Origin: a virus | Lineage: Duplodnaviria > Caudoviricetes | Virus record (IMG/VR): IMGVR_UViG_3300027985_000330 | Location: 1-56,306 of that record | Strand: one strand, 5' to 3' | Length of the DNA: 56,306 bases | Shown: one piece after another, positions 1-56,306 of the stretch | How the letters are laid out: the number at the start of each line of letters is the position of its first letter | Position numbering within the stretch: position 1 is the stretch's first letter | Position numbers and translations under genes: made by a program | Notes under the pieces: model-generated | What the model was told of the DNA's origin: nothing | Seen by the model: the letters and a program-made list of their open reading frames with translations, nothing else | Databases searched by the model: none

Positions 1-152
1 ATATCTTCAACGGTCGTAGATGATTTTACCATAAACTCAACAACTCCAACTGATAAATCTATCGGTAATTCTGTTTCTTGATCTATCAGCGTTATATGAT
101 ATTTATAATCATCTCCGCGTCGTATTTCTAAAGGCTTATTTAGTGTTCGCAT
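1..152 (-). CDS. Partial ORF running off the window edge, BppU/baseplate-upper-like N-terminus
   Basis: ATG at 152; MRTLNKPLEIRRGDDYKYHITLIDQETELPIDLS resembles the 'I.RGD....itl.d..g.piDL' start of tail/baseplate proteins. Confidence 0.5.
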   Translation of the reverse strand, partial: MRTLNKPLEIRRGDDYKYHITLIDQETELPIDLSVGVVEFMVKSSTTVED

Positions 153-270
153 GTTCAGTAGTTTTTAAGCATATTGAGTTTTAAGTTTTTTGCAACTTTT
201 GTAAATTTATAGCGGCTCAAAGCCGCAACCAGCGAAAGGAAACAAAACTGGTCAAAATGGTTATTCATAG

Positions 271-3200
271 TTAGTTTAGATCGGGTTGATACCCACTTGG
301 AAACGATGGTGGATCAATAGGTTGAGATTCTGGAACCGGATATACCTTGACTCCGGCTGTTTCGCCATAAACACTTGTATCAATAACGCCTGTGGCTGGA
401 TTGATCTTCACTAACTGCGGAGAGAAGAAATTTCTAAATTTCCAATAACTATCACCGCTTGTCCACCCTCCGACCTGCTGGGCTACCGGATAACCCTCAA
501 TCATCCTATATAGATTTGTTCCGAGTTGATAATATACAGTATTTGCGAAGAACTTGAGAATGCTTAATGGCGGAGAATCTGGATCATTCTTTGCAATTGC
601 TTCCATGCCAGAAATTACGCCACCCGCATCAACCTTTAATCTATATCCAGCTGATGCATATACATTCCCGAATATATCTACCTTAATGAAGCTATCGAAT
701 AAAGCTTGAGATTTAGCGTATGCATCGTCCCCCCATCTTGTCTCAACGGATTGCAATCTTGTGTTTTGTGCTTCAAGCCTATCGCTTATTCCAGATACTG
801 GGGCTGTTATTTTTTGATCAACAATATCAATCGCTTGATTAACAGTAATCGTTGTTGAATAGTTATTTCTAAGTTCAGTTGTTAAAGAATTCAACTGAGT
901 TCCAGTTACTTGTATATTATTATCAATTCTTCCGATTTCTGAGCGATTATAGTTTATAGCTTCAGAATGACCACTCAACGAACCAAATATATTTGTGAAA
1001 TTCGTTGTAATGATTTGATATTGTTCAGCCCTAGCTAATTCTTCATTCGTCAATGCTGTTGATACTTGCAAAACAGCTGCCTCGTTTTCTGCCGCCTTAC
1101 TTGCGATTCCTTCAATTTGAAGTGCTAATAATCCATTTACTGTTTCAACGACTTGTCTGATTTCTGCAAATGTCGCACCATATCCGGCATCATTGAGTTG
1201 TATTGTAGCTATCAAATCATCAACCTCAGCGTTAAGCCTGTCGCTTATTTGATCGGCATAAGCAGTTAATTCATCTGTTCTTTGATTTGCATATTGCTCG
1301 AAATCATCTAATGCCTGAATTTCTTGTCGAACAACATCCGGACTATATAGATATGGAAAATCTGTTGCACCTTGCCCCAATTTACCATACCACGAAGACC
1401 AAAGCCCTTGACCAACATTGACACCCGCTACACGTATATATTGATAACCGCTTGTATATTTGAACTTTATAGAATTGGTGTATGTGATACCAAGTTGCTG
1501 CCAAGATAAACCATCTAATGATTTCTGGACAATAAAGTATTGAGCACCTAAAGAGCTGCTCCATGTCGCTTGTGCTGTTTGCAGCTCACCAACAACCTCT
1601 ATCACGGATATGGCATAAACATATGGTAAATCCGGTATGTAATCAGATGCGTTCCCGCCTGTTCCATTCGTTCCACCCGAAAAAATACCATCCGGCAATC
1701 CAGATTCTGTCGTATCATCTGCATCATATACGGTTTCGTCGTATTCAACCACACGCATCGTTACATTTTCGCCATCGCTTGGAGTAATAGATACGACCTT
1801 GCATATACCCGCAAAATTATCAGTTGGACCCAAAAACCAGTGAGCATTATTAGATTCAGCATCCAGCTTTAAACTGCTAACATCTATCGATCCATTGACT
1901 ACAATTTGATTTGTTTTGCCATTTCCATAGCAATCATAAGGTCCAAGAGGTTCTCCATTCTTTTTTCGCAATCCTACTTGGTAGGATTTTCCGCTTTCAA
2001 ACTCGATGGTTTTATCTGTATAAATAACATTTCCTTCAATTGCCTGAATGGTTCCGGAATAACCTAAAGCGGCTGAATCATGCGATAGATATATCAAGTC
2101 ACCATAATTCGGTATATTGCCTTCAAGTCCAGTTTGAAACGTGAAATTTTTTCTCAACTTGCGCTGTTGTGATCGGATCCGCATCCCCCATCTATACGCA
2201 ATTGTAACATCGCTAACGCCATTGATTTGAATCGTTTGTGGGTGAACCCCTAGATCATCGTCGACTTTACATAGAATAGTTTCTTTCGCGAATGTAACAC
2301 CATCTATATATTCAATTTCAACAGAGTCATATTCGCTTTCATCATAGAGGCTGAATTCCTCTGAAAACGTGCCTTGAATGATGTTTTCTTTGCTGAAGAC
2401 TGCCGTTGGTATCTCAAGCTTCTTGTCGGCCGTCATCGATATAAGCGTTCCATTCATGATTGGAATAGCCATACCAGCGCGAGCTACCGTTGCGGCAGCC
2501 TCCCAAACTGTAGTTGAGTTATCAAACACCCAGTCAAATGTAACACCTATTTCAGAAAAATATCTATCAAGCTCTAATAGCGATGGTAAATCGAGATAAG
2601 TATCGGATAGATTTGCACCATAAACCGATCTGAATATATCGCAATATGCCCAAACAAGTGATCGAGTTGCAACGCCGGTTTGCCATTGAACTCCGTTCCA
2701 TATATCGAGCTTTCGCGTTGCGATCACATTAATCCGATTTGCGCTTGATGAATTAAGGTTATTTGTCGCCCTTGCCGCAACTGCCAACAACGTTACATTA
2801 CCATAGTTTTTAGTTGATGGAAGAAATGCTCTTAATGATTCCCAAAATAGCGAATCTTGTGCAGATATATTTGTATTTGCTTGATTAGTGCGTTTCCCCC
2901 TGACTTCGTATCTACCGACCGGAACATTTGTTCCAATTGTAAATCGCTGCGGATCTACTGTTTTTAATGTTCTCGCAAATGTAAATAGCGTTTGCCAAGA
3001 TCCTATGGGTGTATTTCCGTCATCGATTTCGCGATATTCGAATAATGCATTTACGCTCGCAAAATCTTCCTTATTTTCGCTATTAATTGTATATAGTCCT
3101 TGCGGCAGTATTAAGTCTACCTCTATATAATTCGTTGTTGTTCCGACATCATTTGTTACGACTCCACCAATAAACCCCGTATACTCGCTTTCATTGCTTC

Positions 3201-3891
3201 CAAACAACTCAACATTCGAAATTTCGCTTGATGTAACAACGTTATCCGGAAATAGTGTAACAGATTCTCCAGGTTTATATATTTGATATGTAACATCTGT
3301 AAAATTGGAGATAGGAGTATCTTCAATTTGTATCGATTCGATATTATAGATTCCTTGACCTAAACAAAATAGTGAATATAACCATTGATCATTATCAACA
3401 TATTTATTATAGGGCTTGGCTGCATATGAAGGCCATAGACGATTTCGTCCGTATGGAACCTCGATAACCTGCCCAAGTTTAAACGCATTATTATGCCCAT
3501 TAAGATTATAAACACTCGCGGCTTCCTGGCGGTTTGAGCTACCGATTTCAGGAATCGGCATTGTTAATGCAATTGCTATAGATGCAACCGCTAAAACTGC
3601 CGAAATGATAATCCCCCAAGTTACGGGATCGAATCCAGATGGGTGTTCGATTAATGCGAATTGATCGTTTTTGCGTATCTTGCGTTTTCCCCAATCCGAT
3701 TGTAATATGTATTCTTTCGTTTTTAAATCCTGCATCAACAGACAACATTCTTTATGTCTGTTTTCCATCCCATTTTCTTTTAAAAATCTACGGATTGAAA
3801 TAGGACGTTCAACGACAAATACATTAGTCGATTCGATAACTTCAGAAATGTTCTGGTTGTATATATCGGTTATGTGTGCGATTTTACCCAT
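271..3891 (-). CDS. Tail tip / host-specificity protein (lambda gpJ-like with fused gpI-like N-terminus)
   Basis: 1206 aa; GQVIEVPYGRNRLWP motif, FN3-like region, C-terminal coiled coil; follows NlpC/P60 and DUF1833 genes. Confidence 0.85.
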   Translation of the reverse strand: MGKIAHITDIYNQNISEVIESTNVFVVERPISIRRFLKENGMENRHKECCLLMQDLKTKEYILQSDWGKRKIRKNDQFALIEHPSGFDPVTWGIIISAVLAVASIAIALTMPIPEIGSSNRQEAASVYNLNGHNNAFKLGQVIEVPYGRNRLWPSYAAKPYNKYVDNDQWLYSLFCLGQGIYNIESIQIEDTPISNFTDVTYQIYKPGESVTLFPDNVVTSSEISNVELFGSNESEYTGFIGGVVTNDVGTTTNYIEVDLILPQGLYTINSENKEDFASVNALFEYREIDDGNTPIGSWQTLFTFARTLKTVDPQRFTIGTNVPVGRYEVRGKRTNQANTNISAQDSLFWESLRAFLPSTKNYGNVTLLAVAARATNNLNSSSANRINVIATRKLDIWNGVQWQTGVATRSLVWAYCDIFRSVYGANLSDTYLDLPSLLELDRYFSEIGVTFDWVFDNSTTVWEAAATVARAGMAIPIMNGTLISMTADKKLEIPTAVFSKENIIQGTFSEEFSLYDESEYDSVEIEYIDGVTFAKETILCKVDDDLGVHPQTIQINGVSDVTIAYRWGMRIRSQQRKLRKNFTFQTGLEGNIPNYGDLIYLSHDSAALGYSGTIQAIEGNVIYTDKTIEFESGKSYQVGLRKKNGEPLGPYDCYGNGKTNQIVVNGSIDVSSLKLDAESNNAHWFLGPTDNFAGICKVVSITPSDGENVTMRVVEYDETVYDADDTTESGLPDGIFSGGTNGTGGNASDYIPDLPYVYAISVIEVVGELQTAQATWSSSLGAQYFIVQKSLDGLSWQQLGITYTNSIKFKYTSGYQYIRVAGVNVGQGLWSSWYGKLGQGATDFPYLYSPDVVRQEIQALDDFEQYANQRTDELTAYADQISDRLNAEVDDLIATIQLNDAGYGATFAEIRQVVETVNGLLALQIEGIASKAAENEAAVLQVSTALTNEELARAEQYQIITTNFTNIFGSLSGHSEAINYNRSEIGRIDNNIQVTGTQLNSLTTELRNNYSTTITVNQAIDIVDQKITAPVSGISDRLEAQNTRLQSVETRWGDDAYAKSQALFDSFIKVDIFGNVYASAGYRLKVDAGGVISGMEAIAKNDPDSPPLSILKFFANTVYYQLGTNLYRMIEGYPVAQQVGGWTSGDSYWKFRNFFSPQLVKINPATGVIDTSVYGETAGVKVYPVPESQPIDPPSFPSGYQPDLN

Positions 3892-4297
3892 TATAATGAT
3901 AAAATTTAATCGTTCTAAGTCCTAGATTTCTGAGTTGCTGCATATTATTAGCAACCACATTTCCGAAATCATAAGCATGTAATATAATGCCGCCATCTAT
4001 GTCGAAATAGCATCCAACATGATGAATTGCATTCTTTCTTGACATTGCGACCAAATCGAAATCAACAGGACTATCTGTTTGTATCCACTTTGGATTCTGT
4101 AGTCCCTTTGTCATCGCAAAAGATTTCTCAAAATTAGAATATACATTAACTTCGAGTTCTTGCGGAAATTCGCGTCCGTTGTATGTCTTATTCAGATACC
4201 AATATAATCCCCAGCAATCGAATACATTTGGTCCCCTACCAAGCGGTTCCCACTTGTTTCCTAAATGATTCAATATAATTTGTTTTGTAGGTATCAT
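3884..4297 (-). CDS. NlpC/P60 tail assembly protein (gpK-like)
   Basis: GRGPNVFDCWGL ... HHVGCY ... ILHA catalytic Cys/His pattern. Confidence 0.85.
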   Translation of the reverse strand: MIPTKQIILNHLGNKWEPLGRGPNVFDCWGLYWYLNKTYNGREFPQELEVNVYSNFEKSFAMTKGLQNPKWIQTDSPVDFDLVAMSRKNAIHHVGCYFDIDGGIILHAYDFGNVVANNMQQLRNLGLRTIKFYHYNG

Positions 4298-4791
4298 TAA
4301 TTTCCTAATGATGGAAAACGAAGTCTTGTATATCGTTGATTCGGATATGCTTTATTTCGGATGTTTGCAAACGTTGCTCTAGCCACTACTTCAAATGCCG
4401 TAACTTTTATATCTTTAACCGTCAAAACTAATGGTTGCGATGATGGACTTACTAGATTCGTTGTCAGATATTCCCGCAAAACAATAAATAGCGGTTTCTG
4501 CGATTTCGAAATAGATCGAACGAAGTTCCCAGGTGCTTGATTTACGTTATCAATAGATATGCTTAAGTCTGGGAATCCCTGATCGTCCTTCTTTGGTCGA
4601 GTATATCTAAAAGTTGTAGGTATGAATTCAGCTTGATTTCCGTCCTCTAGTTGCGCTATTATCGAGTCCCGTTGATTTACGATATAATACTGTGATCCGA
4701 TGTCATCATGTCTAAGCTCAAGCGTCTGCAGAATGACTCCATTCTCAAGGCTCGCCATTGCTTCTTTTAATGCTTCGTCGAATTGTGCCAT
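4297..4791 (-). CDS. DUF1833-like minor tail protein
   Basis: LQTLELRH, LSISIDNV, YP..RYT...FPSL motifs; position in tail-tip block. Confidence 0.75.
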   Translation of the reverse strand: MAQFDEALKEAMASLENGVILQTLELRHDDIGSQYYIVNQRDSIIAQLEDGNQAEFIPTTFRYTRPKKDDQGFPDLSISIDNVNQAPGNFVRSISKSQKPLFIVLREYLTTNLVSPSSQPLVLTVKDIKVTAFEVVARATFANIRNKAYPNQRYTRLRFPSLGN

Positions 4792-4792
4792 A

Positions 4793-5188
4793 TTATGATA
4801 ATTCCGAATCTAAATCCGCTTCCGTCATTGGTGTAGGATTGAAGCATTCCAGCGTTGTTGAAACGTCCCAGAAGCCATTATTGAAGGTTGGCTGATAGAT
4901 TCCACCTTGCATCTGAACAATATGCCTTGCGCGTCCGTTCAGACCATCTATAGTTATGTAAAATTGATCAGTTCCATCGTTGATCTTATGCTTATGCCAT
5001 GATGCGAAAATCGCATATTGCTGACGCGTAAATCTCCATGTAAGCGAGAAATTGAAGTGCGTTGAGGTATCACTTCTGCGTTGCCGAATCCTACCGCTCT
5101 CCATCGTTGATCTAACGATATTTGAGATAGGTGTAATCTTATACGAATCCCACAACGGATCTGGTAAAACTGATGGGTATTCTTCCAT
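4793..5188 (-). CDS. Distal tail protein (gpM-like)
   Basis: YPSVLPDP, STMESGRIRQRR, WDVSTTLE; directly after tape measure. Confidence 0.7.
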   Translation of the reverse strand: MEEYPSVLPDPLWDSYKITPISNIVRSTMESGRIRQRRSDTSTHFNFSLTWRFTRQQYAIFASWHKHKINDGTDQFYITIDGLNGRARHIVQMQGGIYQPTFNNGFWDVSTTLECFNPTPMTEADLDSELS

Positions 5189-7692
5189 TATGCGCCTAGT
5201 GGTTGTATGGTTGTTGTTTCACGAAGCGATTTCCAAAAATCACCTGTTTTATTTCTGACATCTCCAGCAAGTGACTTCTTTATTTCGTTAATAAGTAATG
5301 ACCAATTTCCAGATTCGTCTTGTTCTGCTGTAACTTGGACTGGTGCATTGTTTGTGATATAAACATTGCCTCCTGTTTTTCCTCCGGCTTTTGGGTCAAT
5401 AATTTTTTCCGATGGGTGAACTACCGCCCATTTTCCACCCATTCCATCGACTCCACCAACCCGAGGTCCATCCGCAATTTGACCACCGCCCAAGAAAGAT
5501 GCAGCATCCCCCATTCGAACCGATTTAATGCTAGATACGATGTTGGCTGTTTCTGCTATGATTATACCAACAGCGGCCAGCTTTTCATATATCGTTGTTC
5601 CCTGAGCCCATCCGTCGGAAATCGCTTTCGATATATTAACGGTTGCCATCGCAATCGAGAACGCTTTATTTAGCGCAAACATCGCTTTATATGCACTCGA
5701 ATTCTTCGATACGAGTTGATCGGTTAGCGACATCATTGCACTGCTAAAGCTTGCACCAACCCTTAATCTAATATCGGCTGTCCGTTTTTCTTGCTCTTGT
5801 AGAAATGTGAAATAATCCTGCCATTTTGATTTGGCATCTTCTGTATTCGGAACGAGTGGATTCGTCGATGTAGAAGATTCTCCATCTTGTTGATTTTGAG
5901 ATTGGCTTAATGCCTCTAAAACCTTAGCCTGAATCTCAGCTACTTTTTCTCGAATTTTTTCACTTGGCAATGCACTATTTAACATATTTCCAAGTGCTTC
6001 TTTCATCGCTTCAAGTGATTCTGTCCCTTGAAAATTTGCTAACTGATTAGATATAAAATCAAGTCCAGATACATCTCTAGTTCCGCTTGCTATCGATGCA
6101 ATTTCTGAGTTTAGTTTTGATATGGATTCAATAGCTCCAGTTACATCATTTTCAATTCTAGCAATTGGAGAAACTTTTATAATGCTGAACTTATTTGAAA
6201 AATTGATATATGCATTCCATCCATCAATCAAAGCATTAATTCCATCGATTGCTTTCTGAATTCCATATTGTCTAAATTCTATAAATGCAATTTGAGCCCC
6301 TTTTGATCCGATCTTTATCATCTTCCAAAGATCGGAAAAAAACATTTTGGCGCGTTCAATTACTTCTGTTACTTGCAATGTTCTAAACTTAACTTCATCC
6401 GACCATTCAACCCAATTAACTTTGATTGAAAGAATAGTTCTACGCATAATTTCAATTGCATTTGCACCAGCGGAAACAGCGGTCATCAATGATGTCAAAA
6501 TAACATCAGATATAAGTTGTATTTGTTCTTTAAATCCATTTGTTGAATTGTATGCGGCATCAAATTTATCTAATATATTTTCAATAATTGGAGCCAGATT
6601 TTCTCCAATAGAAATAAACGCATCTTTTATTCTATTAATCTGAACTGTAAATCTGGATGATAATGTTTCATAGCGTTTTCTTGCTTCTTCTGTCAATGCA
6701 GTGTTTTCGTTCCACGCTGTATTGCCCATTGCAATCGCTTTTGATAGCACGTTGCTAGCTCCCGACATACGCATCATTACATCCGTCAATCTTGCACCAT
6801 CTAATCCAAGATTCTCAATTATTGAGAAAACATCGCCACCATCTTTTTTTACCCGATTCAGACCGACGAGAAATTGCTGTAATGCGCCGACTGCATCTTT
6901 TTCGAATGCTTGCTTGAAACCAGAGCTTGTTAATCCGGCAATACTTGCAAAAACTTCAAGGCTTTCGTTTCCAGTTTTTGAAGCCTTCGACATTTCAATC
7001 ATCAAGCGACTGACTGCCGTCCCACCCATTTCGGATTCGACACCAACGCTCGACAATGCGGTAGACAGTGCAATTACCTGAGATTCTGTCATTCCCACCG
7101 TTTTAGCGGCACCAGCTAATCGCATAGCCATATCAACGATTTCCGCCTCCGTTGTGGCAAAGTTATTTCCGAGTGCAACAATCGTCGAACCAAGCTTATC
7201 AAAACTATCTTGCGGCATTTGCATAATGTTTGCAAATCTCGCTAATTCTGTAGCGGCTTGTTCGGCTGATAGATTCGTTGAATTACCCAAATCTATCATT
7301 GTTTTCGCAAACGCTGCTATGTTCTCTTTTTGGATTCCCAATTGTCCGGCAGCTTCAGCAACTTGGTTAATCTGATTAACATTAATCGGAATTTGCGTTG
7401 CCATTGCTCGAAATGTTTCTTGCAATTTCGCGTATTCTGATTCAGTAGCTTCAACCGTTTTTCGAACGCCTGCAAATGATGACTCGAATTCAGCAAATTG
7501 TTTTACTCCAATTACAGATACCGCAGCGACGGCGGCAGAAATAGCACCAGCAGCTCGCGTTGCCGTTCGAGTCACGTTATCCATGCTCGATTTCATTCGC
7601 GATTCCATGCGGCTCATGTTCGCCTCAAAGCGAGAAATATCCGCATTCAACCGAACTACCAATGAACCTAAATCTACCGCTCCGAATGACAT
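5188..7692 (-). CDS. Tail tape measure protein (TP901-type core)
   Basis: 834 aa Ala-rich helical; FESSFAGVRKTV, LGNNFATTEAEI, GGTAVSR; C-terminal GPRVGGVDGMGG. Confidence 0.92.
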   Translation of the reverse strand: MSFGAVDLGSLVVRLNADISRFEANMSRMESRMKSSMDNVTRTATRAAGAISAAVAAVSVIGVKQFAEFESSFAGVRKTVEATESEYAKLQETFRAMATQIPINVNQINQVAEAAGQLGIQKENIAAFAKTMIDLGNSTNLSAEQAATELARFANIMQMPQDSFDKLGSTIVALGNNFATTEAEIVDMAMRLAGAAKTVGMTESQVIALSTALSSVGVESEMGGTAVSRLMIEMSKASKTGNESLEVFASIAGLTSSGFKQAFEKDAVGALQQFLVGLNRVKKDGGDVFSIIENLGLDGARLTDVMMRMSGASNVLSKAIAMGNTAWNENTALTEEARKRYETLSSRFTVQINRIKDAFISIGENLAPIIENILDKFDAAYNSTNGFKEQIQLISDVILTSLMTAVSAGANAIEIMRRTILSIKVNWVEWSDEVKFRTLQVTEVIERAKMFFSDLWKMIKIGSKGAQIAFIEFRQYGIQKAIDGINALIDGWNAYINFSNKFSIIKVSPIARIENDVTGAIESISKLNSEIASIASGTRDVSGLDFISNQLANFQGTESLEAMKEALGNMLNSALPSEKIREKVAEIQAKVLEALSQSQNQQDGESSTSTNPLVPNTEDAKSKWQDYFTFLQEQEKRTADIRLRVGASFSSAMMSLTDQLVSKNSSAYKAMFALNKAFSIAMATVNISKAISDGWAQGTTIYEKLAAVGIIIAETANIVSSIKSVRMGDAASFLGGGQIADGPRVGGVDGMGGKWAVVHPSEKIIDPKAGGKTGGNVYITNNAPVQVTAEQDESGNWSLLINEIKKSLAGDVRNKTGDFWKSLRETTTIQPLGA

Positions 7693-8054
7693 TTACTTTT
7701 TACGAATTTGCTTGCCTTCCATCAGCTTTCCAATCACAACAAAATTGACTAATTCCGCTTTTATCTTTTTCTTCCTTGCTTCTTTGTCTTCTTTTGCACT
7801 GGTTACTTTTACTTTTTTCGGGAAAAACGATTCTAACTTAGGATCGCCTTTTATCATTTTCTGTGTCGATATAAAATATAGAATCTGAGCTAGTAACCAT
7901 TCGATTTTACTATGTTCTTTATCTTTTTCCTCAAAATATAATGGCCATTTTTCATATTCTGATTTTGGCATTATAGATTTAACCATACATACCGGCATTC
8001 TCAAATGCGAAGCGATCTCAAACCAAGACCACTCCGCATATGTTAATCTATCAA
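7693..8054 (-). CDS. Tail assembly chaperone, frameshift extension (gpT-like)
   Basis: Frame is open from the A9 run at the end of the upstream gene (IIDRLTYAEWSWFEIASHLRMP...), i.e. the -1 frame. Confidence 0.7.
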
Positions 8055-8411
8055 TTATTTTTTTTTATATTTTCCCAAGCAATTGATTTCTTGACACTTA
8101 TCAAAAAGTGCATCTTGTGCAGTATGAACCCATGAACCGATTAAATCTTGCGGAACGTTTTCGAATCCAGATTCTGTCTTTTTAAAAAGACACATAGAAA
8201 TAAGAAGAGATGAATTTCCGACAGTTGGATTTAGTTTTCTTGGTTTGTATCCAGTTGTTTTATCTTCATTTACATAAAAATCAAACTCCATAAAACCTTT
8301 TTCAACGTCATCCCAACGTTCTGCATCGACTCCGTTTAGTTCCCTGATTTCATAATCAACTCCGTCAATCTGAACGGGTTCGTATTTATAACCAGTTTTT
8401 ACTTTCAGCAT
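8055..8411 (-). CDS. Tail assembly chaperone (gpG-like)
   Basis: Between tail tube and tape measure; ends TAT AAA AAA AAA TAA (slippery run). Confidence 0.75.
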   Translation of the reverse strand: MLKVKTGYKYEPVQIDGVDYEIRELNGVDAERWDDVEKGFMEFDFYVNEDKTTGYKPRKLNPTVGNSSLLISMCLFKKTESGFENVPQDLIGSWVHTAQDALFDKCQEINCLGKYKKK

Positions 8412-8436
8412 TGTGTTTCCTTTTGTTTATTGTTTA

Positions 8437-8856
8437 TTACGCAAAAGCTGGAGCAGTTTCAGTTCCGCTACTCAACATGGTAGGCATAATTTCCATTGTC
8501 AAAGTAGGTCTTCCTTCGCTAGTCAATTCACTGCGAGTCATTGAACTTACAAATGCGTTTACAGCTTCAGTCCCATTATCAGGCATGGTTACAGTAACCA
8601 ATTGACTTGTGTTTTGAAATGCAAGAATCTTTGCAATATCATCAGTCGAATATGCAAATACAGCGGTAGCCGGAGTGACATCAATCAGCGGGCTTGCAGA
8701 TTTAGTCTTGTATTTAGCGTTCGACATTGTAGTCTGTTCAATTGTCGCAACCGTAAATCCCCATGGTGTAAATGAGATGAGATCGCATTCGATTCCAGGC
8801 GAACTATCGCTTGCGAAAGTGATTGATGTATCGTGACCATTAAGTAAGAGTGCCAT
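8437..8856 (-). CDS. Major tail tube protein
   Basis: 139 aa Ser/Thr-rich beta protein with AAGGAA RBS, upstream of chaperones and tape measure. Confidence 0.7.
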   Translation of the reverse strand: MALLLNGHDTSITFASDSSPGIECDLISFTPWGFTVATIEQTTMSNAKYKTKSASPLIDVTPATAVFAYSTDDIAKILAFQNTSQLVTVTMPDNGTEAVNAFVSSMTRSELTSEGRPTLTMEIMPTMLSSGTETAPAFA

Positions 8857-8930
8857 AATTTATTTTCCTTGGTTAACCTTGTTGTTTAAAATAGTGAACA
8901 TATGTTTAATTGCAATTTTTTGAGAACGAT

Positions 8931-10391
8931 TTATTGTGGCCATGTAAACCAATATATAGGCGTTCTTGCCCGTTTTCCTTCGGATTCAGCATTAGCTACA
9001 GTCGCCAATATAAAGCCATATTTTTCTCCAGATTTTGGTTGCCATGGATACTCAAGTGGAGTTCCTTTTAACAAATTCGTGTGATCGAAATTCAGATTCC
9101 CCCAAGCGTGCAAACCATTTTCGCTCCATTTTCCAAACCATTCAAAAAATGCGCATATCCATCTACCATCGCGTTCGACGAGAATGTATTGTCTACCATC
9201 AAGTATTTTCCCATCACCAAAAACATCATATCCTATCCAATCTTCAAGACCATCATAACTGATGTTACAATACCAGCTTTCGTCCCCCCAATAGTTGCCA
9301 CGATGGATATTAAGTCCTGAGATTTCACCGCGTTCTGGATAGCTTGAAATATTAGATAAGCCAAAGCTATTACCGACTACATCTACTTTATCCCACGAAA
9401 AACTAGTATTAATATCCTGAACGGTGCAATACATATCAACACCTTTAAATAGTTCTGGATATTTTAATCCGATAGATATGAGCTCATCTCCATATTCTGG
9501 ATGTTCAAATCCATTAAATACTCCATTTACCGGATATTCTGCAAATTTAAAAAGCTTTCCATGTTCTACGCAAAATTCCATAATATCGCGATTATTATCT
9601 ATCATATCGCAGATATTATCACCACCGGATTGAATTCTTAAACCATCAATATACTGAAAAACGGATTCCAATACAATTGGATTAAAGGATTCATTATGCG
9701 TCCATAGCGTTTGCCCATCTATCATCTCATTTCGTATGACTTTCAGCATATTTATAACGCTATTGATGGATCGTTCTCCAACATCGTCAAATTCGCGCTT
9801 GAATATAATTTCTTTTACCAATGGACTGCCATCTTTATATTTCGTAGTTGCAACTTTCCGCATAATGCGAGTCCAATAATTGGCTAATATCTCATCTGTC
9901 CATACGGATTCATTATTAATATCATCTTTACCATCATTCGCATGATATGCCGCAATCGACATTCCTGCATCGCGAATCATTGTTAAAATTCTTACTGCTT
10001 CGGACTCTTCACCTTTCCCGATATGAACATCTTGCCTTGGTTCTCCATTCCAATAATCTGGCAACGATTCTTCTGACCAATTATTTGAACATAATAAATC
10101 TACAACAAAATGATTACATCCCATATTGCGATGCATGTTAATCATTTCAATTCGTTGCGCATCTGTCCAAACTTTACTCAAGATTGTGCATGTATTTTTC
10201 TTACCATATATAAAGCTTGCTATATCGAGATCAGCTATGGTTTCTATCTCTATCTCAGACTCATCTATGACTGGTTTTATTCGTTGTAACAGCGAATCCA
10301 GCTTGGATTCGATCCGGTCAAGCTGTGTTTGAAATACATCTACAATTGCAGATGCTTCGCTTATGATATCCTCTATCGATTCTTCGCTCAT
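8931..10391 (-). CDS. Hypothetical protein, possible glycoside-hydrolase-like TIM barrel plus Trp-rich C-terminal domain
   Basis: 486 aa; N-terminal coiled coil; alternating beta/alpha pattern with IIFKREFD and FKFAEYP glutamates; fold is inference. Confidence 0.35.
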   Translation of the reverse strand: MSEESIEDIISEASAIVDVFQTQLDRIESKLDSLLQRIKPVIDESEIEIETIADLDIASFIYGKKNTCTILSKVWTDAQRIEMINMHRNMGCNHFVVDLLCSNNWSEESLPDYWNGEPRQDVHIGKGEESEAVRILTMIRDAGMSIAAYHANDGKDDINNESVWTDEILANYWTRIMRKVATTKYKDGSPLVKEIIFKREFDDVGERSINSVINMLKVIRNEMIDGQTLWTHNESFNPIVLESVFQYIDGLRIQSGGDNICDMIDNNRDIMEFCVEHGKLFKFAEYPVNGVFNGFEHPEYGDELISIGLKYPELFKGVDMYCTVQDINTSFSWDKVDVVGNSFGLSNISSYPERGEISGLNIHRGNYWGDESWYCNISYDGLEDWIGYDVFGDGKILDGRQYILVERDGRWICAFFEWFGKWSENGLHAWGNLNFDHTNLLKGTPLEYPWQPKSGEKYGFILATVANAESEGKRARTPIYWFTWPQ

Positions 10392-10402
10392 ATCGCTTCA
10401 CC

Positions 10403-10843
10403 TTATGCGTCGAACATTGTAAGAAATTCCTGTCTCAGCGGTTCCAGTTCAGTTGGCACAGTTGCCGCTTTAAGTGCTTCACTTGCTCCGGCTATATCGC
10501 CTAACTCAAGTGCTCCATTGATTGCCTGCCAGTCCTTCATGAAGGGTCCCCGTATCTCTGCCGGTAATTCCATCCAGCGTTTATACATTCGCGATTTTAG
10601 TGGGGGTTCCGGTATGATTGTAGCGGCAAGTTGCAGATAGGATTGCACAGCGTCCAATGGTTCGAGAATGATTGTTTCACCATCTGATGTGGCTGGTAGT
10701 TCCACTCTGGTAACCGTTACTGGAGACCCGAGTGGGTGGGTTCCGTCGCTCCAGCGAAAGCGGATTTCGGTAGGGGTTGCCTCTACCTCATCGATGTGGG
10801 TGATGCGTGGATTTTCGAAATGTGGATTTAATAGCCGTATCAT
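10403..10843 (-). CDS. Hypothetical protein (possible tail-fibre assembly factor)
   Basis: 146 aa directly downstream of the tail fibre. Confidence 0.4.
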   Translation of the reverse strand: MIRLLNPHFENPRITHIDEVEATPTEIRFRWSDGTHPLGSPVTVTRVELPATSDGETIILEPLDAVQSYLQLAATIIPEPPLKSRMYKRWMELPAEIRGPFMKDWQAINGALELGDIAGASEALKAATVPTELEPLRQEFLTMFDA

Positions 10844-10860
10844 AACGTAATGTTTTCAGG

Positions 10861-10990
10861 TTACTCAACAAAAGCGGATCGCACCCCGACAATGCCGTAG
10901 CGAGCGCTGCGGGTGTAGCCGTTGTAGAGCGCAGCAACCCCAGCAGCGGAGCCGCTGATCCAAGTGCCGCCGCGAAGCGGTAGCCGTTCG
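10861..10990 (-). other. DGR-type variable region (VR) candidate
   Basis: GC-rich end of CLec gene; variable-position codons end in C/T (ACT, ATC, AGC, TAC, AAC, GGC, ACC, ATT, GTC) as expected from AAY-derived codons. Confidence 0.6.
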
Positions 10991-13617
10991 CCATTGTTGC
11001 GGTCGTAAAATCTACCTCGCGTCGGGACTGCGGCAGTCATCGGAAAAAATCCTAATGCCTTGATGATGGATGGTGCTGTTACACCGGACGCTGTTATTGC
11101 GTTAAATTGAGTCTGTGCAAACGTCGACTCCGACGAATAGTAGGTGATAGCATCTTTCAGGATCAGATTCCCGCTGCCATCCGCTGCACTATGATCCCAT
11201 TTGAGTGTCAGTGCCGTTCCGGGTGTGACCTCCGAACCATCCTCCAATATAGCTTCCCAATCGGTAGATGATACTCCAAAATCAGTCGTTGAGAGTGCGG
11301 CATTATTGTCCGGTATGATCTGGATTTCGCCGTTATTTGTTCGAGATCCAGCGACCCATTCAAACACATTACCATTAAGACCCATCACTCCATAAGCGGT
11401 ATTATCGTGACTCCATGCGTTATAGGGAGCCCCTGTAAGTGTGCGGATGTCGGTAGCATCATATGAGCCTGCAACAAGTGTTCCTTTTTCGGATGACACT
11501 GAGTAATCTGCACCATTGTTGTTATTCCCTCTCGGTTCGTGGGACAGACTTAATGAGCGGAGATAGAGGTATGACCACTCTGCATTGGTGATATGGTGGT
11601 ATCCAGTGCCGTTTTGGCGACAAATCGTGATAGACTCATCAAAATTAATATCCGCGACAGGATCAACCATCTTGAGTGATGCTATCCGATAAGCTGTATT
11701 TACTTTTGTAGATGTGTTGGCCACGATAGCACCGGTCGATACGTTGATCAAGACTCCCTCATATTTCGCCACATAAAACGCTGATTTGAGCACACCGCCA
11801 ACCGTCCATACTGGATGTTCCGATGAGTCTGAGTATCCAAGTTCGGTGAGGATTGGAGCTGATAATGGGTCTTGCGTTGGTGTGATTTTTACGTAGATGC
11901 CAGGCACGCCTTCGGCGGTAAATTTTACAGTGTTTCGCCCCCCTGAAATCGCCTCAAAAAATGAGGTGATAGTTGATTGGACTCCTGTGTCTGTGATCTT
12001 GTAACCGAGACTAGCAGCATACAAGGTAAGGGTCTCTTCGCTCGTTACATAGCTAGGAGCCGGGTTATCGACAAACTCAATATCGACAGTGATCGTTCCG
12101 TAGTAACTCGACAGCGGAGTAAATACAATCCTCCCATCTGTCCAATTCCAAGTGATGTTTGTAAGTGCGACAGTCGTCGGCTTTGTTGTTGTAGTAGTAA
12201 CTGATGCTGCGTAATAGTCGAGCACCGATCTATTACCGATCTTGAATGATCCCGCAGCGGCGTTGCGTATCACCATCGATTTAATAACGCGACCAGACTG
12301 CATCAGGTCAGCATTATTGAGGTGTAACGATGTAGTGGTTCCAGCCCATGATAGCGTGTAAGATCTGCGGTCGATAACCGCATCTATAGATGATTCAATT
12401 TCGCTATCTCTAGCAATAGTGCTTGCAATCCTCGCATCAGCAATCGTTCCTGTAGTAACATTATCTCCGTTGATTCCAGTTCCCACCTTCGATCCGCTCA
12501 AAGACCCATCAGCAAGATCGTCCAGATCAGCGTCATACGCTTGCACCGTTACCCCTATTGTCGATGATTGCAGAGCACTATCAGCCAAATCCAGCGATGC
12601 ATTTACGCTTGTATCTAGCTTTGTCTCATCAATAGATCCTGAAATTAATGATGCTGTCAAATCCTGTCCTGTTAACGCTAGATCAATCTCGCTCGAATCC
12701 GTCACTGTTACCGCAACGTGCCTTGCGCTTGTGTTGGCTGCAACGTCTGTGTTGTTGCTTACCTCAGTATCAAAGTCACTCACTTGCGATGCCGCGATAC
12801 TTAATGCGCTTGATCCTGCCCACGTTGTTGGATTGATTGCCGCCCATGCGGTCAAATCTGCATCTAATGGTTGATATACTGTGGATAAAGCGTTGATTGC
12901 GCTTGTGATTTCGCTGTCACGCGCAATTGTGCTAGCTATTCTTGCGTCTGCAAGCGTTCCGGTTGTGATATTGCTAGCGTTTGTGAAATAAGTTATAGGT
13001 TGGCCGCCTAGAGTCAATGCGTTTTTGTCCTGTAGCGACAACTCAATCTCACCAGAGCTGGAATGAACATATGTAACGCGACCAATCAATAATGGAATTG
13101 CAGGTGCGGTGCTAGTCCATGCCCCGGCAACAGATGATGATAGATATAATCTATCTCCAAGTGTATACATGCTAGTATTCAGATCGTGCAGCTTTCCCAA
13201 TTTCGTTATAATACCGTAGCTATTATTCGGTATAGTCATAGTTGTAACACCGATAACATCTGATATGTTATCAAGTGAGTCTGCAATCGCGGGAGAAACT
13301 GTATTTCTACCACCAATCGAACCAGTTACTTTTACAATCGTTCCATTTGGAATTGTCGATCCTGTATTATTTCGAACAACCTCTGTAAACTCCTGACCAA
13401 TCGTTTGAATAACTCCATCGTATCCTGTTATTACCTCGAATGCAGCGTCATTTGAATTCCACGAAACTCGGTCAACAAATTCTGCCATCACAGCAGAGTT
13501 TCCAACTCGATACGCTTCTTCATGTTGTGCAAATGTATAATCGCTCGCTTTATAGGTTACGGCGTTTAATGAAACACTAAAAAGCAATGATGATAAAATG
13601 TATTTTAATTTATTCAT
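10861..13617 (-). CDS. Tail fibre / receptor-binding protein with C-terminal CLec (FGE/Mtd-like) domain
   Basis: FYVAKYE, HHITNAEW, GLNGNVFEW, RLPLRGGTW...GVRSAF motifs; N-terminal signal-like stretch; internal repeats. Confidence 0.85.
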   Translation of the reverse strand: MNKLKYILSSLLFSVSLNAVTYKASDYTFAQHEEAYRVGNSAVMAEFVDRVSWNSNDAAFEVITGYDGVIQTIGQEFTEVVRNNTGSTIPNGTIVKVTGSIGGRNTVSPAIADSLDNISDVIGVTTMTIPNNSYGIITKLGKLHDLNTSMYTLGDRLYLSSSVAGAWTSTAPAIPLLIGRVTYVHSSSGEIELSLQDKNALTLGGQPITYFTNASNITTGTLADARIASTIARDSEITSAINALSTVYQPLDADLTAWAAINPTTWAGSSALSIAASQVSDFDTEVSNNTDVAANTSARHVAVTVTDSSEIDLALTGQDLTASLISGSIDETKLDTSVNASLDLADSALQSSTIGVTVQAYDADLDDLADGSLSGSKVGTGINGDNVTTGTIADARIASTIARDSEIESSIDAVIDRRSYTLSWAGTTTSLHLNNADLMQSGRVIKSMVIRNAAAGSFKIGNRSVLDYYAASVTTTTTKPTTVALTNITWNWTDGRIVFTPLSSYYGTITVDIEFVDNPAPSYVTSEETLTLYAASLGYKITDTGVQSTITSFFEAISGGRNTVKFTAEGVPGIYVKITPTQDPLSAPILTELGYSDSSEHPVWTVGGVLKSAFYVAKYEGVLINVSTGAIVANTSTKVNTAYRIASLKMVDPVADINFDESITICRQNGTGYHHITNAEWSYLYLRSLSLSHEPRGNNNNGADYSVSSEKGTLVAGSYDATDIRTLTGAPYNAWSHDNTAYGVMGLNGNVFEWVAGSRTNNGEIQIIPDNNAALSTTDFGVSSTDWEAILEDGSEVTPGTALTLKWDHSAADGSGNLILKDAITYYSSESTFAQTQFNAITASGVTAPSIIKALGFFPMTAAVPTRGRFYDRNNGERLPLRGGTWISGSAAGVAALYNGYTRSARYGIVGVRSAFVE

Positions 13618-13618
13618 A

Positions 13619-14122
13619 TTAGCTTAAAAATATAGGAATTGAACCATCTGATGTAATTGTTATATAGTCATCGCTTGTTACATCGATATAACATTCAAGA
13701 TTCGGAATAACCATTGCGTAATTGCATGAAAACAACCAATTTCCGTGGCTGTCGTCTTGTTTACCGAGTGAAATAATATCGCTCTGTTGATTAATTGTCT
13801 GAATAATATAATTATCTGATCCGAGTGTAACGGCCTGCCATGCAATTTGAGATATGACTACGTTTGTAGCGTGTGCTTTTGAATAAACAGTCGAATAGTT
13901 TAGTCCACGAAATAAGATTTGAATGCCCTTGTAGAATAACGTATCTCCGGAATGCGTGCGTTGAAACTGAATTCCAGCAGTGTCATAAATCGACATTGTA
14001 TCATTTTGAGAGTATTCATCGGGTAAATAATTCAACCAACAATACCACGTCGCTGACTGTGATGAATCTGCAACGCTATCGTCAACTAATGCTTGTCTAA
14101 GTATGTGTGATGCCGGATACAT
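13619..14122 (-). CDS. Tail terminator / minor capsid-type neck protein
   Basis: SIYDTAG...GIQILFRG..Y and FSCNY pattern; neck gene position. Confidence 0.65.
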   Translation of the reverse strand: MYPASHILRQALVDDSVADSSQSATWYCWLNYLPDEYSQNDTMSIYDTAGIQFQRTHSGDTLFYKGIQILFRGLNYSTVYSKAHATNVVISQIAWQAVTLGSDNYIIQTINQQSDIISLGKQDDSHGNWLFSCNYAMVIPNLECYIDVTSDDYITITSDGSIPIFLS

Positions 14123-14607
14123 TATTTATATAACTCCTGTTTGCCTTCATCCCCAAGACTAACAGATTGAACGATTGAGTCCTTTATGATTTGATTCATT
14201 TTTGCCCTGTTTTGAGCATCTTTCATAGGATCTTCCAAAAATTTGTTCTTTCCGCGTGGTTGAGGATCCCAATATCTACCTTTTTTACGAATACCATCTA
14301 CATAATAACCTTGTCTCGGTTCTCCCTTATGCTTCATTGGCATTTCGTGGACTGCTGCCGCATATTCAGCGGTATAACCAACGTAAATTGATGAATTTAA
14401 AAGGTTTCCTTCTCTTCTAGTAAATGCGCTTGCTCTGAGGTGTCCTAAATCAACAGGAACTTGCTTCATAGATTCCCGTTGCAGAAAAAGCCCAGATCGC
14501 TTTAGCCCCACAGAAACACCGCGTTGGATATCGCGTCTAGAACGATCTATTCCAGCCATTACTTGCTTGAACCCGTCGAATTCAAATGTTTTTGTTTTGT
14601 CAGCCAT
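14122..14607 (-). CDS. HK97 gp10-like tail completion protein
   Basis: VPVDLGHLRAS, YAAAVHE, KFLEDP motifs. Confidence 0.8.
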   Translation of the reverse strand: MADKTKTFEFDGFKQVMAGIDRSRRDIQRGVSVGLKRSGLFLQRESMKQVPVDLGHLRASAFTRREGNLLNSSIYVGYTAEYAAAVHEMPMKHKGEPRQGYYVDGIRKKGRYWDPQPRGKNKFLEDPMKDAQNRAKMNQIIKDSIVQSVSLGDEGKQELYK

Positions 14608-14951
14608 TACAAATAAGCAGTTCTTAGATATTCATTATATCGAAGCGTTGGAACCTTTTCGAATTTCTTAACTTGGAATGCACCGCTATTTGATTGCGGA
14701 ATACTTTCGCTTGTCAAATCTTGAATAGTCCCGTCAAATAACCAATCACCCGTTGACATATCGCGATCAACATAAACCGTCGAGTTGCTCATCCATTTTT
14801 CACCTTTATCAGATTGATGCAATGATTCTATCCATTCCCATCGAACGCTAATTTGAACGGGAGACGCAAAAGTCCATTGACCATAAGCATCTCTAGTGCT
14901 TCTAGCCCAATAAACCGCTGTTCCCTTGCGCATTCGTGTAATTAAGCTCAT
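14607..14951 (-). CDS. Head closure / head-tail joining protein
   Basis: DAYGQWTFASPVQISVRWE; neck position. Confidence 0.65.
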   Translation of the reverse strand: MSLITRMRKGTAVYWARSTRDAYGQWTFASPVQISVRWEWIESLHQSDKGEKWMSNSTVYVDRDMSTGDWLFDGTIQDLTSESIPQSNSGAFQVKKFEKVPTLRYNEYLRTAYL

Positions 14952-15364
14952 TACGTTAAATCTAAAAGCGATTCTTGTTCGTCTGTGAGTGTCCCTAAAA
15001 ATATAAAGGCTGGAGTTCCTGCATTCCCATCAACAACCGCTTTGTCATGAGATGCTAAACTTCCCGCTGTATCTAATCGCATTGCGGTTTGACCGTAAAA
15101 CGAACTGTTTAAACCTAAATCCGTTGCATCTTGTTTTGTCTCGCTAACGGTTGCAGCTTTTTCAGCTTTTGCGCGTGGTTTGTAATTCGTATAAAAATGA
15201 GCAGATAACCAGCGTTCTATTAATTCAAGTCTCGTATCGCTATAACCGCTATTTGTGCATAATTCTGTAACCATTTCATTTGCTACAGAAATAAACGCTG
15301 TTAAATCATCACCATCATCTATTTCTATAATCAATGCAACGTTAGCTTGTGATGTTCTAGCCAT
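14951..15364 (-). CDS. Head-tail adaptor
   Basis: LELIERWLSAHF, GLNSSFYGQTAMRLD motifs. Confidence 0.7.
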   Translation of the reverse strand: MARTSQANVALIIEIDDGDDLTAFISVANEMVTELCTNSGYSDTRLELIERWLSAHFYTNYKPRAKAEKAATVSETKQDATDLGLNSSFYGQTAMRLDTAGSLASHDKAVVDGNAGTPAFIFLGTLTDEQESLLDLT

Positions 15365-15591
15365 TAGAGATTCCCCTTGCTTAATCTTTTATCGTGATCT
15401 CTTATATCAATCTTTGTTTCATTTATACTGTTTGCAAATGCAATCTGATTATTTTCAACAACGGCTAATCTCGTTTCATGATCTACCAACCTAAGCATTC
15501 CCCATGCTAAAATTCCTGTCATTATTGGTAGTGTTACAATAATGACTATGCTAGATAGTAATCTTATCATTTCTTTGTCTTGCAGGCTCAT
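15364..15591 (-). CDS. Small single-TM membrane protein (holin-like)
   Basis: One hydrophobic helix followed by a coiled coil (HETRLAVVE). Confidence 0.4.
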   Translation of the reverse strand: MSLQDKEMIRLLSSIVIIVTLPIMTGILAWGMLRLVDHETRLAVVENNQIAFANSINETKIDIRDHDKRLSKGNL

Positions 15592-16214
15592 AAATAATCT
15601 TCAGGTAATGCTTTTGGAAATATATCCAATGCGGATTCAGGATTTAAGTTTATAATTTCAGCATCATGAAAAACAATGTTTAATGTTCGTTTAATGTGAC
15701 AAAATCCCTCAGTGAATTGAGAGAATACCTGCTGCCGTTCTTTTAGATCGTTATCCACATACCAATCGACGGATTTCCCATCTGGTGCATTACAATCAAT
15801 CCCTAGCAGAAATATGCGGCTCGCCCCAAGAATCAGAGCCATATTTATAGCACTTGCCCCGCTGCTCCAATTGTATCCAATCGCGTCCCTATAGAGCCCT
15901 GAAAGCTTTCGCGGATACCAATTAAGCCAAGATTCAGGTCTACACTTTAATGCGCTATTATGCGTCAATATTAGACCTCCGTGAGCCGCTAATCCATCGT
16001 AGTGCGTAGTGAAAAAATCATGCGCTTTAGCTGGATTGTAATCGCTGAAAAATACGCAATTACAAATATCTTTACCGAGCTTATATGCGTAATTTGTTCC
16101 GATTGTATTCTTTCCACGTAACCGCTCAAAATCGAATCCAGACAATGAAGTGCCACCGCCTATAATATAAACGTCTTGTCCTTCATATCGTTTATCTGGA
16201 TTCCAAAGCGGCAT
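15588..16214 (-). CDS. MptE/DUF115-like Rossmann-type protein (glycosyltransferase-like)
   Basis: YIIGGGTSL, IGTN, SSGASAINMALILGASRIFLLGID motifs. Confidence 0.7.
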   Translation of the reverse strand: MPLWNPDKRYEGQDVYIIGGGTSLSGFDFERLRGKNTIGTNYAYKLGKDICNCVFFSDYNPAKAHDFFTTHYDGLAAHGGLILTHNSALKCRPESWLNWYPRKLSGLYRDAIGYNWSSGASAINMALILGASRIFLLGIDCNAPDGKSVDWYVDNDLKERQQVFSQFTEGFCHIKRTLNIVFHDAEIINLNPESALDIFPKALPEDYL

Positions 16215-16216
16215 AA

Positions 16217-16645
16217 TTACTCAACTCCGTTTACGTAGTTATTTATAAATTGCTCAAGCTCGCTTTCTCGTAGCTTTTTTGAGTTTACTACTTTGTCACC
16301 GTCATCAGGATCGATAACGTTAAACCATCCGCGACCAAGATCGACAATTGATAAACCCGCCTCATCGGCAAATGGATATTTCTTCACCTCAGTATCTACA
16401 GTTACCGCAACTTCTTCTTTAGTTTCTTCTGCTTTTACGTTTGCGGTTGTTTCGTTATTTATAACAACTTGCAATACGGTTTTTACTTCATTGCGAGCTA
16501 AAAATTCAGCTTCTAGTTCAAATTTCGCGGGATATACTTTGTCTAGCTCGATAACGGTTTCAATTACATCACCGCTAACGAATTTTTTACCGAACATATA
16601 ATGCTCAGCGCAATTCGGTTTTAATTTATATTTTTGTGTGTTCAT
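16217..16645 (-). CDS. Hypothetical head-associated protein
   Basis: Directly downstream of major capsid gene; AAGGAA RBS. Confidence 0.5.
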   Translation of the reverse strand: MNTQKYKLKPNCAEHYMFGKKFVSGDVIETVIELDKVYPAKFELEAEFLARNEVKTVLQVVINNETTANVKAEETKEEVAVTVDTEVKKYPFADEAGLSIVDLGRGWFNVIDPDDGDKVVNSKKLRESELEQFINNYVNGVE

Positions 16646-16660
16646 GTTTCCTTTTAATAC

Positions 16661-16703
16661 AAAAAAAATAAAAATGAGCCGGAAAGATCGTCAATCCGGC
16701 TCA
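16661..16703 (-). terminator. Rho-independent terminator after major capsid gene
   Basis: TGAGCCGGA...TCCGGCTCA stem followed by T-rich tract on minus strand. Confidence 0.7.
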
Positions 16704-16715
16704 AAATATAAGCAA

Positions 16716-17750
16716 TTAGGAGATTGATCCGTAAATTGCACCAGTTTTACCCGCATAATCTGCACGGAACTGTGGAACCTTGATGCCCATTACCTTGAAG
16801 TGTGCATCCATTCCGCCCTGCTCAAACCATTGCAATGTAGTGATTGCCATACCGTTTACAGTGCGGTTGAAATCTTCATTCGGAGCAAGAATGATAACAT
16901 CAAACTTAGCGTCAGAAAGAAGCGGAATTTCTTCAATACTTCCAATATCGGAATGCTCCTTCAAACGCATCAATAGAGTCTTGTTTGCGTAATTAGAGCT
17001 GTAATCAAGATTCATATACTTTGACCATGCAGCTGCCATATAAACCTTAAATGGACCACGTTGCAGATGCGTAGTTTTCAGAATATCAATCATTGTATTG
17101 ATTTCCTGATAGGTAGTAGCAGGAGTCCATGCAATAGCAGTCGGAGCTGTCAAGTCGTTCTTGGTAGCCGTTGAACCAGCAACCTTTACACCAGCAACAT
17201 CATAGCCATTAAACTTCTGAGCAGCAATATTACCCAAGTGACTGTTTTCTATCAATTCTGCAACGGCATAAGTTGCGTCCTTGATGCGACGGGTTTCCAA
17301 CGGAATACCAAAACGACGTGCCATTCTCAATTCACGATATGGAAATGAGAAATCGCTCGATGTAATAACTAACGGAACTGAATCGTCTTCGTAGACGGTG
17401 CGATCGCCATTTGATTTTTGCAAACCGCTCATACTTTGGACTGCTTCTCCGCTAGAACTTGCCTTTTGAGATAGCAAGATTCCAATATCGAAACCGTTCG
17501 GAATGTTTTTAACCAATCCAGCATTCTGCATTGATGTAACAAACGGAAGTTCTTTGCGAACCAATTCAGCAACCGTATCGTCGATCATCTTCCATTCTTC
17601 ATGGAGAAGGGTTGCATCGGCATTCCATGCGAGAGTTTTCCCGTTGTTTGCCGTGTAATAAGATTTATTGTCTGAGTGAACAAATGGGCGAAGAATGTTC
17701 ATGTCTCCGTCATTATTCAACAGCATATTCAAAATGTTTTGATAGCTCAT
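16716..17750 (-). CDS. Major capsid protein (HK97 fold, encapsulin/linocin-like family)
   Basis: ATLLHEEWKMIDDTV, VPLVITSSDFSFPYREL, FKVMGIKVPQFRAD; position after decoration and protease genes. Confidence 0.85.
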   Translation of the reverse strand: MSYQNILNMLLNNDGDMNILRPFVHSDNKSYYTANNGKTLAWNADATLLHEEWKMIDDTVAELVRKELPFVTSMQNAGLVKNIPNGFDIGILLSQKASSSGEAVQSMSGLQKSNGDRTVYEDDSVPLVITSSDFSFPYRELRMARRFGIPLETRRIKDATYAVAELIENSHLGNIAAQKFNGYDVAGVKVAGSTATKNDLTAPTAIAWTPATTYQEINTMIDILKTTHLQRGPFKVYMAAAWSKYMNLDYSSNYANKTLLMRLKEHSDIGSIEEIPLLSDAKFDVIILAPNEDFNRTVNGMAITTLQWFEQGGMDAHFKVMGIKVPQFRADYAGKTGAIYGSIS

Positions 17751-17759
17751 AAATTTTCC

Positions 17760-18209
17760 TTACTTAATACGAACTGGAGTGCGAGTTGCAACCGCTCCAG
17801 ATGCAGTCAAATCAACTGCCTCGGTAGCTACTGCAATAACATCTTTAACGACTCCGCCTGACGTCGCATCCGCAACACCCTTGAGAGTTCCGTCACCTGC
17901 TGAAATCAGCTTTTCACCAACAACAACACCAACGCCAGCTTTGATATACATGTATGCAACATCTCCACTACGAAGTGCTTTTACGACAACTTCGTCATTT
18001 GCGGCATATGCGTCATCAATCGATTTCCCGCTATAAACAAGCTCAGATGCAACAAACCGTTCAGCATATCCGCCTTCGGTTGAATGTTTCTGCACTTTTC
18101 CAGCGGATGTCACCTCAACGAGATGTCCAGGGGTGATTGCAGCAGCGGCAATCTTTGTGAACTCTAATTCATCCCTCTTTAGAAGGATCATTTTTTTGGT
18201 CGTAGCCAT
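17760..18209 (-). CDS. Capsid decoration / cement protein
   Basis: AAAAITPGHLV, LISAGDGTL, VATEAVD motifs. Confidence 0.75.
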   Translation of the reverse strand: MATTKKMILLKRDELEFTKIAAAAITPGHLVEVTSAGKVQKHSTEGGYAERFVASELVYSGKSIDDAYAANDEVVVKALRSGDVAYMYIKAGVGVVVGEKLISAGDGTLKGVADATSGGVVKDVIAVATEAVDLTASGAVATRTPVRIK

Positions 18210-18222
18210 TTTTATTTAGTTG

Positions 18223-19614
18223 TTAATTTTTTGGAAGATCTAGTTTCGGCAATGTAGGTTCTGACTCATTTTCGACAGGATCCACACTTCCGGCAAAGTT
18301 TTGATTTTTCGCCTTGACTACAAGCGAAACCATTTTGTTTAATCTTTCCAAAGATTCAGCATTAAGCTCATCTTCAGAAAAAAGGTTGTTTTCAGCGGAA
18401 AGAATCTTCTTGACAACGGCCTGTTTTTCTTCGTCTAGTTTCTTCAGTCCATTTTCGACAAGCGATTTCAGGGCATCGTCTGCAATAGCTTCAATCAGAT
18501 CCTCGCGGGTATTGATCGCCTGTTTCACCTCAACCGTTTTCTCCACCGTGACCTCTTTAATCTGAGGTTCAGCGTTCAACGCATTGAGGATATATTCATC
18601 TGCCTTCATCAATGATTCGCGCTTGTCTTCCGACCATCCGCGATTCTTAATGAGAGCATTTACAATTTCGGATTTCTCCATGTTTGTTTTCTCCTCTATG
18701 TTGTTTTTGGCTGAGTTGCCGACAAAAGCACCGTCAACCGTTCGATATTCTGTTATGCGAATGACCTTTTCGGGTTCGCCTTCAAAAATTACATTGTCCG
18801 CTTCAAGCCTATATTTACGCTTTCCGCATCCGTTTTTATCTTCGTAAATAAAAAATTGAGATTGCGAATAAACAGCTTCAATCCACACCCATTCGTCTGG
18901 TTTGTTTGCGTATTCCTCTCTAATCGCTCTGGTTAGCAAGTCACGCAAATGCGAATCCGACATTTCATTACATGCCGAACTGAAATAAATATGTTCGCTC
19001 ATTGTTTTATCGTCTTCCGTTTTTTCGTTGCGAACAAGCCCAGCCCCGTCAGCAATACTACTAGCTCCGATTGAATCTGGTAATATAGCGAGGTGATCAG
19101 GCACAATATCACGCGCAATTCCATTATATTTAACTCCATTGAATTCCCCTTCCTTTCCCTCGAACTTGAACCAGAGTCCAGTCGATACTTCAACCATCTG
19201 GCGATTCTTGATTGCTTCTAAAATACGAGAATCAATCTTCTGAACACGCGATTCTTTGAGCCATGTTTCGGACACAAGCCGCGTAAGTCCATTCGGCCCC
19301 TTATTATCGGAACCTGTATTCATCAACTGCCCGATTCCGTTGCTATCACGGTATGCTTTTGTTGTTGCAGTTTCTCCCGCTGGATGATTTACTACCACAG
19401 GTTTGGAATTCCATGCACTCGGAAGTGATGCTATTTCATCTTTGACATAGAGTATCGGCCCAGCTGATCCACTTAGGACTCCCTCGACTATCATCACAAC
19501 CGGCACAACTAGATATTGTTCATCCTCAAGTGTTTCATATCGGACAAGATCAAATCGAGCGTTACCCGTTAATTGCGCAAATTGTGTTTCGTTCTGCAAC
19601 GATTGTTTACCCAT
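18223..19614 (-). CDS. DUF2213-like head maturation protease with scaffold tail
   Basis: VVVNHP, EVSTG, PDHLAIL...GASSIADGAG; C-terminal charged helical region. Confidence 0.8.
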   Translation of the reverse strand: MGKQSLQNETQFAQLTGNARFDLVRYETLEDEQYLVVPVVMIVEGVLSGSAGPILYVKDEIASLPSAWNSKPVVVNHPAGETATTKAYRDSNGIGQLMNTGSDNKGPNGLTRLVSETWLKESRVQKIDSRILEAIKNRQMVEVSTGLWFKFEGKEGEFNGVKYNGIARDIVPDHLAILPDSIGASSIADGAGLVRNEKTEDDKTMSEHIYFSSACNEMSDSHLRDLLTRAIREEYANKPDEWVWIEAVYSQSQFFIYEDKNGCGKRKYRLEADNVIFEGEPEKVIRITEYRTVDGAFVGNSAKNNIEEKTNMEKSEIVNALIKNRGWSEDKRESLMKADEYILNALNAEPQIKEVTVEKTVEVKQAINTREDLIEAIADDALKSLVENGLKKLDEEKQAVVKKILSAENNLFSEDELNAESLERLNKMVSLVVKAKNQNFAGSVDPVENESEPTLPKLDLPKN

Positions 19615-19691
19615 TATAATTAGCTAATGTCGACTAGTATATAAATGTTCACTCATTTGTCAAATGCATTAAATCTTTTTATGTAAATACG

Positions 19692-19718
19692 AAAAAACCG
19701 CTACCTTTCGATAGCGGC
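19692..19718 (-). terminator. Rho-independent terminator
   Basis: CCGCTA..TAGCGG stem followed by T6 on minus strand. Confidence 0.55.
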
Positions 19719-20177
19719 TATCTTTATTTTTTGTATTTAATACTATTTAACGATTATTCGAAATGCGAATCTTTTGATCGCCATAAATTTTCTTTGCCTC
19801 AACGATGGCTTTTCTCTGAGATTCTGCTTTTACGCTCTGTCCGCATAGCCAAATTCCAGATTGATTGCTACGCATTACATTCAGTTCGTCTGGGGTTAAG
19901 CCTTCGGTTTTGTAGTAGTCGATTTCGTAGGTTTTCATAGTTTTCTTTCTTTTATGATTTTCAATAATTGTATAATCATTCAACAAAACAACTAAGTCAA
20001 CACTTTTTTTAAAAAAATACAAAAAAAGACCGTCCATTTCTGAACGGCCTACTCCTTTAAATTCAAACAAAATTCATTTTATACTTTTATAATCGTTCTT
20101 AACTCGTTTTTTACTCTCTTTCTATTTTAAGTTATTGTTTATGTTTATGTGTTTTTCAACGTTTTTGTTGAAAGTGT

Positions 20178-20276
20178 TGGCAATCGGCAGGACTTGAACC
20201 TGCATAGTCTCCAGACAATTACGGAATCGAACCGTATTACCCGTCGGTAGCGTCTTCCAATTCCGCCACGATTACC
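20178..20276 (-). ncRNA. tRNA-like RNA with non-canonical central region
   Basis: Acceptor GGTAATCG/CGATTGCC, D arm GCG-GAATTGGAAGA-CGC, T arm GCAGG-TTCAAGT-CCTGC; three internal hairpins instead of one anticodon arm. Confidence 0.7.
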
Positions 20277-20568
20277 GTAAAATCGATTAATCTTCTAGGA
20301 GAAATGAAGAAATTCCAAGAAAATTAATAATTCAAAGAACAATCCGGTATTGCCTGACCGGACACAGGTTTCCTGCTTTTATATGCTTACGGAAACTTGC
20401 GATGAAAATAACAAGGATACAAAACCCGACATATTACAAGCTATGCTTTGACGCACGTTAGAACCCCATACTAACGCTAAAGCTAAAAATCCAATGATAA
20501 AAAAGATTGCACTCAATCTTAAAAGATCAATCTGGGATTCTTTTCTGTGGTCTTTCATTTTCATTTTT

Positions 20569-20973
20569 CTACAATGTAATAATCTTTCCAGAAAAATCAA
20601 TCTTATTTTTCACAATTCCGATAAAATTATTGCGCGTAACTGCATAGTAATCAAGCGATTGATTGTTGTCGCCCTTTGTTCGAATGACTCCATCACCTAC
20701 GCTGATAATACGATGCACGATTAATTCATATGGTTGTCCTATGGTGCGATTTGTTTTGAAAACAATCACATCTCCGACAGAAGCCGAATTAAAATCAGAT
20801 GTCAAATCAATCGTAACATGCTCACCGCTTTTTATCGTCGGATACATTGAATTGCCATCGACTTGCAGCGTTATAGATTCTCGTCCGTCAAGCATGTCAT
20901 CAACGCTTCCGCTTTCGCACGACACAAACCAAAAGCAGGCTGCCATTAAAATAACTGTGATTAGTCGTTCCAT
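20569..20973 (-). CDS. Signal peptidase I-like (S26, SipW/ER-type Ser-His) lipoprotein
   Basis: GNSMYPTI, GDVIVF, IVHRI, TKGDNN; N-terminal lipobox-like FVSC. Confidence 0.8.
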   Translation of the reverse strand: MERLITVILMAACFWFVSCESGSVDDMLDGRESITLQVDGNSMYPTIKSGEHVTIDLTSDFNSASVGDVIVFKTNRTIGQPYELIVHRIISVGDGVIRTKGDNNQSLDYYAVTRNNFIGIVKNKIDFSGKIITL

Positions 20974-23900
20974 TTGTTTTTAAGATGGTCGAAATATCCA
21001 ACCTCAATCATTACCAATAGTCGTTTTTCGATTGCATCAAATAATGATTCGGTTTCTGCATTGCGCTTCAAATAACCTGTTGCACAAAAGACTTTGTTGA
21101 TTTGCAATCTGTGACTTGTAGGAGGCTCCCATGTATCGGGATGACCATGTAGATTTGCTGGCTCACCGAAACTAAAACTAAATTCAACAAGCTGCGATGG
21201 ACGATAATCCAGAAATTCGACAGATGTCAATATGTCGTTGTGCTCGAACATGATTCAATCTTTATTTTGTTCATATTTTGGTCGCGAGAACATTCCTTTT
21301 AAAAATGTTGTAAATGCTAACATGTGCCAAAATGATACGTTTCCAAGTTCTGTAAATCCTGTCAATTCTGACAATTTATCATCAAACGCATACCAAACCC
21401 AACACTCAATGCATGAAGAAATGAAAAGCAATGATATAATTGAGATAAACAAGCTGAATTGTTTTAGTGTAAATTTTTCCATAATAATGCTTTTGTTAAT
21501 GCTTACACCCACATTCGCAGGTTTCGAGTTCAGTCTTTCGGATTACCACGAACTTGTCAATCAAATTTTCCGCGAAATCAACGCAACTTGGCCATTGATC
21601 TTCAAAAAAATTATTTGCAATAAGTGCTATCTCTATTTCGAAGACTTCATCATCGCCGTTCACAATGCGTTCTATTTCATCCAGGAGCTCGTTTGCGTAT
21701 CCATCCGACACATAACACCTAAGTTCATTTATCGTCTCTTGTAGCTCATTCATAATCTTGCGTCTCCCATTTTCCGCCTCATGTTCGTTGCAACCAAAGT
21801 CGCAAACTCATTTCGAGCCACAATTGCAGTGCTAAAGGATTGCGAAAATTGTGACCATCCTGTTACGATGAATAAATTATTCTCCAGCTCTTCCCAGCAA
21901 TATGGATTGTGCGGAAACACGCGTGCATATTCATATTTTGGCATTGGTGCAAAACCGCCGACAAATAGCGATTTAAACCGCTCGCGATGCTCTACCATTT
22001 CGCGCTCGAGGTCGTTCATCTCCGGTAATGCACGTTCTGTATTTTGTTCGTCGCTCATATTATCCTTTCTTTTCGAGTTCTTTAATTCGTGATTCAAGCT
22101 GGAGTATCCTGATCATCTGATCGCCTGATAAATCCTTCCACGCGATCAGATCATGCTCAAGTCTCATTGCAACGTCAAGCGGAATTACCTCGCATCCCAT
22201 ACCGCATTCGAGTGTAATCCTCATCAGATTTTCCTTGCATATTGGTGTTTTTGATATGTCCATTATTCCCACATGTTTATTGTTTTTAACAAAGCCTCAC
22301 AACGTTGACGTGCGGTCATGTGTAAGTGAATAAACCAACCATCTTCCTGTGTAGACATATGGTTTTTCTCATAATCTCTAATTGCAACCATCCAAGACTT
22401 ATCTGCATATCGTCTGCGTTGCTCAAAATCAAGCTTTTCTTCTAAGCTATAACAGGCATTAAGATCATTTAGGTAGCTTGGAATAGCCTCAAGGCGACTT
22501 CCATTATTCTGACCAATAAGGATTTCATGCAATTCTCCAAAATCATCTCGAACAAAATCAGTGGTTATGTTTGTCCACCCATCCCACTCAGCCAACTTAA
22601 TTCTTATTTGTTCGTCTGTCATCACTCACTCTCCGCGCTTAGTTCTTTCTCCGGTTCGGGTTGAACCTGCCTGTTCAGATTCAGAATCAGATTCGCAATT
22701 GCAAGTATTTCAGCACTTGTCAATAAGATTCTTTGATCAAAATTATTCATAATCTCGTAATCTTCGCCGTCTTCACGAGGCAGCGACAACGTAACGGTGG
22801 AATCATCCGAACGAAACTCGAACGATACCGGCTTGATCTCAAATTGTTTCTCTTTCATATGCGTCTACGTAGAATTCTTCCCACACTCCATTTTTTACGT
22901 TTTGTTCTATCATCTCGATTGTCCATGCTGGTGATAATAGTTGACTTCCATTATCATCAATACAAACAAGATCATTTCCATGAACCTCAATAACCCAATC
23001 TAAGTTATTGTCAACTTCCATGTTGTATGCAAAGCACCGAATGCGCTCAACGGGTTCGTCGTCAAGCTTATTCTGTAGCGTCTGGATCTTATTTTCCATA
23101 GCTGCGAATACAGCATCAACCGTATTCAGGTAATCACCCGTTGGCTTGTCGTAGATTAGACAACATTGCTTATAATCAAATCGTGTATTCATAATGTTTC
23201 TTTTTTATAATACTTCCATAATTCTGTCCGACGGATACGCAAACCGTTTCATCTGCGTGATGCGCTTCAATAACTAATCCAACATTTCCATAACAACGTT
23301 CACCTCTAGCGTATAAAGTTTCATGTTTGCCGCAACACCCAACTCTTGATATTGCTTCCGAGAGGTTCTTTCCGAATTCAGGATCGTCTTTAATCATATC
23401 AAGACAATCGTTATAAATTACAACCGTTGTATTATATCCCACAATGTTTCCTTTTGTTTAAAAATGCGTGTTTACTTGCTGATTGCAAGCTTTTTATTTG
23501 CTATATGCGCATTTTCATAAAAATTGAGTTTTTCTATTTCGTCCTTATTTCTCGCTGCAAATTTATTAAGGAGAAAAACCGCCGTATATACACAAACTTC
23601 CCTGTTTAGCTCATTGTCCATAATATATGGAGCATACTTTCCACGCTTAACGGTATATCTGTTGTTTTCTGTCTTCACACTTCCCACCTTTCTACAATTT
23701 CAACAATTGTTGCGGCCGCTTCTTTGCGCCGTTTGCTGTTTGAGTGAAATGCCCATTTTTCATATGCGTTTTCACCAGCATCTTGGCATTTATGCCCAGC
23801 TTCCGCAAGCGGACAACTCTCACAACCAGGATTAATCAATTCTTCACTTTCAAGGAAAAGTTCACACAATGGACACTCATTTCTTAGATTTTCGATCTTT

Positions 23901-24136
23901 GAAAAGAGCTTCGATGGTAAAAAAACCTTAGAATCTATTTCCGGATGATCTCTCAAATATCTCCACACCTCAAGCGTGATTGCTTTTGCTTCTTTCTCAG
24001 TTAGCTTTTCAACGACACTAATAGGTTTACTGTCTTCTGTAAACGTTATTGTCATATCGCCTTTTATGATATTTGCCATAATGTTATCCTTTCGTTGTTT
24101 TCCTCAATCCTTCGATGATTCTTATGGATTGTCAAC

Positions 24137-24166
24137 AAAAAAAGAGCCAGAAGTTAATCTGGCTCA
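24137..24166 (-). terminator. Rho-independent terminator after SPFH gene
   Basis: GAGCCAGA...TCTGGCTC stem followed by T7 on minus strand. Confidence 0.6.
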
Positions 24167-24175
24167 TATTATTTA

Positions 24176-25153
24176 TTATTCAGATGGTTTTAATTGATAA
24201 AGTAAGTTTGTAGCTTCACCTCCAAGAATAAGTGTTTCTGGAGTCTTACCATCCCACTTACTAACCGCAACACCAAAGGCCTCAACCATCTTCATTTGAA
24301 CTTCAGTCTGAACCATTTTCTTTCTTGCTTCTGCCGCTTGTGCAAAAATATCAGCCTGCTTGCGTTCGTTTTCTGCAATTGAAAGAAGTCGTTCATTTTC
24401 AAACTTCTGAGCATCTTTTTCTTGCTCTTTTTGCTTGATCTTCATTTCCGCAACATATGCAGCATTGATTGAATCTTGGATTTCCTTGTCCTCAAACCAA
24501 AGACCCCCAGCAAGACCCAAAGAAGTAATAGTAATTCCGTATTGTTTATACTTTTCGACAATTTCAGCCTTAACAACATCAAAGGCCTCGTTCTTTTGAG
24601 TCTTACAATCCTCAAGATCACGTTTCCCGAATTCGCGAGAAAGTCCCGCTTGAACATCTGCCTTGATATTTGAATCAATGATTTGATGTAATTCTTTACT
24701 TGGATAGTAATACAAAAATGTTGCGGTATCTGGTTCTTCTATCTGTGCAGTGATATTGATTCCAACGGCAAAACCGATTGAGTCCCTCGATTCAACACCA
24801 ACTCCACCAACAAGCTTTCCATTTTCTTGTTTTGGTTGCCATTCCCTGGTCATTGGAGTCCGATTTACGGTAATAACTTTCAACGTGGGAATATATTCAC
24901 CAGAGAAATACATTCGTCCCTTTTGAAACCAACGTTTCGGAACCATGATGCGCTTGGTTGCTACTTTAGCATCCTCTAAGAATTCAACTGAATCAAATGA
25001 TTTTTGACCAGATTTGCTAGTTCCCTCAAGCGGGATCAAGAATGCCGTTTCATTATTCTGAATCTCGATAACGTCAGGTCGATTGTATGGCTTGCACGCA
25101 GTAAAAGAAAGCATTACAGAGAATGCAATCAAGATGATAAGTTTATTTTTCAT
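24176..25153 (-). CDS. SPFH/Band-7 family lipoprotein
   Basis: Likely start MKNK at 25153; lipobox FTAC; ESRDSIGFAVG, YGITITSLG, KWDGKTP and C-terminal coiled coil. Confidence 0.75.
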   Translation of the reverse strand: MKNKLIILIAFSVMLSFTACKPYNRPDVIEIQNNETAFLIPLEGTSKSGQKSFDSVEFLEDAKVATKRIMVPKRWFQKGRMYFSGEYIPTLKVITVNRTPMTREWQPKQENGKLVGGVGVESRDSIGFAVGINITAQIEEPDTATFLYYYPSKELHQIIDSNIKADVQAGLSREFGKRDLEDCKTQKNEAFDVVKAEIVEKYKQYGITITSLGLAGGLWFEDKEIQDSINAAYVAEMKIKQKEQEKDAQKFENERLLSIAENERKQADIFAQAAEARKKMVQTEVQMKMVEAFGVAVSKWDGKTPETLILGGEATNLLYQLKPSE

Positions 25154-25392
25154 TAATTGTTTCCTTTTTTTTGAATAATTGAATTGATACAAAAGTTGCA
25201 AAACAAAACCATGCTACAAAAACAAATGGTTTAGATTTTTGATAGATTTCCACGAATGCGTTTGATTCAATTGAATCGTTTACTTGATTTGTTGCTACTT
25301 CCGATGAAATAACAGGATCAAATGATTGAAATATAACCCATGCATACAACATGAGAAATATGATTAGTATTTTTAATATAGTTTTCATAATT

Positions 25393-25809
25393 TTACCAAG
25401 GTATATCGTCTTCTTCATCATTGTTAGAAGATTTGTTTTCTGTCAAGACTTCTTTTTCTTTATTACGCTTTTTTTTTACCTTTGGTCTTCCACCCTTTTG
25501 ACCATTATTCCACCTAGCAATCAATGATCGATTAGCATCTTCGAAATATAACCCCTTTAAAAGTCCATCTTCGGTTTCTTCGATAAATCCAGCCTCAATA
25601 AAAGCATCAAATAACGCTTGCGGTTCAACATCATCACCGGCTCTGCAAAGATGATGAAACTCATCAACGGATTCAATCGAAAATAAAACAGATTGAGTTC
25701 TCTGAAGATAGAATCCTAGTGCCAATAAATAATGATCGCACTTATCGCCAATCTTTTTCGAGAAACGAAGATAGTGATACTCTTCAAATAATGTAGGATG
25801 TAAGTTCAT
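25393..25809 (-). CDS. Replication-initiator-like N-terminal domain protein
   Basis: ALFDAFIEAGFI, NGQKGGRP motif, acidic DDIPW tail. Confidence 0.45.
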   Translation of the reverse strand: MNLHPTLFEEYHYLRFSKKIGDKCDHYLLALGFYLQRTQSVLFSIESVDEFHHLCRAGDDVEPQALFDAFIEAGFIEETEDGLLKGLYFEDANRSLIARWNNGQKGGRPKVKKKRNKEKEVLTENKSSNNDEEDDIPW

Positions 25810-25984
25810 ACCAATTTTTAATTTTACGCATTTTATAAAAAGAAGGCCCGCCCCGAATTTGTGCGTAAATGGTATGAACCAACGGAGCGAGCCAACTTAA
25901 AAAAACTATGTTTATGATTCAACCTTATTTTACGCACAATACAAGCATAATCACTTTCAATAAAATTGCAAGCATACTGAACAA

Positions 25985-26137
25985 AATTATATCGAATTAA
26001 ACCGAATTGAATCATACCAAACCGAATTGAACAGAACTACATTGAATTAAACTAAATTATATTAAATTAAATAAGACTGGTTAGCTGCTGGTTTTCACAA
26101 AGAAACCAGTAGGTTTCCGTAGGTTAACCAGTAGGTT
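25985..26137. repeat. 5-bp periodic tract and short direct repeats (candidate origin)
   Basis: 19 consecutive nAnnR pentamers 25985-26079; AACCAGTAGGTT at 26104 and 26126. Confidence 0.55.
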
Positions 26138-26175
26138 TTTACATCCCATCAAAATCGCTTAATGTTCGCTTAATC

Positions 26176-26493
26176 TCAATTGTGTCTCAATTGCCATTGA
26201 TTACGACGTAAGATTTCAAACCATTTACCAATCTTTACGCAAAACACCTCGTAATTAATATCCGATCCATGACAATTATAAAGATCCGATACAATCTCAT
26301 AACGTTTAGCCCTAATCCAGCTTCAGTGGAATTTTTTCAATTCAGGGAATCCACATAGCGTTTCGAAGCGTCCAGGATGCTCGTTAATCTCTTCTTCGAG
26401 TGTGAGCTCCTCTTCTGTAGGTGTAAGCGTCAAAGTCTTATCATCGTTGACTGTAAGCGTGTATTGTTGTCCGTTGAGTTCACATGTATTCAT
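26176..26493 (-). pseudogene. Small ORF interrupted by in-frame TGA (26323-26325)
   Basis: ATGA-coupled start; 56 codons, TGA, then 48 further open codons with no Met. Confidence 0.4.
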
Positions 26494-29400
26494 GGTTGTG
26501 TTGAGTTGGTTGTTTGTTCGATTTGCGTTGATGATGCTCGTTCGCTATCTGCTTTATCTTTTCTGAGCATAAAACATCCGATTCCAATGCACAAGCATAA
26601 AATAGCACCTGCAATGAAGGAAATTCCTGCGTCTCCGTTGGTTCCATCATTTTTCTTTATACCGTAGCACTCGACAATTGTGGCAAGTGACATGATAATG
26701 GATACAATGATAATGTAATTCATGATTTTGATTTTCCATCAAATAAGTTGTGCACCCATAATTTAAATCGCTCAAATGAGGTTGGTGGTTTGTGTGTACA
26801 TTCTGGATATGCAAGTCTTAATAGATCATTTGTGGGATCGGTAAATAAGCCATTGGATATAGCCACTTCTTCGTTTTTGATTATATCGATTGATCCATCT
26901 GGTCTTTGATAAAGTAATGTTCCAGGTTTTATGTCCGACAATGTTTTTCCATAAAATCGCATTTTTAGCGAATCAGCTTTTTCGCACCATTTGCGATATT
27001 CCTCATCGAGTTCAATTGCGTATTCGTGATAGTGGCTCATTATATGTATTCTTTCGGATTAAAGTCATTGAAGTCACAAATATATTCTTCGGTTCCATCA
27101 ATGTGAAAGTCGCCAAGATAAGCAGTATCACAATCAAGAATAGATACACATTGAAGCGAACCATTTGTGCGTTGCAATAATAGGTAATAATTATCACGAT
27201 ATTTCCAGATTTGTCCTGACTTTGGAATTCGTTTTTTTGGTTCGATGTAGAGCTCAAGATTGCTATCGTCTTGACTCCAACCATTAAAACTATCTTCTGG
27301 ATATTCAGCATAAAGCCATTTTCCACCCCACCAATAAATATAATTTATTGTATAAGGCTTTGGTGTTGCATGGCTTTTTGAAATGACCCTATCACCAACC
27401 TTAAATTTTTGTTGAGGACGTTTTTCAAAATCGGACTCCATCAATCCTGAAGTATGTAAAATTCCACTTACAACATTGTATGCAACACGATCGCAATTAT
27501 CAATACTTCTACTCGCGATAGTGGCAAAATTGCCGTGGTGATTACTCCACACCTCTTCACCGACCTCATATTTAGCAATCTTATTCAGAATTTCTTCTTT
27601 GGTTGCTTTTCTGAAAGCATATATACTCCAACCTGAACAATATCTAAGACTGCCAAGTGGTTCAAGCGTAGAAAATCTATCTCCAGAAATAGATGCGATC
27701 CTTCCTGTAAACTCCGAACGATATGTAGTCGAATCCAGCGTAACCCAATCTCCAACCTTGAAAACAGGTTCATTCTTGTTCAATTCTTCACGAATCGCTT
27801 TTACTTCGTCTTCAATCTTCTCTAACCGTGTGTTAATTGTATTCATATTTTACCAATTTCCGATATAATTTGTTTTATTCTTCAATGTGCTTATTTTCAG
27901 CTCTAATGCTTCAATTTGCGATTGATACGATCCAACGCTTTGATTTGCATTATGCAACGCTTTTGTCAGCCGGATATTCTCTTGTTCGAGATTGCGGGCA
28001 AATGATGATAAGACCACCTTGTGTCCTTCAAGTGTCACCTCTGCTTCGTCGGTCAGTGGTGTATTTGTGTTGCTCATTTGCGTGCCTCCCATTCGCTTAT
28101 TGCATCTCTAAGCTCTGCCATGATGATTTCCGATCCCTGTGATGGTTTGCTGAATTTTGATAGCTTTGCTTCAAGTCGCGCAAGTTGATCTTTTGCGATC
28201 TGATATTCAGATTCGTTTGTAATGCGTTTTTTTGCCATAGTTTTTTTAAATGTGTTCGATTGTGAATTCAACGTTTTCCGATTGCAGAAAAGCATCTATA
28301 AAGTCAACGGATTCCTCGACGTCAAGATGCTTGCAATAATCGATCATAGATGCATCAAATGCTTCGATGGATATGCAACCAATTGAGCTACTGATTGCAA
28401 AGCGGATTACGTTATGATCTTCGAAGTCATCCGAGAAAACGATGGGTGTTTTCAGCGTGTAAATTGAATTCAGGTGAATAGGTTTTTCTTTCATGATTAT
28501 GCATTTTTAAGAATGACACAAGCCCAATCGAATAAAGACAAATTCCAGTTTGATTGTGAAATCCAAGTTTCGCGTAAATCAATCATATACTCTGGATCTA
28601 ATGAGTAAAAGAATCCATCTACTGCTTTTAGCTTCTCAATTTCGTCGGATTCGTCAATGCCTAGAAATCTATCTTCCCATGCATATTTTACTGCATTGAT
28701 AAGCGATTTCGAAACTTCTGTTGAATTAATTGTTTTACATTTCATGATTCAAATAAAAAAGCATCAACTTGCTTGAGTCAATGCTTTTTTTAAAAAAGAT
28801 TTTTATTATTGTTTAATGCTTGAAATATAGTTAATTGCTTTTGTCAATGATCCCCATGTCGGCGATTCATTATAAAAGCTAAGACACTTGAGGATTATTT
28901 CTTGTGCCTTTTCTTGGCTTCCTGCAAGATTGAAAAGAGATCCATAAACTCTTACAATATGCCCTTGGATGTTTACTCCGAATTCTTCTCTGCTGATTGC
29001 GTCTGTTTTATTTTTCATGTTTATAATAGAACATGAATCAAAAACGATTTCAAGCACTTTTTTTAAAAAAAATAAAAAAAATTACAGCGGATATTTTTCC
29101 ATGCATTCGAGAACCGCGCTGCGAAAGGAATCTAAGTGATTCAAAACGCATTCCTTTGGTAGCGAAACTTGCGCGTAATTCTGATTCGGATCAGCTAGGT
29201 AATCGATAATTTTCTGATCGTCCAACAATGCAAGATATTCGTCTAGTTCGATTACAACTTTTTCGGTAAAATCCATGTCAGAATTCCCCCTTTACGATCA
29301 GCTTCGGCAGAAAATAAATCGCACAAGCCTGCAAAAAGGTAACATGCGGAATCCACGTTGAAAGCGGATCTAACGCATTAAGTAGCAGCATCACTGCAAG

Positions 29401-29599
29401 CGACTTTGCAAGTCCATAGACGATTCCGTATGCATCGATGAGCATCTTATTATTTTGCTGACGTGAAGGGTTCTCAAATTGCTCAAGACGATCCATTAAA
29501 TCGATATAGCTTTGAGCGTGACTATATTCGTCATGTTCGTTATTATTGTTTTCGTTCATTCGTATTAATAAGATTGTTTGTTATTTGCAAAAGTAAACA

Positions 29600-30202
29600 T
29601 TATTCGCAGATATATAATTTTGTCCAATTATGCCTGAAGACAACAACATCATTGAATTTTTTTTCGTGCAGGATTTCGCGTAAAAACGTCTCTGAATACT
29701 CACCATGCGGATTGTAGTCTTCATCCTTAGGATTACCTTCTGGTGTGCTCAGGAAGAGCTTACCGCCTTGTTTTAGCGTCGTTCTGATGTGCTCAAAGAA
29801 TTTATCAAGAACGTGACGATCAACATGTTCGATTACCTCAATACAAAATACAAAATCATATTTGTCTTTTCCGGTCATTACTTCGATAAAATCATCATTC
29901 ATTACTTTATGATTCTCATCCTTCAAAATGCTACGATGATGATAAGCCGAATCCGCATCGAGTTCAATCCCAAGATAATTCTCAATTCGCAAATGCTGAA
30001 TCATGGATTGATATCCGAACCCGCAACCGCTACCAATATCAAGAATGGAAATAGGCGGCTTAATCGCAACGTCTTGCGTTGGTAAGATCAATTGAATCGG
30101 CCCGTCATAACAGCGGATATGTCCATATGAATAATCCGGTTTTCCGGTGTTTTGGATGCGTTGTTGCATTAATGCGAATTCTGATGGTGTTGGTTGTGCC
30201 AT
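29600..30202 (-). CDS. Class I SAM-dependent methyltransferase
   Basis: ILDIGSGCGFG, YDFVFCIEVIEHV, LKQGGKLFLSTP. Confidence 0.9.
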   Translation of the reverse strand: MAQPTPSEFALMQQRIQNTGKPDYSYGHIRCYDGPIQLILPTQDVAIKPPISILDIGSGCGFGYQSMIQHLRIENYLGIELDADSAYHHRSILKDENHKVMNDDFIEVMTGKDKYDFVFCIEVIEHVDRHVLDKFFEHIRTTLKQGGKLFLSTPEGNPKDEDYNPHGEYSETFLREILHEKKFNDVVVFRHNWTKLYICE

Positions 30203-30438
30203 GTGTTATTCTGATTCCTTTTCTTTCTTGTTCATATCTTCAATAATCGTCGCTATTAGCGCATTGATTCCGTTTTGTCTATTGTGTTCAACGCTTCCTT
30301 TTTTGAGATTATGATTTTCCACATCATAAAATTCATATGTATATTTGCACAATCCCATTCCTATGTTTCCTTCGTTATGTCCATATATGTGGTTAATCAA
30401 CATTCCGTTAATACGTGTTTCTACTGTAAACATAATTA

Positions 30439-30996
30439 TTAGTATTTAAATCCTGTTATTGATTCGATGTTTGTTGGATAAATTGATTGCTCTACGCATA
30501 CATTTATGTATCTAGGATCGTAAATGCATGAATCGGTAGAACCGGGATCTGCATTCTTTTCCAGTATTGGAATCCTGATTTTACGTTGATGCGTGTGTCC
30601 ATGAACATTAGCGATACACCAATGCGGAATTGACGCGCTATGAATCGGATAATGTGAGAGCAATAAATTTCCAATCTTCCAACCCGCTCGAATATCTTCG
30701 AAATATTTTAGATATTCTTTAGCCCCGTAATGATCATGGTTTCCACCAATTAGAATCTTGCGTCCATTGAGTTTAGAACATTTCTCAAGTGCTTTTCGTG
30801 GAATTGCAATATCTCCCAATATATAACATGTATCTGCATTTTTGACAATGGAATTATAGGCTTCTATCATGATTTCGTCACCTTCATCAGAATTCAAAGC
30901 CCATGGACGAATCGAAATTCCGTTTTCATCCTTAAACTTACTATATACGGATTCGTGTCCGAAGTGAAAATCACTTATGACAAATCTACGTTTCAT
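30439..30996 (-). CDS. Calcineurin-like metallophosphoesterase
   Basis: SDFHFGH, LGD, GNHD, SHYP, HGHTH. Confidence 0.9.
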   Translation of the reverse strand: MKRRFVISDFHFGHESVYSKFKDENGISIRPWALNSDEGDEIMIEAYNSIVKNADTCYILGDIAIPRKALEKCSKLNGRKILIGGNHDHYGAKEYLKYFEDIRAGWKIGNLLLSHYPIHSASIPHWCIANVHGHTHQRKIRIPILEKNADPGSTDSCIYDPRYINVCVEQSIYPTNIESITGFKY

Positions 30997-31261
30997 TATG
31001 ACAACATAAAGCGTTGCTGTGGCTTTGATCGATATAGCATAATCCCCATTACCCCGTCTTCGTCCACACCTTGAATCTGTATATATTCAATTGATGGATC
31101 ACGGTCAAGCTGACGCATTGCGTTTTTTAAGTATGTTGCATCTTCTGGAAATAAGTCTGAATTATATGACTTTGTAATGCGTTCCCATTCGCGCGTTTTG
31201 AATTCTTCATGTTCAATTGTATAGACCCTATTTTTATCGATATTCATATTATATATAATGA

Positions 31262-31666
31262 TTAAATATACTCAAAGCGTTGCTTTTGTTGTGCAACGAT
31301 ATTATCAGGAACGTTATGCGTATTCTGAAAATTTCCGTCCATTTCTTTTACGTAAACCGTATATCCATATTTATTAGCAAGCTTAATATATGGTTCATAT
31401 TCCCATTTTCGCGTAAATGTATTTGAAACGATGACACTATCTCAATCGTTTAACATCGCAGCTTCTGCTGTGTGTTGGCAGAGTTCATGGCAATGCTTAA
31501 GTTTTGCTGGTTCGAACTTATATTGTTTATTTTCATCGATCATGAACATATCAGATTCAACATGCAAAGCAAGCAATCCGCTTAATACAGATTCTTGCCA
31601 AAGCTTATTTGCAAATGTGGTTTTACCGCTTCCGCTCCATCCTCGAATAATCCAAAGTTCTTTCAT
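31262..31666 (-). pseudogene. P-loop (AAA_33 / PNK-like) kinase interrupted by one in-frame TGA at 31442-31444
   Basis: RGWSGSGKTT; same frame continues DSVIVSNTFTRKWEYEPY...HNVP...RFEYI to TAA at 31262. Confidence 0.8.
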
Positions 31667-31720
31667 TTTTCAAAACGAAAGCATATTTTTGATTGATTTG
31701 CAAGCATAAAATGAAGCAAG

Positions 31721-31803
31721 CAATAAAAAAGCCGTCGAAAGACGGCTAATCTAACACTGAGTTGGATTGCACCTCGTTACCTCGGGCAATCAACATTCTT
31801 GTT
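31721..31803 (+). repeat. ~82-bp direct repeat copy 1 (terminator + first attC-like site)
   Basis: Matches 42645-42726 except one substitution and one indel in the loop; identity ends at the GTT core. Confidence 0.95.
31725..31747 (-). terminator. Rho-independent terminator closing cassette array A
   Basis: GCCGTC-TTTC-GACGGC followed by T6. Confidence 0.8.
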
Positions 31804-32064
31804 CTGAGAAATAGTTATGGTTATACTTTCGCCCCTCTCTATTTGATTTTTTTCAACAAATGTTTCCAGTAGCTTTATAAATCCTGACAGTCCTCCAACA
31901 ATTGAAACCATTTCAGTGTCTTTGATTTTTCCCTTTGTTTCAGTGTCGTGACCAGCACCCCAAGATGTAAATCCGTATGTGCTGACAATGAATTTGCCAG
32001 AACAAGGCGTTTGAATTGAATTGCGAGAATCTCTCGCGTTTTGTTTGTCTGTTTCGTTGTTCAT
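31777..32064 (-). CDS. Cassette A1 hypothetical protein
   Basis: Likely start MNNETDK inside attC loop; C-terminus runs into the next attC arm. Confidence 0.6.
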   Translation of the reverse strand: MNNETDKQNARDSRNSIQTPCSGKFIVSTYGFTSWGAGHDTETKGKIKDTEMVSIVGGLSGFIKLLETFVEKNQIERGESITITISQNKNVDCPR

Positions 32065-32107
32065 ATCTTTATTAGTTCGTGTTCTCGCAATCATTCAACT
32101 TGTGGTT

Positions 32108-32356
32108 CTACAGATATTTGTTTGCGTCTTTCACGGCAGATCTATCCTGCTTGGTTGCAGACGGATAAACCATGTCAGCAAGTGGACACATCCGAAAATC
32201 TAGCACCATTTGAAATCTCCGAATGGTGAAATACCAGAGCCGACCACCCCAATACCGGTCAAATACAAACCACTTTTTCCAGCAGTTCTTATTCTTTTTG
32301 TGTTTTCGAAAGCTTACTTTTGGGAGCTTCCATCTATTTGCTTTTAACATATTCAT
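32108..32356 (-). CDS. Cassette A2 hypothetical basic protein
   Basis: Stop codon lies within core GTTCTAC. Confidence 0.6.
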   Translation of the reverse strand: MNMLKANRWKLPKVSFRKHKKNKNCWKKWFVFDRYWGGRLWYFTIRRFQMVLDFRMCPLADMVYPSATKQDRSAVKDANKYL

Positions 32357-32396
32357 AATAAAATTTTAGTAGAACAAATCAGTTCGTCGGAATTGC

Positions 32397-32771
32397 TTAC
32401 CGTTCCTGCTCGCAATCCACGACTTCGCGGTTCGGCAAATAAGGAAGCGGTATCCAGTGAGTTGGTTCATTCGCACCATCAAGCTTGTGCTGTGACACAG
32501 AATTTTTAACGTAACTCCACCATCCTTCTGCCTCTTGTTGTGAATCATAACCTTGATCCTTCCATAGCTCAACCTCAGTTCCATCTGTAGCGATTATAAC
32601 CCCAGTATCATAAAAGGCATTATGAACAATCCAAACAGATGCGAAATCGTATCCAACTATAATTTCAGTTCCATCTTTTGGTGCCGTCTCAATAGACATC
32701 CAAGCCGAACAAGGCGTTTTAAGAAACTCGCTACCGCTCGTTTCGTTTTGATTATGTATATCTTTTGTCAT
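32397..32771 (-). CDS. Cassette A3, DUF551-like phage protein
   Basis: WMSIETAPKDGTEII ... PTHWIPLP motifs; start in attC loop. Confidence 0.7.
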   Translation of the reverse strand: MTKDIHNQNETSGSEFLKTPCSAWMSIETAPKDGTEIIVGYDFASVWIVHNAFYDTGVIIATDGTEVELWKDQGYDSQQEAEGWWSYVKNSVSQHKLDGANEPTHWIPLPYLPNREVVDCEQER

Positions 32772-32792
32772 AGCTCGTTCTTAAACTTAGCG

Positions 32793-32987
32793 TTAGCTAG
32801 ATTCTTCATTGATTTCTTCTAATGTCATTTTGATTTTCGTTTCACCAATTCCGTGTTTATACCACAATAATGTAAACTCGTGTTTTGCCATATCGGTCAT
32901 ACCAGCGTTTAGAATCTTGGTGTATTCCGGCATAGCCCATTCTCCAGTCATTTCAATACATTCTTCAAATAATTCTCCAGCTTTCAT
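32793..32987 (-). CDS. Cassette A4 hypothetical protein
   Basis: AAAGGA RBS; TAA stop formed by the GTTA core. Confidence 0.6.
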   Translation of the reverse strand: MKAGELFEECIEMTGEWAMPEYTKILNAGMTDMAKHEFTLLWYKHGIGETKIKMTLEEINEESS

Positions 32988-33063
32988 AGCGTTTCCTTTC
33001 TAATTTGGAGCTAACAATACATTCTATGTAATCCTGAACCGCTCCGATCTCAGGATACATAAA

Positions 33064-33318
33064 TTAAGCGTTCGGAGAAATAAATTTCACCCACTCCCAA
33101 TGCCCAAACGTGCAAATAGAATCTCGATAACCGTATCCATGGCATCCAAGATTTCGACTTTCGTTGCTATGCTTGCGTGCCGTCGTTGCGCTTATTTTTG
33201 TCCAAAGCACTCCAAATTCATTTTGGAATCGGTCGCCTTCGATCAAATCTCCAAAGGTCACCGAACAAGGCGCTGTATCCAATTCGGACACGTCCGCGTT
33301 TTGGTTGTCGTTACTCAT
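33064..33318 (-). CDS. Cassette A5 hypothetical protein
   Basis: Likely start MSNDNQ in attC loop; TFGDLIEGDRF motif. Confidence 0.6.
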   Translation of the reverse strand: MSNDNQNADVSELDTAPCSVTFGDLIEGDRFQNEFGVLWTKISATTARKHSNESRNLGCHGYGYRDSICTFGHWEWVKFISPNA

Positions 33319-33357
33319 AATTTTTGTCCTCATGGATAAGCTTTGCGTTGGACACAT

Positions 33358-33618
33358 TTACTTAGATTGTGGAAACCCTGACGCCATTGCGTTGACTGCA
33401 ATAGCCCACATTAAAAGGATTATCCCAGTTGCTATTACTTCAATGTCGGTTTCAAAGTGATAGTTCCAGCCAACATACATGGTTGTTTCAAGCCAGTATG
33501 GAATTGTTGATACGATGGTAATAATTCCGGCATATATTTTTGTCCAACAAATCTGTGGAGAGGAACACTCTACCTGCTCCTCGGTTTTCGTAGTATCTGT
33601 TTTCATTTTAGCTTTCAT
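33358..33618 (-). CDS. Cassette A6 two-TM membrane protein
   Basis: Start in attC loop; two hydrophobic segments. Confidence 0.6.
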   Translation of the reverse strand: MKAKMKTDTTKTEEQVECSSPQICWTKIYAGIITIVSTIPYWLETTMYVGWNYHFETDIEVIATGIILLMWAIAVNAMASGFPQSK

Positions 33619-33641
33619 TTTTCGTGTCCCTCACATCGGCG

Positions 33642-34055
33642 TTATGCATTTAATGGTTGTTTCGTTTTTGCATCAATCCAACCTTGCTTTATTCCGAAAT
33701 CTTCATCGAAATCGTAAGTTTCAAATTTATGCGAATCACTTCTGTTTACACAATGGCAAAAGACCATTTCGCAACTTCTCTTTGTTAACGGTCCAATCTG
33801 ACGGTCAACTTTTCTGGTTTCTTTGTTTACGAGTTGTATATAATAGTTCATATCGAGGTTAGCCAATGAAGAATCCCGTTTTAGCCCCCGCCTGCCCATT
33901 TCGTCGCAATACACGACTAAACCAGCAAAGCACGATGCCTGCCAGTCCGAACCAGCCTCGGCTTCCAGCAGATCGGCGTGGGCCTGCTCTGCACGTTGCA
34001 TTAGTTCGGAATCCGCGAGGGATGCGGTATATTTTTTGATGTCTCCGTAAGTCAT
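33642..34055 (-). CDS. Fused ORF spanning two cassettes (junction at 33858)
   Basis: GC-rich 5' half joined in frame at core GTTAGCC to AT-rich half with own Met (MNYYIQ). Confidence 0.55.
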   Translation of the reverse strand: MTYGDIKKYTASLADSELMQRAEQAHADLLEAEAGSDWQASCFAGLVVYCDEMGRRGLKRDSSLANLDMNYYIQLVNKETRKVDRQIGPLTKRSCEMVFCHCVNRSDSHKFETYDFDEDFGIKQGWIDAKTKQPLNA

Positions 34056-34134
34056 AGTAAAAAAGAGAGGCTAACAAAGCGATCTAGCCAATTCAGACCC
34101 CGCTCGCTTTGTGGTTGTTCGTATGTTTTCTGAT

Positions 34135-34251
34135 TTAGTCTTCATGGCTAATCTTATGGTTCTCAGATAAAACAGGCAAGCGCAAAAGCGCAGCAACCTT
34201 TGCTTTGCTACCGCGTTTCTTCCGTTCGCGCTTGTAGTCGGGTGGGGTCAT
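34135..34251 (-). pseudogene. Short, apparently internally deleted HTH-like ORF
   Basis: MTPPDYKRERKKRGSKAKVAALLRLPVLSEN...; resembles first two helices of small Xre-type HTH proteins. Confidence 0.35.
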
Positions 34252-34454
34252 GCAATCCAAGATTTTACCTGTTCTTTGGTTGCAAAAGTCACATGGCCAT
34301 TGTCGGTTGTGACTTCAAATTTTCCTGCTACCGCATCGACGCGACGAGCGCGAAATCCGTTTTCCATCATTGGGCGAACTGGGGTGTTTTTTAGTGCTTT
34401 GTTGATTTTGTTTTGAAGTGTTTTCATATTTTTATGGTTTTCCGTTGGGCTCAT
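34248..34454 (-). CDS. Cassette hypothetical protein with own promoter
   Basis: ATGA-coupled to downstream HTH-like ORF. Confidence 0.55.
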   Translation of the reverse strand: MSPTENHKNMKTLQNKINKALKNTPVRPMMENGFRARRVDAVAGKFEVTTDNGHVTFATKEQVKSWIA

Positions 34455-34467
34455 TCCCTTCGATGTT

Positions 34468-34523
34468 TTTAATATCGCACAATCTGCGATTTATTGCAAG
34501 CATTATTTTCGCATTTTGTGCGA
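34468..34523 (-). promoter_or_regulatory. Cassette-internal promoter with two palindromic operators
   Basis: TTGCAA-17-GATATT; TCGCA-N5-TGCGA at 34475-34489 and 34509-34523. Confidence 0.55.
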
Positions 34524-34605
34524 TTTTTTTTAACCAAACAAAATGGAATGAGAACAAACTGCTGGAGTGAATGCCGAGAAAGCTCGTCATCCACTCAGCT
34601 CACGG

Positions 34606-34752
34606 TTATATAAATAAACAATCACATTCACGCCATGATTCACGTTTTTTATTGACGATAATCTCAACGTATTTCCCACCGTTTAGTTCGTATTTTTCAA
34701 CGAATGTTGCAACTAGTTTTAGTTTCTTGTGCATTACTTGTTTTGTTTTCAT
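34606..34752 (-). CDS. Hypothetical protein at head of array A
   Basis: Start MKTKQ just after promoter; TAA stop formed by last GTTA core. Confidence 0.5.
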   Translation of the reverse strand: MKTKQVMHKKLKLVATFVEKYELNGGKYVEIIVNKKRESWRECDCLFI

Positions 34753-34805
34753 GGTTGTATAGTAGCGCAAACGTATTACGCACGTCAATACTTTTTTTAA
34801 AAAAA
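34753..34805 (-). promoter_or_regulatory. Sigma70-like promoter with T7A7 UP-like tract driving array A
   Basis: TTGACG-18-TACTAT; related motif at 19997, 28778, 29050, 52133. Confidence 0.6.
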
Positions 34806-36239
34806 TTACAGCACGCCGTAAAATTTACCGTCATCGACTAAATGCGCGAACCCTTGAGAGAGTGCATCTACTTGGTCTTTGTATTTGCTTGCCGGAAAGT
34901 ATTGCAATTCATCAATCAAAGCACGATTCCACGCACCCCTAACCATTTTTACATTTCCGTTATTGACTTGAGATGCTAACGGTCCAGCCCGATCCGCTTT
35001 ATTACCTGTAGGCAAATCTATGATAACTTCCCAACCCATTAGCATTCTGGCCGTAGCTTCCGCAACCTCGAGTCCGCTCGATCCGCCTTGCCTTTCTATT
35101 ATAATCGGAATATTTTTACCATCTGCAGTTGCTGTCTGTTTTATGATTGGTTCACGTTCCGAAAAATCCCATTGGCCCCTAACCATGTCTAAAAACCAAA
35201 TAACGCCGCGAGTATCAATGCCAATCTCACATCCAGCAGTATAACATCCCCTATCCTTTAAACCGGCCGTATCCCAAGATCGAATGGATCTAACTAGATT
35301 ATATGGACGTTCATCTTCTATCTGTATCCGAGCTGTTTTAAACATGCCACCTTCTCGCGGAATCGGTGTTTGCATGTATTGGCATGCATATCCGAACGAA
35401 CCAAGAATAGCTTTTTTTTCATCTAAAACCGAACGCGACAACCGAACAGGATCGAGCAATCCATCTTTATAAAATCTTTTGTATTTTGCAGGCTTTACAT
35501 TATCGCTTAATTCGGCCGGAAAGCACAAATGTTTTATTTTTCCGCCTAGTTCTAATTTTGATCCGGTTGGATCGTCTTGCGCAATTCGCTGCATAATTAA
35601 TGCCTCAACAGAAACTGCAGAATCTACTTTTCTTGATGGCAAAACTTCATTTTGGAAAAGATTAGCTTTGTATTTTTCGGCATCAGAATCACCGTCTAAT
35701 ACTTTTAGCGGATCATCTGGAATAATAAAATGCGCATGACTTCCGGTTGGATTTCCACCTGTAGAAAATGTTAATCTTTCGCCCCCAAGCGTGTTTCCAA
35801 ATGTTTGAACTCCATCATTGTCACGCCTTATTTCAATTTCTGAAAAAAGCTTTTTATATTTATCACTCTTGATAATATCTCGACATTTCCTTGAAAGACG
35901 TTCAGCCAATCTCGATTCGCAACTTGTGCAAATAATAACCGCATGCGGCATTCTTGTCCATATCCATGCAGGAAAGGCAATCGAGCAAATACTGCTCTTT
36001 GATGTAGATGGTGGAACATTAATAATTAAATCATATAGCTTCTCCTTCCCATCAAATACGCGCTCTGCAACCTTTTGAAGCTCATTACATAATACCTCAT
36101 GATGGAAATTAATAACAAGCTTTTCATGGTTATTTACTTCCCAAAATTCTTTGAAGAAAATCAGAAAAGAACTCCTACACGCTTCAGCAAGAAATATGTC
36201 TTCGTTAATCTGCATTAATTCCGTAGTCTTTCGGATCAC
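34806..36239 (-). CDS. terL: Terminase large subunit
   Basis: IINVPPSTSKS Walker A variant, IIPDDP, IMQRI, SWDTA, DQVDALSQ. Confidence 0.93.
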   Translation of the reverse strand: MIRKTTELMQINEDIFLAEACRSSFLIFFKEFWEVNNHEKLVINFHHEVLCNELQKVAERVFDGKEKLYDLIINVPPSTSKSSICSIAFPAWIWTRMPHAVIICTSCESRLAERLSRKCRDIIKSDKYKKLFSEIEIRRDNDGVQTFGNTLGGERLTFSTGGNPTGSHAHFIIPDDPLKVLDGDSDAEKYKANLFQNEVLPSRKVDSAVSVEALIMQRIAQDDPTGSKLELGGKIKHLCFPAELSDNVKPAKYKRFYKDGLLDPVRLSRSVLDEKKAILGSFGYACQYMQTPIPREGGMFKTARIQIEDERPYNLVRSIRSWDTAGLKDRGCYTAGCEIGIDTRGVIWFLDMVRGQWDFSEREPIIKQTATADGKNIPIIIERQGGSSGLEVAEATARMLMGWEVIIDLPTGNKADRAGPLASQVNNGNVKMVRGAWNRALIDELQYFPASKYKDQVDALSQGFAHLVDDGKFYGVL

Positions 36240-36672
36240 AACCGCGTTGCTTAATCATATATATATTATACGCCATGAAATCTTGATCGTCTTTATCGTT
36301 TTCCCAATGCATAAAACCGAAGCAACGCAACGTCCAATACATAATTTCAGATTGTGTCATGTTATGTCCGTCCTCACGCAATATATCCAGAAAATACTGA
36401 TCACATTGCGCTTGTGTATATTGATGCGTGTGGTATCCCCAATCGTGAGCGAATGCAGCCCGAATGATACGCGGATCAAATGGAGAACCAACCAATGCCC
36501 AAGCGAATGAAGGGATGCTAGCACCATCAGATTCGAATCCATCCGGAATGAATACTTCACCGAATCGAGTATCAACCAACAAATCGCGCTTGAGTTTTAC
36601 ACATTCGCGAATTTTTGCATAATGCGGATATAAGCATGGTTCATAAAGTGGAATATATATGTCTGTATTCAT
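36205..36672 (-). CDS. DUF1353 family protein
   Basis: IPDGFESDGASIP ... AAFAHDWGY. Confidence 0.85.
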   Translation of the reverse strand: MNTDIYIPLYEPCLYPHYAKIRECVKLKRDLLVDTRFGEVFIPDGFESDGASIPSFAWALVGSPFDPRIIRAAFAHDWGYHTHQYTQAQCDQYFLDILREDGHNMTQSEIMYWTLRCFGFMHWENDKDDQDFMAYNIYMIKQRGCDPKDYGINAD

Positions 36673-36690
36673 ATATTCTAAATATATATG

Positions 36691-36855
36691 CTAAAATTCA
36701 GATAATGCAATTTCTCGCTTTTTGTGCTTATGCAATCGGTTGTTACGACACAAATCACACGATCTATGATTGCGGCATGTCCGATCAAATGATTTCGATC
36801 CTCTATAATGATGACGATGTTCTTTTCCGCTTATGATTGCCTTTAGTAAACTCAT
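36691..36855 (-). CDS. Small Cys/His-rich basic protein (below ORF-track cutoff)
   Basis: MSLLKAIISGKEHR...DRTCRNHRSCDLCRNNR; ATGA-coupled to minor head gene. Confidence 0.6.
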   Translation of the reverse strand: MSLLKAIISGKEHRHHYRGSKSFDRTCRNHRSCDLCRNNRLHKHKKREIALSEF

Positions 36856-37715
36856 GTTCTAAATCGTTTTCCTTCAATCACAGGTTTCCACGCGCAACGG
36901 CAACTGACGTGCTTAGGTATTTCTTCGTATGCATATTTCACTTCGAAAATCACACCCTCTAATGCAGCACATTGCGAACATACACGATCGTCTCCTGCTG
37001 TAGAAAATTCAACCATAGCCTCTACTTCATCTATGCCTAATCGTTCTAATGATGACAACTGCCCATATGCGTGCGAACGTATCGTCTCTGTTCGTGCTAT
37101 CGCAAATGCTCGCTTATTCGTCAATACGTCAATGCGCTCCAGCATTTGTTTAGCCGCTTCTGCTGGCCCTTGTCCATTCGCAATTGCGATTGCGAGTATT
37201 CGCCCCATCTCGTTAGACATTGCATCTGTAACGCCTTCCAGTGCATCATACGCTCGCGTATAGAGTAGCCCTAGCTTATCTACCGTCTCTTTTGATGAAA
37301 ATGCTTCAGACATCCATTGCGCTTTTTTTCCGGCAAAGAAATTATCATCATCGAGCAATCCCGCTTTATTTACATCGTAATAACTGCGTTCGTATCCTTT
37401 ACGATATGCGCTTTCTATATACGTATTCTGCCACGGATTTCCGGTGCTGTCGGTCGTTAAAATACCTGCGTCAATTTGTTCCTGAAGCCATTCTTTGAAC
37501 TTCGCAATTTTTTCGGTTGATGATAAAAATGCGAATTCACGATAACGGTTAAATATATTTGGACGCACTTCTTCTTTTAGCCCGAATGCATCATCTTTGC
37601 CTACGAGTTGATTTATCTGGCGTTTCATCCATGAAAAGCGTTGCTTCATGTCATTAAGATAACGCCGTCTAAGCGTGAGCGTTTTTGATGGATCTACTTG
37701 GTATGTGGTTGCCAT
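36852..37715 (-). CDS. Minor head morphogenesis protein (SPP1 gp7 / Mu gpF-like)
   Basis: IARTET, TAGDDRVC..C, PKHVSCRC. Confidence 0.9.
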   Translation of the reverse strand: MATTYQVDPSKTLTLRRRYLNDMKQRFSWMKRQINQLVGKDDAFGLKEEVRPNIFNRYREFAFLSSTEKIAKFKEWLQEQIDAGILTTDSTGNPWQNTYIESAYRKGYERSYYDVNKAGLLDDDNFFAGKKAQWMSEAFSSKETVDKLGLLYTRAYDALEGVTDAMSNEMGRILAIAIANGQGPAEAAKQMLERIDVLTNKRAFAIARTETIRSHAYGQLSSLERLGIDEVEAMVEFSTAGDDRVCSQCAALEGVIFEVKYAYEEIPKHVSCRCAWKPVIEGKRFRT

Positions 37716-37996
37716 GATTGAAATAAAACATAGCGCACTTGCTAATCATCCATTCACAAATGCGCCATGTAATCTACATAATATATATTGAAAAATTAAT
37801 CTTTTAGTTCATTTAACTGCGAAATTAGAAAATCAACCGAACCTCTACCTCTTGAAATAGAAACGCTTTTTGAATAAATCAGCGAATCTTCGCTTGCGTC
37901 TCCATCATATGCATTTTCAATGATAATGATTTGATTACCATCATCACTTAGTTTTACTTGAACTGTTTTTGTATCGTATGTTACTTTATTCATAGC

Positions 37997-39211
37997 TTAT
38001 TCCTTTTTCTTGTAATCTAAAAAATAATCTGTATGCGCAATCTCGTTTGTCCACTTCGGAACAATCTGAATTGAATATCCGCTATAGCTATCTCCAAAGT
38101 TATGCTGAACCCACGCGCTAGGCGGTGCGAAACTCATAAAGTTTCTATAATCAAACCGCTTCGTCCGCTCGTATCCAACTTGATGCAAATCACCTTTATG
38201 AACATGCACGAATTTTGAATCAATTCCATAATGTTCAATATAATCCCATATGAAATTCTTTGCCGCATCAGTAAGCTTAAACGGTAATCCACGATTCTGA
38301 AACTTGGCATCCTTTCCATGTGTCAATACAAAGCAATGATTTCCGTAAACGCGATGCTCTACAAAACGTTTAATTGTATCTATCTCAACAATAGATGAAT
38401 CATAAAGCATGTTTATAATCTTCTGAACGGCACTATTCACAATCAATGCAAATTGATGAGAATGATTTGCATTAGTAACCGTCCGAAGCATAATCTTATT
38501 TGCAATTCTCGCGTCAACGCACGAGCGCACAAGCTTTACCTTATTATCTACACAACACTCAAACATTTCAAGCTCTGTCATATTTTGTTCAAGCGAATGA
38601 TTTCCGCGAGTTGTAAGTCCATTCCATCCGTCTTGTGTATCGCCCAAATCATCCAGCAAAAGCAAATCAAATGTTCCATATTGTCGATGCTCTTTTTCGA
38701 TTGATCCGAATACCTTTTGCATGGATTCTCCGTAGACTTGTGCATTATATTCATACGCGAAAATTGAATCTATTGGCAACGGATCAAGCCCAACGTGCTC
38801 ATCGCTTGTTACCGCAACGCAAGCCATTGGATCACTAATCTTTATCGGCTCAAATAAGATAGGATCATCTACTGGATATTTTCGAATGATCTTTTCAAAT
38901 GCATCAAGGTAATCAATAGCGTTTGTTTTATCAAGCTTCGTATAGACGGACATCTCTTTTGATTTCGTCCAATAGCTTGATACCTCTGAAATGTTGATTC
39001 CTTTTTCTTTACAAAACGCCCTTAACACCTCATGATTAACTCCTTCAAGAACCTGATTGCTATTTTCAATTCGCTTTCCCTCTATAAATGCTTTCACCCA
39101 CATTCTACAGGTCATTTCGCTTATATTGAATCTTTCTGAAATTTGCCTTCTACCTAATCCGCTTTCCATTGCGGCGTAAATCTCATCAGGTATTTCTACG
39201 GTTACTTGCAT
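37997..39211 (-). CDS. Metallophosphoesterase/nuclease-like protein with N-terminal HTH
   Basis: SDEHVG, LGD, ANHS, THG, GDLH. Confidence 0.7.
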   Translation of the reverse strand: MQVTVEIPDEIYAAMESGLGRRQISERFNISEMTCRMWVKAFIEGKRIENSNQVLEGVNHEVLRAFCKEKGINISEVSSYWTKSKEMSVYTKLDKTNAIDYLDAFEKIIRKYPVDDPILFEPIKISDPMACVAVTSDEHVGLDPLPIDSIFAYEYNAQVYGESMQKVFGSIEKEHRQYGTFDLLLLDDLGDTQDGWNGLTTRGNHSLEQNMTELEMFECCVDNKVKLVRSCVDARIANKIMLRTVTNANHSHQFALIVNSAVQKIINMLYDSSIVEIDTIKRFVEHRVYGNHCFVLTHGKDAKFQNRGLPFKLTDAAKNFIWDYIEHYGIDSKFVHVHKGDLHQVGYERTKRFDYRNFMSFAPPSAWVQHNFGDSYSGYSIQIVPKWTNEIAHTDYFLDYKKKE

Positions 39212-39390
39212 CGTTTTTGCTGTTTGTGTTGACGTTGAAAACCATACTCGCGATTTTCATATTCTTCTACCAAATTCATCAGGTATTCCCGATATTGCGC
39301 ATCTTCACTTGTAGATTCGAACTCATCTAAGTCGTAAATGATCTCCAATGCAATAGCGCAATCGTGATCGTTTCTAATTCTAGTAATCAT
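39202..39390 (-). CDS. Small protein resembling the N-terminal domain of HigA-type antitoxins
   Basis: IRND.D...AL.II.DL ... YLMNLVEEYENREY; lacks HTH. Confidence 0.4.
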   Translation of the reverse strand: MITRIRNDHDCAIALEIIYDLDEFESTSEDAQYREYLMNLVEEYENREYGFQRQHKQQKRCK

Positions 39391-39474
39391 TTAATTTCAA
39401 AGTTTAACAAATGATATTCTTTTGTCAATAATATGAAACTAAAATGAATCTCAATGCAAGCTTTTTATTTTAAA

Positions 39475-40320
39475 TCAGCGATATTCCCTTGTATTTTTCA
39501 CAAGAATTATATCAAATCCAGCAAAAACATCAATATCATTTGTAGATGCTGTAGAAACATGAATCCATATGTCTGTTTTTTCAGGAATCCTAATCGGTAT
39601 CATTCCGCCAGATGGAACGGAAATGAATTCCGCAATCTTATCATTTGAAATGCCTCTTACCGTTAAGGTTCTAACGCCTTCATTTGGTGAATGGATTTTC
39701 AGCTCGGATACGATTGCTATATTTAAAACCCGACCCGAATCACAATAAGCTCTAGTCACAAATCCGGTATAGCCATTAGGTATTGTGTATATTGCCTGTA
39801 GTGTTTGTCCATATCCGGCTAAAATCTGAGCACAAACCGCACCACCGCCAGCGACTCTTATGTTTATATTGCCCTGATTTATATCGGTAGATCCACATTG
39901 CGTATTGTATGCCCTATATATTCGGATATATGTTTTAGACAATGCAACAGCATTCGTCCCGTCCATCTCAATATCTTCTTGCGACAAATCCCAATTTGAA
40001 TCCAATCCAAAGACCCTGATTTTTTGTGCTCCAGTTCCAACCAAATCATCTAATGCCGAGCTGGATACTACTTCCAAAGATTGAGCAGTATCGAAAAATC
40101 CAGTATAATTTCCGCCATTTGACCAAACATCCTCATTTCCAGAATTATCAATATCGAAATTTGCACCAAATTTCGAAACGTATTTTACATCATCTCCAAA
40201 GGCTCCTCCAGAAATAGCGATACCTAAATCTGAATTTATATCATATCCATTTTTGATATAGTTAGGATCTGCAAATAAATTCATAGAGAAAAATATGATC
40301 AATATACAGGAATTTTTCAT
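39475..40320 (-). CDS. Hypothetical beta-rich protein with signal-like N-terminus
   Basis: KFGAN.DID, GTGAQKIRVFGLD, AIYTIPNGYTG. Confidence 0.5.
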   Translation of the reverse strand: MKNSCILIIFFSMNLFADPNYIKNGYDINSDLGIAISGGAFGDDVKYVSKFGANFDIDNSGNEDVWSNGGNYTGFFDTAQSLEVVSSSALDDLVGTGAQKIRVFGLDSNWDLSQEDIEMDGTNAVALSKTYIRIYRAYNTQCGSTDINQGNINIRVAGGGAVCAQILAGYGQTLQAIYTIPNGYTGFVTRAYCDSGRVLNIAIVSELKIHSPNEGVRTLTVRGISNDKIAEFISVPSGGMIPIRIPEKTDIWIHVSTASTNDIDVFAGFDIILVKNTREYR

Positions 40321-40502
40321 AGCTTTAAGATTTCACGGTTATCCAAGATAGTTGACGATTAACAATGCGTTGAGCTGCGTCCCTCGCTTCTTTCTCGCGT
40401 TCCGGCATTGCACAATCAATCATCGTTCGCAAGTCATTATTGTTATCGGATATATCATCCATAGCTGATCCAATGTCAGCACCTATCCGAACGCGCAAAT
40501 CC

Positions 40503-42011
40503 TCATTGCGCTGATTGATCAACTGAACCAGTATCATTTCCGTCTTGTGTTAAAGCTTGTTCGTCTCCAGAATAAGCTTTTTGGTTTTTATCAGCATTTT
40601 CAATAATTTGCTGTATTAATTCGTCGTCGAATCCCCAAATTATAGAATAATAATCCTCACGCGTCATTATTGATTCAAGGTTGCTCTGTGTATACAGTGC
40701 AAGTGCTTTTGTTTTCTTTTCAGCACTTTCCGCCAGTTCTTCGGGTGTGAGTTTATTAAGATCTGGAAACTCAACAGAGAACTTCTCAACGCGCGGCAAT
40801 ACACCATAATCCATCAATCTATTGATTACCGGACGAATAATTTTTGGAATAATGTATTTCGTTTGACGGCGCATCAATCGCTTGTTCCATGCTTTTTTAT
40901 CTTCCGCACTCGCATATTTCGCTTCTTCGCTACCCAAGAAAATTCTCCACGGAACTTCTAACGCTATACATATTGCCTGTAATTGTATTGCAATGTGTGG
41001 AGTTGGATCGTTGATTGTTCCTGCTACCGTTTTAACGCTTCCGGTTCCGACCATGTATTTTTGCAATGATTCCGACAAACGTTCGAGTTGTTCCTTGATT
41101 GCTCCCTTCAGCGTTTCACTTGCGTTAATCTTTGCTGCCGCTTCCGGAGACATTTCGAAAATCAGCGATGGAAATGCATTCTTCCAATATCCTTCAGCCG
41201 ATGCACCATAGATTTTTCTCAGATTATACACATTGTTATAAACAGGCTTTAACTCTGGAGTTCCTTTTGTGTCGCTATCCAAGCAATTATCCGCTAAATG
41301 ATGGCAACGCGTCCAGTGAAACTTCATCGTCTTTGTTTCGAGTGGATTCGTTGTTGTAGCTTCAGATAAGTAATCTTTATATGTAACAGAATAAATGACA
41401 GGCTTTCCAAATCGTGGGCTATTCGTTCTTGTCTCCCATCGGTCAATCGTGATTGACGGTTCAGAATATGCACGGATATATAGCAATGAATGCGATAGAT
41501 TCTCGTTCCACTTCTCAGATGCTTCATCATATCCTTCAACCGGTAAAGAAGTATCTATATTGTTTGCATCATTCAATCCGAAAACGATTATTCCATAATG
41601 TCCAATCTTCGACAGAATATCAGCACGAAGCATCATTTCATAAAGCGAATGCTCATCATTGAGTATTTCTATGCCTCTTTCAAATTCTGTTTGCTGGCTT
41701 ACGTCTTCTGTTTCGTAAATCCATGGATCATCAGCCCAGCTTTCCTCCGGTAATAGCGATACAATTCGCGCTCCAATAGCCTCACGATCAAAAATTTCTT
41801 TATATTGTGATAGTGTTATTTGAGATGGATAATTACACTCGTTATTAATATCCTTTTTTCCATCAACTGAACCCGTAAAACGATCAAACAATGTTCGAAT
41901 CGCATTAGATACAGAATGATAATGATTCATCGCAAACATTTCAACATTCGAAATAGCATTCGATACATGCGCTAAAACCGTTTTTTCTTCTGCTTTATTA
42001 TCTCCCGACAT
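40503..42011 (-). CDS. Portal protein (DUF1073-like)
   Basis: SPRFGKPVIY, FHWTRCHH, GASAEGYWKNA, VPWRIFLGSE...ASAED. Confidence 0.88.
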   Translation of the reverse strand: MSGDNKAEEKTVLAHVSNAISNVEMFAMNHYHSVSNAIRTLFDRFTGSVDGKKDINNECNYPSQITLSQYKEIFDREAIGARIVSLLPEESWADDPWIYETEDVSQQTEFERGIEILNDEHSLYEMMLRADILSKIGHYGIIVFGLNDANNIDTSLPVEGYDEASEKWNENLSHSLLYIRAYSEPSITIDRWETRTNSPRFGKPVIYSVTYKDYLSEATTTNPLETKTMKFHWTRCHHLADNCLDSDTKGTPELKPVYNNVYNLRKIYGASAEGYWKNAFPSLIFEMSPEAAAKINASETLKGAIKEQLERLSESLQKYMVGTGSVKTVAGTINDPTPHIAIQLQAICIALEVPWRIFLGSEEAKYASAEDKKAWNKRLMRRQTKYIIPKIIRPVINRLMDYGVLPRVEKFSVEFPDLNKLTPEELAESAEKKTKALALYTQSNLESIMTREDYYSIIWGFDDELIQQIIENADKNQKAYSGDEQALTQDGNDTGSVDQSAQ

Positions 42012-42012
42012 G

Positions 42013-42339
42013 TTATTTTAAAGATTCCTGTTTAATTCGTTCGCGCTCAATGTCATTAATTTTACCATAAACCGAAGTCGCAATTTCATCTAGCGTTATA
42101 ACATTTTCATCGATTAAAATGTTTTTTGATAGGTCTTCGATTCCGTTTAAATATGCGAACATTGCATATTCAGAAAAGCTTTTTTGAATATCTTCGAGTC
42201 TGTCCTTATCAACAACAAGTCGATACGTTCCAATTTGAGTATCGCTATCCAAATAGAGCACACCTGAATAGACAGGTGCACTCTTGTAAGAACAGGATGA
42301 TAATAACAATAGACAGACTATGAAAAAAGCTTGTCGCAT
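42013..42339 (-). CDS. Small lipoprotein
   Basis: Lipobox LLSSC. Confidence 0.5.
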   Translation of the reverse strand: MRQAFFIVCLLLLSSCSYKSAPVYSGVLYLDSDTQIGTYRLVVDKDRLEDIQKSFSEYAMFAYLNGIEDLSKNILIDENVITLDEIATSVYGKINDIERERIKQESLK

Positions 42340-42644
42340 TACTCCTTGACTTTTGAAAACGCTTTCTGAATTTCTTCGAATGTTTCCTTCGCAGACGATT
42401 CGCCTTCTTTTAGTTTATTCAGCAATTCTGCGGTTGTTGGAGTTTCCATGTCGTCATCGTTTTTGATAACGTTGTAAATGGCTTTCCCAATTGAGAATAA
42501 ATCGGGAACGTATTTTAAAATCGCAAGTGCTTTGACGGCGATTTGATAAATGAGTGTTAATGACATAATAGCTATTTGTTCAAAAAATAGCATAGTCAAA
42601 AACGAATTAAAAGCAAATATGAACAAACGTTTACATATTTTAAT

Positions 42645-42726
42645 CAATAAAAAAGCCGTCGAAAGACGGCTAATCTAACACTGAGTTGGATTGCACCTCG
42701 TTACCCCGGCAATCAACATTCTTGTT
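42645..42726 (+). repeat. ~82-bp direct repeat copy 2 (terminator + first attC-like site)
   Basis: Matches 31721-31803. Confidence 0.95.
42649..42671 (-). terminator. Rho-independent terminator closing cassette array B
   Basis: Identical to 31725-31747. Confidence 0.8.
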
Positions 42727-44200
42727 GGCAAGAGTATTTTTCTTTAAGTCTGCGAAGTTGCTCGCGTTCATTCGCTTCAATTTGCTCCCGTTTTTTATGT
42801 TCAGACTCTAATCTAAACTGATATTCTTCATCTGTTTCAAGTCTATCATATTTTACCTCAATGGTTGCAGTCGCGCTATCATAGAACTCGTATGCATCAG
42901 TTCTGAAGATAGTATGCTCTATATGTTCCTCCGGAATGTATTCAACCAAGTCATTAATCCACTTTTGAAAGTCTAAAATGTTATTATTCCAATCGGAAAT
43001 ATCCAAATCAGACCAATCTTGATCGTTGTATATATATACTGTTTTAGTTCGTTTTTCCATTTTCGTAAGTTTATTTAATGATAACAAAGCAGTTCGATTA
43101 ACTCGCTACCGCTCGCAATCGACTTTTGGGTTAGCAAAGTAATTGCTCTATTGCTATAAGCATACCAGAAGCTTCGAGCATTTGCCCGCCAATGACAGCT
43201 TTAAATGTCTTTGAGTTTTCTGGTGATCGTTCATACTCCTTTTCTAGCGTATCAATTCTGCCATTGATATAGCTAACAAGTCGTTCGAGGTCGGAATTGC
43301 GAACACGCCGCAATTCCGAAGTATCATTATTTGTTGTCATATCTTTTCGGTTTTAAAGTTTTAGTTACTCGCAATCCCTCAACTTATGGTTATGCATATG
43401 ATATTGCTTCAATCAGTTCCTTATATTGTGGATTCTGTTTTATTGCGCGTTCTGCACCATCCCAATACAGATCATCCACAACCCTTTTTGGCATCATTGC
43501 CTTTGCGACTTCGATTTGTGATCTTAGTCTCGCTTTTGCCATTTTAATTTGGCGTATTTGTTCTTCAATTTCTGCATTCATGGCATAACAAGGCGTTTTA
43601 AAAAATTCCGCAATTCTCCATCTCTTTTAGTTCGATCATTCATCATGCGCTCCATTCTTAAACTTTTGGTTCGCTAAAATAAAATTTGCATACTCCAACG
43701 CCCTTGAGCTTCTGAATACTCCCCAAAACTCTGCCCAAGTTCCATCTCCACAATCTACGTTCCACGTTTCCACGCTTGTGTCGAATGTAACAAGCGGATG
43801 ATTTGTTTTTCGTATCCAACTATCTTCGACTTCGTAATCTAATAGAATTAATTGCGAACAAAACGGTGGAAGCAATTCGCTACCGTTCATCTTCTGATTT
43901 TCATTAGTTTGTGTTTTATCGCTCATGCTTCGCCTTTGGGTTTCCAAAATATCGATCAACGTCTATATTCCATTGAATCAACTCATCGATCTTTCGCCTA
44001 ACATCTGCTACAGTCTTGCACCCATCTGCCGTTCCAATACAAGCTACGATCATCATTTCATCCAGTGCCTTGTAGTATATGTTGCCCTCGGTGTCGGTTT
44101 CCGAGAATCCATCAGAACAATCCGCGTAAGAGGAACGCTCTATTGCACTAGTTTTGTTTTCGTTGCTCATGGGTTCGAGTCCCTCACATCTGCGTTAGAG
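42673..44200 (+). mobile_element. Cassette array B: cluster of 6 attC-like sites, no integrase (CALIN-like)
   Basis: Sites at 42673-42730, 43079-43136, 43271-43395, 43583-43675, 43853-43946, 44112-44200 separating five minus-strand ORFs (ending at 42713, 43131, 43390, 43636, 43916). Confidence 0.85.
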
Positions 44201-44209
44201 AATACATAG

Positions 44210-44659
44210 TTAATTTAATCGTTTCGCTTTATATGCTGCATAAGCTTCATGTATACGCTCCATTAGCTCTTTATCGCAAAACTCTGATAGATTCATTAAC
44301 GACGGTCCATTTGTTACATTTGCATCAATCTCGATTTGCTGTGTTGGCTTTCCGATCACATACTCAACAATTTCTTTTACTCTATTAAAGTCTCCTGAAT
44401 TTGCAGCATTTAAACATGCCCTTGCAACAATCGTGACAATTATTGGTTTTGATCGATCAGATGCATATTCCTCTATTGTTTCGATTTTCTCAAAAACAAG
44501 CTCCTTAAATGCATTTCTCAAATCTATTGCAGAATACCCAAGTTCTTTAATCTGTGTATATATCTTAGGTTTTCCTCCAGATCTATTTATATTTTCAGGA
44601 CGATCTTTGAAATTATTCTTCATCCAGTTTTTTTGTTTATGTATTGGAGTTGTTGGCAT
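44210..44659 (-). CDS. Terminase small subunit (probable)
   Basis: FKDRPENINRSGGKPK and IVEYVIGKPTQQIE motifs typical of DUF5681-like TerS. Confidence 0.65.
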   Translation of the reverse strand: MPTTPIHKQKNWMKNNFKDRPENINRSGGKPKIYTQIKELGYSAIDLRNAFKELVFEKIETIEEYASDRSKPIIVTIVARACLNAANSGDFNRVKEIVEYVIGKPTQQIEIDANVTNGPSLMNLSEFCDKELMERIHEAYAAYKAKRLN

Positions 44660-44667
44660 TTTAAAAA

Positions 44668-45039
44668 TTAAGTATTTATATTTTTATTACTATCATACCC
44701 ATATGATTGTAGATGTTTTTTTCCTTTAAAAAACTCAAGTATTTCTTTTATCCATTGATTGTGAAAATCATATAATTCTTTATCGTTGTCTATAATATAT
44801 TGCTCGATTCTCGAATTAAAAGAAAGATTTCCAGAACCTTCTATTGTATAATAATTCCCATCATATGTTTCGATTGAAATTATTTTAGCATGGGATGATG
44901 CAAAAATCAACTCAACTCTATTGTTATTCATAAATAAATCCCTAGTCAACGCTTCTTTTTTAGAACATGCTTTATTTCGAAGGTTTGAAATCAAGATTGT
45001 TGCATCTTCTATAAGCCCTTCGTTTATCATATGAAACAA
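44668..45039 (-). CDS. PLD-like domain fragment
   Basis: SHAKII ... EGSGNLSFNSRIEQY; appears N-terminally truncated. Confidence 0.5.
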   Translation of the reverse strand: MFHMINEGLIEDATILISNLRNKACSKKEALTRDLFMNNNRVELIFASSHAKIISIETYDGNYYTIEGSGNLSFNSRIEQYIIDNDKELYDFHNQWIKEILEFFKGKKHLQSYGYDSNKNINT

Positions 45040-45121
45040 GATAATCTACGTCGTCTGTATGACGACTTGAACCAAGCGATCTCAATGCTTGTCCTCCGAT
45101 TAATATCTTTTTACTTTCCAT
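44972..45121 (-). pseudogene. Nucleotidyltransferase-like N-terminal fragment
   Basis: LIGGQAL...SRHTDDVDYLV then abrupt end. Confidence 0.45.
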
Positions 45122-45300
45122 GATTAAAGTATCAAAAAAAATGATCACAATTTCAATAAAAAAGTGATCATTTTTATATTTTTTTAAAAAAATGTTTTTA
45201 TTCGTCGCTAATATCAACATTTTTTGAATTTAGCACCGCCATAAACATAACAATAGTAATAGCGATTATTGGTGTTAATATAATTATAGTCTGAAATGTA

Positions 45301-45795
45301 TTATTCATGCTTTTTAAATACTCCATTTTCGGTTGTTCCTGTTCGATTCTTAATTACGTTATATGCCGACTCAAGGCAATCAACGACATCAAGATCATTC
45401 TTCGATGCGATAACATTCAACCAGCAAATTGCCTTTGTCAATAACATTTTTGATGTATTTTCATAAATTGCGTAAATTGCTAGTAATAGATTAAACATCG
45501 CATCAGCTTCGGATTGATCCATGAACTGAAACGATCGTTCTTTCCCGAGTGCCATCACATCAACATCAACCGGAATACCAAAGATTTTTCCGAATAAAAT
45601 TAATGTAACCAAAACATCCCCGATTGCATCTTTGATTTCCTCGTGATTATTTTTGCAAATCCCATCAGCGAGTTCACCGCATTCCGAAGCGCACTTAAGC
45701 AATTGCTTAATTTGATTGCCTTTTACGACAATTCCTTTTTCACGTCCCCATTCAACAACGAGATCATGCAATTCTGTGTATGTATATTCGCTCAT
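45301..45795 (-). CDS. MazG-like nucleotide pyrophosphohydrolase
   Basis: SECGELA, DAIGDVLVTL, CLESAYNVIKNRTG...GVFKK. Confidence 0.85.
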   Translation of the reverse strand: MSEYTYTELHDLVVEWGREKGIVVKGNQIKQLLKCASECGELADGICKNNHEEIKDAIGDVLVTLILFGKIFGIPVDVDVMALGKERSFQFMDQSEADAMFNLLLAIYAIYENTSKMLLTKAICWLNVIASKNDLDVVDCLESAYNVIKNRTGTTENGVFKKHE

Positions 45796-45797
45796 AA

Positions 45798-46694
45798 TTA
45801 AAATACTTCTGTTAGTGTTTCTTTGATTTTTCGGATTAAAAGTGTATTTAGAGTCTTAAAATCTACTTTTGGCATCTTATATTTTTTAACTATATTCCAA
45901 GATTCTTCAATAATGAATTCATTAAAACAGCGTGACAGTAATTCTGGTATATATTTCGAACTCCAACCATCGTGTAATTCTTTCACTTTTTCGAATTCTT
46001 TTTCGATAAATGCAGTTGTCGCCAAATCATTAATGATCTCTTCTTCAATCATCTTAGATCCTTTCGATTCTGGAGCACCCATTTCTTTTCGATGCTTTTC
46101 TTTGAATTCGCTCGTTACTATTTTTGCCCATGTTTTGCGACCATATTTATTTTCGTAATTATAGTTTTTGCAAACTACACCTTCTCCAGTTCCTTCACCA
46201 TCCTTTATTAGATAGTTATTTTCGTCTAAACATTTTAGCAAATTCTCATATGTAGGATTATTAATAATGCGCAATGGTGGAATATATTGGATACCATATT
46301 CTTCCAAGATTTCGCTGTATTGTTCATAGGTTAAATAATCTCCGCATGAATCAATAACATCAAATACGTAGAAATTGCGCCATGCCGATTCTCTATATGT
46401 TTTTAATGAATGCGGAACGAGCCATTCTCCAGCTAAACGAAGTTTTGGAAATTCTTTGAAAAACTCTTCAAATTGTTTCTGAGTTACCGCCCAATTCATA
46501 AACCCAGCATTATCATTTTCAATACTTAATTGGCGATTGCGTGATCCAGCGCAAAGTTCACCATCTGAATCGAGCCAGAGCTGAGCATTTGTTCCGTCTA
46601 TTTTCGGAAACACATAAACGCGACCGATAAGAATTCCGTCTGTTTCATCAGTTCCCAATCGTTCAACGTGCTGATATTTTTGATATTCACTCAT
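45798..46694 (-). CDS. RNA ligase (Rnl2-like)
   Basis: KIDGTN, GSRNR, GEW, FYVFDV, EGVVCK, WAKIV nucleotidyltransferase motifs. Confidence 0.85.
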   Translation of the reverse strand: MSEYQKYQHVERLGTDETDGILIGRVYVFPKIDGTNAQLWLDSDGELCAGSRNRQLSIENDNAGFMNWAVTQKQFEEFFKEFPKLRLAGEWLVPHSLKTYRESAWRNFYVFDVIDSCGDYLTYEQYSEILEEYGIQYIPPLRIINNPTYENLLKCLDENNYLIKDGEGTGEGVVCKNYNYENKYGRKTWAKIVTSEFKEKHRKEMGAPESKGSKMIEEEIINDLATTAFIEKEFEKVKELHDGWSSKYIPELLSRCFNEFIIEESWNIVKKYKMPKVDFKTLNTLLIRKIKETLTEVF

Positions 46695-47179
46695 TTTATA
46701 TCCTTTGTTTCAAAATCATTAAGTATTGTAACCGCATCATTTGGCTTCGTTATGTCAGTGTTATCAAGCTTTTTCGGATAACCTGGACGTTCGATCCAAA
46801 ATACATGGCAATCATATCGCTCGCGGATTAAATCAAGCTCACATTGACGGCGAATTCCATCAACAACGCTACAACCGCGATTGATAAGCTCACCAGCTAA
46901 ACACGCCGGATCATCATCGCACATCCTGTTTCCATACCATACAAGCCACGGTCTCCACGCTTCTTTATTTGACTTGATTTTCTCGTATATGGCATACCAC
47001 GAAGTAGCACCCATAAAACCACCGAATAAATGATAAAGCTCTTGAGCGAATGTCTCAATAATGATGTCACTCGTGGTTCCATGTTTCAATCCGTGAGATT
47101 CTGCAAATTGCTTGCCTAAAGTTGACTTTCCAACTTCCGGTCCAGATCCAAGAAAAAGATATACTACTTGTTTTTCCAT
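46691..47179 (-). CDS. Deoxynucleoside monophosphate kinase-like P-loop protein
   Basis: GSGPEVGKST, VDGIRR..E, WIERPG. Confidence 0.6.
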   Translation of the reverse strand: MEKQVVYLFLGSGPEVGKSTLGKQFAESHGLKHGTTSDIIIETFAQELYHLFGGFMGATSWYAIYEKIKSNKEAWRPWLVWYGNRMCDDDPACLAGELINRGCSVVDGIRRQCELDLIRERYDCHVFWIERPGYPKKLDNTDITKPNDAVTILNDFETKDIK

Positions 47180-47426
47180 AGTGCCTCAATGATAGGATCA
47201 TTTAAATGTAGCGTTGCTTTATGTTGCATGAAAAATGAATCTTTTTGCATTTCTCGTAATTTTCTAATAACTTCTTTTGCTGATTCTCGCTCTCTTAATG
47301 CTATATATTTTTGATATTTGAACATTAAAGATCCAATTACGCAAAAAGAACGGTTAATTTCTTCACAGAATTCATTAACTCGCTTTCTTAAAGAATCAAT
47401 GAATTCATCTGATATTACATTGTTGT

Positions 47427-47816
47427 TCATAATTCGTAAACCTCCAATCCTAATTCAATAGCCTTTGCAAGCTCGATATTCGCACCTTTTGAGTTGCGCC
47501 AATCTCCAAACAATAAAATCGCATCACACGCAACGAGTTCGCCCAAGTCGCGTTCAAGCAATTCATCATATGTTGTATTCGGCGGTTGTTTATTCCAATC
47601 CCATCCAAGCGGGAGTCTAAACGGATTAATACCATGTTCAGCGTCAATTCTTGCCGGATTCACGACGTCCCATCCTTCACACGTCATTTGTGTTTCTACC
47701 GCGTAAAATGCTGGAAAATTATAGAATTCCAATCCAGTCATGCGTGAGCTGATATACAGCTTGCGTTTTCGTCCTTCAACCTTCGAGTCAAATATCGTTG
47801 GTAAGTTATACTTCAT
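47427..47816 (-). CDS. DUF4406 / nucleoside deoxyribosyltransferase-like
   Basis: LYISSRMTG..YNFPAF, VVNPA, CDAILL..W..SKGA.IE. Confidence 0.85.
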   Translation of the reverse strand: MKYNLPTIFDSKVEGRKRKLYISSRMTGLEFYNFPAFYAVETQMTCEGWDVVNPARIDAEHGINPFRLPLGWDWNKQPPNTTYDELLERDLGELVACDAILLFGDWRNSKGANIELAKAIELGLEVYEL

Positions 47817-47963
47817 CTTTGAATTGCTCGCTGATAATTTTGTTTATATACGCATTCTCTTCGATTGTGAATACAAGTTCATTTGGCTTGCATATCATTT
47901 GACTTACCATCATGATAATTAGCTTTTCGCATAGATCACGATAAAAGTTTCTGTCTAGTTCGT

Positions 47964-48356
47964 TCATTGTTCTAGCAATTCTGGATTATCATGAATGTTT
48001 CCAATTATTTCTATATTAAATGCCCTATGCAATAGCGAAGGTAGTTTATGTGGCTTCGTGCTTATGAATTTCCAATATCCACCATTATCAGACCATTCCA
48101 CTTTTCCGTTTCCATTCATTTTTTCCATCCCAAAATCAGCTTTGACAATATCACCCTCATAAATATCTATCCAGTCATTGTCTTTGATTCCGACGCGTTG
48201 ACCTAATGTTTTTGAATCAATTTCTAAGTTTACTATAGTTTCTGGTCTTTCATCGCATATGAAATAATTATCTTTACTTTTACAAAAACCTCCATAAATC
48301 CATTGCCCGTTGTCTTTTCGTTTTCCTCTAAACTTGATTTCTCGTTTCATATTCAT
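47964..48356 (-). CDS. YopX family protein
   Basis: REIKFRGKR, IYEGDIV, EIIGNIHDNPELLE. Confidence 0.9.
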   Translation of the reverse strand: MNMKREIKFRGKRKDNGQWIYGGFCKSKDNYFICDERPETIVNLEIDSKTLGQRVGIKDNDWIDIYEGDIVKADFGMEKMNGNGKVEWSDNGGYWKFISTKPHKLPSLLHRAFNIEIIGNIHDNPELLEQ

Positions 48357-48357
48357 T

Positions 48358-48798
48358 TCAGCTTTCTATTAACATTTTACGATATTGCTTCATTCTCAGC
48401 TTTGCATTATTCGCAGGCTCAACGCCATTGTCAAGCAAAATTTTACGCTGTTCCTTCGATGACAATCTACCAAAACGACGCACGATGATAGGCAATCCTT
48501 TTGGATGCATAATGTCTGTTTGTTTCGTTGACCATATAGCGCATCGTTTCAGGATTGTCTCAAGATCGAGTTCGTATCTCTGAACAAGCGCATTCATTCG
48601 CGTTTTCCATGCGTTTTCGATTTTACCTAGCAACACATTCGATTCACGATGCACGACTCCACGAACAAAACCGCTGCAATGGTCGTGATCTACAACTGCG
48701 CAATCATCATTAAGCGGAATATCAAGAATAGGGCATCTCTCTGGTTTGTTTGCAATGCGCCACTCTCGAAGTTCGTCTGTGTTACGTATGATTTTCAC
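48358..48798 (-). CDS. Endonuclease VII-like (His-Me) nuclease
   Basis: CPI, VVDHDHCSGFVRGV, N..LGKIEN. Confidence 0.8.
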   Translation of the reverse strand: MKIIRNTDELREWRIANKPERCPILDIPLNDDCAVVDHDHCSGFVRGVVHRESNVLLGKIENAWKTRMNALVQRYELDLETILKRCAIWSTKQTDIMHPKGLPIIVRRFGRLSSKEQRKILLDNGVEPANNAKLRMKQYRKMLIES

Positions 48799-49763
48799 AA
48801 TTCACCAAATAATTCTTGTTGGTCTTGTTTCCCTGAATTAACAGCTTCATCGCAGTTAAGAACAGCTTGCTTATAATATGTAGATTTTAACTCTGCTCCG
48901 ATTGCTTTTCTTCCATTTATTAATGCCCCGTATGCTTCACTTCCAACACCCAAAAATGGAGTTAATACTACTTCATCTGGATTGCTTCTTAATACAATAG
49001 TCCTCTCAATGACATCCAGTTGCAAAGGATGCACATGGCGTTCATCGTCTGGATCTTTACATTCCTTATATGGCAACACACGATCAATTCGAATGTCATC
49101 CCAGAATGCGCTCGCATATTGTCGCCATATCCAATGAGAATAACGATTTTCAGTTTGCTTCCCTGTATGCCCTTTCCATTGTAACAATTCATGTGGAATC
49201 TGTCTTTCGCCAGCATATGAATGTAATCCGGTTGGATGAATAACAGGAACTTTATTTTCTCCTTTTTTTCTAAACAAAAGCAAATAGTCCGCGCTTGCAA
49301 CGTCACATAAAATTGAATCATCAACAATCTGTTTGTGAGCTAAACCTTTTGCCATTGTTCTGTTTCTAACTCCAAGAGGTTCTTTCCAAATATGGTAACG
49401 CGCAATATATTTAAAACCAAGCCTTTCATGCATTCGGATAATATCACCAGGAAAGTCAATCAATGATCCACCAGTATTTGCTCCATGAGTTGGAATATCC
49501 ATGCAATGAACAGCACTACAACGACCCGATTTTGTAGTTCGAACAATTTGGTTAACTAAGTATTCATAGTGCTTAAAAAACTCATCATATGATTTGCAAT
49601 TACTCATATCACGTTCATCTGAACTGTAATTATATAGTCCGCAAAACGGAGGAGAATAAATAGACAAATCAACAGAATCATCTGGCAATGCGCTTACGAC
49701 ATCAACGCAATCTCCATTATAAAGAGCATATCTATCTGTTATTTTTTGTGCAATTACATCCAT
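48795..49763 (-). CDS. DNA methyltransferase, N4-C/N6-A beta class
   Basis: SPPF, HVHPLQLDVIER, TPFLGVGSE. Confidence 0.9.
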   Translation of the reverse strand: MDVIAQKITDRYALYNGDCVDVVSALPDDSVDLSIYSPPFCGLYNYSSDERDMSNCKSYDEFFKHYEYLVNQIVRTTKSGRCSAVHCMDIPTHGANTGGSLIDFPGDIIRMHERLGFKYIARYHIWKEPLGVRNRTMAKGLAHKQIVDDSILCDVASADYLLLFRKKGENKVPVIHPTGLHSYAGERQIPHELLQWKGHTGKQTENRYSHWIWRQYASAFWDDIRIDRVLPYKECKDPDDERHVHPLQLDVIERTIVLRSNPDEVVLTPFLGVGSEAYGALINGRKAIGAELKSTYYKQAVLNCDEAVNSGKQDQQELFGEL

Positions 49764-51145
49764 GTCGGTAAGTTTCCTTTTGATTTTTGTTTATTATTTT
49801 TTTGCAATTTCAATTCATTATTCATAAGCGAAACTAAATTGTCAAACATTTCCATTGCTGCAATTTCTTTTCGTTTTAAGTTTTGTAAAACGTCTGATTC
49901 TCCTTCTGTTGCAATAACATCAATTGTAACTGGATTCTTTTGACCGAAACGCCAAGACCGCCTAATACATTGATACCATTGTTCGAATGAATGAGATGGG
50001 AAAAATGTTTGATGATTGCAATGTTGCCAATTAAACCCAAATCCAGCTACTTGAGGTTTTGTAACTAATACTCTAAGTTGTTTTGACTGAAAAGCCTTAA
50101 ATAATTCCTCTTTTCTTTCGTCTGAATCGCTTCCGCTAATTTGCTTTGCATCTGGTATTAACTTCTCAATCAAATCTCCCTCGCGGTTTAAATGACACCA
50201 AGAAACAACAGGATCTTTTGTTGAACATGCGATCATTGCAGCGTGTTCGCATCGCTCATCAACCGTTCTTGATCTTTCTTCCCGCTGTTCTTGTAATCCT
50301 CTCGCCGGAAGTGGTAATAAATAACCATCTTTTAACGATCTAGCTTTTACAATATGTTGATTTGTAATTAATTCAGGAAGTATGAAATTTCCATCGTCAA
50401 ATCCCATATCTGAAGGTTTTCTTAATGCCCTTGCCCATGAGCAAACCCATCTCCAGAAATCTCGTTCAGCATGACCCCTAAAGCGAAACTTACCCCCAAA
50501 ATCATGAGACCATCTTCTTGCTCCATTTCCGCTACCTCCTTGCGCATACGAATCATTGTTTGCCTTAAAAAACATTTTAAGCATATCAATATATCCAAGT
50601 TCTCCTAACGCTTCACTGGATGTTCCAAGCTCAATATAATCATTTGGCGCTGCCGTTGCAGTGCATAATAAACGATATGGCATTTTCTTCATGAATTCTG
50701 TCACCTGTAGCTTTGTAACACCATCGAAATTTTTCAAAATTGAGCTTTCATCGCATACACATCCTATAAAATCATTTCTATCAAAATAATGAAGTCTCTC
50801 ATAATTTGTAACAACGATTTTTGATGAAAATTTACCATCAGTGCAACGTTCTGCATTAACTCCTATTTTTTCAGCTTCCTGAATCATCTGAAATCCGACA
50901 GCAATCGGAGTTATTACTAATACTGGTTTATTTGTATGTCTAACAACATTCTCTGCAAACGTTAAAAGCATCCTTGATTTGCCCATCCCGCAATCTGCGA
51001 ATGTTGCCGATCTGCCCTTTCGAATGTTCCATGTAGATATTTCTGTTTGAAAATCAAAGTTATCATCTGGCATCCAAATTGGATCAAATCCATGCATTCC
51101 GCCTAAATGAGTTTTATTCTCAATAAATTTTTCGTAATCTGTCAT
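49754..51145 (-). CDS. SNF2-like superfamily 2 helicase
   Basis: DCGMGKS, DESSILK, TATAAPND, QCIRRSWRFGQ. Confidence 0.88.
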   Translation of the reverse strand: MTDYEKFIENKTHLGGMHGFDPIWMPDDNFDFQTEISTWNIRKGRSATFADCGMGKSRMLLTFAENVVRHTNKPVLVITPIAVGFQMIQEAEKIGVNAERCTDGKFSSKIVVTNYERLHYFDRNDFIGCVCDESSILKNFDGVTKLQVTEFMKKMPYRLLCTATAAPNDYIELGTSSEALGELGYIDMLKMFFKANNDSYAQGGSGNGARRWSHDFGGKFRFRGHAERDFWRWVCSWARALRKPSDMGFDDGNFILPELITNQHIVKARSLKDGYLLPLPARGLQEQREERSRTVDERCEHAAMIACSTKDPVVSWCHLNREGDLIEKLIPDAKQISGSDSDERKEELFKAFQSKQLRVLVTKPQVAGFGFNWQHCNHQTFFPSHSFEQWYQCIRRSWRFGQKNPVTIDVIATEGESDVLQNLKRKEIAAMEMFDNLVSLMNNELKLQKNNKQKSKGNLPTWM

Positions 51146-52157
51146 TTCGTATCTTCAATTGCTTGTTCCTGTTTGTCAAAAATTCTCGCATATTGCAAGA
51201 CTAAATTTACTTGCGTTTGCTTTCCGGTTCGCCCCGTTACGCTTAAGCGATAATTCGGCACGTTGCCGACATCCGCAATCGGTTCAACCCGCGTGATGCA
51301 ACCAGCGTATCGATTTGTTATTCCGTTCACGTCCATTTCAAATGAGCACCATTTACCGATCCATGATTTCATGTAATAAGCGTCTCGCTCATTTCGCGGA
51401 TTCGATACCGGCTGTGTTTTCGCTTGCAGAATATGCGTTTTTGCATCGTTGCGCTTTATTCGACTCGGATCAAACGAGCGTGTTGACGCACCATCTTGCA
51501 GGATTTCACGCTTAATCTGTTCTGGTGTTTTCTTCATTAATCAATCCATCCGATTCCCCAATTTTTTCCATTTCCACAACTTGAAATGCACAATCTTGGC
51601 TTCTCAGAACAATTTTGCATTCCAATTCTAATAAATCCAAATGGAATATGAATTTCTATATTTGGTTTAGATATGCAAATATGAAATCCAAGGCTAATGC
51701 AATCCCATCCGACAAACCAAAAGAATGCAATAAATCTCCGCTCAAGTTCATATGAATTACACGCTTGTTTTGATTTTTTTATTTTCATAATTAATCTCTC
51801 TCATTTGGTGGAGTCCACCCAAGTTCTATCAATGATTCTCATGTTAAACTAGCTCAACATTGCTGTTACCTGATAGCCAAGCGATATTGCTAGCAACCTG
51901 ATTTTCGGGAATACCAATATCTCTCAATGTTTGCCTTCTCTTCATTTCTGCATCATGTAATGGCCCGCTTACTGTATCGTATCGAATCTGAAATTCGTTA
52001 AGCTTCTTTTTGTGAGAACGCTTCTGACGTGCGATATACACGTTTTCACTTTTTCCCGAGAAAATGAACTTTTGGTTAATTAATAAATCTCGTGCTTTCA
52101 TGATGACAGTAGAACATGAATGAAAATGCGAGTCAATCACTTTTTTTTTAAAAAAAA

Positions 52158-52406
52158 TTATTCACAACCGTTTTCTTTGAATGCCTTCAAAATTTCATCC
52201 AAGAAATACTCACGCGCAAAATGTAAATGCTTGCACCGTGTAGACGCATTAGATGCTCCATCGCGACGCTTAGGCCAGCAACGGCATTGGAACTGTTTGC
52301 AAGTGCAGACATCTTCGACTATATCAACGAGGTATTCGTCAATGTCTTTGTCCGATGATGACGTGATCCAGAATCGCGTTGGAGAATCAAAAGAGCGTAT
52401 TTTCAT
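52158..52406 (-). CDS. SWIM zinc-finger protein
   Basis: CTC...CKH. Confidence 0.7.
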   Translation of the reverse strand: MKIRSFDSPTRFWITSSSDKDIDEYLVDIVEDVCTCKQFQCRCWPKRRDGASNASTRCKHLHFAREYFLDEILKAFKENGCE

Positions 52407-53440
52407 ATTTTACTCAACCATTCTGAATAGACACGATCTGCTATATTCGCCATCATCACTGGTGGAACGCTCATCCCGCACATATAATTAACATGACTTT
52501 TAGAATTAGAAATAAAATTATAATCAGACGGAAATGTCTGTATTTTTATTATTTCATCATTATTCAATTGTCTGCATATAGTTGGATGATAATTTTTATG
52601 ACTTGCACATGTTGTAAAGCATACATCGTTCATTGATTGCTTTCTACGTGCATCATATTTTCCAACACTTTCACATTGTTTCGCGTTAACCCAATAAGAT
52701 GTAGTTAATTCAGTTAGATCGCATGACAAATCATTATTGTCTGAAATTTCACTAAAGCATATTTCATCATAATCAAACTGCATATCAATGAATGATTCAC
52801 TTTGAAAAATATCAATAAACTCATTTTTATATAAGTCTTTTCTAATTGCAAAAAAGAAAACACGTTCACGTTTCTGCGGAACACCCATATATCTAGAATT
52901 CAAAAGACTATACGTAACGAAGTAACCAGCATTATAAAATGCATCTAAGATTGCATATAGATATTTCCTTGCATTGCCAATTAATAATCCTTTTACATTT
53001 TCAGCTATAATTATTTTTGGTTGCAATCTTTTGCCAAGATCAATGAAATCAAAAAATAAGGTATCTAAAACCTGCTTCTTCTGTCCTTCTCTAAATTTCT
53101 TTTCAACACCCCACGCTGCTTCTCTTAGTCCAGTGGTAGAAAAACTTGAGCAAGGCGGTGAACCATCAAGAATATCAAGATTGAATAATTCATCCGGTAA
53201 ATCTGTTCTATTTTTAAATTCTTGAATTGGCTCAATAAAGCAGTATTTTGGATTATGATTTACCTTATAACATTCTGCCATTCTTGGGTCAATTTCGTTG
53301 CAACCAAGAACATCAAACCCAGCAAGCTTATATCCCATAGTTGATCCACCGCCACAAGCAAAACATGAAAAAACATTTCCTTTATCTTTTGTAAACACCG
53401 CGTCTTTCAGCGTCCAATCATAGTTATATTTTGATTTCAT
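52403..53440 (-). CDS. DNA cytosine-5 methyltransferase
   Basis: FACGGG, GSPPC, ENV, PQKRERVFF, GMSVPP. Confidence 0.93.
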   Translation of the reverse strand: MKSKYNYDWTLKDAVFTKDKGNVFSCFACGGGSTMGYKLAGFDVLGCNEIDPRMAECYKVNHNPKYCFIEPIQEFKNRTDLPDELFNLDILDGSPPCSSFSTTGLREAAWGVEKKFREGQKKQVLDTLFFDFIDLGKRLQPKIIIAENVKGLLIGNARKYLYAILDAFYNAGYFVTYSLLNSRYMGVPQKRERVFFFAIRKDLYKNEFIDIFQSESFIDMQFDYDEICFSEISDNNDLSCDLTELTTSYWVNAKQCESVGKYDARRKQSMNDVCFTTCASHKNYHPTICRQLNNDEIIKIQTFPSDYNFISNSKSHVNYMCGMSVPPVMMANIADRVYSEWLSKI

Positions 53441-53443
53441 AGT

Positions 53444-55318
53444 CTAAAAATCGTTTTCAATTGCAATTACTGGTGTCCATCTTGGCGTGAAATCCGTGTG
53501 AAACGTTCCGCTAATTTTATCGAACCATAAGTTTTCATCAAATAAATCACCAGTTGCGCGCTGTTTGCTTATCCGCATAATACCATCTGGGCCTTCTAGT
53601 AATCGTTTTATCTTCGGTCCGGTTCTATCTCCAGAATCGTAATCATCTGGATGATTTTTTATATTATTTCGCCAAACCGTTACAATGTTATCAAATGCCT
53701 TTGCCGGTCCTCCACTTCCCTCTAAATCAGACATGTTCGGAATTAATTCTTCGCTCAATTTCCTTGAGTGTGCAACGATAGCTGTGTGAACGTCGTTATC
53801 TCTATCAAAGTTGCAAAATCTATCGCTGAATTCGTCTTGTTCTTCATATTGCTCTTTTCTAACCAAAAAATGCATAGAATCAACGATAAATCTGCTTATC
53901 CCATATCGCTTTGTTCCATACTCAAAATCCTTGATAACTTCTTTCCACCCTTTTTTGTCTGGCTTATTATAAAACCAAACTTTTTCTTGTGCCCACTCCG
54001 CGCATAAATACATTTCCTCTTTGTTTTTAGGGTATCGACCGAGCATAATCCTAGCAAGTTCAATCCTCATTTTTTTCATCGGAATTTCTAATGAAGCGAT
54101 TAAAACGCGTTCACCCATTTTCATTTCGTGAACATGTGACTGATATAAAAATTGACTCTTACCATGACCTGGCGAGCCAACGATTGCCGTTGTTTCTCCA
54201 TTTCTATATTCGAACTTTGCGCTTGGAAACACAAATTTTGAAGGCTTTTCTTTATTCCATTCTTCAATAAGAATTATAGACTCTTCAAGATTGCGTCCAA
54301 ACTCTGTTATTTCCTCAAGATCAAACCTAGTTGCACTCTTATAAATATCATGCCATTCTAGTTCCTCCGGTTCACCATTAAGCAACAAATCGTTTGCATC
54401 TTTGTGTTTCGTCGTGATCGTGTAAACGCGATTCAATCCTAGCCGCTGTGCTACTTTTTTTGCTGCTATTTGACCGTGGTTTTGATCTTTGTCGGTATCA
54501 TTATCAAACCATAATGTAATCCGTTCAAAATGTTGCAATGTTGTCCAATCTCTGTCAATCCAATCCATATTGGCAACACCCATCGGCAAACTAAGCACCG
54601 GCAATCTATCATCTCCGACAATCTGAGAACATGCCATCGCATCTTCTTGCCCCTCTGTTATCACAATTTCGCGCGTATCGTCATTTACAAGCCACCAACC
54701 AAAAAGCGTTGACCACATTGGATCATCGTTTTCGATCTTATGAACTCCAGTTTCTTGCTTACCATCTGGTAATCGCCTGATGCCCTTATATTTTAGTAAT
54801 AGCTTTTCGCCATCTGGTGTTTCATGTTGATACGCAATAAAATGCTCATTGTATTCAGACTGTCTTCGATTGCACGCTGCAACCTTGTATTTTCGCTGTG
54901 TATCTGCGTTGATTCCACGATCTTCCAAATATTTTTGAACAGGAGACTTTTTTGAGCTTAGCAAATGTCTAAGATCAAACGGTGTGGGCTTACGAACCGG
55001 AAGCGGTCGCTGTATCTCTTCGACTATTCCGAGATATTGGTGGATTTGCGAAAGAGCCTCCTTGAATGAACATCCCTTGACTGCCATCCACATATCAAAA
55101 ATATCATGACCACTTCGACTGCCCCCACTTGCATTAAATTCATATCCAAGTCCTTTGTTTCGGTTATCTTTTATGCAGATTCCAAATGAGTTTCCTGCTG
55201 ATCCTTGAATATCTCCAATCCACCAATTGCCATTTCGTTCTTTTCCGTTCGGATACAGGTGAACGCATATTTGTTCAATCTTGTCAACGCATAGTTTTTT
55301 GAGTTCGGAAGAATCCAT
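53444..55318 (-). CDS. Bifunctional primase-helicase (T7 gp4/Twinkle-like)
   Basis: TOPRIM ITEGQEDA, FDND, KDAND; helicase GSPGHGKS, VAHSRK, ISKQR. Confidence 0.9.
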   Translation of the reverse strand: MDSSELKKLCVDKIEQICVHLYPNGKERNGNWWIGDIQGSAGNSFGICIKDNRNKGLGYEFNASGGSRSGHDIFDMWMAVKGCSFKEALSQIHQYLGIVEEIQRPLPVRKPTPFDLRHLLSSKKSPVQKYLEDRGINADTQRKYKVAACNRRQSEYNEHFIAYQHETPDGEKLLLKYKGIRRLPDGKQETGVHKIENDDPMWSTLFGWWLVNDDTREIVITEGQEDAMACSQIVGDDRLPVLSLPMGVANMDWIDRDWTTLQHFERITLWFDNDTDKDQNHGQIAAKKVAQRLGLNRVYTITTKHKDANDLLLNGEPEELEWHDIYKSATRFDLEEITEFGRNLEESIILIEEWNKEKPSKFVFPSAKFEYRNGETTAIVGSPGHGKSQFLYQSHVHEMKMGERVLIASLEIPMKKMRIELARIMLGRYPKNKEEMYLCAEWAQEKVWFYNKPDKKGWKEVIKDFEYGTKRYGISRFIVDSMHFLVRKEQYEEQDEFSDRFCNFDRDNDVHTAIVAHSRKLSEELIPNMSDLEGSGGPAKAFDNIVTVWRNNIKNHPDDYDSGDRTGPKIKRLLEGPDGIMRISKQRATGDLFDENLWFDKISGTFHTDFTPRWTPVIAIENDF

Positions 55319-55320
55319 AT

Positions 55321-56145
55321 TTACGCTGTTTTACGAGGATCATAGTTACGAAGGTATCTCCAAATATGCAACGCGCTTTCAAATAATCTCCATTCTGATT
55401 TTAATTCTTCCCAATCATACCAAAAGATTTTCACTTCTCCCGGTCTGTTTTTTCCGATATACAGATTAAAGCCACATGCACCATCTTTCTTCTTCGGAAA
55501 ATCTCCATATTTCGCCTTGTAATATGCTGCAATTTGCGTAGGATGGAATTGATACGGTTTCGTTGGTAGATTTCCGCATGTCTTAAAATCGCCTATACCT
55601 TGTTTCGTGAAATCAGTGCTTTTGAACGCACAATCGCATCTCCCTGCATATCCTTCTTTTACATTTACTAGCGTAATTTCAGAATCAGTAACTTCGATTC
55701 CTTCCGAGCGTAATAGTTCAAGTGTTGGTTCTACAAACTCGGAAATCTTGAACGTTCCAGCGTCAACAGTGACATCAATGTCATTGTATGACCCGTGATT
55801 GAAATACGCCTCAATTGCATCGTGAATGCTCGAACCAACATCAAGCGCATCGCGTGACGGTTTAAACGCTTCTGAGATTACGTATGAGTGATAGTCATCG
55901 TAAGAAACCAATAATCGTTTATCATGTGCATTTACTGATAAATCTAGATATTCATACGCGGCTTTCGTAATTTGATTTTGCTTCCAAATGTTGATTGCTG
56001 GATTCTCGAATATATCAAGCACTCCAGTAACCGATGGAAGTAATTCGAGCTTCTTCATGTCTCGAATTGTCGTTGGTCTAGTTCCACCGCCAGACTTATT
56101 TTCTACTTCGTGCTGTGGTTTTCCGTCAAGTGTGTAAGCATGCAT
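55321..56145 (-). CDS. PD-(D/E)XK exonuclease
   Basis: PSVTGVL, GSSIHDAIE, YAGRCD, DFKT, QIAAY. Confidence 0.85.
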   Translation of the reverse strand: MHAYTLDGKPQHEVENKSGGGTRPTTIRDMKKLELLPSVTGVLDIFENPAINIWKQNQITKAAYEYLDLSVNAHDKRLLVSYDDYHSYVISEAFKPSRDALDVGSSIHDAIEAYFNHGSYNDIDVTVDAGTFKISEFVEPTLELLRSEGIEVTDSEITLVNVKEGYAGRCDCAFKSTDFTKQGIGDFKTCGNLPTKPYQFHPTQIAAYYKAKYGDFPKKKDGACGFNLYIGKNRPGEVKIFWYDWEELKSEWRLFESALHIWRYLRNYDPRKTA

Positions 56146-56306
56146 TATATTACCTGTTTGTGTGTGTTAAGTATTCCAAATCGATCTTTTAATACTCTAA
56201 AAATCGGACGTTTCAAAAACAAACTTTTACCGCACAAGATTACAATTCAATATTTATATATTTCATTAATATTTAGTATATTAATATCGTGTAATTTTAT
56301 TTTCTT

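Follow-up and report, generated by a model that had tools for sequence, protein, structure and literature searches.

The window, that is the whole 56,306-nucleotide stretch of viral DNA analysed here (contig C244 of its bin), belongs to a low-GC phage that probably infects Flavobacteriales. In array A (31749-34611), nine attC-type sites enclose eight units of one ORF each, and array B holds six more sites and five ORFs. An initial annotation, made from the sequence alone, had described nine attC-like sites between 31749 and 34611, each of which we recovered in place, and the example that it spelled out (33009-33076) reads as written there. The features are given below; R1 is a covariance model built from 14 Vibrio integron attCs only.

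31725-31747, - strand: intrinsic terminator (stem 31747-31730 plus a T run), directly downstream of array A in gene direction
31749-31807, + strand: site A1, a 'bookend' and the first on the top strand; core 31753-31803; not matched by R1 at E ≤ 10
31777-32094, - strand: cassette ORF; codon log-odds +0.28; likely start ATG at 32064 inside site A2
31997-32111, + strand: site A2, long form, 107-nt core (32001-32107); R1 23.7 bits, E 8.8e-4, exact ends
32108-32356, - strand: cassette ORF, 82 aa, own start codon; codon score +0.01, the weakest of the set
32369-32436, + strand: site A3, short form, 60-nt core (32373-32432); R1 10 bits
32397-32771, - strand: cassette ORF, 124 aa, DUF551-like (marginal match); codon score +0.35
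32704-32798, + strand: site A4, long form that includes start codon and leader; core 32708-32794; R1 20.8 bits, E 0.0049
32793-32987, - strand: cassette ORF, 64 aa, own start codon; codon score +0.44
33009-33076, + strand: site A5, short form; core 33013-33072; R1 8.4 bits
33064-33357, - strand: cassette ORF, leader begins within site A6; codon score +0.09
33260-33353, + strand: site A6, long form containing an SD-like motif as well as a start codon and leader; core 33264-33349; R1 16.2 bits
33358-33618, - strand: cassette ORF, 86 aa, hydrophobic, leader begins within site A7; codon score +0.24
33542-33647, + strand: site A7, long form; core 33546-33643; R1 16.2 bits
33642-34055, - strand: ORF, 137 aa, resembling two fused cassettes
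34069-34165, + strand: site A8, long form; core 34073-34161; R1 11.0 bits
34248-34454, - strand: cassette ORF, 68 aa; codon score +0.25
34455-34552, - strand: conserved non-coding stretch in the last cassette, 93.5% identical to contig C129
34549-34611, + strand: site A9, short form, the second 'bookend', common to C129; core 34553-34607; not matched by R1 at E ≤ 10
42673-42730, 43079-43136, 43271-43395, + strand: array B, first three of six attC-type sites
43583-43675, 43853-43946, 44112-44200, + strand: array B, last three sites
42713-43087, 43131-43340, 43390-43581, 43636-43959, 43916-44170, - strand: array B, five ORFs

Each site reads AAC, a 5-nt spacer, 3 bp, a single bulged base, the stem, a variable loop, the stem again, a 5-6-nt spacer and GTT. 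In array A the spacers measure 5 nt on both sides at every site except A1, with 6 on the right; over all 15 sites of arrays A and B they are mostly 5/5, with 5/6 at two. Unpaired bases are confined to the AAC-side arm, where the bulge occupies alignment column 16, after 3 bp, and the AAC (R'') and GTT (R') triplets are invariant in 15/15 aligned sites. The cores are heterogeneous in length (50-117 nt). The features compared, namely unpaired central spacers, extrahelical bases on one arm and a variable terminal structure, are those of the Fig. 2 legend in Cury et al. 2016. The one-arm bulge and the spacer and variable-end geometry are present, and identical scan settings recover the attCs of Vibrio and of phage TJE1. 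The spacers of 5-6 nt and the unpaired left-arm bases reported initially agree with the geometry at all nine sites.

A strict scan of the whole bin (2 x 2,742,294 bases) returned 288 matches, or about 0.05 per kb per strand; array A contains nine in 2.9 kb, and chained sites occur in the bin only on the window and on C129. In the alignment of the 15 sites, 89.7% of cells in the stem beside the spacers pair, compared to 66.7% in shuffles. The same stem shows 43 double (compensatory) changes versus 14.3 in shuffles, a value reached by 0 of 500 shuffles, and such changes affect seven of the eight stem pairs. When the partner was slid by 1-3 columns as a control, stem pairing was 28-47%.

The ends of the units provide a separate measure. 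Comparing the four bases after GTT with the reverse complement of the four before the next AAC, 41 of 52 positions are complementary, which none of 200,000 permutations reached; non-adjacent pairings gave 1.39 of 4 and pairings inside one site 1.13 of 4. End complementarity is poor in three units (2/4, 2/4 and 1/4). Such complementary ends of each unit are the integron-cassette signature: after crossover the R' half belongs to the next cassette, and hence both ends of one cassette are complementary. The R'' consensus is RYYYAAC. For R', the consensus in the passages cited from Qi et al. 2023 (PMC9892861) is G|TTRRRY. A full fit to the degenerate positions is rare in the window by hand count (RYYY at 3 of 15 sites, RRRY at one of 15), and since bona fide Vibrio attCs fit RYYY in just 3 of 14 cases as well, the RYYYAAC/GTTRRRY consensus does not discriminate.

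Model R1 placed window sites in all of its top seven positions. At E ≤ 10 it gave 21 matches, ten of them predicted sites with exact ends and all on the + strand, which together with the bulged arm fixes the orientation of the sites. Its sensitivity is limited, as five of 15 sites were missed at E ≤ 10 and only two fell individually below E 0.01. The C129 site scored 26.8 bits, compared to 22-27 bits for the TJE1 attCs. The reverse model R2, trained on 15 window/C129 sites only, yielded 19 matches at E ≤ 1 in 90 kb, every one of them an attC (Vibrio record, 16; TJE1, three); its 78.2 bits for site A4 come from a member of its own training set. As positive controls, the same scanner found 14 attCs of the same geometry in MK672802, a Vibrio phage record with a real integron, and two attCs out of the published three-site CALIN of phage TJE1. 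Two sites of that CALIN were assayed by Qi et al. 2023 (PMC9892861), according to the passages cited here. The MK672802 attCs share the AACAA...GCGTT motif and the cassette-end complementarity with the window sites. Covariance-model support, raised beforehand as a point to be checked, is present in both directions, R1 and R2 detecting each other's sites. The attC architecture initially proposed is thereby supported by geometry, cassette-end complementarity, two reciprocal model tests and two positive controls.

In a canonical cassette, a promoter-less gene is encoded on the top strand of the attC, and the site lies 3' of it. All 13 cassette ORFs (eight in array A, five in array B) lie antisense to that top strand; consequently, each attC stands at the 5' end of its gene. 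This orientation, together with the start codon and polar leader carried by the long sites, whose use is predicted, is new here. Codon-usage log-odds of the minus-strand ORFs range from +0.01 to +0.44, while those of plus-strand ORFs are negative in 16 of 17 cases and +0.09 in the remaining one. One small ORF per interval had been noted initially for most intervals; each of the eight holds one, on the minus strand. At seven sites an ATG in the loop begins a frame that passes uninterrupted through the R'' box into a body of 63-104 aa. Read on the minus strand, site A2 contains a start codon and polar leader, and at A8 the leader frame is ended by a stop within the R'' box.

The final codons and the stop of ORF 31777-32094 fall in site A1, and no family was found for it in Pfam or PHROG searches. 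None of the five array B ORFs matched a Pfam family, and the sole Pfam hint for the 68-aa ORF is XtrA, below cut-off (E 0.023). In the 124-aa ORF, homology covers W24-P113, the part that occupies the interior of the cassette, with the leader in A4 and the tail in A3. This ORF had been taken for an ordinary, DUF551-like phage gene. The family label is only marginal (E 0.011, 17 bits, cut-off 22), whereas its being a phage gene is substantiated by relatives in 80 viral contigs. The homologues start right after the R'' box and end at the R' box; in contigs L138 and L140 the gene is flanked by GTTCTGT/ACAGAAC. Homologous genes in other viral contigs are bounded at such sites, in the form GTTnnnn/nnnnAAC. 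The stretch 33642-34055 looks like a fusion of two cassette units: the A8 R'' box has its exact complement in GTTAGCC at 33859-33865, and G+C is 52.7% in the upstream half (33862-34068) versus 35.3% in 33644-33858. By eye, no recognisable attC was seen left of 33859.

The terminator beside array A has an identical copy beside array B (42649-42671). At the other end, the conserved stretch 34455-34552 contains a 19-nt inverted repeat (34471-34489 / 34509-34527) and, as its sequence suggests, is probably the promoter/operator of the array. Near-identical copies of site A1 open array B (94.5%) and the C129 array (98%). Identity among these three copies runs from AATCTAAC to GTT and divergence sets in straight after the right-hand GTT; for site A9, identity with C129 continues about 12 nt beyond GTT. 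C129 has one unit of 673 nt between the two bookend sites, compared to eight units in the window. It keeps both bookends with different content between them, which shows gain and loss bounded at the sites, of the kind initially envisaged. Copies of sites A2 and A8 were found in other contexts, in other contigs of sequencing runs X1 and X2. The sequence is present in these two runs only, probably the source data filed twice, and as the runs are probably the source sample, their contigs are not independent evidence.

The window has about 90 ORFs of at least 90 aa, and each protein was run through only some of the libraries. No PF00589 match was found anywhere on the 56,306-base contig, and no recombinase was identified in Pfam and/or PHROGs among 30 larger proteins, the two flanking small ORFs and the 13 cassette ORFs. 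In the bin (76.6% complete), the best TIGR02249 match reached 51 bits against a cut-off of 265; it is located on a different contig and is split into two pieces that lack the middle part. Among 60 relatives no IntI exceeded the TIGR02249 cut-off. The intI search of phage, bin and relatives, suggested beforehand, accordingly returned none above cut-off, and the description of a cluster without integrase stands. The arrays do not form a complete integron, in which an intI with its specific extra domain, an attI and a Pc would stand beside the array. As there is no tyrosine recombinase in the window and no IntI in the bin or the 60 relatives, we classify the arrays as CALINs; with 9 and 6 sites and no PF00589 on the contig, they agree with the definition in the passages cited from Cury et al. 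2016.

Phage-borne CALINs have been published before (Qi et al. 2023, Front Microbiol, PMC9892861), with 17 CALINs in total in the passages cited. That of the Tetrasphaera phage TJE1 resembles the present arrays as an attC cluster without integron integrase in a tailed phage, with small cassettes mostly of unknown function. Its attCs are matched by R2 (26.6, 26.6 and 21.0 bits) and it shares the GTTnnnn/nnnnAAC end complementarity. It differs in that its genes are sense with the site after the gene, while in the window they are antisense and the site before the gene can hold the start codon. The site numbers differ as well: the cited passages of PMC9892861 give a minimum of two for published CALINs and three for TJE1, compared to 9 plus 6 here. 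The published Flavobacteriia phage P12002L has a single weak match to the window model (20.2 bits). The VCR-type attCs of Vibrio (MK672802) agree with the window sites in the R box, the unpaired 5-nt spacers, the bulge after 3 bp and the variable loop, and have the motif form AACAAGGCGTTTAAG...CTTAA...GCGTT in common with them. They are homogeneous (89-120 nt), unlike the heterogeneous window attCs, and their array adjoins IntIA with 15 of 18 annotated CDS sense by our own count, whereas the window is without integrase or attI.

Close relatives of this phage were not found in the collections searched, and R2 under strict filters detected no attC array in 149 of 150 relatives. Contig C214 of the same-genus genome G012 (G+C 0.39) carries a canonical, sense-oriented array with a related attC type (AACAAGTCG... 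start) and chained R-box ends, e.g. GTTAGAC/GTCTAAC. It differs from the window in being a bacterial bin contig and not a phage, with genes on the attC strand; its cargo, labelled from reading the translations, consists of toxin-antitoxin-like pairs and lipoprotein-like ORFs. Repeated hairpin modules between small accessory genes are also known as PeSLs (promoter-early stem-loops) in T4-type phages, with a proposed role in gene shuffling. They act by homologous recombination between repeated promoter-hairpin units and are not known to have attC geometry or inverted 7-mers specific to each unit.

Arrays A and B are very probably genuine arrays of attC-type cassettes that arose through site-specific recombination at the R' box. 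On the + strand, a unit consists of TTnnnn, the antisense gene, n'n'n'n'AAC, 5 nt, the bulged stem, the variable loop, the stem, 5 nt and G, the composition of a cassette that carries its own attC. A tyrosine recombinase of the IntI kind, which may still be active today, would have inserted, removed or swapped such units, working on a folded single strand with crossover at G|TT of the right-hand (R') box; integron integrases prefer the bottom strand of an attC. Because it is not encoded on the contig, the enzyme must come from the host, a missing phage part or a co-resident element; the candidate host lineage with the C214 array is a possible source. That it is a canonical IntI supplied in trans has, in our estimation, an even chance of being correct. 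In the long sites, translation would begin in the variable loop: it would contribute the ribosome-binding region, the start codon and the 12-25 codons of polar leader, whose frame would run on across the R'' box to the gene body. The array may be pictured as a plug-in slot, bordered towards A9 by a conserved, presumably promoter-bearing cassette and towards A1 by a conserved terminal site with its terminator.

The reversal of gene orientation relative to the canonical cassette makes an IntI-independent origin possible. We regard it as rather unlikely that attC-shaped sites are moved here by a non-canonical enzyme, either a small Xer-like tyrosine recombinase of phage or host origin or another strand-specific enzyme, which would make the arrays a sister of bacterial integrons and not a client. 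IntI was found nowhere searched, and all cassette genes are inverted compared to the bacterial ones, an outcome that borrowing hardly yields. The inverted design is also seen in unrelated viral contigs of 61-65% G+C (four of five searched; the fifth, G062/L141, has a single adjacent site). Four of the five have a tyrosine recombinase: three are small Xer-like proteins of 287-329 aa without a TIGR02249 match and the fourth is a 427-aa arm-type integrase. In L140 the recombinase lies 330 nt from an attC-type site, but in the other two Xer-like contigs the enzyme is 6-10 kb from the cassette. Moreover, the three share just 25-33% identity, have no homologue in the window or bin and may be plain lysogeny integrases. 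The sites fit IntI-substrate models both ways and the published phage attCs are IntI1 substrates in the cited passages of Qi et al. 2023 (PMC9892861).

It is very improbable that the arrays simply ride along as fragments of a chromosomal integron of the host, acquired by illegitimate recombination, with no phage role and no further turnover. Such capture is documented for Vibrio anguillarum prophages in the passages cited from Qi et al. 2023 (PMC9892861), and the cassette array of the same-genus genome G012 is made up of related attCs at a similar G+C (0.39). Nevertheless, the two arrays lie at separate places and each opens with the same site beside the same terminator; all 13 ORFs follow phage transcription with phage-like codon usage, opposite to the sense orientation in C214 and in the Vibrio integron (15 of 18 CDS); the only cargo gene for which relatives were found is common in phages, with 80 viral loci; and co-occurring variants differ in array content. 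We give hardly any credence to the view that these are not recombination sites at all, but intergenic regulatory hairpins or repeats kept by the shared N-terminal leader of paralogues. The hairpins do sit between genes, and the long sites are alike partly at the protein level (leaders M-S/T-N/D-rich ... C-S). However, short sites share the geometry without any leader, T tails are lacking on the coding strand, where a terminator scan finds only 31747-31730, and neither mechanism can produce unit-specific 7-nt inverted ends. These ends, and the mutual detection of sites by the integron-attC and window-site models, already contradict this view.

Beyond the reading of the arrays as attC-type cassettes, we tentatively raise a wider and somewhat doubtful possibility. 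Unrelated tailed-phage lineages, here the present phage and the group of 61-65% G+C viral contigs, may own a class of 'inverted' attC cassettes, in which the site forms the gene's 5' module, its loop serving as translation-initiation region and encoding the polar leader. The leader would always be in frame nGT-Tnn via the GTT of the R'' box, and the enzyme might be a small Xer-like protein and not IntI. As the site follows the gene in bacterial integrons, such cassettes would not be simply borrowed from them and, therefore, would be made and moved within phage populations. If true, these phages would offer a natural system for studying the birth of an attC beside a gene.

The nine attC-like sites that the initial annotation had described on contig C244 were recovered at exactly the positions it had claimed, and they form the first of two arrays in the window:

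31749-34611, + strand: array A, sites A1 to A9
42673-44200, + strand: array B, sites B1 to B6

In each site, on the + strand, nnnnAAC is followed by 5 nt, the first arm of a stem, a variable-length loop, the second arm, 5 nt (6 in A1) and GTTnnnn; core lengths are 50 to 117 nt over both arrays. One to three bases are unpaired on the arm next to AAC, the first of them always after 3 bp. When the 15 sites were aligned with MAFFT, the three AAC/GTT pairs were invariant and compensatory double changes occurred in seven of the eight stem pairs. Stem cells were paired at 89.7%, compared with 66.7% in shuffles, and 43 cells held double changes compared with 14.3, a value reached by none of 500 shuffles. 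Sliding the partner column lowered stem pairing to 28-47%. A strict geometry scan of the whole bin on both strands yielded 288 matches, or 0.05 per kb per strand, with nine of them inside the 2.9 kb of array A; on C244, 12 of the 15 matches fall within the two arrays. Dense scanner matches on contigs C150, C185, C223, C253 and C58 were rejected as noise, as they possess neither the motif nor the chaining described below. No Rfam family matched the window at gathering thresholds.

Covariance models, a kind of check that had been proposed earlier, bore the sites out. A model trained only on 14 Vibrio attCs (R1) and run on the window with filters off ranked predicted sites first to seventh, with base-exact ends and all on the + strand. 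At E<=10, predicted sites made up 10 of its 21 matches, two of them at E<0.01 (23.7 and 20.8 bits), while A1, A9, B1, B4 and B6 were missed. The same model scored the attCs of TJE1, a phage with a published three-site CALIN (an attC cluster without integron integrase), at 27.1, 25.9 and 22.1 bits and a site on C129, another contig of the bin that carries a variant array, at 26.8 bits. A second model (R2) was trained only on 15 sites of the window and C129, with the structure as assigned in this analysis. On the Vibrio and TJE1 records (90 kb) it returned 19 matches at E<=1, all of them attCs (16 Vibrio, three TJE1), including two Vibrio attCs that the geometry scanner had missed; on the published Flavobacteriia phage P12002L it gave a single weak match. 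R1 with default filters, an uninformative setting, found nothing in 80 viral loci, and R1 on the whole bin gave no match but likewise missed the known window sites, so that this search was uninformative too. An exact pattern derived from site A1 matched no viral or metagenome contig.

When a circular cassette, with the R box of its attC fully paired, is inserted at the G/TT of another site in an integron, complementary ends remain. In the 13 units of the two arrays, the four bases after GTT and the four before the next AAC are reverse complements at 41 of 52 positions, and end complementarity is perfect (7/7) in five of array A's eight units. Non-adjacent ends pair at 1.39 of 4 positions and the two ends within one site at 1.13 of 4; the observed complementarity was not reached in any of 200,000 permutations. 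Applied to MK672802, a Vibrio prophage with IntIA and cassettes, the same script found 14 attCs with 5/5 spacers, an AACAA...GCGTT motif and chained ends, and on TJE1 it recovered two attCs of the published CALIN, which are chained as well. One cassette half at 33862-34068 has 52.7% G+C, compared with 35-44% around it and 38.6% phage-wide, and perfect ends (GTTAGCC/GGCTAAC). It was apparently fused in frame to the next, AT-rich ORF after loss of an intervening attC; inspection by eye revealed no degenerate attC left of 33859.

Site A1 exists in three copies, one opening array A, one opening array B and one on C129. All three are identical from AATCTAAC through the right-hand GTT and diverge from the next base. 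Site A9 together with the 90 nt to its left is 93.5% identical in C129, with identity fading about 12 nt past GTT. On sequence grounds, the divergence of the A1 copies at GTT and the A9 identity in C129 argue that the attC top strand is the + strand, that crossover occurs at the R' box as in integrons, and that each unit's own site is the right-hand one. A terminator left of A1 is common to arrays A and B and absent from C129. Terminator and A1 constitute one block of about 85 nt, duplicated at the low-coordinate end of both arrays (31725-31807 and 42649-42730). Between the arrays lies an 8-kb packaging module, from terminase to portal, with flanks GTTATAT and ATCTAAC that are complementary at 5 of 7 positions.

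The initial annotation had envisaged an accessory-gene library open to gain and loss, and the content between the bookends, the A1-type and A9-type sites, does differ: C129 holds one 673-nt unit (GTTCTCA/TGAGAAC) with three small ORFs where the window holds eight units. Similarity between C129 and the window is limited to the last 570 bases of C129 (94%) and the two bookend sites. Past its A9-type site C129 continues with another unit (GTTAGAT/ATCTAAC) and then a third site. The C129 array (locus L044) is placed between genes at 827-1585 (-) and 2697-3785 (-), a context unlike that of either window array; by eye, these flanking genes look sliding-clamp-like and Rad52/Erf-like. In contigs of two runs in which the sequence occurs, A2-like and A8-like sites are joined to other DNA; these runs are probably the source data and therefore not independent, and most of array B is among the parts without contig cover. 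One contig links the R' end of A2 (32108) with the R'' start of A6 (33262); since other bases may intervene, it was not counted as an excision product.

The minus strand carries all 13 cassette ORFs, whose codon-usage log-odds range from +0.01 to +0.44, against an average of +0.25 for phage genes of 100-200 aa; plus-strand ORFs within the arrays score negative in 16 of 17 cases, the remaining one reaching +0.09. The cassette genes are thus antisense to the attC top strand, and each gene has its own attC at the 5' end. In contrast, 15 of the 18 annotated CDS of the Vibrio integron (MK672802) are sense by our own count, and the genes are also sense in TJE1 and in an array on contig C214 of G012, a same-genus bacterial bin. 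At seven sites (A2, A4, A6, A7, B4, B5 and B6) a frame reading TGT-Tnn across the R'' box is open and runs through the loop into a body of 63-104 aa, although no in-frame start was seen in the B4 loop. By our reading of the translations, five of the seven bodies have no other early start codon; by the same reading, the B3 leader reads through in a different frame and a stop closes the A8 leader. The leaders resemble one another and are polar (M-S/T-N/D-rich ... G-S-E-L/F ... C-S). Short sites contain no start codon, and the corresponding genes start in the body. The gene ends often extend a few codons into the neighbouring site, where we read stops in all three frames.

None of the 13 cassette ORFs matched a Pfam or PHROG family above threshold. 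This includes the cargo earlier called DUF551-like: the family assignment is marginal, the match (E 0.011) falling short of the cut-off, while its phage character held, as relatives are encoded in 80 viral loci. This 124-aa protein has 10 relatives in the protein collection, with homology extending from W24, just past the R'' box, to near P113, at the R' box. Four of these relatives begin 1-2 residues before the conserved W and are leaderless, and six have longer N-terminal stretches; in one relative the leader ends ...PACS-T-W. The cassette cargo as a whole, made up of orphan small proteins, could plausibly supply early-infection or counter-defence factors.

The same design was found in other viral contigs. 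Among the first 38 of the 80 loci, an attC-type site adjoins the gene in eight (L138-L145, 61-65% G+C), always on the opposite strand, and 28 have no nearby site. In L128 a single weak match lies on the minus strand, about 150 nt past the downstream end of the gene; in L163 an array is located about 260 nt downstream. Five perfect 7/7 chains, in L138, L139, L144 (twice) and L163, were all on the strand opposite the gene, among 134 scanner matches in 2 x 566,663 bases. L144 has six sites, with ORF starts within four of them and acidic-polar leaders reading nGT-Tnn across the R'' box. Several sites in viral loci were supported by R2 at 13-31 bits.

C244 (56,306 bases, 38.6% G+C) belongs to a bin of 2.74 Mb in 265 contigs that is 76.6% complete, and it represents all or much of a tailed-phage genome. 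Its gene products include a portal, a Mu-F-like head protein, a large terminase, a primase-helicase, a Cas4/RecB-like exonuclease, two DNA methyltransferases and an RNA ligase. Almost every gene is encoded on the minus strand, and no terminal repeat was found on the contig. A Flavobacteriales host is plausible because the RpoB of the bin is 89-90% identical to Crocinitomicaceae/Flavobacteriales genomes, the nearest terminase matches are phages of Cellulophaga and Croceibacter (37%), and Shine-Dalgarno-like motifs are rare upstream of C244 genes (19 of 56, loose 4-mer set). The TerL relatives are all distant, with 26-49% identity in IMG/VR, at most 53% in JGI/ENA metagenomes and 32-47% in GTDB genomes. 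Seven IMG/VR loci of TerL relatives were scanned without finding chained sites, and blastn found no counterpart of 31400-34900 in the phage collection.

Further features of the contig were noted. A 74-aa P-loop ORF at 31442-31666 (-) matches kinase/ATPase PHROGs of 280-295 aa, polynucleotide kinase included, over their N-terminal part only, and looks truncated or split. A metallophosphatase (30439-30996 (-)) and an RNA ligase (45798-46694 (-)) are also present, and the three could be what is left of an RNA-repair set. A non-coding stretch at 25980-26125 contains a run of short CCGAATTGAA / ATTGAATTAAAC-type repeats, which look iteron-like and could indicate an origin. A 404-aa protein encoded between portal and Mu-F (37997-39211 (-)) has a weak N-terminal HTH match, and its PHROG matches are a 'DNA repair exonuclease' family and an unknown one.

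Array A had been described as free of an integrase, and indeed no PF00589 match exists on C244 or C129. TIGR02249 scored far below the cut-off in the 76.6% complete bin and in 60 relatives. The relatives yielded many two-piece TIGR02249 matches that sum to about 200-230 bits. The ORFs concerned are either about 280-290 aa or 380-450 aa long, and the second group is often found at contig ends. With the two pieces only about 17-20 aa apart, these ORFs lack the IntI-specific insert. The scanner detected no attC array beside such matches in ten regions, nor did R2 in the six of these on which it was run. The longer ORFs we take to be other integrases, of the arm type, as in conjugative transposons, and they were set aside. 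In seven of seven draft genomes of relatives (G004, G017, G023, G025, G028, G040 and G044), a tyrosine recombinase of about 383-398 aa is encoded close to a contig end, at a distance of about 0.2-1.3 kb, which suggests a multi-copy element that breaks assemblies.

R2 detected no array in 149 of the 150 relatives searched; the R2 matches in G054 and G030 were isolated single sites. Contig C214 of G012 (L221, 5447 bases) carries a canonical sense array of six or seven related attCs, with cargo that looks like toxin-antitoxin pairs, and no integron integrase above the cut-off was found in the G012 genome (89% complete). Given this canonical array, integron-type recombination has operated in the same-genus lineage of G012. 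Five viral contigs were searched, four with the inverted design and the fifth (G062/L141) with a single adjacent site, and four of the five encode a tyrosine recombinase. Three of these enzymes, from the contigs of L140, L141 and L143, are small and Xer-like (287-329 aa) without an IntI match; one Xer-like enzyme is 330 nt from a site, the others 6-10 kb. No homologue of the three Xer-like enzymes was found in the window's bin.

Integrons are regarded as bacterial devices. That phages carry a few attC sites was shown only recently: Qi et al. 2023 (PMC9892861) report three integrons, one In0 and 17 CALINs in 10,705 phage genomes, and recombination of five of six phage attCs with attI1 under IntI1, the bottom strands being more active. 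CALINs are defined by at least two attCs and no nearby intI, and most had fewer than six sites (Cury et al. 2016); cassettes generally consist of a promoter-less gene and an attC (Richard et al. 2024). It is well supported that the arrays described here are a real phage CALIN, of the published kind and unusually rich. Both are long and well-formed, each framed by a conserved terminal site and a terminator, and array A likely by a promoter as well. Their architecture is a variant, with inverted genes, the attC as a 5' leader module and conserved bookends, and it recurs in other phages. As far as we found it is new to the literature; a limited full-text search returned no publication on antisense phage cassettes or start codons within attCs.

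Conserved framing and content that differs between co-occurring variants are what would be expected of a working accessory-gene slot. Gene inversion and in-site start codons are outside the textbook cassette, and because they recur in unrelated viral contigs, they point to a phage-adapted branch of the integron system. These results bear on the birth of new cassettes, i.e. of a gene together with its attC, and on the question which enzymes use attC-shaped DNA without IntI.

Follow-up and report, generated by a model that had tools for sequence, protein, structure and literature searches.

The window analysed here, a stretch of 56,306 nucleotides, is an entire tailed-phage contig in which all genes lie on the - strand. 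Fifteen hairpins with canonical attC anatomy were found in two arrays, one at 31749-34611 (9 sites in 2.9 kb) and the other at 42673-44200 (6 sites in 1.5 kb), and the coordinates of these sites and of associated features are collected in Table 1. A preliminary description had drawn the cassettes between 31801 and 44200 as a single array; the cassettes themselves were recovered, but as two arrays with some 8 kb of phage backbone, running from terminase to portal, between them. This backbone was reproduced by one Logan contig of 8096 bp, which spans 34579-42674 with 0 differences. A third array was present on C129, a second contig of the same bin, which holds three further sites and reuses two sites of the window. 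Arrays occupy three separate backbone positions (two in the window and one on C129), the third adjoining a gene of the phage for a Rad52-type annealing protein. The contig very probably belongs to a tailed phage of virulent type that carries integrase-less cassette arrays of the integron type, i.e., CALINs. A CALIN is defined by two or more neighbouring attC sites that have no intI in their vicinity, and each array of the window has this composition.

Cargo genes and their orientation

All cargo ORFs were on the - strand, antisense to the attC top strand (+), which is not the orientation of a typical integron and counts against an integron reading of the arrays. The cargo is co-directional with phage transcription and can therefore be expressed by read-through. 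Among the nine long sites, seven carried the start codon of the cargo within the variable loop of the attC itself, with the ORF leaving the site through L'' and R''. The ATG at 32771 in the loop of S4, for example, opens an ORF for a DUF551-like protein of 124 aa, which is phage-type. Most cargo ORFs of array 1 gave no family match. Cassette c9 (34159-34611) and its counterpart on C129 each contained a promoter-like region with operators that are palindromic, and two to three short overlapping ORFs that include a helix-turn-helix-like one; no toxin or antitoxin family was matched.

The G+C content of 13 of 14 cassettes was similar to that of the phage (0.39), the exception being cassette c8 (0.52). 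At the left boundary of c8 (33858), G+C rises from 0.35 to 0.52, and the boundary 7-mer, GTTAGCC, occurs nowhere else in the window. The preceding cassette (33648-33857) is without an attC of its own, a further point against the integron reading.

Table 1. Sites, boundaries, cargo spans and neighbouring elements of the two arrays, in order of position.
Feature	Position	Strand	Remarks
Intrinsic terminator directly downstream (- sense) of S1	31730..31747	-	7-bp stem, 5 GC pairs, T tail; same element after S11
S1, array-head attC-like site (H0 type)	31749..31807	+	R'' ATCTAAC, R' GTTCTGA; 28.9 bits
Array 1 cargo ORFs (span)	31777..34454	-	31777-32064, 32108-32356, 32397-32771, 32793-32987, 33064-33333, 33358-33618, 33642-34055, 34135-34251, 34248-34454
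S2, long attC	31997..32111	+	60.1 bits; loop ATG at 32064 opens cargo ORF of cassette c1
S3, short attC	32369..32436	+	46.2 bits
S4, long attC, full canonical geometry	32704..32798	+	10/10 pairs; 82.5 bits
S5, short attC	33009..33076	+	10/10 pairs; 49.3 bits
S6, long attC	33260..33353	+	10/10 pairs; 75.5 bits
S7, long attC	33542..33647	+	56.6 bits
Cassette boundary GTTAGCC, no hairpin on left	33858..33864	+	start of G+C-rich cassette c8
S9, long attC	34069..34165	+	10/10 pairs; 73.2 bits; 24-aa loop ORF stops within R''
Promoter/operator-like region of cassette c9	34463..34548	-	two 15-nt palindromes; kept with S10 in C129, cargo different
S10, short attC, last of array 1	34549..34611	+	R' GTTATAT; 48.5 bits
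Phage backbone between arrays	34612..42653	-	large terminase, DUF1353, Mu F-like, exonuclease-like, portal; outside any cassette
Intrinsic terminator directly downstream (- sense) of S11	42654..42671	-	
S11, array 2 head site (H0 type)	42673..42730	+	27.0 bits
Array 2 cargo ORFs (span)	42713..44170	-	42713-43060, 43131-43340, 43390-43581, 43636-43926, 43916-44170
S12, short attC	43079..43136	+	55.2 bits
S13, long attC	43271..43395	+	R'' placed at AGCTAAC 43271; 51.1 bits
S14, long attC	43583..43675	+	68.8 bits
S15, long attC	43853..43946	+	10/10 pairs; 81.6 bits
S16, degenerate long attC, last of array 2	44112..44200	+	R' GTTAGAG; 5/10 pairs; 42.3 bits

Site anatomy and cassette borders

Sites ranged from 58 to 125 nt in length, and in the alignment AAC(A) and GTT were invariant (15/15). 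The inner helix was paired in 79.9% of cells, compared with 31-44% in slid controls, and 8 of its 10 pairs varied on both sides, i.e., the stems covary; neither the covariation score nor the percentage paired was reached in any of 500 shuffles. Twelve of the 15 sites retain 8 or more of the 10 register pairs, and S1 and S11 conform once their 3' arm is moved by 1 nt. Bulges occurred on the AAC arm at 16 and 23 (numbering starts with the first base of R''), with a 6-bp stem between them, and the unpaired spacer was 5 nt per arm in aligned sites (5/6 in S1 and S11). Position 23 carries A on the + strand and hence T on the - strand. In the account of Nivina et al. (2016; PMC5027507), extrahelical bases lie at 16 and 23/24 in the top-strand arm that bears AAC, with a conserved T on the bottom strand at 23/24; IntI1 needs the 6-bp stem, the spacer is 5-6 nt, and the AAC triplet alone is conserved among all sites. 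The same account describes base 16 as "usually" G and no one extrahelical base as essential; here, a preference for G at bottom-strand position 16 was not seen, the - strand base being A (6 sites), C (6) or G (3), which is another point against the integron reading. The predicted geometry of the sites is that required by IntI1.

No Rfam match was obtained in the window. A covariance model, R1, was built from the 15 window sites only. When R1 was run on 44.8 kb of sequence from three class 1 integron loci, the ten top-scoring matches (15.2-29.4 bits) were all true attC sites located just downstream of annotated cassette genes and on the same strand as those genes, and the next match scored 10.9 bits. 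R1 also matched attC2 of the integron of G280, a genome of the bacterial class to which the bin belongs, on the top strand of the array (19.7 bits). Given this anatomy and this cross-recognition, each intergenic hairpin may with good confidence be regarded as an attC site with the + strand of the window as its top strand.

The preliminary description had proposed that the 7-mer at the start of each cassette is the reverse complement of the R'' that ends it, and its list of pairs was reproduced in full. Perfect (7/7) pairs were found at 32105/32369, 32430/32704, 32792/33009, 33347/33542, 33858/34069, 34159/34549 and 43389/43583, and 6/7 pairs between 31801 and CCAGAAC 31997, 33070 and ACCGAAC 33260, 43130 and AGCTAAC 43271, and 43669 and TGCGAAC 43853; the two pairs described as weak scored 5/7 (42724) and 4/7 (43940). 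The permutation test that it suggested was performed on the 12 cassettes with a hairpin on both sides, which excluded the 33858 pair, and scored four variable positions per 7-mer. Complementarity was observed at 39 of 48 variable R-box positions, with 6 perfect pairs, whereas 200,000 shuffles of the R'' partners gave a mean of 19.1 (sd 3.6) and a maximum of 37, and neither the observed sum nor the observed number of perfect pairs was reached in any shuffle (0/200,000 for each). Pairing inside single sites was poorer, as had been claimed (16 of 60 matches, none perfect). The weaker pairs of array 2 (5/7, 6/7, 7/7, 6/7 and 4/7) and the degenerate state of S16 count against the integron reading, as does the departure from the R' GTTRRRY / R'' RYYYAAC consensus: in keeping with the earlier remark that most cores deviate, GTTGGAC was the only one of 16 R' 7-mers in the window that fit.

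The same signature was found elsewhere. Both cassettes of C129 are bordered by 7/7 pairs, and so are both junctions of the G280 integron, which served as a positive control (attI side to attC1 and attC1 to attC2). In two other viral records with sites of the same family, the corresponding pairs were GTTCGGA/TCCGAAC (L030) and GTTCGCT/AGCGAAC (L032), again 7/7. The original R' of the head site would have been GTTAGAT, which does fit GTTRRRY, and this expected partner of H0 resembles the R' that closes each array, i.e., GTTATAT of S10 (6/7), GTTAGAG of S16 (6/7) and GTTAGCA of C129 (5/7); the two window matches are to the reverse complements of the R'' of S1 (for S10) and of S11 (for S16).

Shared sites and their occurrence

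The H0 head site stands at the left start of each of the three arrays. Its copies (S1, S11 and T1 of C129) are 94-98% identical (S1-S11 97%, S1-T1 98%), with homology that ends right after GTT, and two of the three, each at the 3' end of a phage operon, directly precede an intrinsic terminator. The other reused site, S10, equals T2 of C129 and is shared together with a promoter of about 85 bp to its left, although the cargo is unrelated; both cassettes begin with GTTCTCA, the loci part after GGTTA, and the module of S10 and promoter stands at the start of one array and at the end of another. Comparable breakpoints appeared in assembled contigs of two runs, X2 and X3, from the probable source sample. 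Contigs of run X2 follow sites like S3 and S5 and then diverge exactly past GTT (32432 and 33072), and a contig of run X3 has a site like S2 (32001-32108) with other flanks.

Of five other viral records scanned, four hold sites of the window family. R1 gave only a weak match in Polaribacter phage P12002L (17.5 bits, E 0.35), so the site families of this phage and the window differ. In bacteria, no window-type site was found in the rest of the bin, and R1, under strict filters with 25 candidates scored per genome, found none in 150 other genomes of the class of the bin; the family was likewise absent from seven pattern matches in a bacterial genome collection (0/7).

Neither the window nor C129 has intI, attI and Pc beside an array, as a complete integron would. 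PF00589 (tyrosine recombinase) had no match in the window or C129, its three matches in the bin being on other contigs, and none in the five other viral records, of which one of the four with sites is a 65-kb record rated 100% complete. TIGR02249 gave no match above cut-off in the bin. These searches covered a bin of only 76.6% completeness and a phage genome that is not closed. Among 401 sampled genomes of the class of the bin, IntI was found in one, a frequency that counts against an IntI-based reading. The integron of G280 is genuine, with an IntI score of 421.9 bits against a cut-off of 265.

Proposed mode of insertion and relation to known systems

The reading preferred here is that circular cassettes would have been inserted one after another, with strand exchange on the + strand at G/TT of the R' box. 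Each cassette would then carry its own R' half (TTNNNN) at the start and its own R''-hairpin-G at the end; insertion of circles at G/TT thus pairs the 7-mers that flank a cassette and not the two 7-mers of one site. The enzyme would be a tyrosine recombinase of the IntI type that a host or a co-resident element provides in trans. Opening of circular cassettes at G/TT, as put forward in the preliminary description, is supported by four independent lines, the permutation statistics, the signature in G280, the breakpoints after GTT, and attC anatomy together with model cross-recognition. To judge from the sequences, these are very probably phage CALINs whose cassettes were inserted singly at G/TT by an IntI-type enzyme acting in trans. 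More tentatively, the arrays may represent a phage-adapted "reverse" form of the integron, in which genes of phage type lie antisense to attC, the hairpin loop provides a portable translation start, and cassettes enter at a dedicated head hairpin. This hairpin lies just before the operon terminator, so new cassettes would be expressed by read-through transcription. The pool would circulate among unrelated phages that, having no integrase, would borrow the host recombinase, or possibly replace it, and so diversify accessory genes such as those for counter-defence.

Another enzyme acting on attC-shaped sites, either a XerC/D-type recombinase of the host that works on folded single-stranded DNA or a phage enzyme that has escaped recognition, with a cassette pool confined to phages, would account for the lack of IntI and PF00589 matches in the window, C129 and the five other viral records, for the rarity of IntI in the bacterial class, and for sites that occur in viral records but in none of the bacterial pattern matches or class genomes. 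The phage-type cargo, e.g., the DUF551-like protein, and the inverted orientation in every cassette also suit such an enzyme. This explanation is nonetheless unlikely given site geometry that equals the requirement of IntI1 (bulges at 16 and 23, 6-bp stem, T at 23 and 5-nt spacer), crossover at G/TT as in integrons and recognition of class 1 attC by R1; moreover, published phage attC sites are substrates of IntI1 (PMC9892861), and no candidate for an alternative recombinase was found in the phage contigs. Passive carriage, i.e., that the phage picked up a piece of a bacterial chromosomal integron in which the signature had arisen earlier, agrees with the missing integrase, with the foreign G+C of c8 (0.52 versus 0.39) and with captured chromosomal-integron fragments described in Vibrio phages (Qi et al., 2023; PMC9892861). 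It appears very improbable for arrays that occupy three backbone positions, all headed by H0 and two just before an operon terminator, with end 7-mers that close on H0, a module of attC plus promoter at opposite ends of two arrays, cargo co-directional with phage genes, phage-like G+C in 13 of 14 cassettes, and no such site found elsewhere in the bin or among 150 genomes of the class.

The hairpins might instead act in the transcript, as intercistronic RNA stem-loops or presenters of translation starts, with modules shuffled by homologous recombination between similar hairpins. They do lie in the sense transcript, start codons occupy the loops of most long sites, stem covariation does not distinguish folded RNA from folded DNA, and the Rad52-type annealing protein is encoded beside array 3. 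Homologous exchange, however, would neither yield complementary 7-mers on the two flanks of a cassette nor set every breakpoint directly past GTT, and bulge geometry and cross-recognition of class 1 attC are left unexplained; as a full account, this one deserves hardly any credence. A role of the hairpins as RNA could exist in addition to recombination.

Integrons are regarded as devices of bacteria. To our knowledge, phages have so far been shown with only few attC sites, read as a possible route of transfer. The present phage, of virulent type, has at least three arrays, whose borders, shared modules and population variants indicate that cassettes were probably inserted into the phage genome itself. 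If so, phages build their own accessory-gene repertoire by integron-style, structure-specific recombination. The sites also form a natural set of attC variants off GTTRRRY that could serve to probe integrase requirements.

Promoter/stem-loop modules of T4-type phages, for which shuffling by homologous recombination has been proposed, resemble the arrays in that small accessory genes are flanked by repeated intergenic stem-loops where the genome of a virulent phage is plastic, but differ in that the borders of the phage arrays are fixed at G/TT and their sites have attC geometry. Class 1 and G280 integrons share with the arrays attC anatomy, the G/TT crossover, cross-cassette R'/R'' complementarity and model cross-recognition. 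Unlike these integrons, the phage arrays are without intI, attI and Pc, their R' boxes seldom fit GTTRRRY, and cassettes seem to enter at a head hairpin where an operon has its 3' end. Cargo and attC top strand are on opposite strands in the phage arrays and on the same strand in the four integron loci examined; the combination of inverted cargo and hairpin-loop start codons was absent from these bacterial loci.

Phage CALINs, including those of virulent phages, have already been published: Qi et al. (2023; PMC9892861) reported 17 CALINs, with two or more predicted attC sites apiece, among 10,705 genomes of phages, one of the carriers being a phage that infects Polaribacter, a flavobacterium, and IntI1 recombined 5 of 6 tested attC sites from virulent phages. 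Terminators with inverted GTTRRRY motifs were described in the neighbourhoods of those CALINs. The present arrays are like them in being clusters of attC without intI, found in virulent phages also. Compared with the CALINs reported in the main text of that paper, the supplementary tables of which may list larger arrays, the present phage differs in having 15 sites in two arrays plus 3 on C129, and it differs from the published descriptions also in one repeated head site, clear G/TT borders, antisense cargo and start codons in loops (PMC9892861). The promoter-bearing toxin-antitoxin cassettes described in chromosomal integrons by Richard et al. (2024; PMC13108822) are like c9 and its counterpart on C129 in having their own promoter-like region, operators and small ORFs, whereas the phage cassettes, unlike the toxin-antitoxin cassettes of that description, show no toxin or antitoxin family match and have cargo that is unrelated between the two versions, with promoter and attC in common.

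Boundary signature of the two cassette arrays

Fifteen intergenic sites of 58–125 nt, each with NNNNAAC at its start and GTTNNNN at its end on the + strand, were found in the window. The sites that a preliminary description had placed in a single array spanning 31801-44200 were real but fell into two groups, one of nine sites (S1-S7, S9 and S10) and the other of six (S11-S16), which are parted by approximately 8 kb of packaging and head genes and therefore represent two arrays rather than one. The 7-mers that begin and end each site are designated R'' and R', respectively. Seven pairs in which the R' that starts a cassette is complementary at 7/7 positions to the R'' at its end were all found as described, together with the 6/7 pairs and the weak pairs.

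Pairing within and between cassettes was compared in a permutation test based on the four variable positions of each 7-mer and the 12 cassettes with a hairpin on both sides. Cassette starts were complementary to the R'' at the end of the same cassette at 39 of 48 positions compared with a mean of 19.1 (sd 3.6, maximum 37) when R'' partners were permuted 200,000 times. As had also been claimed, pairing was poorer inside a single site, where the two 7-mers matched at only 16 of 60 positions. A thirteenth pair, 33858/34069, was outside this test because no hairpin precedes 33858; the 7-mer at this position occurs once in the window, and G+C rises there from 0.35 to 0.52.

The lower G+C value is that of a stretch that starts with GTTATGC and is without an attC of its own. 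Cassette c8, which has the higher value, abuts this stretch at 33858, and one 137-aa ORF spans both. Possible origins of the stretch include hairpin loss or insertion at a secondary GTT site, insertion by integrase outside att sites having been described in a preprint (10.1101/2022.09.11.507474). It was also noted that R' of S1 is a 6/7 match to its own neighbour and the perfect partner of R'' of S16 in the other array, which could reflect chance or a trace of exchange between arrays.

Coordinates of features in the window and in other sequence records
Feature	Record	Position
Array 1, nine sites	window	31749-34611
Array 2, six sites	window	42673-44200
R'/R'' pairs matching at 7/7	window	32105/32369, 32430/32704, 32792/33009, 33347/33542, 33858/34069, 34159/34549, 43389/43583
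R' of S1 (GTTCTGA)	window	31801
R'' of S16 (TCAGAAC)	window	44112
Stretch without attC	window	33648-33857
137-aa ORF	window	33642-34055
DUF551-like cargo ORF	window	32397-32771
Cassette c9	window	34159-34611
C129 counterpart of c9	L027	1665-2399
Contig C129	L027	1-9928
Left end shared with C129	window	1-570
Large terminase	window	34806-36239
Portal	window	40503-42011
Promoter-like elements (- strand)	window	19995-20016, 28776-28797, 29013-29072, 34747-34806, 52096-52155
Large ORF in long cassette	L032	2531-3200
Integron on contig C40 of genome G280	L015	1-4542

Hairpin anatomy, strand and recognition of integron attC sites

Both the 5' and the 3' arms aligned across sites without gaps. On the + strand, the first arm consists of the 7-nt R'' ending in AAC, 5 unpaired nt, a 3-bp stem, 1 bulged base, a 6-bp stem, a bulged A and more pairing, and is followed by a loop of a few to approximately 60 nt and by a bulge-free return arm with five unpaired bases before GTT. 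An Rfam scan of the window gave no family at gathering score, and MFE folding alone missed the arm pairing of about half of the sites. RNAalifold predicted no pairs from a plain MAFFT alignment of the sites because the loops broke the alignment register; the working alternative was an alignment (A4) on which structure was placed by hand. In A4, the inner helix was 79.9% paired, with changes on both sides in 8 of 10 pairs, and none of 500 shuffles reached either the observed covariation score or the observed percentage paired. Pairing fell to 31–44% when partners were slid by 1–3 columns. At least 8 of the 10 register pairs were kept in 12 of the 15 sites; S1 and S11 fitted after a 1-nt shift and S16 was degenerate.

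The bulges lie at positions 16 and 23, numbered from the first base of R''; at the second of these, the bulged A of the + strand corresponds to T on the - strand. In attC sites as described by Nivina et al. (2016, PMC5027507), AAC in the top strand shares its arm with the extrahelical bases, which occupy positions 16 and 23/24, and the bottom-strand base at 23/24 is a conserved T. The spacer is 5–6 nt, and IntI1 needs a 6-bp stem between the two extrahelical positions. By these criteria, the + strand is the attC top strand and the - strand the recombining bottom strand. Counts of wobble pairs (4 on the + strand, approximately 6 on the - strand) were not decisive for strand choice. Two consensus features were largely lacking, i.e., only 3 of 15 sites have G at position 16 of the - strand and, in agreement with the deviation noted earlier, GTTRRRY was present in only 1 of 16 R' boxes.

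Orientation was fixed by a reverse test, in which a covariance model (R1) was trained solely on the 15 window sites. In the window, R1 found those 15 sites and no others. When three plasmid-borne class 1 integron loci (44.8 kb in total) were searched with R1 without filters, the ten best hits (15.2–29.4 bits; next hit, 10.9 bits) were all attC sites directly downstream of annotated cassette genes and on the same strand as those genes. R1 also hit attC2 (19.7 bits), on the top strand of the array, in the chromosomal integron of G280, a genome from the bacterial class of the bin; the IntI of this integron (421.9 bits) shares 53% identity with IntI1, and the boundary signature was present at 2/2 junctions. 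Cargo was on the attC top strand in the true integrons examined but on the opposite strand in every cassette of the window. Thus, given the strand of the R1 hits in the class 1 loci, window cargo is antisense to the attC top strand. A weak R1 hit (17.5 bits) was noted in Polaribacter phage P12002L. The G280 array, which runs off the end of its contig, includes one cassette with a DNA methylase-like gene and a second ORF.

Head site, crossover point and population contigs

Sites S1 and S11 are 97% identical copies of a 59-nt head site (H0) and diverge directly after GTT. The same intrinsic terminator follows both on the - strand, and these were the two best terminator-like hits of the region. 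Over 570 bp, a 9,928-bp contig from the same bin (C129) overlaps the window's left end at only 94% identity; this contig carries tail-fibre-like genes, genes for a sliding clamp (DNA polymerase III beta) and a Rad52-type protein, and a third attC array of three sites. C129 either continues the window phage, in a second strain, or belongs to a close relative; in both cases, the phage genome extends beyond the window and is not closed. No bin contig linked the window's right end with the left end of C129.

The first C129 site, T1, is H0 (98% identical to S1), with homology extending from within 1–2 bases of R'' to just after GTT. The second, T2, is S10 together with approximately 85 bp of promoter/operator-like sequence on its left; the S10 and T2 cassettes, although unrelated in cargo, both begin with GTTCTCA, the exact partner of S10 R'', and the loci diverge after GGTTA. 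Sites move with left-hand rather than right-hand sequence, which places the exchange at G/TT on the + strand. Both C129 cassettes matched at 7/7. H0 heads all three arrays, and the last R' boxes match the partner expected for H0, GTTAGAT, at 6/7, 6/7 and 5/7 positions, as expected if cassettes were serially inserted into a once self-complementary H0. The earlier reading that cassettes open at G/TT is therefore backed by the boundary signature, by divergence after GTT and by re-used sites, from which we infer the circular step.

Cassette c9 and its C129 counterpart have approximately 150 bp in common, i.e., a promoter-like region, two 15-nt palindromes and attC, while their small ORFs are unrelated, one of those in C129 being helix-turn-helix-like; the pair looks like a self-regulated module in which cargo was swapped. 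No viral or genome contig matched the head-site pattern; its only match in metagenome contigs, on an unrelated one (L028), was dismissed as chance.

Two public sequencing runs contain the stretch; both are probably the source sample filed twice and so are not independent evidence that the sequence exists. Runs X3 and X4 contain next to none of it, and the contigs leave parts of array 2 uncovered; neither point was counted as evidence either way. Logan contigs, which break at the repeated sites, confirmed the assembly with 0 differences over 32377-34566 in one contig and 0 over 34579-42674 in another. In two contigs, an S3-like and an S5-like site were followed by unlike sequence exactly past GTT (32432 and 33072), and a contig of run X3, from the same sample as run X2, carried an S2-like site (32001 to 32108) with other flanks. 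One Logan contig each from X1 and X2 joined 32108 to 33262, placing the end of S2 against the start of S6, with a shorter side of only 30 letters; as this joint does not fit simple G/TT excision, possible explanations are a junction without cargo or an artefact.

Cargo, distribution and proposed source of the recombinase

Family matches were absent for most cargo ORFs, and no close relatives of two cargo proteins were found in viral contigs. Metagenomic homologues of a DUF551-like cargo protein align from residue 24 only, its first 23 residues, which come from the attC loop and arm, being an add-on; one homologue has a similar leader that ends in PACS. In 7 of 9 long sites, the cargo ORF (69–124 aa) starts at a loop ATG and reads out through R''; in the other 2, the loop ORF stops at R'' or just after it, and cargo is opened by a start of its own. 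The conserved arm bases are in different frames in S13 and S14, which indicates conservation of DNA rather than peptide.

Exact-pattern scans of IMG/VR, with each hit then confirmed by R1, placed the site family in five other viral records: L030 and L032 (two sites each), L031, L033 and L045. The cassette between the L030 sites matched at 7/7, and the L032 cassettes at 7/7 and 5/7. L030, in which cargo starts in the loop on the opposite strand as in the window, lies in a genome of 65 kb that has terminal repeats and a completeness rating of 100%. No match to the tyrosine recombinase profile PF00589 was found in this genome or in the other four viral records scanned, L045 being outside that scan. 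A long L032 cassette between two family sites contains a large ORF identified by eye as a putative DNA methylase; methyltransferases are among the phage cassettes of Qi et al. (PMC9892861). Seven hits to an S6-type pattern in a prokaryote genome collection were rejected, none being confirmed by R1. In 150 further genomes of the class, R1 gave no hit at E <= 0.001, a result that is no proof of absence because filters were strict and only 25 candidates were scored per genome.

The 56,306-base window is the whole of one contig, C244, among the 265 of a 2.74-Mb binned genome with a completeness rating of 76.6%. Its long ORFs, as a tailed-phage genome, are essentially all on the - strand and include, besides terminase and portal, those for a tail protein, tape measure, head proteins, a Mu F-like protein, RNA ligase, two DNA methylases, a helicase and a primase-helicase. 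Several genes are preceded by a repeated element in which a T/A tract leads into a -35/-10-like pair; its copies are probably phage promoters of one family, with no relation to the attC sites. By terminase, the nearest named phages are approximately 37% identical; they infect Cellulophaga and Croceibacter, and one takes its name from Riemerella. The phage collection contained no DNA-level relative, megablast of 31000-45000 giving no match there. Portal-based relatives in IMG/VR were only 34–35% identical, and R1 gave no hit at E <= 1 on their loci.

No integrase was detectable in the window, which lacks a PF00589 domain; the three matches in the bin sit on other contigs, and none reached the integron-integrase (TIGR02249) cut-off. 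Contig C20 ends in a partial tyrosine recombinase, which lies among bacterial metabolic genes and was therefore rejected as a phage gene. IntI was not found in the bin, at the completeness noted, and, of 401 genomes sampled from the class, just one had it. In the mechanism we propose, an IntI-type recombinase supplied in trans would act on the folded - strand and insert circular cassettes at H0, and cassettes would be expressed by read-through of phage operons and from an internal promoter in c9. The enzyme is the weakest link of this proposal.

Clusters of attC sites lacking integron integrase (CALINs) are already known from phages. Qi et al. (2023, PMC9892861) reported 17 CALINs, a number of which belong to virulent phages, from a set of 10,705 phage genomes, and recombination by IntI1 of 5 of 6 such sites tested. 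In comparison with those CALINs, the present phage is distinguished by arrays this large, a repeated head site, proof from the boundary signature within a phage, uniformly antisense cargo and loop-embedded start codons, none of which was found described in the main account of Qi et al., whose supplementary tables may bear on array size, or in the literature searched.

Follow-up and report, generated by a model that had tools for sequence, protein, structure and literature searches.

Probable integron-type attC arrays in a tailed-phage contig carry cassette genes on the attC bottom strand, behind sites with putative start codons in their loops

The window analyzed here, the whole 56,306-nt stretch of virus record IMGVR_UViG_3300027985_000330, is a tailed-phage contig with all genes on the minus strand, and it harbors 15 attC-type sites, all with the plus strand as top strand. 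These sites form two arrays with 13 cassettes of 254–518 nt in total; array 1 (31749–34611, nine sites) and array 2 (42673–44200, six sites) flank the portal–terminase block, and the sequence between them (34.8–42.6 kb) holds some 8 kb of ordinary genes for packaging and the head. Since the top strand is plus and every gene lies on minus, each cassette gene is written on the attC bottom strand. All 13 have their own attC at the gene 5' end, and the GTT crossover common with the neighboring site sits at the 3' end. We interpret both arrays as CALINs, genuine integron-type attC clusters that lack an integrase, in a tailed-phage genome, and we put the joint probability of the whole explanation developed below at roughly two in three. 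An initial annotation of this DNA had marked 31997–44170 as cassettes; that span does contain cassette arrays but also takes in the packaging and head genes, and five short sites (S1, S2, E1b, Ec and E11) were missing from its list.

We built a covariance model, R1, from the 15 window sites alone and used as control the class-1 estX-psp-aadA2-cmlA1-aadA1 array of phage P1 MH445380, which has five attC sites. R1 matched four of the five with exact ends and exclusively on the coding strand of the cassettes (E 0.0095–0.037); a weaker plus-strand match (E 0.45) started at the 3' end of the dihydrofolate reductase CDS (+). The window sites were matched on plus only. When the 15 sites were aligned, 88% of cells paired, compared to 27–46% with the partner column slid, and compensatory changes were seen in five of six L-box pairs. 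The spacers are unpaired, and the left spacer reads AAnnC in 13/15 sites, as in the controls. Anchored arm alignments of the 15 sites placed 32 extra bases on the plus-strand 5' arm and three on the 3' arm; they occupy positions 14–16 in 13/15 sites, plus 20–23. Control top strands have an extra C/G16 (5/5) and A23 (4/5), and the extra-helical bases given in the text of Nivina 2016 (PMC5027507) are G16/T20/T24 or G16/T23, near L''. Because R1 matches the coding strand of the control and the extra bases lie where they do in the controls, plus is the attC top strand, and the earlier assignment of the top strand to plus and of the cassette ORFs to minus is borne out.

If this strand call were wrong, the cassettes would follow the canonical plan: top-strand genes, each trailed by its attC, and a start lent to the next gene. 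Several cargo starts do lie very near the core, as in canonical cassettes, and the chain of complementary cores described below is symmetrical and gives no direction. However, R1 recognizes the controls on the coding strand only and the window on plus only, the extra bases (32 versus 3) occupy control-like positions and partly share the same letters (A at 22–24), and the AAnnC spacer lies on the side where the controls have it. Two repeats point the same way. The repeat shared by S1 and S2 comprises the site with its left flank and breaks off at GTT, and that shared by E11 and its counterpart C2 on contig C129 consists of the site plus 86 nt of left flank. We therefore regard an inverted strand call as very improbable.

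The cores link neighboring sites. Taken as reverse complements, the R' 7-mer of a site and the R'' of the next agree at 41 of 52 variable positions, with perfect complementarity at 6/13 junctions, and none of 100,000 permutations reached 41 (mean 19.6, maximum 39). Within a site, own R' and own R'' match at only 17/60. The control array shows the same chain, perfect at 3/4 junctions. The extended motifs are poorly kept: R' fits GTTRRRY in only one of the 15 window sites (control 4/5) and R'' fits RYYYAAC in three. Folding energy alone is unremarkable: bottom-strand RNA z-scores range between −2.8 and +0.9, and only 6/15 sites have the canonical shape as their minimum-energy fold.

No tyrosine recombinase was found on the window contig; in the bin, which is 76% complete, no integron integrase scored above the IntI cut-off, and none was found in a sample of 150 further genomes of the same family. 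R1 had no match in 149 other genomes of that family. The absence of an integrase from the phage contigs, the bin and the family genomes, together with R boxes that fit the consensus poorly beyond AAC/GTT and a position at gene starts that makes a regulatory role plausible, could suggest that the hairpins are phage RNA or DNA regulatory elements (processing sites, attenuators or PeSL-like shuffling units) that look like attC but are not integrase substrates. Against this, R1 detects class-1 attC at exact ends, and the spacer, L-box and extra-base geometry is identical to that of the controls. Complementary 7-mers at both cassette ends are a signature of DNA recombination that RNA function does not explain, and other phage attC sites were recombined by IntI1 according to the text of Qi 2023 (PMC9892861). 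A purely regulatory origin of the hairpins thus appears highly improbable, and we retain the reading of the sites as attC.

Nine sites, all on plus, have long loops: E1 (31997–32111), E2 (32704–32798), E3 (33260–33353), E4 (33542–33647) and E5 (34069–34165) in array 1, and E7 (43271–43395), E8 (43583–43675), E9 (43853–43946) and E10 (44112–44200, with a degenerate L box) in array 2. An ATG is present in the loop of 9/9, and the loops are 42–56% A versus 34% for the whole strand. In seven of the 13 cassettes the ORF has its start at the loop ATG, inside the attC, and reads through the arm. These are, all on minus, 31777–32064 (in E1; leader MNNETDKQNARDSRNSIQTPCS), the DUF551-like gene 32397–32771 (E2; a 22-codon attC leader, then a conserved core from W24), 33064–33318 (E3; leader MSNDNQNADVSELDTAPCS), 33358–33618 (E4; hydrophobic stretches, leader ..SSPQICW), 43131–43340 (E7; leader ..RNSDLERLVS), 43636–43926 (E9; leader MSDKTQTNENQKMNGSELLPPFCS) and 43916–44170 (E10; leader MSNENKTSAIERSSYADCS). 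The arm frame gives ..C-S or ..C-W in E1, E2, E3, E4, E9 and E10, while E7 uses another, second frame. We found no relatives of the E1 and E9 cargoes. Translation would begin in the A-rich bottom-strand loop of these seven sites, pass the L''–spacer–R'' arm in 19–25 codons and continue in frame into the cargo, and in the frame that reads TGTT as TGT T.. the leader would end in C-S or C-W. The observation that a loop ATG and the arm lie within the ORF, made in the initial annotation, agrees with what is seen in these seven sites, whereas its wider claim that cassette genes start in the attC loop applies to 7/13 cassettes and not to the remainder.

In the other two long-loop sites the same ORF appears as a mini-ORF of 22–24 codons that ends at or next to the ATG of the cargo, a geometry that would suit translational coupling. 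The 24-codon mini-ORF in E5 (34071–34145, minus; MKTKSENIRTTTKRAGSELARSLC) stops at a TAG in R'', and the gene 33642–34055 (minus) has its own ATG 15 nt behind that stop. The 22-codon mini-ORF in E8 (43578–43646, minus; MMNDRTKRDGELRNFLKRLVMP) has a stop that is overlapped by the ATG (ATGA) of the gene 43390–43581 (minus). The four cassettes behind short sites have their own ATG: 32108–32356 (minus), 13 nt past E1b (32369–32436, plus; three extra bases in the 5' arm); 32793–32987 (minus), behind Ec (33009–33076, plus); 34248–34454 (minus), behind E11 (34549–34611, plus; a copy on contig C129) and preceded by an operator-like inverted repeat at 34471–34527; and the phrog_25568 gene 42713–43060 (minus), 17 nt past E6 (43079–43136, plus). 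Two further short sites on plus are the last of their arrays in the direction of transcription, S1 (31749–31807) and S2 (42673–42730). Intrinsic terminators on minus lie directly downstream of them, at 31730–31747 and 42654–42671 respectively, and that of S1 belongs to a 78-nt repeat that shares 97% identity with 42642–42724. Each array thus closes with a short attC and an intrinsic terminator.

A codon log-odds test supports the minus-strand ORFs as coding: 13/14 scored positive, the 14th being scored out of frame, and 17/17 plus-strand ORFs scored negative. No RNA run was found to contain the region. In five of the seven fused ORFs the next in-frame ATG, GTG or TTG comes only at codon 39–54, and no ATG at all follows the site in the E9 cargo. 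The loop ATG is the only plausible start in 7/13 cassettes.

Even with genuine attC sites, the leaders could be by-products: a purine-rich loop would be open by composition, ribosomes would initiate past the site, and the N-termini held in common would never be made. The two fused ORFs with a nearby alternative fit this explanation: in E2 an ATG lies three codons past the site, and in E3 a GTG immediately follows it. Each of the three possible frames across the arm is represented when the window and contig C129 are taken together, and the leader is predicted to be disordered. In site C3 of C129 the loop ATG is present and the leader is interrupted by a stop, with the cargo intact and its ATG directly after R''; since that leader carries a stop, a cargo with an ATG of its own can do without a leader. 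On the other hand, with the next start at codon 39–54 in five of seven fused ORFs, 15–30 cargo codons would be lost, and the E9 cargo would be left without any ATG. The long-loop ORFs are in frame with the cargo in 7/9 cases, against a chance expectation of about one third (a rough, uncomputed estimate), and the loop ATG recurs in G151, a phage of quite different G+C. Start at M25 of the E2 cargo would drop W24, which is invariant in 11/11 aligned relatives and belongs to the portion that the model folds with confidence. We consider by-product leaders unlikely and favor starts in the loop.

This E2 cargo is the one fused cargo with homologues. Its conservation starts at the invariant Trp, residue 24, directly behind R'', and this residue is the same in all 11 aligned relatives. 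No start codon lies between the loop ATG and the Trp. Five of ten relatives start 1–4 residues before the core Trp, which is found within the first nine residues in 48 of the 159 proteins kept from a profile search. Two relatives have similar leaders, ending ..PACSTW and ..ATCSASW. In the AlphaFold2 model, residues ~21–114 are confident, and pLDDT is below 50 on residues 4–20 (the leader) and 115–124, which is exactly the neighbor-encoded tail. The expectation that cargo homology begins right after C-S/C-W thus holds for the one cargo in which homologues allow it to be followed.

Related arrangements occur on two other contigs. C129 bears a third attC cluster, and its last 570 nt match window positions 1–570 at 94%. 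E11 and its 86-nt left flank are 93.5% identical to the C2 copy on C129, which heads a different cargo, and the one C129 junction checked is complementary (1/1). G151 is an unrelated phage contig (GC 57.5%) with the core chain at 2/2 junctions and a loop ATG in 3/3 sites; no integron integrase was found in it.

The leader itself might be functional, which would be compatible with starts in the loop. In T4-type phages, promoter-early stem-loop (PeSL) cassettes and a capsid-targeting-sequence locus shuffle by homologous recombination at sequence repeats, and T4 internal proteins carry a capsid-targeting sequence. Like the window, these loci have repeated hairpin or leader modules heading small variable phage genes, with shuffling or a shared N-terminus for unrelated proteins; they are not known to have attC architecture or a chain of complementary cores. 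A capsid-targeting signal for small proteins would suit a hydrophilic N-terminus common to unrelated small proteins, arrays that both flank portal, head-morphogenesis and terminase genes, and a G151 array directly upstream of two large ORFs read as TerS and TerL. However, different sites read the same DNA in different frames, the conserved residues map to DNA constrained by pairing, with the L box covarying with the untranslated arm, no shared cleavage motif is apparent, and one third of the cassettes are leaderless. We find a functional leader quite improbable.

The cassette boundary also sets the 3' end of each gene, either through a TAA or TAG in the core that serves as stop or through entry of the ORF into the neighbor's arm. 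Six ORFs end at core stops and six run on. Five stops (32793, 33642, 34606, 43131 and 43390) are the TTA of a GTTA core whose G is at 32792, 33641, 34605, 43130 and 43389; the corresponding listed genes thus end at a TAA in the core of E2 (32793–32987), E4 (33642–34055), E6 (43131–43340) and E7 (43390–43581). The sixth is a TAG at 32108, in the core of E1, which ends 32108–32356. Of seven cores that offer TAA or TAG, six serve as the stop of the arriving ORF. Run-on ORFs end at 31777 (in S1), 32397 (its last 10 residues encoded by the E1b arm), 33064 and 43916 (in E9), with two further ones at 42713 (in S2) and 43636 (in E8). All five GTTA positions and the first four run-on ends had been anticipated by the initial annotation. 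As the tails are encoded by the neighbor's arm, C-termini would therefore change with cassette order, a change that the annotation had also proposed and that the sequence leads us to expect.

The annotation had further described the site as a portable start module through which captured DNA could become expressed. The attC, the loop start and the neighbor-encoded tails agree with this. Because the crossover point, G|TT of R', is found at the gene 3' end, however, the attC belongs to the cassette of the gene it heads and would move along with it, so the site is its own gene's and is not lent to newcomers, and the module idea is only partly supported.

Phage CALINs and leader ORFs in att sites are already published. 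Qi, Rajabal, Ghaly, Tetu & Gillings 2023 (Front Microbiol, PMC9892861) report integrase-less attC arrays in phages, virulent ones included, one of them beside a terminator containing inverted GTTRRRY motifs, and IntI1 recombined 5/6 of the phage attC sites tested. [quoted passage not shown] The window sites share with canonical cassettes, as in MH445380 and the text of PMC5027507, the order R''–spacer–L''...L'–spacer–R', unpaired spacers, extra bases at ~16 and 20–24 on the L'' arm, a variable loop and a core complementary to that of the next site. They differ in having genes on the bottom strand (13/13, versus top strand in 5/5 for the control), long loops carrying ATG, no attI, Pc or IntI, and an extended GTTRRRY that is mostly lost. 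In the account of one review (PMC8876359), ORF-11, ORF-17 and ORF-18 in attI1 and short attC ORFs give translational coupling; there too a recombination-site start codon aids cassettes without their own initiation region and the core supplies a stop, and the E5 and E8 mini-ORFs share this geometry. The reviewed ORFs, however, are encoded on the top strand, either within the platform or after the preceding gene, and work through termination–reinitiation, whereas those of the window occupy the bottom strand of their gene's own attC and are mostly fused in frame to the cargo. A literature comparison that included passages of PMC9892861 found no description of such a mirrored, translated attC layout.

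Taken together, a start in the loop with in-frame read-through leads us to propose that the site supplies its gene with a start codon and a disordered leader, and what is conserved is an open start rather than a particular peptide. The arrays would be transcribed by read-through from phage promoters, and their cassettes would be moved by an integron integrase supplied in trans.

The + strand carries exactly five copies of AACAARGCG, all at 32.0-34.1 and 43.6 kb, and on inspection each copy proved to be the left end of an imperfect palindrome with the attC box order R'' (xxxxAAC), 5 nt, L'', loop, L', 5-6 nt and R' (GTTxxxx). We found 15 attC-type sites in all, nine at 31749-34611 (array 1) and six at 42673-44200 (array 2). 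As expected of an attC hairpin, the R-box triplets, AAC in R'' and GTT in R', were invariant in all 15. When the sites were aligned, 88% of the cells of the 10-pair core structure paired, compared to 27-46% when the partner column was slid. In the L box 84% of the cells paired and five of the six pairs had changed on both sides, so that the structure was kept. Between the R and L boxes, spacers of 5 nt face a non-complementary 5-6 nt and stay unpaired, as do the central spacers of attC sites.

For comparison we used the class-1 array estX-psp-aadA2-cmlA1-aadA1 of phage P1 isolate MH445380, an isolate named by Qi 2023 (PMC9892861). In 13 of the 15 window sites, as in all five controls, the left spacer has the sequence AAnnC. 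Anchored arm alignments placed 32 extra bases on the + strand 5' arm versus 3 on the 3' arm; like extra-helical bases, they lie at positions 14-16 in 13 of the 15 sites, and also at positions 20-23, with site E8 having none and site E10 being degenerate. In the controls, the top-strand 5' arm has C/G16 in five of five sites and A23 in four of five. Nivina 2016 (PMC5027507) gives the extra-helical bases near L'' as G16/T20/T24 or G16/T23 and describes their location as directing recombination to the bottom strand. The extended consensus was largely absent from the window, with RYYYAAC in 3/15 R'' boxes and GTTRRRY in 1/15 R' boxes (class-1 control R', 4/5); according to the same paper, only the AAC triplet is conserved across all attC sites. 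Bottom-strand folding energy, taken over all sites, was not distinctive, and DNA folds of loosely cut candidate regions were uninformative. When the six short sites were aligned by themselves with MAFFT, the R' end came out misaligned and the result was left out; the five control sites aligned too unevenly for model building. A candidate tRNA fragment at GGTTCGAGTCCC (44172-44183) was rejected, as this stretch is the L' arm of E10.

A structure-and-sequence covariance model, R1, was then trained on the 15 window sites only, in + strand orientation. R1 recovered four of the five attC sites of the control array, each with its ends exact (20.8-23.2 bits, E 0.0095-0.037, 305 kb searched), all four on the cassette coding strand, so that one model serves both groups of sites. 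It missed the estX site and found no match on the opposite strand of the control. A weaker match on the + strand (E 0.45) starts at the 3' end of a + strand dihydrofolate reductase CDS in MH445380. Outside the arrays, a weak match on the - strand of the window (29037-29160, 15.7 bits, E 0.58) is probably due to chance. Since the strand of the R1 matches, the arm that bears the extra bases and the side of the AAnnC spacer all agree with the controls, the + strand is, by its sequence features, the attC top strand.

The boundaries between neighbouring sites show how the cassettes are built. The R' 7-mer of one site was the reverse complement of the R'' of the next at 41 of 52 variable positions, with six of 13 junctions perfect (for example GTTCTAC/GTAGAAC, GTTCGGC/GCCGAAC and GTTAGCT/AGCTAAC). 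Permutation gave a mean of 19.6 and a maximum of 39, none of 100,000 permutations reaching 41, and within one and the same site R' and R'' matched at only 17 of 60 positions. The control array behaved likewise, with three of four junctions perfect. Complementary neighbouring cores are the expected trace of crossover at G|TT, and they delimit 13 cassettes of 254-518 nt, each with complementary ends.

Every one of these 13 cassettes holds a single - strand ORF. Using codon log-odds trained on the long genes of the phage, we obtained positive scores for 13 of 14 small - strand ORFs, the fourteenth having been scored out of frame, and negative scores for all 17 + strand ORFs. Since the ORFs lie on the - strand and the top strand is +, the genes occupy the attC bottom strand and each has its own attC at its 5' end. 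None of the 13 cassettes had the canonical orientation, in which a top-strand gene is followed at its 3' end by the attC, versus five of five in the control. The initial annotation had placed all cassette genes opposite the attC top strand, and this holds for 13 of 13 cassettes.

We detected no tyrosine recombinase (PF00589) on the window contig, and no integron integrase scored above the curated cut-off of TIGR02249 in the 76%-complete bin that holds it, in 150 other genomes of the same family or in G151, an unrelated IMG/VR contig with similar sites. Neither array has the intI, attI and Pc of a complete integron beside it. Cury 2016 (PMC4889954) applies the term CALIN to two or more attC sites that share a strand, lie within 4 kb and have no integron integrase nearby; the window has nine sites in 2.9 kb and six in 1.5 kb, all on the + strand, with no integrase found. 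Phage CALINs have been published, with methyltransferases noted among their cassettes (Qi 2023, PMC9892861). Two DNA methyltransferase-like genes of the window (48795-49763 and 52403-53440) belong to its replication module, outside the arrays. Judged from sequence, the arrays are phage CALINs whose cassettes are mirror images of canonical ones.

The window is the whole of contig C244 (56.3 kb), which belongs to a bin of 2.74 Mb, and all of its sizeable ORFs are on the - strand. Matches to PHROGs and Pfam on this strand identified tail genes (0.3-7.7 kb), the large terminase (34806-36239), a head-morphogenesis protein (36852-37715), the portal (40503-42011) and a replication and modification module (45-56 kb); the closest named terminases, from Cellulophaga and Croceibacter phages, are 37% identical. 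The named phage genes and this terminase kinship point to a tailed phage, probably of a Bacteroidota host. Rfam and tRNA scans of the window found nothing, and megablast with 31-45 kb as query matched no phage record. Terminase relatives reached at most 49% identity in IMG/VR and 53% in metagenome contigs, and their loci had no R1 match at E <0.01, the best being L052 at E 0.03. At 10000-13000 the G+C content rises to 46-47%, compared to about 38% elsewhere. The rise falls on an ORF of 918 aa (10861-13617), which in its C-terminal part matches phrog_2889, a family of unassigned function. A 404-aa ORF oddly placed among the head genes (37997-39211) matches phrog_22398, with a weaker match to a family of DNA repair exonucleases.

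Related sites occur on two further contigs. In the same bin, C129 overlaps the window at its positions 9359-9928 (window 1-570, 94% identity) and has three further attC-type sites, with the genes again on the other strand; one is an S-type site 98% identical to S1, the site at the transcriptional end of array 1, another is of the E11 type and the third is of the long type. C129 is either an adjoining piece of a strain variant or part of a sister phage, to judge from the overlap. Beyond it, C129 carries a replication/recombination module that includes an annealing protein of the Rad52 type and what was read as a sliding-clamp ORF. The second contig, G151 (37.5 kb, 57.5% G+C), carries three members of this site family immediately upstream of two large ORFs read as TerS and TerL, and there too the genes are mirrored, ATGs lie in the loops and the core chain is perfect. 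At its site V0 (793-882) two overlapping ORFs of 82 and 101 aa start within the site in different frames, and either may be the cargo.

Other searches yielded little. R1 had no match in 149 other genomes of the bin's family, and its matches to Polaribacter phage P12002L, which carries a published CALIN, were weak (best E 0.045). Viral contigs searched for an exact 16-mer yielded 23 loci, which were rejected, their number being about that expected by chance on a rough estimate; 12 loci from a gapped pattern in genome contigs were also rejected as chance, none passing R1 at E up to 0.1. Among sequencing runs, none of RNA is listed as holding the region. In two DNA runs that hold it, which may be its source and are possibly one data set filed twice, contigs break at attC sites, and some enter unmatched DNA right after the GTT of E1b-like and Ec-like sites. 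The aligned parts are about 93% identical, which suggests that these contigs probably represent other copies of the two site types and not alleles of the window locus. A joint of 32108 to 33262 in run contigs was set aside, its shorter side being only 30 letters.

All nine long sites (89-125 nt) have an ATG in the bottom-strand loop, and these loops are 42-56% A, compared to 34% for the whole strand. In seven of the nine, the ORF crosses the arm and continues in frame into the cargo, 19-25 of its codons lying within the site. The initial annotation had read these loop ATGs as starts and the arms as translated, and the ORF layout agrees with this in the proposed frame, in which TGTT gives Cys followed by Ser or Trp, for E1, E2, E3, E4, E9 and E10, and in another frame for E7. 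At E5 a 24-codon ORF stops in R'', 15 nt ahead of the cargo ATG, and at E8 a 22-codon ORF has a stop overlapping the cargo ATG (ATGA). Where a short site heads the cassette, as in four cases, the gene has an ATG of its own, 13-95 nt beyond the site.

The cargos give indirect evidence on the use of the leaders, that is the attC-encoded N-termini. Five of the seven fused ORFs offer no further in-frame ATG, GTG or TTG before codon 39-54. The only fused cargo with relatives, 32397-32771, has ten (E up to 7e-12); in their alignment an invariant Trp falls at its residue 24, directly behind R'', and five of the ten begin 1-4 residues ahead of this Trp. No start codon occurs between the loop ATG and W24. 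For this one cargo, the expected beginning of homology just behind the arm was thus found. A profile search gave 5852 relatives, and the Trp lay within the first nine residues in 48 of the 159 examined; two relatives have similar leaders, ending ..PACSTW and ..ATCSASW. AlphaFold2 modelled residues ~21-114 with confidence; pLDDT was <50 over residues 4-20 and again over 115-124, a stretch that coincides exactly with the tail for which the neighbour's arm codes. Against leader use, an alternative start lies a short way behind the site in both E2 and E3, and in C129 one leader is broken by a stop, with a cargo ATG directly after R''. Overall, this indirect evidence from sequence and modelling favours translation of the leaders. 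No relatives were found for the E1 and E9 cargos, and Pfam and PHROGs gave nothing firm for 12 of the 14 small ORFs. A lipoprotein signal at ..PCS was rejected, there being no hydrophobic stretch.

At the 3' ends of the genes, six ORFs stop at a TAA or TAG in the core of the neighbouring site (32108, 32793, 33642, 34606, 43131 and 43390), six of the seven cores that offer one being used; six others read on for 6-33 nt within the neighbour's arm, with their ends at 31777, 32397, 33064, 42713, 43636 and 43916. Each array closes, at its transcriptional end, with a short S-type site behind which comes an intrinsic terminator, and the two copies of this pair form a 78-nt direct repeat (31722-31802 / 42646-42724, 97% identical) that breaks at GTT. 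This repeat brackets a block of about 10.9 kb, consisting of array 1 and the terminase-to-portal genes, and homologous recombination could delete or invert the block. The E11-type site recurs with its 86-nt left flank in C129 (34463-34617 versus C129 2249-2401, 93.5% identical) ahead of a different cargo, and the flank contains a 19-nt inverted repeat (34471-34489 / 34509-34527). From this sequence comparison, E11 with its flank looks like a portable module of attC plus operator or promoter.

Crossover at the 3' end of a gene implies that each gene travels with the attC heading it, and hence that the site would be the start of its own gene and not a module lent to a neighbour. The earlier proposal of a portable start module is thus retained for the site as head and start of a gene, and dropped for a start lent to a neighbour. 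In the mechanism we envisage, the attC would be its gene's own head, with the start codon in the loop, a leader through the arm and then the cargo, and E11-type heads would perhaps add a promoter or operator. The recombining strand would be the non-template strand, and we speculate that transcription might promote its folding and recombination.

Bacteroidota initiate translation independently of Shine-Dalgarno sequences, a mode that an ATG in an A-rich loop would suit. The closest functional precedent for the leader ORFs is provided by ORF-11, ORF-17 and ORF-18 of attI1 and short ORFs within attC, through which cassettes that have no initiation region are reached by translational coupling (PMC8876359). 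Those ORFs are on the top strand and unfused to the cargo, whereas the window ORFs are on the bottom strand and mostly fused; the ORF-11-type coupling geometry is found at E8 and E5, the other seven long sites having in-frame fusions. Full-text literature searches, with the supplements of Qi 2023 outside their scope, found no bottom-strand cassette genes that start in an attC.

We give a probability of roughly 0.4 to the reading that phages maintain their own mirrored class of cassettes, with the gene on the attC bottom strand and the attC serving as both recombination site and gene head. If this is true, each mirrored cassette would be expressible wherever it landed, in a phage that has no attI/Pc platform, and the near-identical site types at 38% and 57.5% G+C would reflect cassette exchange across phages of unrelated hosts. 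The reading predicts hairpin-encoded N-termini, neighbour-dependent C-termini and a strand preference of the integrase. Integron cassettes are promoterless and are read off the top strand from a platform promoter. A start that lay on the other strand and inside the recombination site would give captured genes a second route to expression. The mirrored form would help explain how cassette arrays are kept and used by phages with neither integrase nor platform, and would connect the biology of integrons with the hypervariable regions of small genes in phages.

Follow-up and report, generated by a model that had tools for sequence, protein, structure and literature searches.

A phage genome in which short hairpin-like sites alternate with small ORFs raises the question of whether such sites belong to the attC class known from integrons and, if so, what recombines them. 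The DNA analyzed here (the window; 56,306 nt, the whole of IMG/VR virus record IMGVR_UViG_3300027985_000330) is an entire contig, C244, of a MAG (2.74 Mb, 265 contigs, 76.6% complete). It belongs to a siphovirus-like phage whose minus strand carries nearly all genes; beside those listed in Table 1, it encodes a tail protein, the tape measure, head proteins, an RNA ligase, methyltransferases, a helicase, and a primase. The packaging and head genes are enclosed by two arrays of sites: array A lies immediately downstream of TerL, and array B immediately upstream of the portal module. Array B had been described in an initial annotation as a second cassette array of six attC-like sites, built like array A and drawing from the same cassette pool.

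Shine-Dalgarno sequences are absent from the phage genes, and the nearest TerL sequences are those of Flavobacteriia phages (37% identity); thus, the host is probably a member of the Bacteroidota, which is inferred, not shown. TerL relatives did not exceed 53% identity in IMG/VR and JGI metagenomes, or 47% in GTDB genomes, and in the three relatives whose downstream sequence was examined a portal-like gene directly followed TerL. Megablast of positions 30000-46500 against phage records gave no match, an Rfam search of the window returned no family at gathering score, and no tRNA genes were found in it. A string resembling a tRNA T arm, GGGTTCGAGTCCC at 44171-44183 (+) inside site B-1, was discarded (ARAGORN predicted no tRNA, and the homologous array A site lacks the string). 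Three methyltransferase-like genes (PHROG matches) are located at 29600-30202, 48795-49763, and 52403-53440.

A second contig of the same MAG, C129, stems from a related phage, its right end being 94% identical to positions 1-570 of the window. Besides tail genes and those for a sliding clamp and Erf, the C129 segment (1-9928) has three attC-type sites; these are found in another gene context than in the window, namely between the sliding-clamp gene and the gene for an Erf-like ssDNA annealing protein (phrog_1097, E = 4e-66), which directly follows the terminal site. As no homologue of Erf or the clamp was found in the window, the phage genome it represents probably lacks a comparable ∼10 kb, in which a third array may be located.

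On the minus (gene-sense) strand, array B comprises six sites between 42677 and 44196, the first five of which are each followed by one small ORF (Table 1). Six sites are thus packed into 1.5 kb in array B and nine into 2.9 kb in array A, 15 in total. Read in this strand, a site consists of AAC, six unpaired nucleotides, the 5′ arm, a loop of 18-90 nt, the 3′ arm, five to seven unpaired nucleotides, and (T)TGTT, the AAC box often being built with the TAA or TAG of the preceding ORF. The loops of B-1 and B-4 contain the ATG of ORFs B1 and B4, respectively, and B-5 combines a short loop with a 7-bp helix and a single bulged A on the 3′ arm. The sub-family of B-1 includes the site at 33546-33643 and one in C129 (∼2603-2700); B-6 is nearly identical to the terminal sites of array A (31753-31803) and C129 (∼1614-1663). 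Site B-3 contains a leader ORF of 22 codons (43578-43646, minus strand), whose frame departs from that of ORF B3 at a T6 run (43600-43605); one extra T in this run would fuse the two. This frame break could stem from a frameshift mutation, from an error in the assembly, or from slippage. The leaders of the ORFs at 33318, 32771, 32064, 43926, 43340, and 44170, and the leader ORFs at 34146 and in C129 (∼2670), follow a common pattern: M, about 10-15 polar residues, (G)-S-E-L/F, three to five residues, and C-S, with serine encoded by both AGC and TCN. The pattern is partly forced by conserved nucleotides of the site (GARTT, TTGTT); its G-S-E|L element resembles prohead-protease cleavage motifs.

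Table 1. Location of the arrays, their sites and ORFs, and three phage genes in the window. R1 and R2, covariance models (see text).
Feature	Position	Strand	Description
ORF B0	44210-44659	-	149 aa; phrog_15125, function unknown; upstream of first site
Site B-1	44116-44196	-	AAC 44196-44194, GTT 44118-44116; R1 45.9 bits (training site); missed by R2
ORF B1	43916-44170	-	84 aa; no family match; start in B-1, stop in B-2; codon LLR +0.13
Site B-2	43857-43942	-	Weakest helix; untrained; R1 match 43849-43950(-), 46.9 bits, E 6e-8; missed by R2
ORF B2	43636-43926	-	96 aa; start in B-2, stop in B-3 loop; codon LLR +0.18
Site B-3	43587-43671	-	Sub-family of 32708-32794; R1 67.0 bits; R2 17.8 bits, E 0.11
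ORF B3	43390-43581	-	63 aa; TAA stop overlaps AAC of B-4; codon LLR +0.20
Site B-4	43275-43391	-	Sub-family of 32001-32107; dG -12.8, z -2.9; R1 58.3 bits; R2 30.1 bits, E 2e-4
ORF B4	43131-43340	-	69 aa; TAA stop overlaps AAC of B-5; codon LLR +0.12
Site B-5	43083-43132	-	Example site of the initial annotation; sub-family of 32373-32432; R1 47.8 bits; R2 23.4 bits, E 0.006
ORF B5	42713-43060	-	115 aa; phrog_25568 (E 3.6e-6), function unknown; stop inside terminal site; codon LLR +0.17
Site B-6 (terminal)	42677-42726	-	R1 38.8 bits; missed by R2
Intrinsic-terminator hairpin and T run	42654-42671	-	Closes array B; identical copy at 31730-31747 closes array A
Array A	31753-34607	-	Nine sites of the same class; ORFs A1-A8
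Array A sites 1-5	34553-34607, 34073-34161, 33546-33643, 33264-33349, 33013-33072	-
Array A sites 6-9	32708-32794, 32373-32432, 32001-32107, 31753-31803	-
TerL	34806-36239
Portal	40503-42011
Exonuclease	55321-56145

The strings on which the initial annotation had been based, including its example site at 43079-43136, were all recovered where it had placed them, and they recur more often than chance would allow. The right arm GTCCCTCACATCnGCGTTA, ending at 33644 and 44197, matched twice where 0.00 matches were expected from 100 shuffles; AACAAGGCGTTTTAA, at 32708 and 43587 with a one-mismatch copy at 32001, matched three times (0.24 expected; one of 100 shuffles reached three); and CTCGCTACCGCTCG, at 32727 and 43102, matched twice (0.14 expected; one of 100 shuffles reached two). 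A geometry scan together with the covariance model R1 (see below) likewise gave six sites for array B and 15 for the window. The initial annotation had conceded that it would fail if similar hits were as frequent in shuffled sequence, which is not the case: a strict-geometry scan of the window yielded 25 minus-strand matches, as opposed to 9.7 ± 3.4 (maximum 19) in 100 block shuffles. (Requiring a perfect stem was too strict, and allowing free bulges too permissive, with about 190 matches per strand.) Twelve of the 25 fall into the two arrays, that is, into 8% of the window. At the background of the MAG (0.105 strict-geometry matches per kb-strand), about 0.47 would be expected in arrays A and B, which contain nine and five, respectively, and array A is the densest such cluster in the entire 2.74 Mb.

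For the analysis of covariation, the 14 window sites found first and the three sites of C129 were aligned with MAFFT. AAC and TGTT are invariant in all 17, and the unpaired central spacer is that of attC (invariably 6 nt on the AAC side, and 5-7 nt on the GTT side). In one fixed register, 94.1% of the cells are paired, compared with 71.6 ± 2.5% in shuffles (none of 500 reached the observed value) and 34-47% when the register is slid. Cells with a double change number 34, compared with 11 in shuffles (again, none of 500), and changes on both sides occur in six of the seven helix pairs; the first pair, for instance, is U:A in five sites, G:C in four, C:G in three, and A:U in one. A caveat is that the register was derived from the same related sequences.

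The extrahelical bases also conform to attC. The unpaired base after pair 2 of the 3′ arm corresponds to position 16 in attC numbering (Nivina et al, PMC5027507, as far as the available part of that paper goes). The extrahelical bases of site 33013-33072 are G16 and T23, separated by 6 bp, and site 32373-32432 has bulges at 16, 20, and 24, the last being a T; the two reproduce the canonical patterns given in the accessible text of the same paper, G16/T23 for attC-aadA7 and G16/A20/T24 for attC-oxa2. In 11 of 13 interrupted array helices the bulge is on the 3′ arm, whereas the ratio elsewhere in the MAG is 155:143. With 7-nt R boxes, all 15 sites measure 58-125 nt, and the range found in that portion of PMC5027507 is 57-141 nt. 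Other properties fit poorly. Folding with DNA parameters was significantly better than for shuffles in only 6 of 14 sites, those with long loops (A-rich and unstructured) being weak hairpins. The outer R-box consensus is mostly unmet: of the 15 sites, one has RYYYAAC and three have GTTRRRY. Outside AAC/GTT, pairing (0-3 of 4 positions) looks random.

Two covariance models were used reciprocally, R1 built from the 17 phage sites only and R2 from 23 true attC sites only (control integrons of Vibrio, class 1, and Shewanella). On the window and C129, R1 retrieved its 17 training sites and one match it had not been trained on, which is the sixth site of array B (B-2; Table 1); the next best match reached 17.7 bits (E = 0.2). 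On Vibrio phage Va_90-11-286_p16, whose integron is complete, R1 identified 16 attC sites, 13 of them at E < 0.01, among which were all 15 repeat copies that had been found independently; on the class 1 integron in a P1 phage it found five sites immediately behind cassette ORFs (E = 6e-4 to 0.02), and on Shewanella phage M16-3 sites between cassettes (best E = 0.006). Conversely, R2 recognized seven of the 15 window sites at E < 0.03; at E ≤ 1 the number rose to 10, accompanied by a single match outside the sites. Two C129 sites were also recognized. It missed three of the six sites of array B, and its architecture was inherited from the alignment fitted to R1, which has to be borne in mind. 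In 260 kb of other loci R1 gave no match at E ≤ 1, and in 240 kb of control loci R2 gave a single one (E = 0.4). Across the MAG (2.7 Mb), R1 found nothing outside C244 and C129 at E ≤ 0.01, and it had no match in 150 other genomes of the MAG's family, nor in the nearest phage relatives by TerL, as far as these were searchable (three of five in one set were left out).

The term attC-like, as used initially, is therefore upheld by the reciprocal test against true integron attC sites and by the covariation test. Because of the covariation, the mutual recognition by the models, and the clean controls, the phage sites are classified, from their sequence, as attC-class sites forming an integrase-less cluster (CALIN). 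The formal criterion for a CALIN (at least two close attC sites without an integron integrase nearby) is fulfilled, as no PF00589 match is present on the contig, and that for a complete integron (intI, attI, and a Pc promoter beside the array) is not, as no intI adjoins the array. Searches for a tyrosine recombinase on C244 and C129, and for a serine recombinase or Y1 transposase in the MAG, were negative. An integron integrase (TIGR02249) scoring above the curated cut-off was found neither in the MAG (completeness, 76.6%) nor in any of 301 genomes of its family.

While class and structure of the sites are observed, that a recombinase acts on them now is inferred. With this reservation, we consider it likely that array B is an integrase-less cluster of six integron-type attC sites delimiting five single-ORF cassettes, and that the sites act like attC. 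Folded single strands would be cut at AA/C by an integron-type tyrosine recombinase supplied in trans. With such an enzyme, arrays could lose or acquire cassettes, and cassettes could pass between A, B, and related phages. The gene-sense strand has the configuration of the "bottom strand," with a polarity reversed compared with bacterial integrons. Counted against this explanation are the lack of a recombinase, the misfit of the R boxes, the weak folds, the strand of the ORFs, the sites missed by R2, and a joint that is not at AA/C (see below).

The strand of the ORFs deserves closer consideration. In all three control integrons, the strand recognized by the model is opposite to that of the cassette ORFs, whereas in the phage the two coincide. 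The phage ORFs are thus on the attC "bottom" strand and the hairpin precedes its ORF, so that the canonical criterion of a site following the ORF is not met. That these minus-strand ORFs are coding is supported by a positive codon LLR in 12 of 13, as opposed to none of the seven plus-strand ORFs, and two have PHROG relatives. ORFs B1, B2, and B4 start inside their own sites, as several array A ORFs do in the loop, and B3 and B4 end on the TAA that makes the next AAC box. B1 and B2, however, run on into the next site, and excision at AA/C would therefore truncate them. The bottom-strand ORFs, the start codons within sites, the lack of an integrase, and the mostly unmet outer R box had not been part of the initial annotation.

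A tentative reading of this arrangement, which we regard as possible but doubtful, is a phage-borne cassette system of reversed polarity with a private pool, recombined by an enzyme other than the canonical integron integrase. If so, the attC-type hairpin would be a 5′ module supplying start codon and short leader, and the cassette would end on its own TAA at the cleavage point. Neither would phage cassettes be expressed in bacterial integrons nor bacterial ones in the phage, and phages would therefore keep a pool of their own. The same doubt applies to the enzyme serving that pool, which would have to exist in a host lineage where no integron integrase was found. Single reversed cassettes (toxin-antitoxin) occur in Vibrio arrays. 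A report of an all-reversed array was not found in the literature, with the restriction that the site coordinates and full CALIN list of PMC9892861 were not covered.

Evidence for exchange comes from the distribution of the sites. The phage sites fall into at least five sub-families, and sub-families recur between arrays A and B and in C129. Comparison of copies from different arrays or phages gives 93-98% identity over 55-155 nt. For arrays A and B, the block of terminal site and terminator reaches 97%; when the terminal site is taken by itself, its C129 copy is 95-98% identical. We observe this sharing directly, as well as the fact that homology between sub-family members begins at AAC and ends at GTT. 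No homologous pair exists among the cassette ORFs. The inference of the initial annotation that both arrays draw from one cassette pool is thus supported only for the sites, whose sub-families they share. Outside this MAG, a DNA search with array A in 400 family genomes returned chance matches of 26-34 nt only, and pattern scans of IMG/VR with the terminator and terminal-site strings returned none. Fourteen IMG/VR matches to a pattern of sub-family 1 were rejected, since they came from GC-rich phages without relation to this one, from a repeat in a structural gene, and from what is probably a tRNA in a giant-virus MAG. In array A, a block at 34460-34540 (-), located between ORF A1 and the first site, contains two palindromes (TCGCA-5 nt-TGCGA) and a promoter-like pair, TTGCAA-17-GATATT; it is 94% identical in C129 (2249-2330), where an HTH-type repressor-like ORF (phrog_7950) is the last of the array that follows the block. 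Judged by these motifs, the block looks like an operator-controlled promoter for the array.

Metagenome contigs from the probable source runs, which may be the source sample, show variants, not frequencies. In these contigs, too, homology ends at site edges, as observed in a 361-nt contig sharing only 32001-32108, with flanks unlike the window on both sides, and in others that share only 34071-34155 or diverge at 33072 or 42672. Contig depth was 28 at 34537-34608 and 27 at 42645-42701, that is, about three times that of the flanks (about 10), which shows that these two site/terminator blocks are common to several genomes in the sample. Array B from 43044 to 44800 had almost no contig cover in the runs, and no inference is drawn from it. 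The single joint seen, between 32108 and 33262, abuts two sites and is not at AA/C.

This joint, and the fact that homology tracts comprise whole sites without a break at AA/C, would be expected if the sites had descended from attC but now merely served as homology patches of 50-120 bp, via which an Erf-like annealing protein and an exonuclease swap cassettes between co-infecting relatives, as for PeSL. The Erf-like protein encoded directly after the terminal site of C129, the exonuclease of the window (Table 1), the 93-98% identity of the site copies, and the absence of an integrase wherever one was searched for (C244, C129, MAG, 301 family genomes) are in line with this explanation, which is nonetheless unlikely: it accounts neither for the same spacing, bulge position, and compensatory changes in sub-families whose arms are unrelated, nor for the match to models of true attC. 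Homology-driven swapping is, however, compatible with an integrase-less attC cluster, as a second route of exchange. As no recombinase was found, and no sites in family genomes or relatives, the mechanism lies between a trans-acting integron-type enzyme and homologous recombination of the phage; whether recombination is site-specific or driven by homology is not settled.

Hairpins preceding ORFs could also act on the mRNA, as modules for translation start or processing, with the start codon in an A-rich loop, the helix ∼10 nt after the preceding stop, and the likeness to attC being secondary. The structured strand is indeed the sense strand of the mRNA; G-T (G-U) pairs are in sense orientation (one and three GU at two helix pairs); in 12 of 14 sites the fold of the minus strand is no worse than that of the plus strand; three of the five array B ORFs and several in array A start within the loop; and the phage genes are devoid of Shine-Dalgarno sequences. 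Yet the loops of five short sites are without a start codon, and neither the invariant AAC/GTT with bulges at 16, 20, and 23/24 nor the cross-recognition with DNA recombination sites of three integron classes is predicted by a function in mRNA. As the sole explanation it is very unlikely, and RNA data are not available; an mRNA-level role of the hairpins in addition to recombination is possible. That the repeats merely encode a shared N-terminal peptide (M, polar stretch, S-E-L/F, C-S) or are chance palindromes is extremely unlikely. Serine before E-L/F is encoded by AGC in three cases and TCN in four, which suggests a degree of selection at the peptide level. The 5′ arm, however, does not code or belongs to the upstream gene, TTGTT occurs in three different reading frames or is untranslated, and the same positions are conserved in non-coding sites; chance is excluded by the geometry enrichment, the string shuffles, and the covariation.

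An integrase-less cluster of attC sites as the best explanation for array B can be compared with known systems. With integron attC, the phage sites share the invariant AAC/GTT, spacers of 5-7 nt, extrahelical bases on one arm at 16, 20, and 23/24, and a length of 58-125 nt (PMC5027507, to the extent of its available text), as well as one site per small ORF, stop codons in the AAC box, and mutual recognition by covariance models. They differ in that the site precedes its ORF and often holds the start codon, consensus and pairing of the outer R box are mostly absent, long loops are A-rich and unstructured, and an integrase is found neither in the contig nor in the MAG nor in 301 family genomes. 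The integron repeats of Vibrio phage Va_90-11-286_p16 (MK672802) share with one phage sub-family the run AACAAGGCGTTT(T)AAG and the end ...GGCGTTA; the Vibrio sites, in contrast, are 105-137 nt long, highly uniform, located after sense ORFs, and adjoin intIA. PeSL of T4-type phages (PMC2839356 and PMC4122927, in the sections available) are likewise short, conserved, intergenic, and located beside small accessory ORFs of plastic regions, with apparent modular shuffling. PeSL, however, consist of promoter and terminator motifs, whereas terminators are present here only at the two array ends and sigma-70-like promoter matches are at the level of chance (50 vs 43.2 ± 6.6), none of them marking sites (Bacteroidota-type promoters were not covered).

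A precedent is provided by CALINs in phages, for which recombination by IntI1 has been published (PMC9892861). Qi et al (2023; PMC9892861) list 17 CALINs in 10,705 genomes, each with at least two sites, and the example of TJE1 has three sites and four ORFs. These are integrase-less attC clusters in virulent phages, Polaribacter phage P12002L (Flavobacteriaceae host) included; in the latter, neither of our models had a convincing match (best R1, 16 bits, E = 0.7; best R2, 17.7 bits, E = 0.4). As such clusters are already in print, array B belongs to a known kind. Methyltransferase cassettes have been reported from phage CALINs, whereas the methyltransferase-like genes of the present phage are located outside its arrays. 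What is unusual here, as far as published cases can be compared without their full CALIN list, is the presence of 15 sites in one phage, with bottom-strand ORFs whose start codons are often inside sites, and with no integron integrase found; the host context differs as well. This raises the question as to what recombines attC-like hairpins outside integrons, and whether the hairpins also drive expression. Integron-type sites in phages had previously been reported only as rare and short clusters, whereas one contig here carries nine plus six, and a related contig three more, which suggests that some phages organize small accessory genes as cassettes at the scale of small chromosomal integrons.
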